The notes under the pieces are model-generated. The model was given only the letters and a program-made list of their open reading frames with translations, had not been told where the DNA came from and ran no database searches. A program made the position numbers and the translations under genes. A stretch of 62,056 nucleotides of DNA, filler included, from Sphacelaria rigidula (lineage: Eukaryota): assembly GCA_964200075.2 (NCBI GenBank). It is 7 parts of 7 records of this genome, joined end to end, with 100 filler letters (N's around TTAATTAATTAA, not from the genome) between each part and the next. Parts side by side here need not be neighbours in the genome. Positions count along the whole stretch, not along the records: positions 53,278 to 62,056 come from CAXNAA020010125.1; 6 more parts are not named here. One strand, written 5' to 3'. This document shows positions 1 through 62,056 of this stretch, one piece after another. The first letter of the stretch is position 1, and every line of letters starts with the position of its first letter.

Positions 1-2210
1 AAAGTAGTTGTCGATGTTGTATGTACAGTACAGTGCCAACAGCATAGCTTCTGCAGCACTCCGTGCATCCTCTTCATGACCGTAGAACCCTGGACAGACA
101 GTACAGACAGTGCAGTGTTTTTTCGCCGGCGGCGCTACTACCGTAAAATAGCACGATGTCGCCCCTGCTGGCTGTGTTGACCGTTCGTATCGTTTCATGC
201 TCGTCATGCCCGCCACCGACTGCGGACTCTGTAGTATTCTGCGTACTGAGACGGTTGCTACCGCACTCCTTACTGTCACGTGAATTTGTTGTTTGAGGTA
301 TGGCACAAATCGTCTGCTGCACACATTACGCCTCCTGCGACACGACTACTGTACCAAGCGGCGATCGGCTGAAGTAAGGGTTGATACGCCCATCATTTCA
401 ATCCCTATTACGGAGTATACCAGTAGCTACTGTGCGTGCGCGCGCGCGCGCGCGTGTATGTGTGTGTGTGTGTTGCCATCCCATCCATCCTGTACCTCGA
501 CATGATTATTTACGTTTTGTTCACCGCAGGCTCACCGCAGGTGGCACAAGCACAAAATGCAAATGATGATCAGTACCAGCGTCTGCACGCAGGCTAGATG
601 ATGGCCTTGGGTGTACGAATCCCCAGGATTTTTTCATAGACTGTAAGGTGGGGTTCCGAAAACTGATTTATCTGGAGAAAGTCTCTGAGAAAAGTCGTCC
701 AAAATGACTTTTCTCGGAGACTTGTTTCAGTCTATAAGAAGCGGCCTGAAAAAAAAAAGCCTATCTGTACCGGGCAACGCCTACATGTGCACACAAGTTC
801 AAAACTGCGGCGGCTATGGGCGTGGTCGTTGGTCCAACATGCCTGTGCTGCTACAGACCATCATGAAAGCAACAAGGCAACAGAGCGCCGGAACACATGG
901 GCCCGACAAATCACGCGAAGACACCCACCGCCCACGCGCACACGCTCGAGCACTAGCCTTAGCTCATCTACACGAGGCAGTCCTTGTTTCACGGACATCC
1001 GTTCTGTATTGGAGGAAGCAATCGCGAGCGTGTCAACTTCTAATACAACGCAGTAAAGAAACGTGGAATTGCTGAACGTTGGCGTGCGCATGCTGTGCGC
1101 GCGTCCCATACAAACGATCGCTTTTCATTGAATTTTCGACAGGCCTGAGAGAGGTCGCGAACAATGTGCTCAGCATATTGTAGTAGCAGCTTCGGCTCAG
1201 GGCGTGTCTCAGCACTTTTGTTTCCGATCGAGAAAGAGCGATCGAACGTTTTTCTGCCCATCTGATAGGTCCACTGCATTTATGTTCCTTGAAGGCTTCA
1301 ACTCAAAATTTTAATTAGCGGCACGCGGAGAAGAATGCAACGAGTGATTTTTTTTTGTTTCTTCAGTCGAAACCATGCCGTCGAAAGGCACGAAGCGGCA
1401 CTTGACTCTCGTCTTACAGACCACCACGCCAAGTAACACCTGTTCACAGGACCATGCAAACTTCATCCAACTCATTCTCAGCTACCACCGCAACCCGGCA
1501 GCATAGAGCACGAGTTGAGCATAGGGATAGATACACGAAAGTAGTTGGTGTGCTTTGTTTATTTATTTGTTTGCGAAAACTTGCGCATCTTCTCTCATGG
1601 CAGGCATCAGGGACGGAACTAAGGTACGATAGGCAACCGAGTTGCGTGCACGCTCATGGACTGTGCAGGCAGTACAAAGCTGCACGTTGAAGTCTTTTTC
1701 ACCTCGCATTGTAAGCCGAGATAGTCTTGGGCTGTCTGCACTGCACGTTGTCCGCTTCTCCTTTATATCCTCCTGCACGAAACACGCACACACGTACTCA
1801 GGAAGGACACCCTGCTTGCAAGCATTGCAAACAGTACAGACTGTCTGTACTCTACACGAGTGACCATGTACCGTTTCACGAATTTCACTGCCTTTTTTGG
1901 ATCAAAAGCTGGAAAATCCATCTGCACCCAACCGCATCAAAACGAGAAAATTTCGCTCAGATCGATTCCACCGCCCCACTTTTTGATCGAAAAAACAGTG
2001 CTAATGCAGGTCCTGAGGAATAACGGGCGTGAGATACATGAAGAAATTGCTGAGCTGGGAACAAGAGATGAGCAAAATAAGAAATCGGTGCAATCTTGTT
2101 TCGCCAGACATGAGAAATGGTTGAATAGAAAATAACGCTCATATCGGCTGCCAAAGTAGTTGAGCTCAAAGTAGCTGTTTCTTTTGAGCGGGTGGGCACT
2201 GTATTATATA

Positions 2211-3154
2211 CTCCCTCTCTCCGAAAATATAAGTACCATTTGGGAATGCGAAATATAAGTCCGGTTTCAACGAATGTGCTCAAAACAAGCCAATAGGCTT
2301 CCGAAGGACGTCGGACGAGATTGGTATACGGTCAGGTATCACGTTGACGGGGGAAAAAAAAAATCGCTCCACAGGGAGGGGATATATCGCTGTCGTCCCC
2401 TCGGTGATGAAATCATGGGAAATCCAGCTTGATTACACCTAGCCGCGGGAGAAACTAACTGCGGGCGCTGATGTTTCACCACCACCATTGAACACATTAC
2501 TCCCCGGGCGGGGTTGATGGCAGCAACGCGCAGTAGGTCGAGACGGGAAGATCGGATATCGTTCTTGAGGGGGGTTGGGGTCAAGTTGTGTTTGGTGGAC
2601 GATCGTTCAGCGGAACCTGATGCAGGCGCTCACGTAGTTCTTCTATGTGAGTGCCCGTTCGGCCGCTTTTCCCCTTGCGGCCGGTCGTCAGGTCGGGGCT
2701 GGTGACCCCTGAACTATATGCTGCACATCATACATCATCCACAACCTCGATATGGTCTTCCAGCAGCAGCTGAACTTTGCTGCAGCTTCTTTGAACGCAC
2801 CGTGCTGCGGATCACCATCTTTGCTGCCAGCGAGGAGGAACCGAACGATGGCATCCTTCTCCTTGGCGAAATTCTTGCGTTTTGGCACCTGGGAGGTACT
2901 CCCAGCAGCTGACATGCCTCACCAGATGATGAGAATGCTTTTGACCGGAGTTTCGAAATTAGGCTGTTTTTTTTTAGCGGCTTCTGCTGGGGACGGAAGA
3001 CCCTTCTGGGTGTGACTTTTCGAAAAGACCGGTTCTGTGCGTCGCGCGTGAGGCGGCCAATTTCATGAAAAATAACGGTCTGGAAAAAGAACTTGATGGG
3101 CCGCAGTTATACCGCTTGTTGACAAATGGGACTTATATTTTCGGACAGATCGAG
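2211..3154 (-). mobile_element. Internally deleted Tc1/mariner element (DD39D / plant-mariner-like) with transposase N-terminal remnant
   Basis: TIR CTCCCTCTCTCCGAAAATATAAGTACCATTT (2211-2241) matches the reverse complement of 3124-3154, with TA on both sides. Minus-strand peptides LLAGSKDGDPQHGAFKEAAAKFSCCWKTISRLW and, after a frameshift, TGRKGKSGRTGTHIEELRERLHQVPLNDR resemble the DD39D transposase HTH region. No catalytic domain is visible. Confidence 0.85.
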
Positions 3155-3569
3155 TATATGTTTGCAAGTCGGGAACATTCTGACGATAGACAAGCTCATT
3201 TTTATTTTCTGTTTCACTTTAAGTTTCAGCAAGGATGGAGTTTCCTGCCTGGGGCTCGGAAAAATCGAACGCGAAATTTGGTTTGCGGTCGAACTTGAGT
3301 GCAGCAGGAGCAAGATATGCTTTTGAGAATGAGTTGTTTAAAAGTACAGTTCTTCATACTTGGCTTGCTTTGCTGTTCTCTCCTTTAACATTTATTTCAT
3401 GAAAACTGCAGGGTCCCCCTCTCCCGTCATGGTGAACCACCCATGAGGTAGTGTACTCCGTGGCTGTCTCTGGAAGTGGCGATACTAGAAAATGACGCAA
3501 CTCATTCGAGGCTGCATCCATATGCGATACAGGCTGGTGTAGGCTCATCACCCAAAAAACACTCATCGG

Positions 3570-4240
3570 CAAAACCTCCCGCCGTTTTATGGAGTTAGAC
3601 CCTGAAATTTGGCACAGATGTTCCGGGGGCATTACGCAACCTTTGAAGGTCGAGGTTTTTCGACTTTTTGACATATTTCACCGTTTTTCGGGGGTCCCAG
3701 TTTCTTTCGGGAAACATCGATCCAATCAGACCCCCGTAAAACAGTAAAGGAAAAAAAAACTCGTTCATACAAAGTTGCGTAATGACCCATAGCATAGTTG
3801 TGCAAAATTTCAGGGTCTAACTCATTGAAACGGCGTAAGGTTTTTCGCTCTCGTGCGATGAACTTTGACGTGCCGCGGTGAAACCGCAGACTACCTGATT
3901 TTAGTACGAAAATGGCATTTTTGGACCTTCTTTGACAGGTACATGACAATTGAAGCATCAGTTGATCGATTTTTGCGAAGAAAGTTCGTGAGGCCTTTCC
4001 TTCGGTTATGCAGCGACAACTCGTTCACGAAAAAATTGACGAACATATCGTAGTGCCGCTTTTCCGGGATCCCAAAATGGAGACTACTTCGAAAAACGAC
4101 TTGGACCCCCGTCGGACCCCCGAAAAACGGTGAGAAACTCAAGAAGTAAAAAACACCGTTTGCAGAAAGTTGCGTGATGATGCATAACATTTTTGTGCAA
4201 AGTTGCAGGATCTAACTCCTAATAACGGCGTGGAGATTTG
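3570..4240. repeat. Foldback/MITE-like repeat with inverted subrepeats
   Basis: cgccgttttatggagttagaccctgaaattt (~3580-3610) is inverted relative to aaatttcagggtctaactcattgaaacggcg (~3806-3836). A second right-arm copy lies at ~4120-4232. Boundaries are approximate. Confidence 0.55.
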
Positions 4241-5294
4241 CGCGTTTGTGGAGGAGGTGGGCTTTAAACGTGCAACTCCTAACTACTTGGTTTTAGTATG
4301 GAAATGTATTTTGGGGTGAATTTTACGTCAAGGCAAGAAAAACTGTTTGAGGTTTTCGACTTTCTCCACCAAACTTTGTACATGTGTTCCTTGAACTATC
4401 CCGAGACGCACTATTTTACCACTTTTATTCTAGGGCAGTCTCTACCGCCTTTCGAGGGTCTACATACGGGGACCCGCGGAAGCCGGTAGAGAACGGAGAA
4501 ACCATGAAACATTGTTAATAGCACAATTTTTTCCATTTGGAACATCAATACCTACGGAACTGCCAAGTTTGAGGGCGATCGGAGCTTTTCTACAACAGAT
4601 ATAGAGGACACCGTCACGAGGCTCGCTGGGTCTCTCGTGCGTATCATTAATGGAAATTAGACGACGCCAACACCCGACATCACCGAAACATTGCGGTTTC
4701 GGGTATAACCCGACCCCCGTAGTAACCGTTTCGATCTTTTATTTTCGTTAGATTCCCGAGCCGATAACGGCTACTACGATTTGAAGCATGTGGCGATTGG
4801 GTAAAAATTGGGCTTGGAGTTCGTAACTTCGATCTCTGAACAATTTTTCGGGCGCTGATTGGTCAATATACCTTTTCGCCCTTAGCGCTACCACAATATC
4901 CTTCAACGATAATCCGGCTATGTCACGCTCTTCAGCTGTCCACTGCGCTCAGTATAATATCATGTATGTGACTACTGGGTAGGTATTGCGAAAGGCATTT
5001 GCTGATGACACAATTTTGGATGATGAGCGTGAACCAGCCTGTATAATCAATACGCTTTGAGATGAACAATCTTCAGCAGGATGTAGCTCACCCTCCATGC
5101 GACTCGCCGAACACCTCATGGCGCTTGGTGATTGATTGCGAGCCTGGTCCGGCGAAAGCCCGGCATACTCAGCCCTGACTTCTGTAGGGATGCGAGGTCG
5201 ATGGTCAGATGACTACGGCATGCACAATCATCAGTACCCCCCCTCACCCCCCCCTCCCGCCCCTGTGTCCCTCGCACAAATCTTACCGAATCAG

Positions 5295-5373
5295 AACGCA
5301 GCGATTGCCTGGAACGAAGAACACCCAGAGGACTTGATTGACATGGCAGACATGGTGCCGTTACCTCCACCAG
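5295..5373 (+). CDS. Internal exon of a probable R3H-domain protein gene (NAAIAWNEEHPEDLIDMADMVPLPPP)
   Basis: tcag| acceptor and G|gtgagt donor. The phase-1 end joins the exon at 8041 in frame. Confidence 0.6.
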
Positions 5374-5449
5374 GTGAGTAACGACGCAATTTAGGATCAG
5401 GCGTTTGAACTGTGGCCTGCATGTTTACGAGATGAACGCATCTGATATA

Positions 5450-5940
5450 TTTCCTCTGTCCCATAAGTAAAGGTACCTAAAATTTGTACGGACCCTTTAC
5501 GATGTCCGATATTTTTTTCCAATGGACTCGACGGTGTTTTGGGGGTTAAGAAAATGTTGTTCAAAATTCGCAGCTCGTGCTTGAACCATGCCGCCGAACG
5601 GCTGCAAAAAAAGTAGTCGGCCCCAAAATGGCCGTTTTTTCCCTCGGAAAGAGGGGAAAAAAATTGTCGATTTTTTTTTTTTCATCGCGTGGGACTTCCT
5701 GGCAGCAAGCCCCCAGTGAAGGCGGGGGAGATTTAAAAAAGAGAGTGACACTTTTTCCCCGTCGGAAAGAGGGCAAAAAACGGCCATGTTCGGGCCGACT
5801 ACTTTTTTCAAGCACGAGCTTCGAAATTTAAACACATTTTCTTGACCCAAGAAATACCGTAGAATTCATTTTAAAAAAGAAACGGACATCGTTGAGGGCC
5901 CGTACAAATGTAGGTACCTTTACTCATGGGACAGAGGAAG
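5450..5940. mobile_element. Stowaway-like MITE (almost fully palindromic, TA target duplication)
   Basis: Ends are (t)TTCCTCTGTCCCATAAGTAAAGGTACC and GGTACCTTTACTCATGGGACAGAGGAAG, each flanked by TA. The arms stay complementary for roughly 200 bp. Confidence 0.85.
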
Positions 5941-8040
5941 TATATATATATATATATCTAATTGCGTGTATGTGTGTGGAAGATTACCTCTTTGCAGTGA
6001 CACACCAGAGATTGATGCCACACATGTATGAAAAACAAGTGCGTGCAGGCACGGGGTATGAACGATCCGAAAGGACCCGACGACCCCGGACCCTGTAAAA
6101 CCGACGACCCTAGACGAGTCGAGGTGATGCCAGTACGAGCCCGATGTTACGGTGGCCGAGCATCCCCGAGGAAATTTTCCGCCTTACTGTGGACCACTCT
6201 ATATCTGACCCACTTCTTGCCTACACATACGAAGAAGCCATCGCCTAGCCACGGAGTTCCTTCGGCATCAGGACGACATAGACAACGACAAACAGTCTCA
6301 CCCGTAGGTCTCTGTTTACTCGAGAGATACACACTTCACAAATAGTTCAAAATTTGTGATTGTTTACCTTGGGTACGTCTACCTTGTGGATAATGACCAC
6401 AGTGAACCTTGTGGATAACGACCAGGGCTCGATCCCTCGGGAAGCAGTTGATGTGCAACAACCAATCGATCAATCTGTTGACGTGTATGTATCAATCTAT
6501 CTATAAAAGGTTGTGTTCTGTAGGGTATTCAGTACCCGGAAGAAGGGGATTTGTTGTTGGTACACTAAACCATACCGGAATGTGTATCGAGCATCCCAGT
6601 ATTGTTCGGCAGGGTATCTCTTTCGAATACTCCAGGTGTGGTTCGGATGAGTATTATTTACTGACGAAGTACCTCTATTACAATTATGTAAATCGTGGAA
6701 ACCACCACATGAAAATGACAAAATCCCTCAAGTGCCTGTCTAGGAATCACTTTTCCACAAAATATCGTGAATTCAGCCAGTATACCCTGCAAAACACAAC
6801 CTTGGATCTATATATCCATATTGATGCATGTTTCCTTTTTTTTCGTGTCCGATGCAATGAATGTATGTCATGCATACTAAAGTAAATAGTCTACTTGTGA
6901 AGCTTGTTGATGGTGTTCGCTTCTTGCAGTGCATCTTCTGTTTTTCTTGCCTGTTTTCTTACATGTACATGGCTGGAGCGATCAAAATCGCGGAGGTGAA
7001 AGTGAAACAGCACTCCCGCACGGCGTCGAGCCCATCATCGACCAACGTTTCATATGCTCATGTCTTCCCTCACTCGACATGAGTAAATATTTTCTCATAA
7101 AAGAACCACTTTTTTCATGGAGGAAGGGTGAGGAAGGAGGTAACTGAGAAGACATGTCTCTGCCGGAATTTGAGTTGCGATCTCCCTCCCCAACTGATTT
7201 TTCTTGTCGTCTGCCTTAACTGGGTTCGGTTGTATCATTTTAATTCAGATGAACCATGCACTACTATGCGGTAGCTTGGTTGTAAGGTTGCGTTCTGCAA
7301 GGTATACCGACTGAAATTCCGCCACGTGCGGAAGTGTAAGAGACGTTTTTCGAGCCTCCGAGTAAATGGCCCTCTGGACCATATCCGAAAATTTCGGAAC
7401 AGGGTTCGATGCCCTGCCGAACCATACTGAGATGTTCGATACGCATTCCGGTATGGTTTGGTGTGTGTGTTGTCGTCCCATCTATTCTGGACGCCGGGCT
7501 ACGCCATTCGGTATATGTGGGCGCACCAGTGGGGTTACACAGGAGGAAGGTCAACACAGGAGTTTTTTTTTTTTTCTGTTTTGTTTTGGTACTCCACCTT
7601 CATTCTGCGGTGCTTGCCTTTTAGTTTTATTGCGAGAGGGGTTCAGCAGCAGTCCCTTTCCCTGGTCGACCGTTAAGTCGAATTTTGTGTACCCACGACA
7701 TACTCGCTCTCCACTGTTAGGCATAAGCAAAGAGTCTCAGATCGCTCCGAGATTCGAGCGTGCCAACCGAAAATCCCCCACTTGTGGGTGCAGGTGCGAG
7801 TAAAACCCGGTGTGCTCCGTCCCGGATTTGTGGGGCATTCGAGGTCAATGGTGCTATGACTACGGCGTGCAAAAATGTCATGAGTACTTACGGGTGTACC
7901 CTACAGCACACAGCCTAGCTCTTGATTTGTGTCATGCCATCCCACCTGCATGAAGGGGGTTGTTGATTGGCTGATGTGTGTAGCTGTGTGTTTTGTTCCG
8001 TTTGGTACGATTTTGGCGGGAACTTGTGTGTGCGTAACAG

Positions 8041-8183
8041 AGCCGAAAAGAAAAGCAACGGCTGTCGAGGAAGAGGTCTCGGAGGAGTTCAAGGCTTATG
8101 TGACGGCTTGGGTAGACAAGGTGGCTGCTGAAGAGATACACGAGGCATGCTTCCCCGCCGACTTTGCGAAACACCAGAGGAAG
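8041..8183 (+). CDS. Internal exon encoding the N-terminal half of an R3H-like domain (EPKRKATAVEEEVSEEFKAYVTAWVDKVAAEEIHEACFPADFAKHQRK)
   Basis: taacag| acceptor and AAG|gtatgt donor. FPxxxxxxQRK resembles the R3H pattern FPxxLxxxxRxxxH; the His would fall in the next exon, which was not found in this contig. Confidence 0.6.
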
Positions 8184-8780
8184 GTATGTGTGCATGTGCC
8201 TCACAGAAGGTCCGCGGAAGGCGTGCGCCGCGCTGCAGGTTAGGTTTCATGTTTGCTTCGAACCAGTCTCGTATGTTCGAGGTATGGTGTGCCTTTCGCC
8301 CAAAAATTGTTCCGTCACCGGAAGGAGGAGGAGGTACGTTTTGTTTTCCGGGGGGGGGGGGGCTTGTTTTATGTGGTGCACAGCATACTTGTCACATTCC
8401 GTTGTACGATTAGAAGTGATACGAGTGCCTGAGTGAATCTAAGATTGATACAGGTTCTCTTCATGGGTGAGTGTGAGCGAAAGTCAGGGTAGGGTACCAT
8501 ACCCTAAGTGCCCCCGGGTTTTCAGGGTATATACAGCACCACCGCAGGGTACGAACGGCATCGGCTGGCAAAAGTATCGTATCTTTCCGGTTAACCCTTT
8601 GGGAACCCTCCCCTCCCGTCCCCGGGCCAGACGCCTCATTATGAGAAGCCCTGACAAACAAGAAAAGATGGAAACAGAAAAGACCGACAGCAACCATTTT
8701 CACTGTGGAAGACAGAAGACGACTCCAGACGCACACGTCGTGGATGTACCGAAAATGAAATCCCGGAACGGTCCTGTTGG

Positions 8781-8880
8781 NNNNNNNNNNNNNNNNNNNN
8801 NNNNNNNNNNNNNNNNNNNNNNNNTTAATTAATTAANNNNNNNNNNNNNNNNNNNNNNNNNNNNNNNNNNNNNNNNNNNN
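8781..8880. other. Artificial contig linker N44-TTAATTAATTAA-N44 (also 17661-17760, 26541-26640, 35420-35519, 44299-44398, 53178-53277)
   Basis: Six identical 100-nt spacers carry a six-frame-stop 12-mer. The segments they delimit are 8780, 8780, 8780, 8779, 8779, 8779 and 8779 bp, as expected for contigs sorted by length. Confidence 0.98.
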
Positions 8881-9530
8881 CATTCCTCCACGGTTTTCGA
8901 GTTCAAAATGTACGGCGTACAGTAAAGGAATGTATGGGACTGCCGCCGAGATCCCCCCCCCCCCCTCCCCCCGAACCGGCCAAAAAAGTGCACGGAGGCG
9001 ATGATCATAACTGCCGTTAGAGCTGGTCTCGTGCTGCACGACGCGACTCGTTTGGGCTTTATAGCTGATTTCGGACTGTTACACGCCTCTCATGTGAGCG
9101 AAATTGCTGCAAACAAGCGCAGTAGTGGGATCGCGGCCGGTTTGTCGGACGGTCTCCGGTGCACCTTTTGTTGGGGGTCTATCTCGGCATTAGTCATAAT
9201 CTATCGCATAGACGCAATAGTCGATACTGCACGCGGTACAATTTTTGACAAGGTAATCTATTGTCATCATCCAGAGTGTGGATTTCACCGAAAAATTCGA
9301 ACCCATCTCCCAACGCTTCAGAAGGTTTTGAGGCTTCCAACTGAACCACCTGGGGCATCCGTGGGAGGAGTATGGTGTTGAGTCATGCATGCTCGCTGGA
9401 TTATCTTCTGATCATTCGATCGTGGGTCTGAACACAAGGGAGGCTGATGCGATTATTATTAAAAAGGATGTGTGTTGTTGTGTTGCTACCAATGCGCGTT
9501 GCTACCGCGACTACTGTACTGTCAATCCAG

Positions 9531-9650
9531 GAAGTACAAGAGAACAAATACGCATTCAAGTGCCACCGAAAGGGCGACCAGGTGTTCCCGGTCAACGCGA
9601 TGGCTTTCCATCCTGTGTACGGCACCTTCGCCACCGGAGGGTGCGATAAG
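9531..9650 (+). CDS. BUB3: Mitotic checkpoint WD40 protein BUB3, internal exon ([40 protein letters not shown])
   Basis: ccag| and |gtgagt splice sites, 120 nt. KYAFKCHR and TFATGGCD are BUB3-type rather than RAE1-type motifs. Confidence 0.93.
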
Positions 9651-9684
9651 GTGAGTTTTCCCCCCCTACGCTTGACTCCCAAGA

Positions 9685-10116
9685 CGGGGTCTCACCAATC
9701 GGGGATGGATATTTTTTGGAGGATGAAAAACCCGGAGAATTAAAATCCTCTTATCCACACCAAATCTTCGGAATATGGTTCCATTTCTTCACCTACTGAT
9801 AGCTGACATGTGCTACACGTCATAGAAATTTGGATCTCGATAACGGGAATGTTGCGGTCCGAGGTAAAAACAAGTTTGGGGAATTTCGAGTGTCCGAACG
9901 GACGCCAAAATGGTCCCGTTATTGGTTTTTCACCTGGGACCGCAACATTTAGGTGATGGAAATCCAATTTCTTATGGCGTGTAGCAGTTGTCAATAGCCA
10001 TCAGTAGGTGAAGAAATGGAACCCTTTGTCGAAGATTTGGTGTGAATACGAAGATTTTAGTTCTCCGGGTTTCTCATCCCCAATTAAAGATCCATCCCCA
10101 ATTTGTGAGAGACCGT
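9685..10116. mobile_element. MITE with long inverted arms (second copy ~38071-38495)
   Basis: Arms of the type caaattggggatgga...aacccggag and their reverse complements. The same family is present in contig 5. Confidence 0.75.
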
Positions 10117-10888
10117 GTTTCCTGTTGATTTATTGTTGTAAGTCACCTAGATGCCTGGAATTGATTGATACCTACGCATAACACAATGTTGATTTCCAAC
10201 GTGATCGTGTCTTTGCCTACTTCCCCCCCTCCCCTTGCCCCAAGTCGCGGGCTTTCCAACGCAAATTTCGTGACGCCCGCTGATGATTTTCGGTTGCCGT
10301 GAGTTATAATACTCACACGTACCGACCTACCTACCTGGCTCTCACTTGACGCTTTTAATCAACTACGAGGCCAAAAATATGTCCGCACACTCATGTTGGC
10401 GTGTGGATTATACGTTGGACGTGCGGTCGCGTATTTTGGGGGTACTGCGATGAGGAGAGCTGCGTCACATTTTTGGGAACGCAGACACAAATGAAGGTCG
10501 GGCTGTAACATATTCACTGTGTTGGAAATCACCGCAACCGCCTCGGGTCAGGGGTACGCCGTGCCTCGACGAGACAAGATAATCGAGTGCACGTCGTGAG
10601 AGATTGAGCGTGATTCTGGCGGTTTTGCTTTTGGTTTTCTCTTGTCCTTCCAATTGGTTGCTCATCAGCTCTCGACCAATCGGAAGGACGGGAAAAAAAA
10701 AGAAATCACCAAAGTCGCCGGGATCACTCTTACTTTCACGGCGCGTTCTCACTTCACTCGTCTCGTTAAAACGGGCCCTCATGCGCATGATGACACCATG
10801 TAATGGTCGTTATATTACGGACAAAAAGTAGCTTGCACGTTGTCTTCTGGGGGCCGGAGTGTACTAAACCCCCGGCATCCCTCATTCA

Positions 10889-11385
10889 GTGTTAGTGTCG
10901 GTTGGCAGCGATGCTGTTAACCACGCCGCTTACTCCGTAATTTAGGCAACAAGGTTACCGTATTTTTTCTTCCCGCTTGCGTTTTGTTTGCGGTGAAGTG
11001 GTGGTGGTCGAGCTGGATCATTCTATCCGAGGTGGGAGGAACCCCAACTCCCCGTAAGGGGGATGCTCGTACCACGCAGTGTTGGAAATGTGACAGACCC
11101 ATGAGGCAGTGTGTTATCCGTGGCTGTCTCTGGAAGTGGCGATACCAGAAAATGAAACAATCCGTTGGAGGCTGTCATCCATACGCAAGATAATGAGTAC
11201 GCTTTGGACCGAGAAATCTTAGCAGGATGCAGCTCACCCTTCATGCGACTCGCCGAACACATCGCGGGCCTTCGCGCTTGGTGACTGATTGCGAGTCTGG
11301 TCCGGCGAAAACCCGGCTCGCTCCGTCCCGGCTTTGCAGGGGGTCTCATGACTAGGGCATGCAAGACCATGAGTACTTCCCCCCT
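10889..11385 (+). mobile_element. Long poly(C)-tailed repeat family, diverged copy
   Basis: Colinear with 31540-32066, e.g. ccgtggctgtctctggaagtggcgatacc and catgcgactcgccgaacac, ending catgagtacttccccc. Confidence 0.85.
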
Positions 11386-11603
11386 GAGGATGGGTTCGTG
11401 GTGTCGAGGAATGAGTGAACTTATCTTTCCCGTCCCGCGGTACCCACCTTGCACTTTCGTTCGCGAGGATTGGATGCTGACCCCGCACCCTGGCAGCTGG
11501 CAGACTTGTTATCGAATGATATTTATCCACTGCCGAGTCTCGTTGGCGCGTACGAGCTGCGCGTACGAGCTGGGCCAGCCTAGAGACGGATTTGAAGTTT
11601 GCA

Positions 11604-11880
11604 GGCGAATGCGCCGGCCAATATTTAGAGCTGAAGCGTAAAATTTGGAATGAAAAATGAATAGGGCATAAAAATATATATAAAGGAAGCACCAGAAGGT
11701 TTTTTCATTTTTTTCGTGAGTTGAGGGCATTTTACTGATGACTGAAAACTGATTATTGCCCTTAACTTACGAAAAATAAAAACCCTTCTGGTGCTTCTTC
11801 ATTTTATATTTTTATGCCTTCTGCATTGTCCATCCCAAATTTTACGCTCCAACTTTGAACTAGTGGCCGGCGCATTCGCC
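11604..11880. repeat. Inverted-repeat (foldback) element
   Basis: ggcgaatgcgccggcca...gcgtaaaatttgg versus ccaaattttacgctc...tggccggcgcattcgcc. An inner pair aagcaccagaagg / ccttctggtgctt is also present. Confidence 0.7.
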
Positions 11881-12939
11881 CTTCAAAAACCAGGTCGGTA
11901 GAAATTCGGAACAGTATTTCGCAGGCCACTCATCGGCCCACGTACGGTTTTTGTGTATCGAAATCTCATGTGGGCCCTCGAGAGGGCATAATCAACACAA
12001 CTCAGTAGGCCAATTTTTTGCTTTTTATTTTTCACTGGTGTAGGGCGTTTCAGTATGGTTACGACCATTTTTTTACGAGAACGCCCCAACCTCTCCGCAT
12101 CCCCCCAAAAAATGAATGCCCTTTTTTGGGGGGGGGAGAGGTTCGGGCGTTCTACATTCTAATTTTCAAATCACAATTTTGAAAAGTAAGCTAAGAAGTT
12201 GAGATAAAGCCCGAGAGCAATGTTCATTTCTCCTCAAAACTCTCCTGAACACACGAAAAAAAATGGAAGAAAACGGAAGAAAAATAAAAAGCTTTTTTTT
12301 TTTTGTATTTTATAACTTTAGCGGTTCTCCATACCAAATTTCATAGCTGAGACGCGATATCCAGATTTAGGGCATCTGGTGCCTCTGCTCGTAATATATT
12401 GATTTTTGTTTAATACCTTATGTGCGCCGTATCTCGAGATAAGTAACGAATTGGGTGAAGGTGAGGGTATCTATCGTCTCCCCGTGCTCCAGGGAAGGTC
12501 CACACCAAATATCGTCATCATCCGCTGAATGGATCGTTCGGGGTTTCATATAGATTTTATTCTGGACGCTATCTCCGTACGGTATTGGAATTACTAGACA
12601 TGGGGTTTAATCAACGAGAAAATTTGGCCCAAACTTTTGAGTAGATGTGCACCTTCCCCATGACTGGGCGATTAATACGATATGCAGATCATGGCCCAAC
12701 TCGTCTATGTCGATGAGATATTGCTTTGAGAGCTTGAATCCGTTTTTAGGCTGGCCCAGGTCGTATTCGGAGAGCGGAAACGAGAGGAAACGACTATTCA
12801 CAAGTGTCGGGATCTGAGCCCACCCAAATAGTCTCCTCGAAACCAGCGTTGATGGACCAGCTTGGCTGGCCACATGCGCGCGGCTACTGCTGGTGTGACG
12901 GATGGATGGGTTGAGTGATGGGTCCATTGGTCCATTGGT

Positions 12940-13130
12940 CGATTGTCGTAAATTCACTGATGTCTGAGAGATCCAGCCGTGGTCATCATAGACGCACTGT
13001 ACCCGAGGACGACCCTTTTGGAACCCTCCCCTCCTGTCCCCGGGCCAAACGCCTCATTATGAGAAGCCCTGACAAAGGGGGAAATATGGAAGCAGGAAAG
13101 GCCGATGGCAACCATTATGTAATGGAAGGC
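12940..13130 (-). mobile_element. LINE/SINE-like 3' end, family A (TGACCACGGCTGGATC...(CAAT)n tail); other copies 28000-28067(-), 32270-32305(-), 39140-39193(+); internal fragment 8595-8720
   Basis: The gatccagccgtggtca core recurs in three contigs, with a (CAAT)n microsatellite tail at 39181-39193 and ~28012-28026. 13013-13130 matches 8595-8720. Confidence 0.65.
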
Positions 13131-13639
13131 CGAAACAAATCCAGTAGCACACGCGGCGGGTACGGGAAAAATGTCTTCCTTGGAGAGGCCGGGTGAGGTT
13201 TGTCTGATCATACCACGCAACGGATGAAGTGTGTCCAATTGTATCCATCGACGATCATTATCAAAAACGCTATGAGACATTCCATTAAATGAGACAGAAA
13301 TGGGTTCCAGGGCCTGGTACGGTACATTTGTAGATTGAAAGCCTTCTTTTGCTCCACTTGTCACTCGCACGGGTCTGAAAAATACGCATTGGGTGAATGT
13401 TGTTGCGTCTGAGCTGTCAATCATCAACCATATCTTGCTCGAAAACCCTGGATTGCTAACGATCAATTTTCCATTGTGAGTTCCAAAAGGGTCAACAAAA
13501 TGGACACGGTCACCGTGGAATACTCGGGACTTGAGGAAGACGAAGGAAAAGACATGGCAAAAAACGAACGAAATCAACACGTCGGACTGATTATGATACG
13601 TCTACAACTAAATCTTCTCAGTATGCTGATGTGGATTAT

Positions 13640-14201
13640 GATCCGGATCTGTTGGCCCCCCTTTCTCATGATTGCTTCTTAGAGCGCCGGACTCCGAGCA
13701 CGCCGAGTAGCGTGAAAGTTGCGCTTTGGATTTCGCGACTCCGCGGTCACATATTTCGTGTTTCTGGACCAACAGATTCGAGAGTCTTGTATGATTGGTT
13801 GTTTCAGACAGATCATGATCTGTCCCACGTGTAAAGAAATTGAACCAACACGAGGTGTAAAACAGAAACAAAACATAGAAAAAAAGAAGGCAACAAACGG
13901 TAGTTCTCCTTGTGTTTTGGAGCTCGAAACGTGCTTCATCCCTCCTGGATCACGCCCTACCTTCCACACGTCAGACATATCGTGATCTGTCTGAAAATTA
14001 CTTGTTCTCAGTATACTGATCTGGATCACTTGGCCCCCCTTTTTCATGTATGCTCCATACAGCGCCGGACGCCGAGCACGCCGAGCAGCGCAAAGGTTGC
14101 GGTTTTGCTTTTCTGACTCCGCGGTCACATATTTTGTGTTTTTGGACCAACGGATTCGAGAGTCTTGTTTGATTAGTTGTTTCAGACAGATCATGATCTG
14201 T
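13640..14201. repeat. Two direct copies of a ~185-bp repeat ending in the palindrome acagatcatgatctgt
   Basis: 13640-13822 and 14020-14201 align along their length. Confidence 0.8.
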
Positions 14202-14269
14202 TCGACATTTGCTACCTTCTACCCTCCCCCCTCGTGTTTGTCTGTGTATGTGTCTGCGCCTTGGAGCAG

Positions 14270-14415
14270 ATGGTAAACATCTGGGATGGGAAGAACAAGA
14301 AACGGCTGTGGCAGTCCAGCGCATACCCGACGGGCATTGCGTCTCTGTCGTTCAACCACGACGGCTCTCGCCTTGCCATTGCGTCATCTTACACCTTCGA
14401 GCAGGGGGCCATCGC
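14270..14415 (+). CDS. BUB3: BUB3 next exon ([48 protein letters not shown])
   Basis: gcag| acceptor and |gtgagt donor. It is a phase-0 continuation of the 9531-9650 exon across a 4.6-kb intron and carries the VNIWDGxNKKRL...LAIASSY signature. Confidence 0.93.
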
Positions 14416-14649
14416 GTGAGTATTTTTGGATCATTAGAGAGTTTCGGTGAACGCTTTTTCTGTCATTTCAGAGTGCAAATATATCAGGATCAGAGAGTAA
14501 CGAAAGTTCATTTCCCCCCACGTCAAATGTGGTATCCCCATGGCTATTTTTCGATGAGTTTTTAATTTAACTCTACAGTCTGATCCTGAGATATTGGCAC
14601 TCTGAAATGGCAAAAGAGCGTTTTCCCGAAACTCTCTGTTATCGTTGTG

Positions 14650-14658
14650 TGGTTGTGG

Positions 14659-14719
<61 letters not shown>

Positions 14720-14731
14720 CGTTGTTGTTGT
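14650..14731. repeat. (GTT)n microsatellite
   Basis: Directly visible, within a BUB3 intron. Confidence 0.95.
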
Positions 14732-15131
14732 TGCACACTGCAGTCTATCTCTCCCATTCCCTGATCTCTGCGATCGATGAAACGATGAACGGATTCGATC
14801 TGGATCAAACCAGTGTAGACTCGAAATTCTCTGCACTTACTTTCGACATTCATTCAGGAATTACCGAAATGGGACCAGGTGTGAGATCTGCGGGACACTG
14901 CTTCCAGACGGCACTACACCGGATGATACTGGAATGTCCATTGTATTGGTATTCAATAACGCCTGTACAGTAGTTCACAGTTGGCTGGGACAGATTTACG
15001 TTTCGTCCTCCCAAAATGTCATGAGCCGGGACGGGAAATCCATTCCATCCTGTGAGTATGTCATTACGTACTCCGTGCTACTACTCCCTGCGCTTTTTTC
15101 ATCTTTGAAACCAGCTGCGAATATGCATATG

Positions 15132-16529
15132 CTTCCTCTGTCCCATAAGTAAAGGTACCTAAATTTGTACGGGTCCTTAACGATGTCCGATCGTTTTTTA
15201 TTTAAATGAATTCTGCGGTGTTTTTTGGAGCAAGAAAATGTTTTAAACATTTGCAGCTCGTGCTTGAACTATGCCGCCGAACGGCTGCAAACAAAGTAGT
15301 CGGTCCAAAAATGGCCGTTTTCTGCCCCTTTCTGAGAGGAAAAAAAGTGTGAAAACATTTTTTTCTCGATTTTTTTTTAATCGCCCCCGCCTTCACTGCT
15401 GCCAAGAAGTCCCACGCGAAAAAAAAAAAAACGACACTTTTTTTCCCCTTGGAAAGAAGCAAGAAACGGCCACTTTTTGGCCGACTATTTTCAATGCCAC
15501 CGAACGGCTGCAAAATAAGTAGTCAGCCGAAAAATGGCCATTTTTTGCCCCTTTTTGAGGGGAAGAAAAGTGTCAAAACATGTTTTTTACATTTTTTATG
15601 AGTCGCCCCCGCCTCCACTGCTGCCAGGAAGTGTGATGGTATATGACTGAGGGATTGAATTAAAACTATTTTCCTTGTGGATATGCAGATGGTCCCCAGA
15701 AACGACCAGCGAGTATGGAAGGATTCTAGTCGAATGTGTGTTTGTATAACTGCCGCCGGGGGTTGAGGATGAAAAGGTTGTACCCGAATGGCTGCGTGTA
15801 CCTGCCGCTACTACAGTTTTTGATTGGCTTGGGGTACAGTGCGTCACGGGGAGTAGTATTTATATGACAAGATTGTATGCGTAGCTAGGAGCTTTTGAGG
15901 GTAATCGTGTGCCTCATCGCCCAGGCGAGGCACTTGCGTCCCGACTCAGCGAAGGCCCTTCCGTAGAGAATCCATAAGAAGGAACATCAGCTTTTCATCT
16001 ATTCTGCGCAAGGTCAACCTGTGGCGAGCCGTGACAAGCTAACAACACGAGTAAGTCACGAGTAACATAATTTCCTTGTATCACAGTGGTGTTTCCTTTT
16101 CAGAAGGAGGTCGGTGCTTACTTTCAACCGCAGCTGTCTACTGCCGACGACTGCCCTTGTATGAGAAAAACATACGGTTTGAGTTACGAGCCGAAAACAG
16201 GATCAGCGAGCCACATACTCTACCATCTCGGGTCGTGGCCTGCTTTGCTAGCGATTACGTCGCAGTTGGGGCTTCAGCTGGCAGGAAGTCCCACGCGAGA
16301 AAAAAAAAACGACACATTTTTCTTCCTCAGAAAGAAGCAAGAAACGGCCACTTCTTGGCCGACTTTTTCCCATGCGGCCGTTCGGCGGCATGGTTCAAGT
16401 ACGAGCTGCAACTTTTTGACACATTTTCTTGACCACAAAAACACCGTAGAATTCATTGAATAAAAAACGATCGGACATCGTTACGTGCTCGTACAGATTG
16501 AGGTATCTTTACTTATGGGAAAGAGGAAG
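15132..16529. mobile_element. Stowaway-like MITE of the 5450-5940 family, with ~640 bp of unrelated internal sequence (15633-16270)
   Basis: Same TIR CTTCCTCTGTCCCATAAGTAAAGGTACC at 15132, and the reverse arm ending GAGGAAG-TA at 16529. Confidence 0.8.
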
Positions 16530-17593
16530 TATAAATGTGAATATATATTTCTCTCCATGAGTCCCTCGAAGTCATCCTACGATAGGGGGCGGGAAAGGGG
16601 GGATGTTTGATTGCACGAAAAAAGAGACCCATAGGTGTATCAGACGACCTACCACACTCGCGGTGCGCCTGTATTTGGTTCCAAACGGTGTCAAGCAGTA
16701 TAAGTGAGCGTTATATATCTGTTGTATAACAAGCTCGTTCGAACAACCGTTGCTGCTTTCAACGACGATTTGACTTGGAATTTTGTCCAAGACGTGGCCC
16801 GAAATACTCCTTCTCTCCCGCCTCTCTCTATCGTAGGACGACTCCTCTTTGCCTATCGCTTCCCTCTGACACTCACACTAGCTGATCTGTCCACCTACCC
16901 TTTTCACCTTGCCCGTATTCTGCTCTCTCGTGCGATTTGGCAGTCACCCCAAGGACCAGATCTTCGTGCGCGATGTCATGGATTCCGACGTACGGCCAAA
17001 AGCTCGCAAGTGACATTCATATCTTGCTGTAATTATTTTAGGAGCGTCCATTATCACCCATGGAAATAGCCTGCATCGAAGGTATCCTGTTTTTGGTCAA
17101 GGTGAAAGATTTGTTTTTCTTCTCATCTTTTTTTTCCCGTTCTTCCTGGTTGTGGCGGATGCGGACCGGTGTTGGTTTCACGGCGGGGGAGTTGCCGCGA
17201 GGGTGGGTTGGGGGGGGAAGATGGGGAGGAGAAGATGTGACGATTGGAATAAATTGGTGCTGTGTGGAGACCTGCATATTGCGGGGGTGACCGCCGGTCT
17301 GTTTTCACAGGGAAATTACAAAGCTTTAATGTAAAAGGGAAGATTCTGCGTCGAGATCGTCACGTACTCTTGTAATGGGGAGAAGGATCTTCTACAGTTG
17401 GTGACCGCGCTGGTCCTTGTAAACCGAGAACAGCGGGTGCGAGAAGGAGAGTATTCCTTGTGCCCTATGAGGTCGCCCAGGTTTGGCTATGCTGTCGTGA
17501 AGGATGACTTGTGGGAAGGCAAAGGCTGGACGGGTGGATGGGATATGTTGTGCTAGAACGTGTGGTGGAGTTGTTTGGGAGCGGGAGGGGGGG

Positions 17594-17660
17594 AGGGGGG
17601 GGGGCGTACTCATTTGTTGCTTGCCTTAGTCGTTTGACCGTTGACCACGCATCCCTTTCG
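17594..17660 (-). mobile_element. Short poly(C)-tailed repeat, truncated by the contig end
   Basis: Reverse complement of cgaaagggatgcgtggtcaacggtcaaacgactaaggcaagcaacaaatgagtacg-Cn. Confidence 0.85.
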
Positions 17661-18214
17661 NNNNNNNNNNNNNNNNNNNNNNNNNNNNNNNNNNNNNNNN
17701 NNNNTTAATTAATTAANNNNNNNNNNNNNNNNNNNNNNNNNNNNNNNNNNNNNNNNNNNNATGCGAGGTCAATGGGCTTATGACTATGGCAAGCATGATC
17801 ATGAGTACACCCCCCCCCTCTCAAAGACATCTCCAACAAGTATTGCTCGCGCTGAGGAGCAATGGTTCCCGAAGGTTTAAGGGGGAGGTGAAACATTCAC
17901 ATTTTTGGCGCCATTAAAATTGGGAAAGGGGTCACTTAGCTCGGGGTGTTACAAACATTTAGTCGCGCCAAAAGCACTTCTGCAGAACTCCCTACCTAAC
18001 GCGTACACCTACAGCGTTCCCAGGATATACATATACACACCAACCAGACAGAGCAACCAGCGAGAGCTTCTTCATGGTGCCGACTAACGAAGTCCACAAC
18101 CAACAAAACAGGATGCACGGAACAACGTGTCTGCGACGGCAACGACAACGACGTGCATATATCGTTTCTCTTCTGGTTGGTCGTACGTACTCCACTCCAT
18201 CGCGACGCACGCAC

Positions 18215-18466
18215 CTCCAAGAACGCATCGCACTGGAAGAAGGCCTGGAGTCTTCGCACCGCCTTGAGGTGAACAAACCGCGACTTAAGCTGGGGAATCA
18301 GCGTCTGCTGTCTACGACTGGCCAAGATGTACCGCTCACGTCCGGCGAACGGAATGGACCCGAACGTGCCCGCTGCGCCGCTGGCAAGAGGCAGGAGAGG
18401 GACGCCGTGCAGCTGCTCCCATGTCTTCTTGCTGGTCGTCAGTTGTTCCTCCCATTTCTCTTTAAG
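18215..18466 (-). CDS. Sacsin-like protein, exon g (LKEKWEEQ...LHGVPLLPLASGAAGTF...LIPQLKSRFVH...FLE)
   Basis: ctgtag| and |gtgcgt sites, 252 nt, phase 0. Contains the LxGxPLLPLAxG sacsin motif. The supplied ORF track shows only part of it. Confidence 0.87.
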
Positions 18467-19230
18467 CTACAGGACGAGCACAGAATAGGAAGCGGGTGTA
18501 AGCGAGGAGGCGTTATAGCGGAGGGGCTTAGGGGCACAAGAAGGGATTGGTCACGGTTTTCTTCTGGGCTATTATGTCGTGTATTTCGCTGTGATCGGTT
18601 ATCTGTGGGCGTTCTTGGTTGAATGGGGTGTCTCATGGGGGTAGCACGGTGTCCCCGTCAAAACAATTGGCGGGTGCGAAATTGTAAGTGTGTCTGCTAT
18701 GTCCCCCAAATGACCTTCCAGCAAACGATCAGGCGCGATGCTCACAAGAGGGCAGCAATCATCCCCACACTCGAGAAAATGATCAAGTAAAGAACACAAC
18801 GAGAACAGGAAAAACAAAGCTCACAAGAACAATTTCCCTTTTCTCCATGTCTGAAATATATACTACTACATGGAGCACACGAAACCTCTTGTGAGAATCA
18901 ACGCCAACAAAACAAGAGCGAAAAAAAAGGGCAACGTTTCGCAAACTATTCATGAACCACGTTCCGACACACAAATTCTCACAAGCAACGAAAATAACTC
19001 CCCACCAAATTTCCATTTGCCAGGGTCCGGGGTTATCGTGGATGCGACAGTACCGAAAACGAACCAGAATACGAATCAGTCTTGCACAGCAAGAAGAATG
19101 ACGAAGTCACGGTACTGTAAAACTTGCGCAAAAAGTTCACGATTATGGATCATGACTCACACACATTTTTTTTTGTACTGTAACAACCCCCGCCATTTCC
19201 CCCTTCCTTCAGCCTACTGAAGGAGCTCAC

Positions 19231-19743
19231 CCTCCGAGCCTGCGCCTCCGCCCTCGCTGCGTCATCCGCCAAATCGTTCCCGGCGCTACTTCCGCTGCCG
19301 CTACCTTCCCCCCCATCCTCGCCCCCGCTTCCTCCGGCAGCATCGACATCAGGAGACACCCCAGCGACTTCGGGGGGTTGACTATCGCCCTCCGGTGGAG
19401 GGCAATCAGACAGACAGAAGTCGAGCAACTCTAGCACAAGGTCAATGTCCGGCCCTGCTGGAGGCTGCTGTTGCTGTTGTTGTTGTTGGTGCTGCTGCTG
19501 CCGTGAGGGCATCGGATCGCGGGCGCTCGTGGATGAGGAAGAATCACCGTTGTGCCCTCCTGCTCCTGCATACTGTCCCAGGATCTCGGCTACCGAACTG
19601 CGTGCGATGCTTCCAGGGGAACGGCGCAGGAATTCTCGGACGGATGCCGGGGTTATCTTGCGGACAGTTACGCCGGACTGTCTCGCGAGGTCCTCCGTCA
19701 CTGTGTGCGGTACTGAGAAAAGATTTACGTGCTGCCGAACATA
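19231..19743 (-). CDS. Sacsin-like protein, exon f (YVRQHVNLF...ITPASVREFLR...LLDFCLSD...QARR)
   Basis: tttcag| and |gtgagc sites, 513 nt. TPxxVRxFLR and LLxxCLSD are sacsin motifs. Confidence 0.87.
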
Positions 19744-20046
19744 CTGAAATACGCAAGGCGTGGCATGAGGCAGCGTGGCATGAGTGGGTCGGGCGGAGAG
19801 GGTGAAGGAGGAGGGGGTGGGGGGGAGTGGCTGGTGAAGAAATAAGATTTTAGAGAGAGATCTGTGACAGGTGAAACGAACCTTACTGTGAAGAGGTTCG
19901 TAGATGATGGTGAGGAGAAAATAATCGCTTGTACGTTTTGATAAAGACGTCAACAGGATCACGAAAAATCGAATGTACTTGTGGAAGGAGGGGGTGGGGG
20001 TGGAGGTTACTCATTATCTTGTTTATGCCGTGGTCAAATAATCATT

Positions 20047-20650
20047 CACCTCGCGTCCCCACAAAGCCGGGACAAAGCATGCCGGGTTTTCGCCAGACCA
20101 GGCTCGCAGTCAATTACCAAGCGCGAAGCGCCATGACGTGTTCGGCGAGTCGCATGAAGGGCGACCTGCATCATGCTATGATTGTTCGATCCGAAGCGTA
20201 CTGATTATCTTGCGATTGTATTACAGCCTACAATAAGTTGCTTCGTTTTCCGGTATCGCCACTTCCAGAGACAGCCACGGGTTACATTGCCTCATGGGTG
20301 TCCAACCATTTTAAACACTGCGAAGTACGATCATCGCTTTTGTGAGGTCACATCCTGAACAATATATTACATTACCGAAAATTGTACTGGGTACGGTATG
20401 GGCCATTGCGTCTAATACATAGACAATACACCCTATACTGTACGCAGTACATTTTTTGACAACGTAATCTTTTGTCCAGGGTGTGCAAGAGTTGAGGTTC
20501 TCCACCCTGCACAATATGATCTTACTCGACCACCATCATGGTTTCCGCAAAAAAAAAAACGCAAGCAAGGAACGGAACGGTAACCTGGTTGCCTAGCTTT
20601 TGCAGTGAGTGGCGCGTTTCACAGCGTGATTGCCAACCGACGCCAACCCT
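20047..20650 (-). mobile_element. Long poly(C)-family copy in a sacsin intron, interrupted by a small nested repeat (~20340-20480)
   Basis: Reverse-complement match to 31540-32010. The insert resembles ~9195-9280 and ~29070-29150. Confidence 0.8.
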
Positions 20651-21049
20651 CAAAGGCACAGCCGTGGAGGGGGATGCGGGGGTCGTAATATTGTTCGCAA
20701 GTAAATACCAACGTGCCATGTACCAATCGGATCGACAAGGCTTGGGGCGTGCTCGGCTTCCGGCAAAAGTTGAACGCGTCGGATCAACCTACAAGACAAC
20801 GAGAAGGTGCACCAGCGATCAGTCGTGACGGTACTTGCCATTACGGGTGGCACATGAAATGTGTGACACGGGATCATTGCCAGGCAGTCAGTGACAGCGC
20901 GTGCATATGCTCAGCGCAGTAAGACGCGCTGAACGTGGAACATGATTCCCTTCACTAGCCTTCAATCAAGTGGCTTTCGACATGATGGCCCATCTTGGAT
21001 ATAAATATATATTCGCGTCACCAAGACTTGAAACACGTTCGTTCCCCAC

Positions 21050-21169
21050 CTCCTCAACGGGTGCGCTAATAGCCTGTTCCTTGAAATATCCATCCTTCAT
21101 GCGCATGAACCCTCCGTCGGTGGTGCTCCGGCTCAAATACAACGGAAATTCCGCCAGGCGCACGTACAT
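21050..21169 (-). CDS. Sacsin-like protein, exon e (MYVRLAEFPLYLSRSTTDGGFMRMKDGYFKEQAISAPVEE)
   Basis: gcag| and |gtggg sites, 120 nt, phase 0-0. Confidence 0.82.
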
Positions 21170-22275
21170 CTGCCGCGCGCAAAAGAGTTGGATCGCAAGA
21201 CCGGAAAGATCCACAGGGTGATGACTGAAGACGTCATGACTTTTCTCGCCTGCATAATTAAATTAAATCGCCGAGCCCAGGAGGAGTTACGGACACGTCA
21301 ACACTAATTTGCGCGAGTCGTGTGGCTCAACACCCCACAGTACACTGTAGGATCTGCTTTCTGGTTCCCGTCCTCCGTAAGCGTGAGAGCGCGGATTGGA
21401 AAGAAAAATGAACTTCGATGAGATTAGACGGGCTGCGGGAGTATTTATCCGAAGCACGACATCAATTTGCAAGGCATGTGTCCCTATTAAATTTGATCTT
21501 TTCCCCCGCAGCCCACAAAAGCCTTGGAGTTGAGCACGGTTGGGGTGACGGGAAGGTACCGTTCACCCAGGATGACGCCTTTTGTTGCGTTTTGTGTACC
21601 GGCGATTGTATCCGAACCGTGTTTGCTTCCACCAACTTTCTTTCCGGGGGGCAAACAGTCCGAATCTAGGTGGAACGGGAGGAGGGTTCAGGATAGAACT
21701 ATGACAAACAAAGAAGGAAAAAAGGGTGGCTTGCGGTGTGTCCATGAGCATGGAGAGTCCCTTCCTCACGTCCGTGGAATTTCGCAACCTCGACCCTTTC
21801 AGCAAGCTTCCACCAAGAATTTTCACCCCAGCACGAGGTAGGTCTTTGCCCTTCACCCATTCTTTTCCCCCCCAATTTATCATGCTCAAAAGGGGGTAAT
21901 TTGAAGTGGAAACCCCGCCGAGGCGTTACAATTACTTGATTCCAGTGTGAAAGACCGAAAACAAGAACGCTATGCGAATTATGCCAAGGCATGGAGGCCA
22001 AAGGTCTAGCGCGAGGCGGCTTGCTAGCTCACGTCGTCCCCACGTATACCACTCTTTTCTCTCCTAGCTAACCTGGTGTATGCTCCACACTACAGCCACG
22101 AGCCAGACTCAACGATGGTCCTCACGGTAGCTAGCCTTTTGTGGGGAGCATAGCGTTTTCATTTGGCGGCGCCGGTGTGTCAGGTTTGTGCGAAATCCAA
22201 TACCAACTTCGGCTTCTCGTCTCTGCATGAGTATCAGTCCCCCCCCCTTCGTACTTACAAATATCTAACCCCTAC

Positions 22276-22481
22276 CTCTGCAGGCAGCAAGACCGAAAAC
22301 GGCGGCAACGTGCGCTTTGCCAGTGGCCAGTACTGGTATAGCGAAGCAGCGTTGTTGCTGACCAGCAGTTGATTCTTCAAGTCCACCAAATGCTCTGGGA
22401 CCAGCTCCCTGCACACACTGCCAAAAATCTGCTTGTTCCAATGCCACGGAGCTAACGTCGAGGCCCTCACGGCGGGAGTAG
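22276..22481 (-). CDS. Sacsin-like protein, exon d (...WNKQIFGSVCRELVPEHL...LYQYWP...)
   Basis: tttcag| and |gtaggg sites. The phase-1 start matches exon c, and the WN...Y..WP pattern is typical of sacsin repeats. Confidence 0.85.
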
Positions 22482-23511
22482 CTGAAAACCACCCACGTAC
22501 AAGATCGAAAGACACAGGCCAATAGGTCGCGCGCGGGGGGGTGGGTGGGTATACGGTGTTCGATGAGATCATGACTGTGGTGCCCTAGGAACCAGGTTGT
22601 TCCCCGCTGTATCAAACAACATCAAGGACATCGTATCACGTTTAAGCTTCACACCGCGGGACGCAGTATTTCCCGAAGGGTCAGGACACAGTAGCCCAAC
22701 GAGTACAACTTTGGCGTACTTGTTAGGGTACATGGCATGAAAAAAGAGGACAATAGTTCGCGGCCAGTGAAATATCTCCAACACACTTGCGTCATGGATC
22801 AATAGCAGTGTGCTCAAGATTCGAAAAATCAATTGATTGGTTGACTGCCGAACGTTAACATTAACTCATCCGCGACAAATTCAGCCGCGGTGACAAGACA
22901 AACAAAGTCCAAGGTGAAACAAAAGGAGAAAAAAAAATCGCCCTAGGAAACTCGAGAACGAAACGGGGTAAATATAATAATAAAATGGTGCGCGATAATG
23001 CTAATCTTCGACAACACCTTCAGATGATACTCTCCCCGTTTTTGCGTCTCACTCGACTTGACAACAACGAACACACCCATCTTCGACGTTATCATACGGT
23101 AGGACAAGGACGGGGGAACAGCATGAACGGCACAACACTGGGGTTCGGCAGTTCTACGAATAAAGTTGGCTTGAAAAAAATTGGCCACACACGAGACACT
23201 CAAATTTCGTACTGCGCAGCAGGATGAACCGCACAGAAACTATTATGATGTGTGAAAAGGCTGCAAAATAAAACAAGGGCGGATAAAACGCATCGAAGAG
23301 AATATTGAACGACAAACATTCGTGGAAAGTGCGTGCGCGCCTGAAAGCAGAAAGTATTGTTGGGTCTAGGGGTTCTTTTCGTCTTTTTCATCGCAAACAC
23401 ATAATACACAAAAGAGTCTGTTCATCTGAACTAGGGATGTTAAGTTTGTTCAAGATCATGACAACGGCACTGCCAGGGTACTTCAAGTGCTGCACCGACC
23501 ACAGTACGTAC

Positions 23512-23617
23512 CTCTGTCGTCTGTCCTCTCCATGATGAACACCGGCTTCCTCTGCTGCCTTGATACGAAGAAAGGGCCATCCAGGTGAAACGGCAGTCCG
23601 GTACGAACAAACGAATC
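23512..23617 (-). CDS. Sacsin-like protein, exon c (DSFVRTGLPFHLDGPFFVSRQQRKPVFIMERTDDR)
   Basis: cacag| and G|gtacgt sites. TGLPFHLDGPFFVS corresponds to the sacsin repeat motif TGLPVHVNGxFxLS. Confidence 0.87.
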
Positions 23618-24234
23618 CTGTGGACAAAGCAGGTACAGAAAACGAGAAAAACCCAACACGTGATTCTCAGTAAAAAACTTCCCACGTCCGCGAGGGTGCT
23701 GCACCAGCCACCCAAACGCCTACATGATTCAAGCACGAACGACCAAAGCAACTAACGACCGAACACAGCAACGACCAAACCAACCAACGACCGAACCGAA
23801 CAACACGATCAACCCGACAAATTCTCATCAGAACAAGCGAACAAACAACTATGCACCCGTTCACCTTGGCACCAACCCACCCGAAGCAACCACCGATGAC
23901 GGAAACTAATGTGGTCAGCTAGCCGCCCAAACAATCAACCAAGCAACGGAACCACCAAAAACACATCGTTCAACCAGTCAACCAGCTTCTTATCCACACA
24001 AGCTAACACCCAATTATTCAGCCGTTCACCTAGTCACCCAACCACCCACCCCAAGCAACCAACCATCTCAGTCACAAAAAAATGACCGAGACAACCAATG
24101 AACCATCTATTCACCCGAATATATAACCGAACATCCAACTATGTCACCGGTCCCCCCCCCCCTCCACACACCCCATGCAGCTGATTCAATGGACCGATCA
24201 TCAAAACTGACTACACCGCCAAGTCAACCATCCT

Positions 24235-24301
24235 CCGTCTCGAAAAGAGATGCGTGGTCAATGGTCAAACGACTGAGGCAAGCAACAAATGAATACGCCC
24301 C
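24235..24301 (+). mobile_element. Short poly(C)-tailed repeat flanked by an ~81-bp diverged direct duplication
   Basis: Flanks ~24154-24234 and 24298-24378 both read Cn..ccacac..ccatgcagctga..aaaactgactaca.cgccaagtcaaccatcct. Confidence 0.85.
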
Positions 24302-24410
24302 TCCTTCCACACTCCTCCATGCAGCTGAACCAATCGACCGACCATAAAAACTGACTACATCGCCAAGTCAACCATCCTACCTACCAAACAACACTAACAT
24401 CCCTTCACCA

Positions 24411-24411
<1 letters not shown>

Positions 24412-24486
<75 letters not shown>
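24412..24486. repeat. (AGCA)n tetranucleotide microsatellite
   Basis: Directly visible, intronic. Confidence 0.95.
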
Positions 24487-24502
24487 CGACTGATCAAGCC
24501 AC

Positions 24503-24655
24503 CTGTCCGACGAAGATACGACCCTTGATCCTGGGCGCGCTGATCGGTGTCCTGGAGCCGTTCGCCAATAAGTCGCGGCCCACTCGAGAGGCGCATGTGA
24601 TGAACGGGGTAAGGTTTTCACCCATATATTCGCTGGAGAGAGCTAAATTTCTCGC
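24503..24655 (-). CDS. Sacsin-like protein, exon b (ARNLALSSEYMGENLTPFITCASRV...IKGRIFVGQ)
   Basis: acag| and |gt sites, 153 nt, phase 0-0. GRIF precedes TGLPFH, as in the sacsin GRxFCFLPL..TGLPVH motif. Confidence 0.82.
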
Positions 24656-25111
24656 CTGTTGTAGTTTTGCAGTAGGAAAGGAATATGTATATATATTTAT
24701 ATCATACAAAAGAAAAAGAAAAAGGAAGAAAACGAAAAAGAAAGGAAACATTAAAGCAACGTGAAAATAGACGAACAAGAGCAACAAAAAAACACAGTTT
24801 TGAAGGGAAAGCCCACAAGAGAGCACGTCAATACTGTCCGGAGCACGTTCTCGCTGCTCCTGGGTCTCCTCCATCCCTCCCCCCTGGAATCAACATCCCA
24901 CATCGAGTGACATTCTCGCGTCTCTAGCGACAGCAAACAGACATTCCCACGAACATAACGGTATCTATCAGGGTTCGAACCCTCAACTCCACCCTGACCG
25001 ACTCACGATTCACCAGTTACACTACTATGGCGCGGCGCCAAACAACATGTTCACAAAAAAAGACATACACAAGCTCAACAGAAGTCGAAAAAATCTTTCA
25101 AACGAACTCAC

Positions 25112-25366
25112 TGTAGGTGGGGCCAGCACGTAAGACAAGACCCACTTGTCGTCCACCTCCCTCATGCGCACAGTCCCGCCTTTTATGCCACTGTCCTCGC
25201 TGCCGCCGCCGCTTGAAGCACCATCCCTGATTGCGCTCGGGCGACCTTCGGCCATGGTGGTCGTTGTGACAATGACACTGTACGTCCCGCGAGAGGGTTG
25301 GAATCCCTTAAACAGCACGCTCAGGCTGGACTTCCGCCACTCTGTATCGGCCGCCGTGAGTCGACG
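25112..25366 (-). CDS. Sacsin-like protein, exon a (RRLTAADTEWRK...KWVLSYVLAPPT)
   Basis: acgcag| acceptor (less certain) and ACA|gtgagt donor. 255 nt, phase 0, joins exon b. Confidence 0.75.
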
Positions 25367-27216
25367 CTGCGTTTTCATGCGTGGCGCCCAAAGCAAGGGT
25401 GCGTGAGACTTACGACCGGGAAGGATGGGGATGGGAAGCTGACTCTTTTTTTCAATCACTGCGCATTAGTCTTTGTATCTCAGGCCTGCGGCGGGGAAAA
25501 GAAATCCCGGGCTAACACGCATAAACGGTATCGCTTTTCTGGTGTGGAGTATCTTACTCCATCTCTGCCCTAACGAACTGCACACGGTATCTTTCCCTCG
25601 CTGAAATAGATACGCTTATCAACAAGGAATGTTCGGGCACGGGGAAAACGTGCGACGGAGAAATGGCATAGGAGTAGGGCAGCCCGGTAGTCACTACGAG
25701 AGAGTAGTGTAGCGCACTTAGTTCGGTAGGATGGGATGGGCCATGGCATGACGGAAATGTAGGGTCAAGTATCCGAAACGTGATGTTTATAACGCGTGAA
25801 TGGTACCATCTCCGGACGCATGCTCAGGGGCTGAGAACTGGGGGATGAGAACAGCAAGAGAAAATACATTTAAATGGATAAGAGGAGGAGCGGGTGTCAT
25901 CCGGGGGGGGGGGGGTAGACTGAGGCATCAAATAGCTCACTCGCGAAAAGGAAGACCATTTCCTGGAAAGGAAGAGGGGGGGGAAATGGGCATCGCCCGT
26001 AAAATGATTTCATGTATATCGGTAAGTTGTCTTGAATGCAGTTTTCCTACTTCACGTTTTTTTTCAAAATTTCGGGAAGCAAACAGGTAGTGCTACTATA
26101 CAGCTTGGTTCACCTACCCTCGGTCAAGAGAAGCTCTTTCGAAACCTTACTCACGTATGGCTTACTCGAACTACTCTACACTACACAATGGGAGGAATTG
26201 AAAGGCACCATCAGAGCAAACTCCGCACAGCGACCTTACCCCCTTCCATTCTCTAGTACCTACCCCTTACTTACACTGCAGGGAGGAGAGGGAGGGGTGG
26301 GGGGCAACGGGGAGAAATCGATGGGATACACGAGTGTACGCCACAAACTAATTCTTCTGCATCCAATAGGAAATAACGTTCTGCAGGTCGGCACCTCCAC
26401 GATCCAAGAGTTCAGGTCATGCCCCACTCCCAAGTCTCACAATACCGGGTCGCCTCTGTATAACACTTCCACGGTTAGGACGAATCATCACGACTACGAA
26501 TCACCAAATCCACGATTTCTTCGGCCTGATTGCCCAAAAGNNNNNNNNNNNNNNNNNNNNNNNNNNNNNNNNNNNNNNNNNNNNTTAATTAATTAANNNN
26601 NNNNNNNNNNNNNNNNNNNNNNNNNNNNNNNNNNNNNNNNTCCATCGAATCAAGATTGTTGACGTCTTTCTCTGTGTATACTAACGACTATTTGAAGAAG
26701 AAACGTTTTCACACCCAGGCAGGCATCATCGAAGTGGCCCAAAATCACCGCAAAAACTATCTTCTAGTGAAACCAAATCGCGTAAAAATTCGCCTCCGGC
26801 GGGGCGCATCCAGCGGGGCCCTCCGGGGGCGCCTCCGGCGGCCCCCTCTCACCAGCCGGGGGGGGGCGGTGGTCGCGGCTGCGCCGCGACACCAATGTAT
26901 CAATAGGACCCAGTAAACTGACTGCTCTCCGCAGCCAGTTTACCTTGTACTGGCGCGTAGCGCCAGTCCCCAACCCTAGGAAACGGGGAGGAAGAGAGGC
27001 AAGGCGGCGGGGGCGGGAGGAAGGGGGGCGGGGGCGGAACTGGGACATGTGCCACCCCTTGGATACCCCCGTGGAGCACAAAATCTATCGTGAGCTATCG
27101 TCGGCGGCGGTGGTCTCCTTCATACACACCACGGGATCGCAAACAAGATCTAGTGTTTTTTTTTTTTCCCTCATCGAAGGGCCGTAAAACCCCCGTCAAC
27201 ACTCGAACACTCACAG

Positions 27217-27348
27217 GTTTGGCGGTGAGGACGCGCTGGAGTTGTTGGAGGGATTGCTTACTTTGGATCCTTCGATGCGATTGACAGCCCGAGAAGCCCT
27301 TGAATGTCGCTACTTCCAGGCCAGGCCTCCGCCTACCAAGCCGGGCAG
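27217..27348 (+). CDS. Cyclin-dependent kinase (CDK9/CDK12/CDKC-like), kinase subdomain XI exon (FGGEDALELLEGLLTLDPSMRLTAREALECRYFQARPPPTKPG)
   Basis: cacag| and AG|gt sites. Contains the DALxLLxxLLTLDPxxRxTAxEAL motif. This frame is absent from the ORF track. Confidence 0.9.
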
Positions 27349-28452
27349 GTGTGAGCACTTGGACGTTTGGATTTAGAGTTTTTATTCTTATTTTAAGTAG
27401 ACCTCGTGACACATGATGGCTCAACCCTTGAACGCCGAGCGCAAGACATCTGTTGAATCGGTTTCAATTTTCACTCGAAAAAAAATATACCCTCGCGGCC
27501 AAGGGGTGATGCGGGCGTCCAGAACAGTTAATTTTGCGAGGGAATGGTACCTTTGCAACCCCCGTCGCTTCGGCGTTGGTGTTTCTGCTGTTTTATTATT
27601 ACTTCATCATTCTTGTTCGTTTATTCGTCATGATATTGATGTTTATATTCATCATGCTGTCCTACTTGTAGCCGCTGCATTTCCGCTTTCCATTCTCCCT
27701 TCCCCTCCGTGCCTACAAGCTAAGGGTAGTACAGTTAGTACGAGAGTGGTTGAATGGAGAAGGGTCCAAGTTACAGTCTCGTGGGGAGAGCTGGTAAAGT
27801 CATGCTCCAGTAGAGCTTGCGCGAGAAGCTCACATGTCCGTCAGTAGAGGCAAAAGTGTTGTGTACTGGACTACTTCCATTTTGTCTTCTGTCAAGAGCT
27901 GGTTCTTCATGGCTAACCGATTCTGTGGTGAGACTTGCGATCCATGCTGTATGAGTCGCAGTGTACGGTAGTGCAGAAGATCAAGAGCCAGGATATTTCT
28001 TGATTGGTTGGTTGATTGATTGATTGTCGCTTTTTAACTGACTCCGCAGGGATCCAGCCGTGGTCACATCATGAACATACCCCAAGATGAAACCAGAACG
28101 GAAACACTAGCTCAAGAAAAGTGAGGAAAACAGAAGGGTAGAATAGGCACAGTCGACTGAAAAAAATGACGAATGAACCCCAACGAAGCAAACACTACAA
28201 GAAGCGAAAAAAAGTAAAAGGTCGATCTCTACATTATGGCTTCAGGTGAATAAGTTCTTCCGTAAAAGCCGCGGGAAAAGAATGCGGCTCAACTATTTCT
28301 ATTTCGTCCACACTTTTTGGGGTATGAGGTCTCACCCATGATCCCTACAACAGCGAGGACTCGAATTGCGACTTGCACACACCAGGAGGAGAGAAACACA
28401 TAAGAGATGGGGAGAGAACGGCAAAACAGAGAAGGGAATTGACAACGTTTTC

Positions 28453-28723
28453 GTGAGATTGAGAGTAGGGGATATGATTGAGAGTGAAAAATATTCAATT
28501 ACCGAACGAATCGGTTCCGAAATGATCCTCCACGAGGTCCGATTTACTTTCTGTAGTTGCTTGCCACTGAAGCCCTTGATGTCCCTGAGTAGGATATCGA
28601 CGTGCAGCTGTAAGCACACGCCAGTGTTACAGGCAAAGATAAACACCCACAGAATGAGAAATTCGTCAAGTTGAAGAGAATGATCAAATCCACTCTCAAT
28701 CGAGGCACTACTCTCAATCTCAC
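28453..28723. mobile_element. ~275-bp MITE with GTGAGATTGAGAGTAG inverted ends (second copy 41611-41886; partial copy ~35335-35370)
   Basis: gtgagattgagagtag..gattgagagtg versus cactctcaatc..tactctcaatctcac. The two full copies also share their interiors. Confidence 0.75.
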
Positions 28724-29302
28724 AAGAACGCCGTTGGTTGCAGAAATAGTGAAGCCCAAGGACATCGTACAGTACAGTAGAGGAGGTACAAGCACACAAG
28801 CTAGGGAACCCCGCAAGACCACCGACCCGAAGGTGAACGTCTACAACCGATGAGAGAAGACTAAAGGCTGCCTACCGTTACCGACACGTTGATTGCGATG
28901 TATATGTATGCATATAAAGGCTCGAGCGGCAGCTGGCTCCGCCTCTCCTGTAGGACACAGATCCAGCATATGATTAAGCAGCTGGGAGCGTTGTACTTGA
29001 TGCAAGGCCGTACAAGGATCCGTCCTACTGTGGGGCAGCAACATTTTTGTCTGTTGCACGTTCGAAATCCATCACACCCTAGATAATGACAGTAGGTTGC
29101 ATTGTCAAAAAGTGTACTGCGTACAGTGTAACATATAGTCATTATCCAACGTGTGAAATCCATGCTTTTCCCCTGCGACATGGTTGAGGAAGGGGCAGTA
29201 AAAAGTAGCGTAGGTATGAGTTGCAAGAGATTGCTTGCTAGTGCGTCGTGAGGCTTCAAGGGGCAAAATCAGTTCCGGAATCGAACAATGGTACACTCGT
29301 AC

Positions 29303-29875
29303 GGGATGTACTCGTGATATTGCATGCCATGGTCACATGACCATTGACCTCGCATCCCCACAAAGCCGAGACGGGGCACGCCGTATTTCGCCAGCCCAGG
29401 CTCGCAATCAATCACCAAGCGTGAGGCGCCGTGATTTGTTCGGCGAGTCGCATGAAGGGTTAGCGGCATCCCGCAAAGATTGTTCGGCCCGAAGCTTACT
29501 GATTACTGATTATCTTGCATTTGGATGACAGCCAACAATGAGTTGCTTTAATCTGTGGTATCGCCACTTCCAGAGACAGCCACAGTTTACACACTGCCTC
29601 ATGGGTGTTTCATCATTACCACATTGCGTAGTACGACCATCCCCTTTGCGCGGAGTTGAGGTTCTCCAACTCTGCACAATATGATCTAACTCGACCGCCA
29701 TCATGGTTACCGCAAAGAAAAGGGCAAGCGCGCACAAAAAATCGGTAACCTGGTTGCCTAGCTTACGCAGTGAGTGGCGTGTTTTACAGCGTCATCGCCA
29801 ACCGACGCCAACCCCACCGGGGGTCCACCCCTACAAAGCCGGGGCGAAGCACATGAGGTTTTTGCCGGACCAGGC
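29303..29875 (-). mobile_element. Long poly(C)-family, near full-length copy with terminal direct repeat
   Basis: Reverse complement of 31488-32050. The motif ggtccggc.aaa...gtgct.cg.cccggctttgt.ggg occurs near both ends. Confidence 0.85.
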
Positions 29876-30149
29876 TGAGACGGGAGTTCGAGGGGGCGGG
29901 GGCTAACAAAAGGCAGGGGGGATACCAAAAGTGCGGTCAGCGGGATTCAAATGAGTGTGCACGCCAAGGCGGGTTCAAAGACTCGAGGGTGCCAAGCTAC
30001 CTGTTTTGATGTAAGAAGACGTGCAACATAGACCTCCCCCGATAGCTGCTGGCCCAGCTCGTACTTTGTGCAAACTGGCATCGTGATCCTTTACTGACAT
30101 ATACGGCAGCACATACGGCAGCACAGGCAGTCTATTTGTACTATCTCGT

Positions 30150-30620
30150 AGTGTCTGTACTGTACCTCTCCATATCATTTGCAGTGCAGCCGTTGTACAC
30201 TGCTGGGTGCAAACTGACATCTACATCCTATATTGCTGTATTCATCAGTACAGACAGTACTGTACTCCTTAGCACTGTCTGTACTTCACGTTGTCCGCAT
30301 CACACGTAGTGCAGTCGTTGTACACCGCTGGGTGCAAACTGACATCTCCATCCTACTGCTGTATGCGACAGAACAAACCTTGTACTCTCTGCACTGTACC
30401 TCATTTAGATCATTTCAGCGCGGCCGTTGTATCATTACTGGGTGCAAACTGACATCTGCATCGCATGTTAAATTGCGGCAGTCGCATGTTAAATTGCGGC
30501 AGTACAGAAGGTACCGCCCAGTACTGTCTGCACTGCACGTTGTCCGCATCTCTCACGTTGTCCACATAATGTTGACTACAGCCGTTGTACTACTGTTGTG
30601 TGTAAACTGACACCTACAAT
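30150..30620. repeat. Degenerate tandem repeat (~110-160-bp units)
   Basis: gcagccgttgtacactgctgggtgcaaactgacatct recurs at ~30187, 30311, 30419 and 30579. A related motif, ctgtctgcactgcacgttgtccgc, occurs at ~1732. Confidence 0.7.
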
Positions 30621-31026
30621 GTACTACATGAGGCAGCACAGCAGTACTGTACTGTCGGTGCTGCAGATTTTCGACAGCACGGTCGATGCCAACGGATAAT
30701 CAACCCCAGGTGCCATCCCGCGTGCGCCGGGATGGTGAAGCGAAGTCGGTTATAGTGCGTAAACGGCGCGGGGGATGGAGCCCCGCAGATGACCAGGAAG
30801 AGCACAAATACATTCAGCGCTGGCGGGCTATGCTAGTCTCCTTGCGTCTCGGTTGAAGAATACGAGAGAAGAATATAACTGGATCTCGGCTCGTATTTTT
30901 CAAAATATACGAACCGGGAGGGCTCGTCTCGTAATTTTTTCTTCGTCTCGTTTTTTTTTTCGAAATTTCTGTGAAAATACGAACAACAAGAGGCGGTTGA
31001 AGGAGTGGCCTCCAGAGTGAAAATAA

Positions 31027-31027
31027 T

Positions 31028-31072
<45 letters not shown>

Positions 31073-31120
31073 ATTTCTGCATATTAGCCCGATCTCTCGG
31101 ACCCGTGGTCACAGACGTAC
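31027..31120 (-). mobile_element. LINE/SINE-like 3' end, family B, with (AAC)n tail; other copies 54940-55000(+) with (AAT)n and ~60012-60073(-)
   Basis: The shared sequence tacgtctgtgaccacgggt.cg.gagatcgg.ctaat.tgc.gaaataa is immediately followed by a trinucleotide tail. Confidence 0.7.
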
Positions 31121-31487
31121 ACGCGCCTTTCCAGTACCGTTACTGCTATTCCCGACTTGAGATGGAGCGCTCCTTACTTTTTTTGAGACTCCGATAACGG
31201 AGCAAAGTAAAACGGGTAATGCTGCATTATCATATGTTGACATGCAACTTGTTGTTATTGTCTCCACTTTGAAAACCGTTCTGATATCTGCGCATTACTC
31301 TGTACTGGACATATGATGCGGAGACCTTCCGTCGTCACAGGCAAAGTACCCAAAATAGGGTATAAGACAATCAAAAAATAAAATCGGCCCCAGAAAAATT
31401 CACCTAGACGCGGTACAAAAACAGTAATGATGAAAAGAAGGGGAAAAAATACTGCTGACTTGCCCATATTATATTTTCATCCCCCTT

Positions 31488-32066
31488 GGTCCGGCGAGAA
31501 CCCGACGTGCTCCGTCCCGGCTTTGTAGGGATGGACCCCCGTTGGGGGTTGGCGTCGGTTGGCGATGACGCTATAAAACACGCCACTCACCGCGTGAGCT
31601 AGGCAACCGGGTTGCCGATTTTCTTTTACCCGCTTACCCTTTTGTTTGCGGTAACCATGATGGCGGTCGAGCTAGATCATGTTGTGCGGGTTTGGACAAC
31701 CTCAACCCCGCACAAAGAGGATGGTCGTACTGCGTAGTGTTGTAATGGTGACACACCCATGAGGTAGTGTATAAGCCGTGGCTGTCAAAGGAAATGGCGA
31801 TACCGGAAAATGAAGCAACTTAGTGGAGTCTGTCATCCACATGCAAGATAATCAGTAGGCTTCGGGCCGAACAATCTCAGCAAGATGCAGCTAACTCTTC
31901 ATGCGACTCGCCGCACACATCACGGCCCTTCGCGCTTGGTGATTCATTGCGAGCCCGATCCTGCGAAAATCTGGCGTGCTCCGTCCCGGCTTTGTAGGGA
32001 TGTGAGGTCACTGGTCATGTGACCATGGCATGCATGATCATAAGTACCCCCCCCCCCCCCCCCCCC
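31488..32066 (+). mobile_element. Long poly(C)-tailed repeat, most complete copy (~580 bp); fragments also at 3437-3530, 5056-5260, 7802-7888, 17761-17818, 44399-44440
   Basis: Present in five of the seven unlinked contigs. It ends GATCATAAGTA-C20, and a ~45-bp segment is repeated at 31488-31533 and ~31957-32002. Confidence 0.9.
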
Positions 32067-32688
32067 TTCCCCCCCGTGCTCGGGACTGGCCCGTCGTCGT
32101 CTCAAGGAATCATTGAACCAACCTCTCTCCTGTTTTATACCTACCTCGCCTTTTCATTTTCGAGAATTCGAATTAGCACTCCCGCAGCGCGTTTATTTGC
32201 GTGACTGTTCATTCCTTGCGGTGTATATTGCTCTTCGATCAGGGGTGCATCGATCGTTTGTCGCACATTACGTGATTCATCGCGTAGGAATCCAGCCGTG
32301 GTCATTGTTCAAAAAGATAAACGTATCCAAGGTATGTGAAAAACGGAGATACTCGAGGAAGGAAGCTCGAGAACGGGGCACACGGAAATAGAGAGGGAGA
32401 ACAAAATAAGTACTCTGAAGAACGAGGAAACAGAACAAGAAAAAAACCGAACATCAACACATCCCCCCATACATCACACCAATAAAATGAGGAACAAAGA
32501 AGGACAAGGAAGGGAAAGGAAAAGCCAATAGCGCCAAGGTATATCAAGTATCGATCCTGCTGAAGAATGAAGGGGATGCAGTATTTTTATTTCATCTTCG
32601 CTGCTTTATGTGTACCCCCCCCCCCGCCCCCCTCGCCGCCCCGCCGCTGTCGCTGTGACCCTATGCGATGTTGTGCGTGTCTGCGCAG

Positions 32689-32761
32689 CGTGAAGCTGAA
32701 CCTGCACGCGTGTCACGAGTACGAGGCAAAGCGGCGTAACGGCAAGAAGCACCCACCCAAG
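32689..32761 (+). CDS. CDK C-terminal extension exon (SVKLNLHACHEYEAKRRNGKKHPPK)
   Basis: gcgcag| and AAG|gtagga sites. Phase 2 matches the previous exon. An HE motif followed by a polybasic stretch is characteristic of the CDK9/12/13/CDKC group. Confidence 0.85.
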
Positions 32762-33854
32762 GTAGGAAGGCGCAAGAGGCATGGTGTGTGAATCCTTCAG
32801 GCACTGTGCTACTCTACATCAACAGCATTTCCTACCGTGTGGTGTGCGCCTATTTTAGTGTGGGGCTATTGTTCCGCTCGGGTTAATGAAGCCGGGGAAG
32901 GAAAGTGTGTAGAATGCCATCTCATGCGATTACTACAACAATTTTTGGTGCGTGCATGTGTGTGTGTGTGTGTGTGTGTGTACTTGTAAACCCCCCTCCT
33001 CCTGTTGGCGGCATGTCACCGACAAGTTTGTATCCTCAAGTGATGAACCCGTCTTATCCCCTGTGCTTGTGTTGTGGTTGATTTTCGAGCATTGGATGAT
33101 GACTGACTGTCAGCACTTGCACTGTCCGTCGGCTTCAAATGTAATTTTTTACCGTGCGTTCCTCAAATCCCTCCGGGACGAAACGAATTGCGTCAACAAC
33201 AACATTCTCTCAAATTATGTACATGACCTCTTTTGGTTGTATGGGGGTTTCGGTGCCTAAGGGTTCCACTTGAAAAAAAGCCATGTACCATACAGAAGGT
33301 GTAGCTCCGTCGGGAATCATCGTGTACCCTCGTACAGCGGTTGCAAAAGCTATTTAGCTTCGCATTATTGTATCGGCAGGTTGTATTCGAAAATCGGATG
33401 AAGTGCTAGAGGCCTGTACATTATCATCAGGGGACAAGCTTTGGCAGCGGATATATAGTCGAGTCAAGGGGTGGCGGCGGTGCATGCATCCACTCGTCAC
33501 GAAATTTTCCCTTCAGTATCGAAGTCCGTAAATAATACGTTCCGGTTGATTCTGGCGACGTGGCAACCGCGTGCTGACTCTTTGGAGGGCATTGGCAGAC
33601 ATGGGGCCAAGTTATAGGCGGACCTCCCCTGCGGTCGTATGGCGAAACTGACGGCCCCATTGCGATATCTGATATCTGGAATGTAGCATTGATTGCAGTG
33701 ACGGAAATTCTCGAGCAAAGCACGAGCTATTATGGAGGATTCACCCGCACAAGCAGTACGACACATGAACTCAGCGTGGTGAGTCAGGAACGATGATCCT
33801 GTTTTCTCGCCCCATTTCTTGGCTTTGGCACAAACACGTTATGGTACCGAGCAG

Positions 33855-34151
33855 GGTACTCACCACGCCGTCGCTGGCGGGGTCCAGCCCAGGGATGGTC
33901 GACGGAATAGTGTCTCAAAAAGCACATTCAAGGGGGGCTCTTCAGGTACCATCCCAAACCAGCAACACCAGCAGCTGCAGCAACAGGGGCAGCAACGATC
34001 ATCCTCGGGGGCGGCGCATTCTGCTCAGAGGCAGCAGAAACAGCAGCAGGCGTCCCTCCAGATTTCCTTGCCTCAGTCAGGACTCTTGTCTACCCAAACA
34101 CGGCAACAGCACCAGTCGGGTTCCGGTGCTAGCAGGGGGGAATGGACATAG
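33855..34151 (+). CDS. Probable terminal exon of the CDK gene (Gln/Ser-rich low-complexity tail)
   Basis: gagcag| acceptor, phase 0, open to TAG at 34149-34151. Confidence 0.65.
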   Translation, partial: GTHHAVAGGVQPRDGRRNSVSKSTFKGGSSGTIPNQQHQQLQQQGQQRSSSGAAHSAQRQQKQQQASLQISLPQSGLLSTQTRQQHQSGSGASRGEWT

Positions 34152-36474
34152 ATACGAGTACATGTGCGTGGAAAGTTGTGAGAATTCGGGTCGCCGGTAG
34201 TCAAGTTCGCGGTGTTGGTGATGGGTGGGTATGTGAAAGTTGATGATCGCCCTGCAGGAGAGAGAAGATCCACGAGAGGGAGGCTTATTAACTTCGTCAT
34301 GGACCAAGGAATGAATATGATCTTACATGCCCGCCACGACGCTGGTGGTTTGTGTCAAGAATACACACAACCACTGGGGAAACATTCAGCGCTGAATTTC
34401 AGCTCCGTGGTTATTTGAACCCTGGTTCAACTCTGATATCCGCATTACTATTATTGTTCACCCAGGGAATAGTGAACATTCGAAGTACAATGTTACTCTT
34501 CACTCAGGTGCAATACGACGTGGATTGAAAGCTGCGCAACACTGCGCTGGCGGCAAAATGGTGCCTTCAGGATTTGAATGGGATCAGCTTGCGACGGCTG
34601 GATCAGCGATGTAGCAGCAATATGTTGCTGTCTTGCCAGCGCCCCATCTTGTTATAGATTGAACTTGTTGCTCTTGCTTCTTGTGTCTTTCACCCAAACC
34701 CACCCACCATGCCGAGTGGCAGTGGGTGCGTCTCAATATGACACTCTTACACTCAGAGGTATGGTGTAACAGAGTTTCCGCCGTTTCGTCGGCAATGACT
34801 CCTCGTTGGCTCCTGCGCGGTCCCGAAGTGTTGCCATTTCGGGCCACGATTTGGTCGTTTGTGTTTCGATGCTCTAGCTACTTGGCTGGACGAAGTGCAC
34901 GAGCGCGGTCGGGGTAGTGTTGAGAGAATCCCCCTTGATCGCCTTCGACGGCAAAGCACCGAACCATCACGAATTTCGGTCGAAGTTGCGTTAGCTTGCC
35001 TCCAGGAGATACCCTTCGCTATAATCTGTATGTCGTTATCCTTGCGCTTGGTTGTTCAATCCTCGCGGGTGCTCGCGACGACGCGTTAGTTCTGGTACGG
35101 GCTGGTCCAGCTTTTGACCAGTTGGTGGTGGGGAGAATACTCAGAGAGCCGTTGATGAAAAATGACGACCGTGCCAAGTTGCAGCCACAGCGTATGTACT
35201 GACTGTACTATACTCTAATGCGTGTACCGAGGAATTAATGGAGACTGTGGCATACAGGTGAGCAACCTGAACTCTGTGCCCAGAGTAGTACTTCAAGAGC
35301 GTACGCATCGATCTCCACAGCAAACAGTGTTTTCGTGAGATTGAGAGGGGATGATACGATTGAGAGTGGCTTTGATCATTCGCTTCAAGTGAGTTATTTT
35401 TGTATCCCACGTGTGTTTTNNNNNNNNNNNNNNNNNNNNNNNNNNNNNNNNNNNNNNNNNNNNTTAATTAATTAANNNNNNNNNNNNNNNNNNNNNNNNN
35501 NNNNNNNNNNNNNNNNNNNCTCTGAGTAATCCGACATGTTTTTTCTTGTTCTTGAGGTGATTGGTTGGGGGGGGGGGGGGGGGGGGGGCGTATCGTAGAA
35601 AGTGCCTATTATCTCGAAAGAATCACGAAACTTGGTTCCAGGAGGCAGTGCTCCGAGAAAAACAGGAGGATGCGAACTCATTGTAGATCGAGTATTTTTT
35701 CGAATCTCAGGGGCGAGCGGCGAAGGTTGAAAAACATTATGAGGCGCTTGTTCAGATGTCAAATGTGGAATATCGATCGATTTCAGAACCATAATTTACG
35801 ATCCAGTCGTCGAAAACAGTAGAAGGCATGGTGGGGCTTCAGCGAGGAGGCGACACGTACGTGTGCACAACTTGTTGTCGAACTACTTCCCTTCATTATT
35901 TGTCAAACAAACACTACCTTTTTTTGTTTAGGGTCATCGACGGAAACTTTGCGCCAAATGCCAATATTCGACGCCTGTGCTCTTGTGGGTTGCAAAAGTG
36001 GGGGGAAGTGGCTGACATTTGGCGAGATTCGATGGTTGACGGCATGTCAACTAATACGTGTCGGCTAGTAGTCGCCCCTGGGCTTTCCAAAAGTGACACG
36101 GCACCTATGCAATGCATGACAAGAATGAGGCCACTACAGCTTCCGTTCCCCGCCACAAACGCTGACATCATCTACACCTATTTTTGTGAATATATAAAGA
36201 GTCCTTCGGTCACGGTCTGAAACTACGCAATAAGGATTGCTAGGTGACTTCCCAGTTGCGCTGATCAATGGCCAATAAAATCTCCGCTGATCGCACGGTT
36301 CCACGAGAACAGCTGGCGGTGAACTGGTACAAGCGACCGTCGCCCGTTGTCGACTCGCGTTATGTCGGAACGTTTCGAGTATGTTTCGAGAGCGTCTTGA
36401 CCCGCTCGGCAGCTTGACCCGAGTATATCCCCGCACACCGATGAATCTCTACTTTTGTGTGTGCCGAACATAAG

Positions 36475-36678
36475 CCGGGGATACGTGCAGCGATGGCACT
36501 ACTGTCGGTGTAGAGGCGAATGGTGTATGTTGCGTCCTAGAGTGCGGCACGTGCGGAGGTGGGGGTTGTGGCGAGAGGGCGAGGATGCAAGACCTCGATG
36601 TTGGAGACTGCTGCACAGGGCGGATCGAAGACTCAGGGGTCTTCTGCGACGATACCGCTACAGCACCCTGCATCCTGG
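36475..36678 (+). CDS. Exon encoding one Cys-rich extracellular-type repeat (TCSDGTTVGVEANGVCCVLECGTCGGGGCGER...DCCTGRIEDSGVFCDDTATAPCIL)
   Basis: aag| acceptor and G|gtgcgt donor, 204 nt, phase 1-1. It has 10 Cys including CCxxxCGxCGGxGC, a pattern I recognise from brown-algal secreted proteins. This frame is absent from the ORF track. Confidence 0.8.
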
Positions 36679-37011
36679 GTGCGTTCCTACCAACAGAGTT
36701 ATGGCATTGTTGCTCGAAGTAGTCAGCCCTGCCGTAGAAATGGGATATGATGCTCCACGTCCTCTGGACTTCCAGAGTATTCTCAGCACTCAGTGCGGTA
36801 GAGTATCGGAGTGCCGCCTGTTGCAAATAGTGAGTATCCCAGAATAGCTTTGTTATCGATTGGCGAAAGTACTGGGAAAATTACTCGTACCTGCTCTCTA
36901 CCCAATCCTAACCATGATTGCAATAGCCATCATGTTCGGAGCAGCAAGAACCAGTCTAGTAACACTTCACCGCTCCAGTTGAAGCATTCCTCGCACACAT
37001 TTTCCCGATAA

Positions 37012-37430
37012 CAGTGGATTCTCGAAAATGGGTTCGAAAAATAAAATGAGGTTCAACTCCAAAGCCGTTCTTTCCCTGATCTAAATTCATGACAGATGGC
37101 TTTCATATGGACCATCCCATCCCTCCCGCCCCCCCTAAAACTATTCCAGGGAATTTATAGCCTTCCATTCCCCCAGAGGGTATGTGCGAAAGCACGATTT
37201 GGGGGACAAAAAACGTCTCTTTTTCACCTCGAAGTCGAGACAAAAATGTGCTTCCGCACATACCCTTTGGGGGAATGGAAGGCTATAAATCCCCTGGAAT
37301 AGTTTGAGGGGGGTCGGGAGGGATGGGGTGGTCCATATGAAAGTCATTTGTCATGAATTTAGGTCAGGGGATGCACGGCTTTCGAGTCGAACCTGATTGT
37401 TTTTCCAACACCATTTTCGAGAATCCACTT
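37012..37430. mobile_element. Foldback MITE with ~185-bp inverted arms
   Basis: cagtggattctcgaaaatgg ... ccattttcgagaatccact. The mirrored ORFs 37096+ and 37347- in the ORF track reflect the palindrome. Confidence 0.85.
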
Positions 37431-39839
37431 TTCGATCCTCGGCGTGGCTTTGCAGTGTACAATATCTGTCGTCTTGAATCGTCTGAAGACTTTTCCTTAC
37501 GGACGATTTTGTTTGCCTGTGGTGTTGGATTTTCAGTATTAAAATACTTGATCCAGTTCTTGGCCTCCAAACAGGGAATATCGCCACCACATGTCTTGAA
37601 CACTGTGCATCACCCCACCGAAAGGAGTCTAGCCCACATTTTCGATTCGCTCGGCTACGAGGCTTTGAAAATGGCACCCGAACGAAGATCCAGCCGGACA
37701 TGAAAAAATGTGAGCACGATGTGGGAAAAACGAAAAATTACCACACATTCCCGCAGACACCGTATTTCTTTATGCCCTGCTAAATTTTTGTTCGGAGGTT
37801 ATTCTCGAAACAACCCAGAGCCATGCGAATCGAAAACGACGGCTAGATTCCTCTTGGTGAGATGATGCAAAATATCTTAAACATGTGATGGCGATGCTCC
37901 CTGTTTGCAGCCAAAACCCGTGTCAAATATGCCCGATCAACAACACCCGCTCCCCGCCGCCCGCCCGAAACAAATAGGGAACGGTCTGAAATAATTTCGA
38001 CCTGTTTATTCCTCCTCAGATCAATAGTCGAACAAGTGGTCCATATATATATGTTGCCTACGTGATCGAACACGTGATTTTACAAATTGGGGATGGATTT
38101 TTTATTGGGGATGAGAACCCGGGGAATTCAAATCTTCGTATTCACACCAAATCTCCGAAATATGGTCCCATTTCTTTACTTGCTGATAGCTATTGACAAC
38201 TACTACACGCCATACAAATTTGGATTTCGATGACCGAAATATTGAGGTTCTCGGTGAAAAAACAACTTTGGCGTCCGATTCGACACCCCAAATTCCCCAA
38301 AATTGGTTCTTCACCTAGGAACCAAACATTTCGGTCATTGAAATCCGAATGTGTTTGGCGTGTAGTAGTTAATAGCTACCATCAAGTGAAGAAATGGAAC
38401 CATATTTCGGAGATTTGGTGTGTATTCGGAGATTTTAGTCCTCCGGGTTCTCACCCCCAAAAACAAATCCATCCCCAATTTGAAAAAATGACGTGTTATC
38501 GATTGTCTTTAGTCCTCAGGTCGCAGACACGCCGCCCTACGACGGGGCATAGACTCTGGACTGACAGTGGTCTTATGGCTGGCCTGGCCTTCACTCTCTT
38601 CCTCCCCCACTCCGGCTTTACTCAAAAGTAGAAAAGTCGTGTCCGAGTTCTGCTACTCAGTTTGAACACTCAACACGACTTTAGTGAGAGGAAAGGAAAA
38701 CGTATGCGCCGACCGCCAATCAACCTCAACCCCCGCCTGCGCTCTCTGTTTCGCTCGTTCCATCCTCAGCAGTTCACACGGCGGTACTTCCGCTCAGTCT
38801 TCTCGATACAAAAAACATGGGGATATACTTTCAATTGAGGGCACGGTTGTGACCGTTCGCGTACGGTGTTGTCCTACTGATTGGTTGACGGCTAATGCTC
38901 TGTGCTCAACACCTTTTTGAAACATGCCCAAAACCTTAATAATTTTATAACGACGTTTTTTAGCAACTAGGAGTAATTAGATGAAACGCGAAAAGCAGCG
39001 TGAAATAAATAGAAGATGCCATGTTACTTGTTTTTTCGACGTCTTGGTCTACTATGTCGTTCTGTTTGACTTTTTTCTGCCCTCCTTTTTTTTCTTCAGC
39101 GAATGTTTCCCTTTTGTTTCTCTTGGGTACGGCTATCATGTGACCACGGCTGGATCCCCTGGGGGTCACTTGAAGTGTGACAATCAATCAATCATGCGTG
39201 GGCTATTCGGCTAATGGAGCCTGGACCACACACCAGAGGTGCACAGTTTCTGTTGGGCGTGCGACGCACTGGTCTATTCGACGATCACCACATCTTCACG
39301 CTCTCGCGATATTTTTTGTCGCCTTCAATGGGAATGTGTGTGTTGTCATCTCATCTATCAACAGCAGATCCTGAAAAATGGGGTTGATCTCCAACATGAG
39401 GTTCAAATGGCATATTTTTTCTGCAGGGATGACGCAAAACAGTGACACAGAGCGAAACCATCCTTCCCCCCCAAACTCTGCGACTGTAAACCATCAGTTA
39501 TGGCTAAATACACCGAACGACTGCGGTGTACACGCGTGTCGATGACGATATCACCAGAGAGGGAAGCAACGACAGAGATGAAGCTCCCCGCTCGCGTCCT
39601 CTGTGTGCTCTCGCTGGGCTATTACCAAACGCTCGTGAGACTGGCATCATGCATGTTACCAGCACGTACCGAATTTCTCATGTGCCGGTAGGTATCCCCA
39701 AAGCACATCGAGCTGCGGAGAGATTTCGCCTCTTCTTGTCTCTGGAGGTCACCAATGCCAAGATCGATTTCTCTCTCCCTCTCTTTCTGGACAGGACGCG
39801 CCTCTGTGCGCTGAAAAGTAGGGCAATGTTCCCGACACC

Positions 39840-40106
39840 GCTACTACTGTTCTATGTCACACACATGCCAGCATGGACGATGCGCTGCGGAAAAAAAACA
39901 GATGATCCAATTCGAAATTTGGGGGTGTTATTCATCGTTGATTTTATCCTAATATATCTGACCATCATGGCGCCCGACCACAAGAGCCTGCCATAGGCCA
40001 GTTGGGGTATGTGTTTGTGAGACATCAAACGCTTGTGGAGACCTTCTTGGCATGCGAAGTGAAAACATATACCTATGGTGGTGACCTGACGGTTGCTAGC
40101 GTGGTG
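39840..40106 (+). repeat. Dispersed repeat shared with 52935-53177
   Basis: gctactactgttct.tgtcacacacatgcc...ctatggtggtgacct...gctagcgt is present in both contigs. Confidence 0.8.
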
Positions 40107-40190
40107 CTGAGGGGTGCGTCAGCTACAGTCTGGAGCTTTCGTTGCTCTACTCTACTGACTGCCGTCTGCAGAGAGTCTGCCGAGAGCGGG

Positions 40191-40704
40191 TCACACATGG
40201 TAACAAAATTTTGTTATGTACCTAAATTCGGAACAGCTATGGACACAAAACAGTTCGGTTTTTCAAAGTACGTCCACATGATTGAAGTGACTCTTGTTAC
40301 CTGAGGAACTGCGGCCTTCCCGTCCCCCCGCCAGGTTTGAAAGAAGAACGACAGAGATTTTGGGAGTGCATGTAACGGCCACGGGGGTACACAGAGTTTC
40401 TCGTGTATGAAAATCCTCGTTTTCCTACCTGCAAACAATTTTATTGCCGTTGTTTTCTTATACGAACGTTAAACTGTCGATTTGTGTTCCGTACTGTACT
40501 CATTGGCGGTTGCCAATGCCAGCAAAGTGCAATAGTGCTGTTCGACAGTATCTTCGAATGTTTGAACGAACCCAAATCGGACACTTTCCCTCGGGAAACA
40601 AGAGTCGTTTCAATCATGTGGACGTATTTTGAAAAACCGGACTGTTTTGTTTCCATAGCTGTTCCGAATTTGGGTACACAAAAACATGTTGTTACCGTGT
40701 GTGA
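40191..40704. mobile_element. MITE with ~125-bp TIRs
   Basis: tcacacatggtaacaa...gtccacatgattgaa versus ttcaatcatgtggac...ttgttaccgtgtgtga. Confidence 0.8.
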
Positions 40705-40739
40705 TTGTTTTTCGCGGCAATTTGCTGTGCTGCCGTGCT

Positions 40740-41250
40740 GCCGTGTGTGTTCTCAACTAGCCAAGGGCCCATTGCACGGTCTTGTGTTTGCTGCTGACTT
40801 AGGCCAAGGCAATGTTAATTTGTTTTTCAACTGCTTTGCTTTTTTCTTTTCGTGACATTTACGGCATAACCGATGAGTTCGTGCTCCCAATTGAACGAGA
40901 CCGCGACAAAGAGAAACACGGGGAAAAAATACCCCGCCGAATGTATTCCTGTTTGAAGTTTTCCATGATCTTCAACAGGCTTTTGTGGTTCGGATTCCTG
41001 TTTCAAGTATTCCATTATCTTGAAAAGTCTCTTGTGGTCCAGGATCGACACCCCGCGAAGAAGGGCCAGTTCGAGCGACGTTTGGCGGCCAGAACACGCG
41101 CCACAGGTATCAGATGACACCTTAACCTGAACGGTAATGCACCGCTGAGCCTTCTTCGCGCACTGCACGAAAAAACGCGGGAAAAAATGCCTTGTCGATA
41201 GAGAAAAATCTGCTAAAAAGCGGTGAAAAATGCAAAATAAAACATGTATA
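40740..41250 (+). repeat. Dispersed repeat, second copy at ~43330-43800
   Basis: cattgcacgg.cttg..tttgct.ctgact, tttgaagttttccat.atcttcaa and ggccagaacacgcgc.acaggtatcagatgac are colinear in both copies. Confidence 0.75.
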
Positions 41251-43055
41251 CAAGGTTCCCCTTCGGGAGGTGGGTACGGGCCTCCCGGGGGTGACGCAAG
41301 TCGAAAGTATAAAGTATACTTCGTACCAAAGTATAAAGTATACTTCGTATGCCTTCTCAGTGCAGTGCAAAAAAGAGCGTGAGAAAAACTGCCTTGCTAG
41401 CAGAGAAAACTCGGCAAAAGTGGTGGAAAATGCGAAAGGATACATGTACACAGTATACATGGGTTGAATAAAGAGAGGGAAAGCGCGCGAGCCATCGCTT
41501 TGTCCGCGACAATCGAGCAGGTATTTGTTGCCCCCCGCGAAAAATAAAGAGACGTGAACAAACAAACACAATTGATGAGGGAGCCTCCAATGACATAGAA
41601 CAATTTTTTCGTGAGATTGAGAGTAGAGGGTACAATTGAGAGTGAGAAGCGGTCAATGAGAGAATTAATCGTTTCAGTTCCGAAATACCCCTCCGCGAGG
41701 CCCGATATGCTTTCTGTAGTAGCATGCCACTGACGCCCTTGATATCCCTGAGTACGATACCGATGTGTAACTATAAGCACAAGCCAGTGATGGAGGCAAA
41801 GAAAGGCACGCACGGAATGAAAAAACGGGCAAGTCAGATCGAACGACCAAAGCCACTCTCAATCAGCGCTTTACTCTCAATCTCACGTTCTTACAGGTCA
41901 CGACTTCGAATGCACACCTTTGGCCACAATTCACCTATCATATCATGTATCCGCATTTTCTAATGTGATGATTGGTACTCGACTTTACTTGAATATAGAA
42001 TGAATAAAGTCGTGAGAAAATCCATGGTTTGGGGCAGGTGAGCAGTGTTGACCAGTGGACCCAGGTCGTCCAGAAAGTGTTTTGGTCCAAAATCGGCTCC
42101 AAGGCGTCGATTTGAGCTCTCGCAACGCACGCTTTATTTAGGGCCTTTATTATGGACAAATAGAAAAATGGGAAAAGGTCTGAATTTCCGGCAATCGCCT
42201 AGGGCTCGTTATTATCGAAATCTACTGTGTGCTGTTAGACATCTCATTGCAGATGGTGCTGATCTCGTCGTTTGCTTGCCTTCGCCGGCAAAATGAAGGA
42301 CAGGGTTATGCTACCTGCCGTGTATGGCGTTCATAACTGTGGCAAACATATTTCTCACAACCTCTCTGTGACACCGGGGGGCAGTCGGATAGGCAAGGGC
42401 GTGATCGACCGGCTCTCTTGGGGTGCTGCAGGAGCACACATGAGTAAAAACACCGACTGTAGAAAGCCTCGTGCATAGATTGCAGCATGCTTGCTTTCTG
42501 TGAGTTTTATGCGTAGATACAACAAATAAAACCACTAGCTAGACACTTTCAGACGGTGCAGTAGCGTACACTCGTAGCAGCACTACAGGCGAGTAGGTAG
42601 CTACTGGATTGTTTAATTGTTTCTGCTCTTCGCTTCGAAAGTGCGTATGTCTGCAAACGACGACCACCGTGGTTGGCCCCAACAGCTCCAACACCGCTGC
42701 CAGGGCACACACGGTCTGAGAAAATAGACACCGCCAACCCGCGGTGCTTTTTACTCTACGATATAGCCCAGGGTGTCACTAGCAAGGTTCCTGATTATTC
42801 TCGCACGCTTGCGAGCGCCACAGCGTCCGCCGAGGGCAGCTCTGCGAAGTATTGCGCTGCGGTCCGAAATATTTGGCGTCCGCCAAACGTGAAGGCTTGG
42901 CGGGAACATTTCGGCGCTCCATTTTGGGAGAAAGCCAAGTGCCAGGTGTGAAAACGCCCCAAATCTTGGCGATCTTCCAAAAAGCTGGGTTGATAATAAC
43001 GGCCCTTGAAAAACACTCTCTTTGCCCGAGAGTTATCGGTATGCCTTGGTCGATG

Positions 43056-43081
43056 TTAGGGTTAGGGTTAGGGTTAGGGTT
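43056..43081 (+). repeat. Interstitial (TTAGGG)4
   Basis: Directly visible. Confidence 0.9.
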
Positions 43082-44486
43082 CGTGGCATCTCCAAGGTAC
43101 CAACCATTGTTTAGGTACATTCCTTTAGGTCCCTTCTGTGAAGTACTTGTGTAGGGATGCATTCTTGTCACAAGGACCTATCTGTCATCCCCGTCACAAG
43201 AGCATCCCTGCGCCGGTACTGCACAGGTGCATCCTTTGAGCGACCGCTCTCTTACGGGTTGCATACTCACAGGGATTTCGTCACCCCCCTGCACTGATCC
43301 TCCACAGCTGACCAACAGTGAGGACGTTTGCCGACGTGTGTGCCTTGTTCAACTTGCCAACGGCTCATTGCACGGCCTTGGTTTTGCTACTGACTAAGAG
43401 GAAGGCAATGTTCAATTGTTTCCAAGTGCTTTGCTCTCATGTTCTCGTGACATTCGCTGCATAACCGCTGTCTTCGTGCTCCCGAATCAACGAGAACGCA
43501 AATAAATACCCCGCCATGAACAGACTGTTGTTGTTTTAGTTCCTATTTGAAGTTTTCCATCATCTTCAAGCGGCTTTTGTGGCTCGGGAGCGACACCCCG
43601 CAAGAAAGAGCCAGTGTGGGCGACTTCCGATGGCCAGAACACGCGCTACAGGTATCAGATGACCCAAACCTAAAGGGTAATGTACCGCTGCGCCTTCTTC
43701 GTGCACTGCAAAAGAAAGCGCGTGATAAGACGCCCTGCCGCCAGAGAAAACTCGGCAAAAGTGGTGAAAGATGCGAAATGATACATGTACTTGTATAGTA
43801 TATGTATGGAATATTCCGAACTCACGAGCGTCAAGCATGCTTTGTAACGAGGCGTCCACGAGTTTCAATGCTGATTTCAGTGTTCAAGTTTCTCCGCACC
43901 CGCCCCGGGAGATGACTGTTCGGGCCAATGCCAATGCTAGGGGTCCGGTTAGCAGATTCGTACTTTGTGCGGGGGTACACATGCGTTCGCGACCGTTCGA
44001 ACGGACGCGCGATCGCGGTGGTCCTGCGATGTTTCCGGCGGGCATGAACATTTCGAGAGAGGATCTTTTCTCACGAGGGCTTGACAAGGCAAGAATACTG
44101 AGACCCTCAAAAAAGACGGACGGGACAGGGGCGCAGCCCCGGGTCCCGTGCGGCTTGTGTGTGTTTGTGTATATATATATACATAGGGTCAATTAGACCT
44201 ACTCTTAAAACAGTACACTTCACAAAACCCTTCAGCTCTACTTCATCCTGCGACATTTTGCTTTTTCGAAAGCTTGATAAGATAGTGCAATGTTTTCCNN
44301 NNNNNNNNNNNNNNNNNNNNNNNNNNNNNNNNNNNNNNNNNNTTAATTAATTAANNNNNNNNNNNNNNNNNNNNNNNNNNNNNNNNNNNNNNNNNNNNCT
44401 ATGGCAAGCAGGATCATGGGTGCCCCCCCCCCCCCCCCCCTATCGTAGGATGACTCCTTCGTCGATACCTGCGATCTGCTTCCCCC

Positions 44487-46984
44487 ATGGCCCACACCCG
44501 GGCAGCTTGGACCACCGCTCCTAACGCGGCAGCTTCAGCTCCTGCGGCTGCAGACATCGACACAGATGCTAAGAGCATCCGTGTCACGCCCCCCACCCCC
44601 ACCGTGGCAGCGACTGCAGCTCCCGACACGGCGGCCGCGGATGATACCCCCATCACGGCTACTGATGCGGGATTGGACACTTCGCCGCAGGATTCTACTG
44701 CCACGGGTTCGGCTCCGGCGGCTGCACCGGGGTCTCTCACGGACGACCGCCCCCTGTTGGGCGTCGAGCATTGCCCGCCGGGCCTCCTGCCCCGGCTCTG
44801 GTTACGTGGTCCCCGCTCAGACCAGGAGCAAATACTTGCTGAGTGCCAGGCATTGCAACCGGCCACTCCCCCTCCGCCGCCCTCACCCCGCCAATCGGCG
44901 GAGGCCGCTGCTCCTACTATCCTTCTCGATGACTTCACGGCACGTCTCACGCGCCGACGTCGAGCCGTCGACTCGGCGACCAGCCGCCAGCAGGCGGCCC
45001 AGGAGACTCTGAATGAGCGTCTCGCTGCCTTTGAAAGGATGCGCGACACCATCCGGCGCGATGAACACCGCCTGCGCCAATACACCGCGGCCACGGCCAC
45101 CGCCACCTCGGCTCTCCGATCCTTGGAACAGGAGCGACACCTTTCTCTCCTGAGGACAACGCCGACCGCGTCAGCGCCTGCTTCTACTTCTGCACTTACA
45201 GGCTCAGCGGAGACCCGTCAGCCCTCGCGCTCATACGCTGCTGCTGCCGCCCCCACGGCCTCGCCTGCGCGCACTTCGCCAGCGCGACCGCAGGTCCCTC
45301 AGGCCTCAATGCCCCCTGCCCTCACACCTTGGCTCCGCCTTCAGGGCAGCGAACGAGCTTGGCTTTCATGGACGCTCCGCCAACTTTCGGGCAAGTATCA
45401 TCGCACCAACGTTCTCCGCGCCTCCGAGCAGGCTTGGCGCTCGCTCACACTGCCCATAAACAGTGTGATCGTCCCCTTCTTTCAGCGAGGGGGACAACTG
45501 CCTAACAACGACCCGGGCGCGCTCACTATCGAACGACTGGTACTGTACCTAACGATTGGTACCGGGGACAATCGTTCCGCCTACGAGACTGCCGCCGCTG
45601 CCCTTTTCACGGCTATGCGTGCCGCTCATAACACGCTATCACCCGACGATGATGATGCTTGGACCACACCCCACCCCTCTCATCACCGTGGTGATGACGA
45701 CGATTTCGACGACGAACGACCCGGCGCCGAACCGCGCCGCGGTCAGGGCACCACCCGTATGCACAACAACGGTCGCCGTACAACCCGGGGCAGCCATAAA
45801 CGCTGCGGCAACCAATCTTTAATCTCGTCTACAACCAGACACCGTCAGTACGCCTCAACGCGATCCGCACGGCCCTCACCGGCCGTCAGATTATCGACTC
45901 CTTCTTCCCAGCAATGGATCAATTTTGTGCCGGCGGGCAAACAGCGCCCCTACTATTCGGCAATTTGGAAAGGCGCATCATAAATTATTTTGATAAGTCC
46001 AATCAGGCAGGCGCCATCAACCGCCTCAGTTCCTTCGCCGTGGCAACAGACGTGCCCTTTGCTGACTACCTACGAGAATTCAAGCTTTTTTTGGTGTCTA
46101 GTGTAACTGGTACTGGCTGACAGAATGGCCCTAGTGGTGCTATGTGTCAGACATATGTTCGCAATAGTATCACTCAGCAATTTCCGACGCTGATGCCGTC
46201 TCTGTTTCCGGGCGCTTTGGCGCACAAAGAGGTGCCTTACGCCTCCGTAGACGCGATGTGGACTGCGTTTATAGATCAAGAACATAAGTCAACGCCTGCC
46301 ATTCGTGGCACACAGTGTTCTTCTGGGTCTTCGCAGAACTTGCGTGCCGCATCCAAGAGTACCTCCGGGTCTCGTGGACGCACTCACACTTTTTCCGGTA
46401 ATACTGGGCACGCAATTCTCTCGGTCGTGTCTGTTCATAGCAAAAAAGACCCCTTCCGAGCAAGCTTCGACGCTTGGCCTTATTCGGCAGATACTTTTGA
46501 TGAAGTTTATGTCGTTTCCACAACTGCTTTCATCACGAATGACCCACATTTGTGGACCCCCTTGCTTTCGCCTTCGGCTCACAAGGATGCTTTTCGTCAC
46601 CATGCTAACACATGTATCAACTGTAATGGTACTGGCCACAGTATGCGTGACTGCCCTGAATCTTGCATCAATACTTTTTCGCTCATGAACCCTGAAATTC
46701 AGAGCAACGGGCCGGCGTGGCGCCGATGGCAAAAACGCATGCGCGAGTATCGTACACCGTCTCGCCACCATCGCCAGCCTTACCACAATCATAGCGACTC
46801 TTGCTCAAATCGCGACCGTCGCCACACCACCAACACCGTCTCAGGTACTCGCCATCGAGATGGTTCTTTCCGCCCTTCTCAGTCTTCGCATGGTCCTCAC
46901 CAGCGAACGGGGCCGACTCACGACAACTCAAACCCCAATGCCAGAAACCTTGGCTCTTTCATGACAGATCGCAACGACCCATGA
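44487..46984 (+). pseudogene. Gypsy gag-like region (Ala/Pro-rich N-terminus, coiled coil, CCHC knuckle), frameshifted
   Basis: ORFs 44487-45983, 45914-46120 and 46142-46984. CINCNGTGHSMRDC fits CX2CX4HX4C. Confidence 0.8.
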
Positions 46985-48119
46985 CACGCCGACGACGGCG
47001 TGAAGTCTTCGGCGCCGCCGATAGCAGAATCGAAGACTCATCCAACACCCACCGCCGCTTGGATGACAAAACGTTCTCACCCGAACTTCTCCACACTATG
47101 TACGAGATCGAATGACGGCCGTTCTTCTCGACCCTCGTCTTTATCTTCATACACACAGCGTAACCGTTGTGTTGACTCACCACCCAGCTCTTATGCTTGG
47201 CTCCAGACTTGGTCCTCCGGGACTAAGTATAAATCTGAGGTGTGGGAAGACCGACCGCGGACCCTTGAGGCACAGGCTTTCCTCAACAACCGCACGCACC
47301 GGTTGTAGCAGACTTTCTTCGACTGGTTCTGGTGTTGATGGTTCGAAACTGACCACTTCAACCCCTTCGACTCCTACCCAGCCTGATCGCAGTCGATCTT
47401 CGCGTCGCCCTTCTGCAGCGAAACTACCCCGACATACAACGGACATCACTCGTCCCCTTTCACATTTAGCAGTGCCCTTTGTACCGAGCTTGCCAGCGGA
47501 CAGTCCAAAAGTTTCGGCCTAGCATGCCCCGATGCTGACAACATCACCTCAACTGGACGCAGTTGCAGTTTCCCAAGAAGTTTTGGAAGTTCCTAGCCAT
47601 TTGTCACGGCACGAGAGGAAGCCTCATCGTCATGCCCCCAAGGTCGCGCGAGCATTGACACGCCCCCCTCCCTTCAGCGGAAAATTCCGATCTTATTCTC
47701 CCCAAAAAGCGGCGACTTTGAGCTCGATGACATTTGCCAGGCATCCAAGAGGGGTCCAAGTCGAACCTGTCAGACGGGATCGCTTCCTCCCCTGATGGCC
47801 CCAGTGGCACTTCGCAGCAATCTATTTTTAATGATGACCCTTGTACTTCCAAGCCAGTCATCTACGAGATTGATCAAAATCCTGATTCACGCTGCCCTTC
47901 ATGATCGGATCAGACCCCCGCGCTGTCTCCCGATACCTTTGAACCCCCGCGGATCACCCGCCATCCGTTTTCACGGTCAGTCCGACTAATCCTGACCAAT
48001 TCACGTTTTCTGAACATGGCCCTGACCTCATCGGTGGTAAAGTGTCCGTTGATCTTGCCACCTTCACTACCCGCGTCGCATTACACTACGGCCCTTACGC
48101 CACCACGCGCGCCAAGTGC

Positions 48120-49440
48120 GTCTCGTTGCTAGACAGCGGTAGTGCGCATTCCTCAAAGAATCCATGTGGAACCATATGAAGCAGACTAGCGTTGCTTCCG
48201 ATGTTTGCAAAATCACCACCAAACCTCGCGTTTGGAGCTGGTCTGATTCAACACTCGTCTTCGCCATGGGCCTCATCCCTCGTGGTCGTCCCCAAAAAAG
48301 ATGGCAACATACGCATCACCGTGAATTACAAACGGCTGAATCGCGTCACTGTGGTGGGAAAACTCTCCATACCTCGCATCGACGAAGTCTTTGACTCTCT
48401 CGGCGAAGGAAAAATATTCATCACTTTCGATCTCGCATCTGGATTTTTCCAAAACGCAATTCACCCCGATGCAGTTCCCTTGACAGCGTTCTGTACATCT
48501 TCAGGGCTTTATGAATGGCTTCGTATGCCACAAGGCGCTGCCACAGCACCTGGCTGCTTTCAACGCCTCATGCAACGCGTTACTGACGGTCTCGAGCATG
48601 TTATTATGTATTTAGACGATGCTATCGCTTTTGATGCCTTCCCCAAGGCGCATGTTCGCACTCTACGGGAATTCCTCTCCCGCTTGCGTACACACGACTT
48701 GAAATTGTCTCCATCCAAAGCTCGACTCGGAGCAACTGAATTTGATTTTTTGGGACACTTTATCTCTCCTGCTGGATTGCACCCAGACACGAACAAGGTC
48801 AAGGCTATGACTGATATGCCCATGCCCACCAATATTTCGCAGCTTCGCTCGCTATTGGGCGGACTTTCTTATTATCGCAAATGTTTGTCCAACTTGTCCA
48901 AGCGGATCCGGCCCATCACCGATTTATGGAAGAAAAACGTCCCGTTTGTCTTCACTAAAGAAATGGAAACCACCTTCCGCAAATTGCTCAAAACACTGAC
49001 CGAAAAACCGGCTCTTTATTTTCCGGATTGGGATGCGGTACGAGACGGCTCACGTCTTTTCCAACTACACACCGATGCTAGCACAGATGGGTTCGGCGCA
49101 GTTTTGAATCAGCCCCAATTGGATGGCTCTGTCCGACCTATTTTGTACATCAGCCGCGCAACCCTCCCCAACGAGGCAAACTGATGTACACTCGAACTCG
49201 AAGGCGGAGTCATAACTTGGACTATTAAACGGTTTCGACAGTACTTGTTCCACGTGCCTTTCCACATCTATATAGATCACGGAGCTCTTGAACAACTCGC
49301 TAATGTTGGAGAACATAACCCCCGCGTACAACGGTGGCTGGAGTTCTTGACTGCTTACCAGTACACTGTTAAGATCGTCCGGGCAAAACCAACGGCAATG
49401 CTGACCTTCTTTCACGCTTGCCTCTGCCCCCTAGAGCGGT
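48120..49440 (+). pseudogene. Gypsy protease remnant, reverse transcriptase and RNase H
   Basis: LLDSGSA at 48126 is only ~100 bp before the RT start, implying an internal deletion. RT motifs are SSSPWASSLVVVPKKDG, DLASGFFQ, MPQG and YLDD. RNase H motifs are LHTDASTDGFGAVL, ELE (after a TGA at 49182) and IDH. Confidence 0.95.
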
Positions 49441-50196
49441 AGATTTCAGTCCCGCTTGCCGCTTGACTGAACCTGATGAACCAGGTGTCTACCCCATTCG
49501 GCGTCTTTCTACGCCCACCTAGGCGCTTGACCTGCAATGCCCTGAAACAGGTCTGCACATGGAAGGCCCCCAACCTCTGCCCCCTGATGCAGTTTTGGAT
49601 GGCTTAGCGCCCACAGCTGCTGACTACTTTGCCGACTTCCGCACTTTCGGCCCTCGCGCGAACATCTCGGCGCCGCCACCACCAACTGTTCACCTCATCT
49701 CCGACAACACGCGTTCTCGGTCGGCAGCTCGCGCAAATTCTTCGCGTGCCGTGATACCACCGCCGTCGCCTCGTGCCCCCACGAGCCGTACAACACCTAC
49801 CACAACCGGCCACGCGCCCACTGTTGTACCGACAAAGTCAGCGCCCCTTGCGCGCCCAACGCGCCGATCACGTTCACCAGTTCGCGCTACCCCCCCGCAG
49901 CCTTCTGGGAATCGCCCTGGACCTGCGCCTCTGACTCGCGGTCCGCATACGTCAGATCCGCTTCCGGACCCAATATTGACGTCGGCAGCACCCCTGCTTC
50001 TTCACCTGTACCACACACCCCTGAGCCACCATGTTTGGTTGGCTCTCCGGCTGAAGGACAACTTCGAGAATTTCTCGCTAGCTACTCTCACCGCGATTGG
50101 GCTCGCGACCAACAACAGAAACCGCTCTGTCGCGCGACAATGCGGTATTGACGACTTAACTGTCCCACCCTTTTCCCGGTTGAGATCCTGACAACC

Positions 50197-52287
50197 GTGG
50201 GCACTCTACCCGCCCCCACCGTCTCTGAAGTGCTCGAGCTGGCACGCAAAAGTACTATCTTCGCGACTGACGACGACATCAATTTGCTTGTTCGCCGACC
50301 CAACTCCCATTTGGGCACGGCTGCCGCAGTAACAACTGCCGCTCCGGGACATATGCGTCATGACGCCCCTATCCGCATCTATGTCCCTATCATGATGCGT
50401 CCATGGATCATGAAAGGCTGTCACTCTGATTTGTCCTGCCATTTAGGCGTCACGCGCATGTTAGCGCTCCTTGAACGCTTTTATTGGTGGATCGGCATGG
50501 AAGCATCCACGCGTTTTTGGATCCGACGATGTTTCAAATGTCAGGCTCGCAAAACCTCTCGACAGACTGTACGATGGCCGGTGATTTTCATGGAGCTTCC
50601 AAACGCTCCTGGTCACTTCGTATCGTTTGACTACTTCGGCCCTTTACCCACCACTGACCGTGGTAATACCTACATTCTGCTTTTCACCGATCGCTTCAGC
50701 CGTCACCCGGCTATGTACGCTGTTACTGCTAGCGATTTCACTGCTGCCCGCACAGCGGACATTCTCGTCCATGACTACATTAAGCACTATGGCTGCCCGA
50801 AACGGCTCCTCTCTGACAATGGTCAACAATTTTGCTCCGAACTCTCGGATGCTTTGTACTAGCTCCTCGGCATTTGCAAAATTGCCACGAGCGCCTACCA
50901 CCCTAACGTTAACGGTGGAACTGAACTTGTGAACCACACGATGGCTCAAATGTTATCCATGGTCGTAAACGACCGTCAGAATGACTGGGGCCTTCATCTT
51001 TCGCACGTCATGCTGTCTTACAACAATTCGGTCAACGCGGCTACCGGTCTTTCGCCCAACGAGCTGCATCTTGGACGCTACCCTCGTCTGCCCATCACCG
51101 TTTTCGAAAGACATACCTTCGATGGTCATCAAGGTCTGGAACAGGATCAGATGTCCTACCACGACCTCGCCAGGGCTCGTCAGCGCAAGGCGTTCATTTT
51201 GGTGCGCGAACAACACGCTATCAACGCCTCACGCCTTGAAAGATCCAATACCGCCCTCTACAACTTAATGCACAAACGCCCTACTTGGAAAATCGGCGAT
51301 TGGGTCTGGATATACAATAGTTTGCCCACCATCCGTCAAGGCGCTGACCGCAATGCCCAGGCAACAGTCTTGAAGATGAAACTGTCCCTCAATTGGACGG
51401 GTCCGTTCAAAATTCTCATAGTCGGGCCCTCGCCGACGCCTCCTGACGGCAAGCCTGTTGGCGACAAACTCCTCTACCTCGATTTACCTCGTGACATCCA
51501 GGGACATGACGCTAAATTTCGCGTCTCTGTGCATCGTTGCAAGCCTTGAAAGAACCCGCATGACACTACTGACATGCCTCAATACCTGCCTGTAGGTCTC
51601 ACTCAACACGTGCTCAACAGCTACTCAAAAAAATCTCCACCGTACGACGTTACCACCGATGACGTGACCGAACAACCTCTCCGCTTGGCCGTGTCCCACA
51701 TTTCCGGCCACCAAATCACTCGAGGTCCTGGCGGCAAAATTGCTGTTATGTACAAGACACACTGGCAAGGTCTTCGGCGTGCGTCTTGGGAACGCGAGTC
51801 CGACCTTCAACTGCACCGCCGTGCTATCCTCCTCTATTGGACACAATCCCCGCAGCAACAGCTCGCTGACAACAAGGGATATCGCAACATGAGACGCGGT
51901 GCTGCGACCCGCGAACTCCACCGCGGCAAAGGACTACGTTTTGTAGTCGATGGTTACGAACTCGTACCCACCAAACAATGGGACGAAAAGGTTCGCGCAA
52001 AACAAGAACCGCTCCCTAAAGGTGCCTATTTGTGGTGTAAGGGCAGCGATTACCTCTGGTGGCTAGGTCAGATCCACTCCGTCGATGCCCTCGCGGCCGA
52101 CACGTACATCGTGCGTTTCCTTGACGGCCCTGGGCCCGTTCAGCTCAAGCTTGGCCTCGATTTATACACGACCAGCCCCTCCGCACCCCGCGGTTCTTGG
52201 TGCCTACAACGCTTCAAGTCACACGGCTTACGCCGCGGCCTTCAACGCAATATCGATCGTACACACGACATCAATGCACCATCTTGA
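50197..52287 (+). pseudogene. Gypsy integrase with C-terminal chromodomain and PWWP/Tudor-like domain (one frame, two premature stops)
   Basis: HHCC zinc finger (CHSDLSCHLG...CFKC), catalytic SFDYFGP, SDNG and NGGTE, and WTGPF (GPY/F). Chromodomain at 51685-51840. Stops at 50860 and 51547 are in the same frame. Confidence 0.92.
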
Positions 52288-52484
52288 GTCCTATCTCTTT
52301 GCACTCCCATTATCGCGATTTTCCTCTCTCCTCCCAGTTTGGTTCTGGTACTTCCCTTGTCCCCCCTCAGGTACGCTCTCCTCTTCACTGCTTCACCTAC
52401 GATGCTCCCCTATCGCGGCTCATCTCTGCCCTCATCGGCCCCTTCGACGACTTCCTCTGGACTCCCTTCGCCCCCTTCCATTGG

Positions 52485-52535
52485 TCAATGGTCAAACGAC
52501 TAAGGCAAGCAACAAATGAGTACGCCCCCCCCCCC
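52485..52535 (+). mobile_element. 5'-truncated short poly(C)-tailed repeat with 14-bp TSD
   Basis: cccccttccattgg at 52471-52484 and 52531-52544. Confidence 0.88.
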
Positions 52536-54122
52536 TTCCATTGGCCTCTACGCTGCCACCACTTTGGCTGGCTGGCACTCGACTCTATACGGGTCCTTGA
52601 GTTTTTTGTTTTCCCGCTTGCAGTTGCCACTGTGTCCTTTGCGGGGTTTCCCTTTGCTTCTTATCTAGCTAGCGCGTCAAAGTATTGTGTGCTTTTTCCG
52701 TTTGTTCGCTAGCTCGCAGCAGCATTGTGTGCTACTGCGCAGTCAACCGCAATTGCGTGATTGCGCTTTTTGAGGCACCTTTGGTTTTTCTTGTTTGAGG
52801 TGTGGGAGGATCGGGCACGGGCTGGTCATAGCCCTTTTGGTTTTTTTCGCCTTGTCTGCTCATGGCTTGATGAGTGAGACAAACCTCAATTTTAGTTGCC
52901 CTTGAGATTTAATCGAAAGTCAAATAGAGGTTCGCTACTACTGTTCTCTGTCACACACATGCCCGCAAGGACGGTGCTGCGGCATAACCAGATAGATCCA
53001 ATATGAACTTAGGGGGTGTTATTCATCGTCGATTTTCCCCCACCTCTCCCCAATGAGCGCTTGACCACACGCCAGTTGGGGGGAGTGCACGAGAGATCAA
53101 ACACTTGTGAAGACCTTCTTGACATGCAGAGTGAAAAACGATGTCTATGGTGGTGACCTAACTGCTGCTAGCGTCGTNNNNNNNNNNNNNNNNNNNNNNN
53201 NNNNNNNNNNNNNNNNNNNNNTTAATTAATTAANNNNNNNNNNNNNNNNNNNNNNNNNNNNNNNNNNNNNNNNNNNNAAGCGTGGAGAAAGTACTGTTTT
53301 GAGCTCGAACCTCATTTCATTGATGAACCTCATTTTATAGAACCCTCTGTCATGTACTGACATACCATTTCCAGTGTTGCTGCAGCATGCTGACCCCCAG
53401 AAGACATTAAGGCTAGTCGCTTTAGCTCACTGGCTTGCCGTTTGTTCAACGGTCCAGGAGGATGTTGATTGGGGCCGCCGGCTGAACGCAACCTCCTTTG
53501 GCCGATAGGCGGCCCTGTAATCGGTGAATTGCCCTCCGTGGTGCTGTCCTCTAGCTGAGCTATACCATCGTAGATATTCATGTTGAAGTTGTTTGTGTCG
53601 TCATGATGTTTCTTGTCAAATGCAGATACGTTGGGCTCCTGGATATCCAATGTCGAAAAATCTTCATCACTGCAAGGAACTCCTGCTACTCGTTCGATGG
53701 AAGTGGCGTTTCTGGAGCTGGATATTTTTCCCGAGTAGCGGTTGCAAATGCGGTACGATGGACAACCGGAATCATACCCCACTAGCACTCCTTCCCAAGC
53801 CTTTTCTTCTAACTTACTATGATGACGCTCCCTGTACACAAACGCCCTCGAGCCGATTGTTCGCAAGGATGATAGCTTTGGGTGCTCAAGAAACATCCGA
53901 AAATATGGTGTATCGCCGCCGATGCTCGTGTGCGGTAGGCGATTGATTAAAAAGACCGCAGTTGCAGCAATTTCTCCCCAAAAACATTTCGGCAAATTCG
54001 GTTCGTTCAGGAGACAACGGGTAACGTTCAAGATACTCCGCCCGTCTCTTTCACTGATACCATTTCTGATGAGGAGTATATGGGCTGGTGAACTCTTGAC
54101 GGATGCCCGTAGTCTTGCAGTA

Positions 54123-55756
54123 CACACGTGGGCAGATAGCACCCTGTGGAGGGGGTCTACAGGGTTTACTTACCCTGCGCAGTGTTTCTGGCGGGAATTT
54201 TACTGTACAGTGTTTTCCAGCGTAGCACAGGACGCTCTTGCAGGGTTTCTCTACAGTGGCCATGCACACGTGGACAAATAGCACCCTGTGGGGCACGTCT
54301 ACAAGGTCAAGGGAAACTGTGCAGTGTTTCCCGCGGGATCTAGCTGTAGGGTTTTTTTTGCGCCCCACAGGACGCTTCACAGGGTTCAGGGAAACTGTGC
54401 AGGGTTTCTAGCGGGGATTTGATTGTAGGGTATTATTTTGTGCCACACAGGTCGCTGCACAGGGTTTCGTCACTCCGTGTAGAATTCATCGCTGTTAATA
54501 TGCTGTGCAGCCTTTATAGCGCGCATACAATACACTGCATAGAGCGTGGGCATGGTACTGGCAGAAAAAAACGTTCGAGGAGTGGCAGGGATGAGAACGG
54601 AACTCACGGTTTTGTGCTTGGGAGTGCGTGAGGTTGTACATTGAACTACCTGATTGGTTGTTTCCGTCACAATTATTTTGTGCTTCTAATAACTATCAAG
54701 CAAAAACCTCTCTAAACAAAAGCATACTCGGTTGAGTGATTTTGGTAGACTGCGGACCACGGGGTTTCCAACAGCAATGTGCACTCATATGTGAGGTATA
54801 CACCGCCATATCTGTATCCACATCTTAAGCCAAAGTGTCGTATCTAAACTCGTGGGCGTGTGGACATACACTCGATCGTAATCAGTGTGTCGGATTTCCA
54901 TTCAGCAAAAGCTGTTGGGAATTATTCATCCTTTAGCCCATACGTCTGTGACCACGGGTTCGCGAGATCGGACTAATGTGCGGAAATAATAATAATAATA
55001 GCCCATGTGCATGGACCGGGGGGTAAAAGGATGAATTACTTTCAGCAATTTTTTCTGCTCGTCGCATCCCATATGCTGATAACGGTGCAGTATGCGGGAT
55101 TTGTCCAGCAGCTGACGCTGCTCGCAACGAATATCTTTTTGCCCGATTTCCGGATGAATTGAAGGGCAAAGTGAATATTTCTTTCGAGCTTCTTCTGCTG
55201 TTCAAATTCCAAATCTGCCAGTTTGCATGGGATATGCGCAGCAGAAGAAGCTGTTCGAAATAGATCCTTTTTTCGCTCATTTCAAAAATGGGCGAAAAAA
55301 ATCGATTTTGAACAGCTTCTTCTGCTGTTCGAAATCAATTCTCTTTTTTGCCGAAATAAGTTGGGAGAGAAAAGGATCTGTTTTGAATAGCTTGTCCTGC
55401 TGTCCAAAATAAATTCCTTTTCGCCCGGTTCAAATCGGGTGGAGAGGAATTAACCTCGGACAGGAGGACACGCTATTGAAAATATATAAATTTCAAGATT
55501 TAGTAGCAAAATATTTGGAATTTTCGAAAAAAAAAAGTCAGGGTTCTTTACCAAAACACTACCACATGACTGTGCAGGGCTTTGCCGACAAGCCTACACA
55601 GGGCTGTAAACCCAACCCTGGGGAAAACCCTATCAAAACGCTACGAGAGGTACAGGTATGGATTTTCACTGTCAGGGTTTTTTTCACAAAGACTGTGGAG
55701 GACCCTGTACGTACCCTGCACAGTGCGCCCCACAGGGTGCTATCTGTCCACGGGTG
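54123..55756. mobile_element. Non-autonomous TIR transposon with TA duplication, inserted in the Copia integrase
   Basis: TA-cacacgtgggcagatagcaccctgtgg ... ccacagggtgctatctgtccacgggtg-TA, with many subterminal cagggt repeats. Removing it restores the integrase frame. Confidence 0.88.
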
Positions 55757-55766
55757 TACCTCTTAA

Positions 55767-55868
55767 CCCTTAGACCGCGAGGGTAGGTCACCTGCTGAAT
55801 CGGCATCAATTTTCACTTGAAAAAATTATGCCTAATCCAGATGGACTACCCGCACCGCCGTCGAAGGG
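55767..55868. mobile_element. 102-bp piggyBac-type mini-element
   Basis: TTAA-CCCTT...AAGGG-TTAA with imperfect ~20-bp TIRs. Removing it restores the integrase frame. Confidence 0.85.
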
Positions 55869-58509
55869 TTAAAATTGTCCGCGATGTATTCACCCCCACG
55901 GTCTGACCGCAGACGGTGTACACGGAGTCCTAAAGGAATAGCCAAATCTTGGATGAACCTGCAGAGCGTAGGTAGGGTCTCATCCTTCGTTTTGATGAAG
56001 CAGACTACCTTGAAACGCGAGAAGTGATCCGTAGATTTTGCCATGTAGCGGTAGCCGCCCTGCCCCATGGGCGTCATCGGCCCTGTTAGGCCAGTGCTGA
56101 CCAGTTGCAGTCGTTCCGAAATATTCGTGGAGTCTACGGTCTTTGGGGGGTCCTGCTGTACACTTTTATTAAGCTTGCACGTTACACAAGGTGACAGTGG
56201 CCCCTCAAAGTTCACACCTGATTCAGGAATATTCAGTAGACGGCGCATGACCTGCTCCGTTGGATGTCCAAGTCGCCTATGCCAAATGTCTGCTCCTGTC
56301 GTGGTAGACAAAGCTGTCGGTTCTGCTCCCGCTGTAGCAGACATGGCTGCTGAAACTCCCGGCATGTTGTGGTGAATGGCTTCTGCAACAACGGCTGACC
56401 CGATGCCCATAGATTCTCCTGAAATAATTGTAGCTGTAAATGCTGAGCTGTTATTACTATTACCCGGTTTCCGAGAAACTCTCACGCTGATGTACTGTAA
56501 CGCTCCGTTGCTGTCACTGTTGATTGGCACTTTAAACTGTCCGAGGTCGATGTGGGACTCGTGAAAAGATATAGTCGAAGCCCCCTTTGCAAGAGCTTGT
56601 ACAGGGGAGAACAGATGCTTCCCCAAACCTGGGACAATTACGGCTGGGAGCCGAACAGAACGTTGGTACCCCTCAGAGTCAATGAACACGGTGTTCGGAA
56701 CTCCTTTTGCTGTACCATGTAGTAGATAGCGTCCCGCTGTTAAAATAGTCATCGGGGGATCGAGTTCGAACAGCTCGACCATTTCACGTTCGATATCGGG
56801 TAGCAACTGATCATCCAGAAAGTGTCCAGTGCTGCCGCTATCCACTGTCAACTGAAAATAAATTTGATCGGATGTATCAGTGAAATATGAACCAGAGAGA
56901 AAAGAAAATCCCACACCGTCTGGTGGTGAAGATGAATCTATCACTGTCGCAGCTGTTGATGAAGAAGTTTCTAGACCGTTGTTGTTCGATAGTGCGGTTG
57001 TAGAAGCTGGATCGGTGACGGCTGTGTTGGCTTGGCGTTGATGTCCGTTGGAGTTGTTGCTGCCGATGTTGCTGTTGTGGTTGCTCCTACTGTTGTTGTT
57101 GTTGATGCTGTTGTCACGGCTGTTATTTCGATAGCGGGGGTTTCTGCGACGATGATGGTTATTATTGTTGTTTCCAGCGTTGTTGGTCGCATTCCCGCAG
57201 TTTTGTTGAGTTCTACAATCAGAATCGTCATGCTTGTCAGTATGATGGAAACTGCACCATTTTACAGGCCTGTTCCCGTGGTTTGATTGCATCTGGGAGC
57301 GACAGTCTCTGGCCTGATGTCCTGGTCTCCTGCAGGTGTAGCAATTTCCACGGAATTTCTGGGGTTGATTAAAAAATTTCGATAGTGATGTCACCAGCAG
57401 TGATTAATCGCGGCCATGCGATTTCCCGGAGGTATATTTCCGCGCCATGCGATTAGCATACATATTTCGCATTGTTGTTTCGATCCTCTGAATACTGATA
57501 TCTGGATTACGCTCCGCATTGTCCTTGATGCGGTCATACTCGCTTGTTAAACCTTAGATCACTATGTCAGTCAGCCTTTCTTCGGAAATGGCCTCGCCAA
57601 CGTTGTCCAGTTCGTCGAGGCTGATACACTTTGCTCAAGAAAGTATCAGGCTCTTGCCCTGGTGACATAGAGACGACGTTGAGTTCTCTCATCAAGATCC
57701 TGATTCTCTGCTTCGAAGAATTTTGATATTTGGAAATCAAGGCTTCCCATGCACGTTTGCCGTTGGTCTCTCTGAACCCCTCGGCTGGAAACGCAACAAA
57801 TAACTTGCTGCAGCACAAGTTGTAGATAGGTACAACACGTGGAACAATTGTTGATTGCACCTGGTCCCAACTCTCTATCTCACGCGTGTTACAAATCTGC
57901 CTTACATGTGACACCACGCTTGGAGAACGAGATTCTCGTGTAGAATGATGGTCTTCGGTAGGTCCAGTCCCATCCACCGCTGCGATCGTCTCGTCTCCAG
58001 CGGATGCCTCCACCGATGAAAAATGCGGTCGAACGGACGACTGCTGGCGTGTGGTTTGAGAACGAGTTCTAGAAGGACTAGGTCTTGTGGCAGCTGGTTG
58101 TGGCAGATCTACCTCAGAAAAGTCTTCTTCGAGTTCCGCGGGGCGTTCGACCCCATTGAGAATATCCGCAATCCCCGGATGAGTTAATGAAATGATAGCG
58201 CGCGTAGAGCGTATCCACTCGACGAACTTTGTACCGTCGAACTTGTTGATGCTCTTGATGAGCTCAGTTACAGATGGCTCTCCCGACGTATTCATCTGCC
58301 TCACGATACTAATAAAACTATTCTCTTCACACCTGCAGATTTTTTGGAAATATCTTGATTGTCGCTCCTGTGGCGACCTTGATGTGACACCTCCTCGCTC
58401 GTGCTGACCGATGTAGTCTTGACCCGAAGGCTGATGACCTGAAGACCTAGGTGGTCGCGAATCAACGGCACCTGTTGGCTTATGTGGTCGCGAACCGAGA
58501 CTCAAAACC

Positions 58510-58973
58510 TACTGGACATTATTCGCTGGCACGGTACTGCCTCACTGGACAGTTAAGCAGAGGCTTGCACTGTAGCGGTAAAGCTACTTGCGAGGAGCAG
58601 TGTAGTAAAACCAAGATGGTGTAGTTCGGCGCTTTTAGCCTAAAATATCAAACAGCCTCTTTTGCAAGAGAGAGCTGTGGAAGCAAAACTGGGTTGCTGG
58701 GGAGAGTGAGAGGCGATGTCGAGCGAGAGCGAGCCTTAACACTTTCCACTCCCTGGAGAAAAACGCAATGCTGTACGTAAACCAAAAGATCTTAAAACGT
58801 ACCCTATATTACCATGAACAAGGTACAGTGCAACGACACATACGTGGTTTACAGTTTCACCTGAACCGTAACAAATAACATTCAAGTCGTGCCGCTTACA
58901 CAGTGCAGTATCTTGTAGCGGCGATTTCAATCATACACAACGAACTTAGACTGCCCTGTCAAAATTTGCAACA
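58510..58973 (-). repeat. Probable 5' LTR of the Copia element
   Basis: On the minus strand it starts TGTTG at 58973 and is followed by GGTTTTGAGTCT, resembling the GGTTATGAGCCC-type Copia primer-binding site. The second LTR is not in the contig, so this cannot be confirmed. Confidence 0.5.
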
Positions 58974-59478
58974 GACTAATCCCAACTCTAAGGCTTAAAC
59001 TAGGTCACACCTTCCCGCTCCCAAGCAGGCGGTGGTGGGTGTTCGTTGGGATAGAGGGCGGAAATTTGGGTGAGATCGTGCTGTCAACATAAGCACTGTT
59101 CGGTGAAACATTCCGTCCTGTAGTGAGCAGATGTGAACCATCTGCGCCGATTCCTCAGCGCATGATGAGTTTTGAATTGTCGGGACTTGTATAGAATCTC
59201 GTTCTCTTGCGGAGGCTCTGCTAGGCAGTGCGAAGGCGACCGACTGCAGTTGCAGGTTCGGGTGCGAGAGCGTGCTACCCCGTACTACGGAGGAAAATTC
59301 ATAAGTTTCGTCATGATACCTTCGATACGTGACCACCAGTAGTTTGCATGGTCCTTCCCGGCCTTGCTTGTGACTGGTGGTTGCTGCTGCAGTCGCGGCA
59401 GACATGAACGTCCGGTTCTCGATACCGTTCGGGGTGGCACCCGTTCATCGCGTATATGTTCCTCCCCCTTGCGCGCAG

Positions 59479-59628
59479 GTTGACGACGTGGTGGATGCCC
59501 TCTCATTTGACGACCATCCGAGAACTGAGGGTGGGCATGAGATAAAGTTTCCTCTCTATCACTTCCTTCTCAACGCGTCTCGGGAGGCAGAGTTGGAAGC
59601 AGAACTGCCGCCGAAGATCGACGGCGGG
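59479..59628 (+). CDS. Possible exon of an unknown gene (VDDVVDALSFDDHPRTEGGHEIKFPLYHFLLNASREAELEAELPPKIDGG)
   Basis: Pyrimidine tract plus gcag|, |gtacgg donor, 150 nt open. No family recognised. Confidence 0.3.
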
Positions 59629-59853
59629 GTACGGGAGCATTGGACTCGGGTCACGGAGGAGACACGGTCAGGAGGGAAAAGAGATATATTTGAATATCCG
59701 CTGAATCCCTCAAAGAGCTTGGCCGCACATTTGACAGCGGTGGCACAGGCCAGTGTTGCAGACGGGTGTGTCGTTGACCCAAATTGAAGTAACACGCGAT
59801 GGCGTTGCAAGTACAGCAGTCATGTTCCGCTGTACGACCCCCCCCCAACGTGC

Positions 59854-59925
59854 TCCGTCTCGAAAGGGATGCGTGGTCAATGGTCACACGACTAAGGCAA
59901 GCAACAAATGAGTACGCCCCCCCCC
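59854..59925 (+). mobile_element. Short poly(C)-tailed repeat with 16-bp TSD
   Basis: cccccccccaacgtgc at 59838-59853 and 59917-59932. Confidence 0.9.
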
Positions 59926-60293
59926 AACGTGCGAGAGTGCGCCGTCAGTATACCTGCATGGTTTTTTTTCTTTGGGATTGTCTGAGTATGCTGCGCCGCA
60001 CACACACGCCATTATTATTATTCGGATTATTTCGGCGCATTGGCCCCATCTACACGACCCTTGTCCACATGAGTTCACCCGCCTTTGCAGAACGAACGCT
60101 GCCATTCGTGACATAAAAAAAGAAGCGTAATGCATGAGCGCGCGGTTACCCCCCGGAACGCGCGAAATGTGGGTCCCACTGTGACCAGGATCGAGTGCTG
60201 TCCGCCATGTTGGGATTGATAATGAAGAGGAAAAACATGCAGGGGCACACGTTCTGGGACCGCCCGTGATCGACAGCGAAGAAAGAAGACGCG

Positions 60294-62056
60294 ATGATGG
60301 CAACCGGCGCGGCTGACGACAGCGACAGCTCCTCCGTCTGTTCGGTGGCGGATGGGGAGGCTTTCACCTCTCATGACACCACCATCAACGACGACACAGG
60401 CGAGTATGGATTGAGTATTGAGCGGGGGGGGGGTGATAGTCAGCAGGGTGAGGGCGAGCCGTGGGTATTCGACACGGGGGCTACCCAGCATTTCTCCCAC
60501 GATTCCCATGGGATGACGGAGCACACAGAGTGCAAGGGTAGGGTAGTACGGTGCGCGGGAGGTAGTACTTACCCGATCGTAAGCAGAGGAAATTTGCCTC
60601 TTGCCTTCAGATCTGACGGACAGGATGTAATCCTAAAACCAGTGGATGTTGACCATGTACCTGGTGTCCGTCATCACGTCTTGTCACTCACGAGGGTCCA
60701 ACACATGAGACACACCTTCACTGGTTTTCGTACAGGTTTCAGGGTAGATCTCACTTCAGGCAATAGACTTATAATCCCCGGACAACCACGTCAACTCAGA
60801 ATGTACGCCCGCCACCTCGATCAAAGTGGTAGTGACAAGCGTGTTTCGGCATATGCTGTTATTGCTCTGGGGGCTCCGCCTAGCCCCCAGACCGCTGACA
60901 TCAACGAATTTCACTGTTCCCACGCCCACGTTCACGAGGACTTACTGAGGAAGACGGCGATGCAGCAGGGAAAGCAGCTGGCTGGGGAGCTGCAGCCCTG
61001 CCGCGGCTGCTCATGGACTGCGGGCACCGATTGCAAGATCGACGCACACGAGAGCAGCTAAGTCAGCGTCTAGGGTGTTTGTAGATCTTTCCGGGCCGAA
61101 ACCAGTCAAGTCTAACGGGGGAAAATCGTACACGATGATAGTCCAAGATGGTCACTCACGGCACACAAAGCTGTATTTCCTCCGTAAGAAGGATGAGGCA
61201 AAGAGATACTTCGCGAAATACATTGCATGGGTCTCTCCGAGAAAAATTGAGATAGTCCGTAGCGATGACGGGGGTGAATTCTTGGAGGGTGCATTCGGTG
61301 AAGTGTGCGACAGGGAAAATATCAAGCAGGAGAAGACAACTGCCGACTCACCCCAGTTCAACGGTGTTGCAGAGCGAGCGTTAGGTATTATCGAAACAGC
61401 AGGCCTTGCGGCCAGAATCCAAGCGTTTGAGCTGTACCCAGATGAGCGCATCCCAAATGGGAACAGCCTGTTGGCTGAACAGGCAAACTGGGCGTGTCAC
61501 GCCCTAAACTGTACCGCTACCTCGGCTAACCCGCACCACGAATCACCGCATGAAATGTGGTATGGGTCGCCACCGGAAGGTGGTCTCATTCCGTTCTTGA
61601 AGCCTGGTTTTTGTAGGAGGAAGCGGAAAAATAAATTACAGCCGAAAGCCGAAAAATGCTGGTACTTAAGCCCAGCCCCAGGCTACCCACGTGACGCAAT
61701 TCGAGTTCTGACTATACGCAGAACTATCTCCGTGACAAGACATGTAGCGTGGGCACGTACGTCCGCTGCTCCCCCCCACACACTACACCGAGCGAGCCAG
61801 ACGCCGGGCGAGCTGAAGGGTTCCAGCGTCGATCAAGGCCAGGATGTGGGTGGAGACAGGACGGAAAGCTCGACGGTGAACACTTCGCCCAGCTGTTCCT
61901 CAAGTGCGCCGTCCTCCCCGCCGAGCTTCGTTGGTGGAAGGGGCGGAGCAGCACCGCAGATCCCCGTCAGTAGTGAAGGGGTCGAAGTGCCTTCCCCGTC
62001 CCCGCGAGGGGGGGCGGAAGGCAGGGTGATACTAGAGATTCCAGTTCCAGGTTTTG
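60294..62056 (+). mobile_element. Second Ty1/Copia remnant (protease, GAG-pre, integrase), frameshifted
   Basis: WVFDTGATQH and FHCSHAHVHEDLLRKTA...CRGC. In another frame, VFVDLSGP, IVRSDDGGEF and TADSPQFNGVAERALG. Confidence 0.92.

Follow-up and report, generated by a model that had tools for sequence, protein, structure and literature searches.

The closest described systems are cytosine-tailed LINEs of the RTE-X kind with C-rich target site duplications (TSDs), curated for Ectocarpus (PMC12477816, available portions). RTEX-1_Ec32, 5.5–5.9 kb in length, is entered as "single EN-RT ORF; (C)n 3′" and RTEX-2_Ec32 as having "(C)n termini/TSD"; the same source describes, as non-autonomous partners, RTEX-N1_Ec32 (604–607 bp), which has a 60-bp 3′ end 83% like that of the LINEs, weak 5′ homology, tandem copies and a C-rich TSD, and RTEX-N2_Ec32 (188 bp). 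A young RTEX-1 is reported from Saccharina (PMC4421812), an ORF1 bearing an esterase is found in some RTEX (PMC3905857), and the top Ectocarpus repeat, Sower, makes up ~2.5 Mb (PMC3145265). Sower is probably RTEX-N1_Ec32, since each ranks as the top repeat with about 2.5 Mb; the word Sower is absent from the main text of PMC12477816 (2025).

Two further systems resemble the elements reported here in part. In stringent-type LINE/SINE pairs (RTE/TS SINE, BovB partners), a common structured 3′ tail that is not poly(A) is read by the LINE reverse transcriptase (RT), as may be the case here, but the tails tabulated for green-algal RTEX and for RTE, such as (TTG)n, (CA)n, (CAA)n and (CCAT)n, include no C homopolymer (PMC3747384, Table 3, partial text). 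Chlamys Penelope-like elements insert in a targeted manner at (CA)n and (C)n; their (C)n bias is alike, whereas their GIY-YIG endonuclease and pseudo-LTRs differ (PMC8557442, partial text).

The stretch of DNA analyzed here (the window; 62,056 nucleotides from Sphacelaria rigidula) consists of seven contigs of ~8.8 kb with N spacers between them, drawn from an assembly of 244 Mb in 27,214 contigs. A brown-algal host agrees with the element's protein, whose nearest named relatives come from Ectocarpus, and with an algae metagenome label on one of the public runs that contain the sequence. A preliminary description had reported in it a short C-tailed unit, recognized no such system and suspected a non-autonomous retroposon. 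The unit is the 3′-terminal ~67 nt of a ~5.9–6.1 kb single-ORF LINE encoding an AP endonuclease (APE) and RT. This LINE is like RTEX-1/2_Ec32 in its single EN-RT ORF, (C)n 3′ end and C-rich TSD, at 5.85–6.08 kb against 5.5–5.9 kb, and it appears RTE-X-like by descriptions and layout. The host species differs, and the likeness is one of description and protein identity: Ectocarpus proteins from ORFs without element names are 54–71% identical to the LINE lineage and have the same terminal peptide motif. The available text of PMC12477816 holds no TSD lengths, 59–72-nt length mode or RNA fold for RTEX-1/2_Ec32. Since the system is already catalogued in Ectocarpus, the surprise is limited. The kind of LINE, (C)n-tailed and inserting at C-runs, is thus known; the 59–72-nt mode and the (ATT)n-tailed relatives with the same 3′ module were not found in print, and a search of the open-access literature returned nothing relevant on poly-C-tailed retroposons, truncation hotspots, a length mode, an RNA fold or a tail swap. 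What is unusual is that most copies stop near the same length, where a conserved, folded RNA end has its boundary.

Copies of the Unit in the Window

The four copies named in the preliminary description are all present, each on a separate contig (59850–59916+, 52482–52524+, 24233–24297+, and 17605–17660−). The focal copy, at 59850–59916 on the plus strand, is a 67-nt 3′-terminal piece of the LINE, 97% identical to the end of an intact public relative (L213, see below); codons at 59852–59908 specify the last 19 ORF residues, the stop codon TGA lies at 59909–59911, and a closing stem plus two hairpins are predicted. It is bounded by an exact 16-bp duplication that starts in a C-run (59838–59853/59917–59932). 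The 5′ copy of this TSD (59838–59853, +) comprises a C9 run plus 7 nt, of which the last 4 nt overlap the element's first 4 nt from 59850 on and so amount to microhomology; a C9 tail is merged with the 3′ copy (59917–59932, +).

The second copy (52471–52544, +) is a 43-nt LINE end at 52482–52524 followed by a C11 run at 52525–52535, and its 14-bp TSD (52471–52484/52531–52544) is likewise exact and starts in a C-run, so that both short duplications were correctly described. An older 65-nt LINE end (24233–24297, within 24155–24378, +) stands between direct repeats of 80–81 bp (24155–24234/24298–24378). The ~81-bp duplication earlier placed at 24154/24298 does exist and does begin in a C-run, but its two arms are only 87.7% identical, so it is a plausible old TSD rather than a proven one. 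The fourth LINE end (17595–17660, −) has a C10 tail and is cut off on its 5′ side where the contig stops.

Genome-Wide Copies, C-Runs, and Target Site Duplications

The terminal 27-mer of the unit has 2,627 exact matches in the genome, a lower bound on the number of copies, vs. none for the reversed control, and the 40 best short copies are 99–100% identical to the query. Tails and TSDs were assessed in the first 70 listed copies, taken without choosing. The unit is directly followed by C in 66 of the 70, and 15 adjoin another family member; 21 were set aside for the C-run and TSD tests (contig end or N), leaving 49. A C-run of at least 5 lies within 30 nt upstream of 35 of these 49 copies, against 63 of 1,653 background windows, and TSDs were detected in 20/49 copies at a loose setting (28/576 control pairs) and in 9/49 at a strict one (1/384 controls). 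These counts uphold the earlier view of insertion by target-primed reverse transcription (TPRT) with variable TSDs starting in C-tracts; against it stand 29 of the 49 testable copies, which have no TSD even at the loose setting.

Exact TSDs, pooled from 55–75-nt copies and loci L001–L030 (n = 20), are 11–20 bp and variable in length. Microhomology at the truncated end, reported previously, holds for the focal copy (4 nt) but is mostly slight: 0–1 nt in 12 of the 20 exact TSDs, with a range of −3 to 7. Of 27 comparisons, 19 have the longer C-run on the 3′ side, 4 have equal runs and 4 have the shorter run on the 3′ side (in two rows a contig start perhaps shortens the 5′ run, and one site enters twice); the element therefore brings its own tail beyond the run of the target. 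Many head-to-tail (tandem) joints of the unit occur in public contigs. No RNA data set was among the listed public runs with the sequence, which has no bearing on expression. No public contig examined has the focal site without the insertion, and a second strain, with SNPs of its own, also carries it.

The Parent LINE

Copies that extend upstream of the unit reach at least 1.45 kb into RT-coding sequence; the unit itself encodes the last 19 ORF residues plus the stop, with the C-run starting 7 nt past the stop. It is thus the coding 3′ end of a LINE and not, as had been proposed, a separate non-autonomous family by origin. The linked endonuclease piece, used as a genome query, gave 958 candidates, of which 150 were scored, and 20 loci were picked from this match list for room downstream. 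Nine of the 20 reach the ORF end (endonuclease, RT, C-terminus), and all nine finish with the unit and a C-rich run; the remaining 11 are cut off, truncated or interrupted. The search for long elements with the same 3′ sequence, suggested earlier as a check, accordingly supplied the postulated RT-plus-endonuclease partner, which the preliminary description had been unable to name: an APE+RT LINE contiguous with the unit.

Three complete spans of full-length-like copies measure 5.85–6.08 kb, and six copies have a common 5′ end 1.6–2.6 kb before the endonuclease. The element has a fixed 3′ end and 5′ truncation, without LTR or TIR. One long ORF of ~1,330–1,380 codons comprises an N-terminal extension, AP endonuclease, RT and a C-terminal Cys/His knuckle, and a CxC...H...C motif is present in the intact relative L213, in public proteins P0002 and P0004, and in their relatives. 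A Cys/His knuckle after the RT is typical of RTEX. No long ORF was found upstream of the main ORF across 12 LINE copies, and an esterase ORF1 was rejected, its motif-like stretch lying outside any open frame; this does not exclude RTE-X, since the Ectocarpus RTEX-1/2 are also single-ORF elements.

APE and RT domain matches are weak in the broken LINE copies of this genome. L213, however, has an unbroken ORF of 1,382 codons with Exo_endo_phos (E 8e-11) and RVT_1 (E 7e-32) matches, after which come the unit and about 13 C, and is 75% identical to the LINE copy L129 over 4.9 kb. The public proteins P0001–P0004 terminate in the peptide encoded by the unit, and two marine-metagenome sequences (L208 and L209) terminate like L213 in the unit and a C-run. 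No intact or young full-length LINE was found in this genome, where the best endonuclease matches nearly all hold stops and the long copies are 70–85% identical to one another; the fragmented assembly may hide young masters. No relatives were found among viral contigs.

Upstream of the endonuclease, the 5′ region of the LINE carries a variable array of ~63-bp tandem repeats (L120, L129, L131, and L136; 1.4–2.0 kb upstream). The first ~110 residues of P0002, P0004 and the L213 ORF form an N-terminal extension without a Pfam match that is conserved with Ectocarpus P0150 and that, by eye, may be RRM-like. A Pol III-type SINE, which would have a tRNA-, 5S- or 7SL-derived head, was also considered and rejected: the window contains no tRNA, and L129, L047 and L212 have no relevant Rfam match.

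The 3′ RNA Module and (ATT)n-Tailed Relatives

The predicted fold of the unit, a closing stem and two hairpins, has an energy not beyond that of shuffled sequences (z −1.27). Distant relatives of the LINE, mostly with 45–59% amino-acid identity to a distant query, occur in contigs of MAG records and retain both the module and the terminal peptide motif. In an ungapped alignment of 11 sequences that represent five lineages, 92% of the cells of the second hairpin are paired and two pairs are changed on both sides, with a covariation of 0.211 compared with 0.099 in shuffled and at most 0.148 in slid alignments; since the aligned sequences are relatives of one another and one of them supplied the structure, this covariation is support, not proof. 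The first hairpin has one double change, seen by eye. Rfam returned no match in L129 and, in L047 and L212, only two matches, both at chance level and neither within the element ends. A hammerhead or HDV ribozyme in the element ends was discarded, as neither topology fits by eye.

The distant relatives terminate in (ATT)n-like repeats rather than C (L211, L212, L214, L217, and L219); the ends of two others, L226 and L220, are degraded. Because these relatives have the module but an (ATT)n tail, poly(C) is a lineage-specific tail on a shared module. The records that hold these sequences (L211–L241) are MAG records labeled Nitrospirales, Nitrososphaerales or uncultured bacterium, many of the sequences being in one bacterial-MAG record, and the LINEs are of eukaryotic type; these records probably contain eukaryotic host DNA.

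A Sister Family of ~565 bp

A non-autonomous, non-coding family of ~565 bp has its last ~60–70 nt and C-tail in common with the LINE, and ~45 nt in common with the LINE 5′ end, where homology is weak. In the genome it has 6,078 candidates, of which 40 were scored (82–85% identical), and 1,725 exact terminal-word matches. It is like RTEX-N1_Ec32 in its 3′ end common with the LINE, weak 5′ homology, C-rich TSDs and tandem copies, whereas the 67-nt LINE-type unit is much shorter than RTEX-N1_Ec32 or RTEX-N2_Ec32 (PMC12477816, available portions). The lead to Sower given in the preliminary description would accordingly apply, by size of genome share, to this sister family of ~565–600 bp and not to the unit.

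At least eight pieces of the family lie within the window. One full-length copy with the 3′ module common to the LINE is followed by C20 (31487–32066, +), and a second full-length copy is on the opposite strand (29308–29876, −). Three copies are 5′-truncated, one with a C-run (10891–11384, +), one interrupted (20000–20649, −) and one with a C-rich tail (5043–5254, +); the others are a short 3′ fragment (7802–7887, +), a 3′ end with a C9 tail at a contig start (17761–17818, +) and a family member's 3′ end with a C18 run, also at a contig start (44399–44440, +). A ~50-bp repeat is found at the 5′ end (31487–31533) and again ~98 nt from the 3′ end (31952–32002) of the first full-length copy. Among 26 copies, no 5′ end falls at 54–79 nt, the position corresponding to the LINE-end length mode, and seven fall at 80–107 nt, near the start of the internal repeat. 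Both repeat sites are common 5′ ends of copies in the window and among loci L032–L060, a hint of a start or processing signal inside this family.

The Length Mode of LINE-End Copies and Its Explanations

Once the 14 of the 70 sampled copies whose 5′ end is at a contig end or N are excluded, 35 of 56 copies measure 59–72 nt, 11 are shorter, one measures 73–112 nt, four 113–130 nt, and five are longer. The constant C-tailed end of the preliminary description is therefore confirmed, while the other end, described as variable, is in fact clustered. A second small cluster of 5′ ends lies at 118–126 nt (4/56, with several more among L061–L090). Exact 27-mers number 2,627 and 2,279 inside the unit vs. 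718 and 264 just upstream, a drop that partly reflects divergence, the sequence that contains the upstream words being more variable. Short copies are also less diverged from a natural reference, with 19 mismatches in 980 positions vs. 16 in 280 in longer copies (Fisher p = 0.0016). Loop variants are common to short and long copies, none in the unbiased sample being short-only beyond small counts, and junctions seldom carry flank from a source locus.

Whether the unit might belong to a Chlamys-type Penelope-like element bears on its origin, and for this reading speak the (C)n targeting of such elements (PMC8557442, partial text) and their presence in Ectocarpus, together with the terminal direct repeat of the ~565-bp partner. 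The contiguity of the unit with an ORF for AP endonuclease and LINE-type RT, not GIY-YIG, refutes it, and Chlamys-1 of Ectocarpus is entered with an (A)n 3′ end (PMC12477816, available portions); such an origin is virtually ruled out. It is also highly unlikely that short-read assembly produced, as artefacts, both the length mode and the age gap. The 27,214 contigs and the fraction of sampled copies that stop at a contig end or N would be expected under that explanation, but copies of 28–58 nt, which are easier to assemble, are rarer per base than those of 59–72 nt (11 vs. 35, p = 5e-10), loose ends in four public runs likewise pile up at 59850–59851, and the length profile of the sister ~565-bp family, taken from the same assembly, is a different one. 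The length mode is not accounted for in this way, though the age gap could be.

Of the biological explanations, the likeliest for the 59–72-nt mode is that LINE transcripts may repeatedly give rise to a template RNA with its start at the module boundary, a proposal that we consider evenly poised between right and wrong. A somewhat doubtful reading is that the 59–72-nt copies are a self-propagating, promoter-less mini-retroposon, in which host-locus transcripts of single or tandem units would be trimmed to the module and mobilized in trans by the LINE protein. The sharp mode, the fall in 27-mer counts, the lower divergence of short copies and the many head-to-tail joints agree with it; on the other side, short and long copies have loop variants in common, source-locus flank is rare at junctions, the variability of the upstream words lowers their counts, and an assembly that lacks young long copies, as this one may, would give the look of an age gap. 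We regard as unlikely a stop of the RT, in which a stem formed by the unit's first bases and LINE sequence ~105–110 nt from the end would halt cDNA synthesis on full-length RNA. Such upstream pairing appears in two of three predicted folds, the interval before the 118–126-nt cluster is nearly empty, and the ~565-bp family, which lacks this upstream context, has no ends at 54–79 nt; yet the 3′ arm of the stem has most ends (65–68 nt) on its far side instead of ahead of it, unlike what a simple stall would give, and the pairing is a prediction only.

Proposed Mechanism and Implications

The unit is very probably the 3′ end of an RTE-X-like LINE that inserts at C/G tracts by TPRT; its linkage to APE and RT, fixed end, C-tail, C-run targets and variable TSD are all observed. 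We propose that the LINE protein would bind the folded 67-nt 3′ module and nick the G-rich strand of a C/G tract, whereupon the C-tail of the RNA would pair with the freed G-run and prime cDNA synthesis, and a second nick 11–20 bp away would give rise to the TSD. This scheme of nick, pairing and second nick rests on established knowledge of TPRT. The C-tail would probably be contained in the transcript, from the genomic tail of the parent copy, rather than be added by a polymerase.

The LINE would thus offer a natural example of TPRT in which C/G pairing takes over the priming role of A/T-rich tails, and its copies, as a naturally occurring deletion series, would narrow down to about 67 nt the RNA that an RTE-X reverse transcriptase requires. 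A close pair of lineages with the same module and (C)n vs. (ATT)n tails makes a joint change of tail and endonuclease specificity testable, and thousands of near-identical short insertions represent markers, as well as a cause of assembly breaks, in brown-algal genomes. A wider proposal, which we offer tentatively and consider rather more likely to be wrong than right, is that the last 67 nt, overlapping the final codons, form an ancient structured module conserved from brown-algal to distant, probably animal, lineages; that tail and target were swapped from (ATT)n to poly(C); and that the module is here released as a discrete RNA, a minimal retroposon without a promoter that retrotransposes by itself, is more numerous than its parent and creates fresh C-run targets for later insertions.

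Other Repeats in the Window

Two broken Ty1/Copia-type elements flank the focal copy (53330–58508, −, and 60270–62055, +), with Pfam matches to gag-pre-integrase, integrase, SH3-like and Pol beta-barrel domains. A broken Ty3/Gypsy-type element (44454–52287, +) has zinc knuckle, RT, RNase H and integrase matches (Pfam) and, after the integrase, a last frame of 245 aa without a Pfam match that could be a chromatin-reader-like extension; the LINE-end copy at 52482 lies ~200 bp downstream of this element. Self-comparison of the window revealed further interspersed repeats at 5445–5957, 15121–15632 and 16268–16548, at 9681–10119 and 38069–38482, and at 28442–28735, 35323–35419 and 41599–41887. Some of these other interspersed repeat families are palindromic or inverted (MITE-like).
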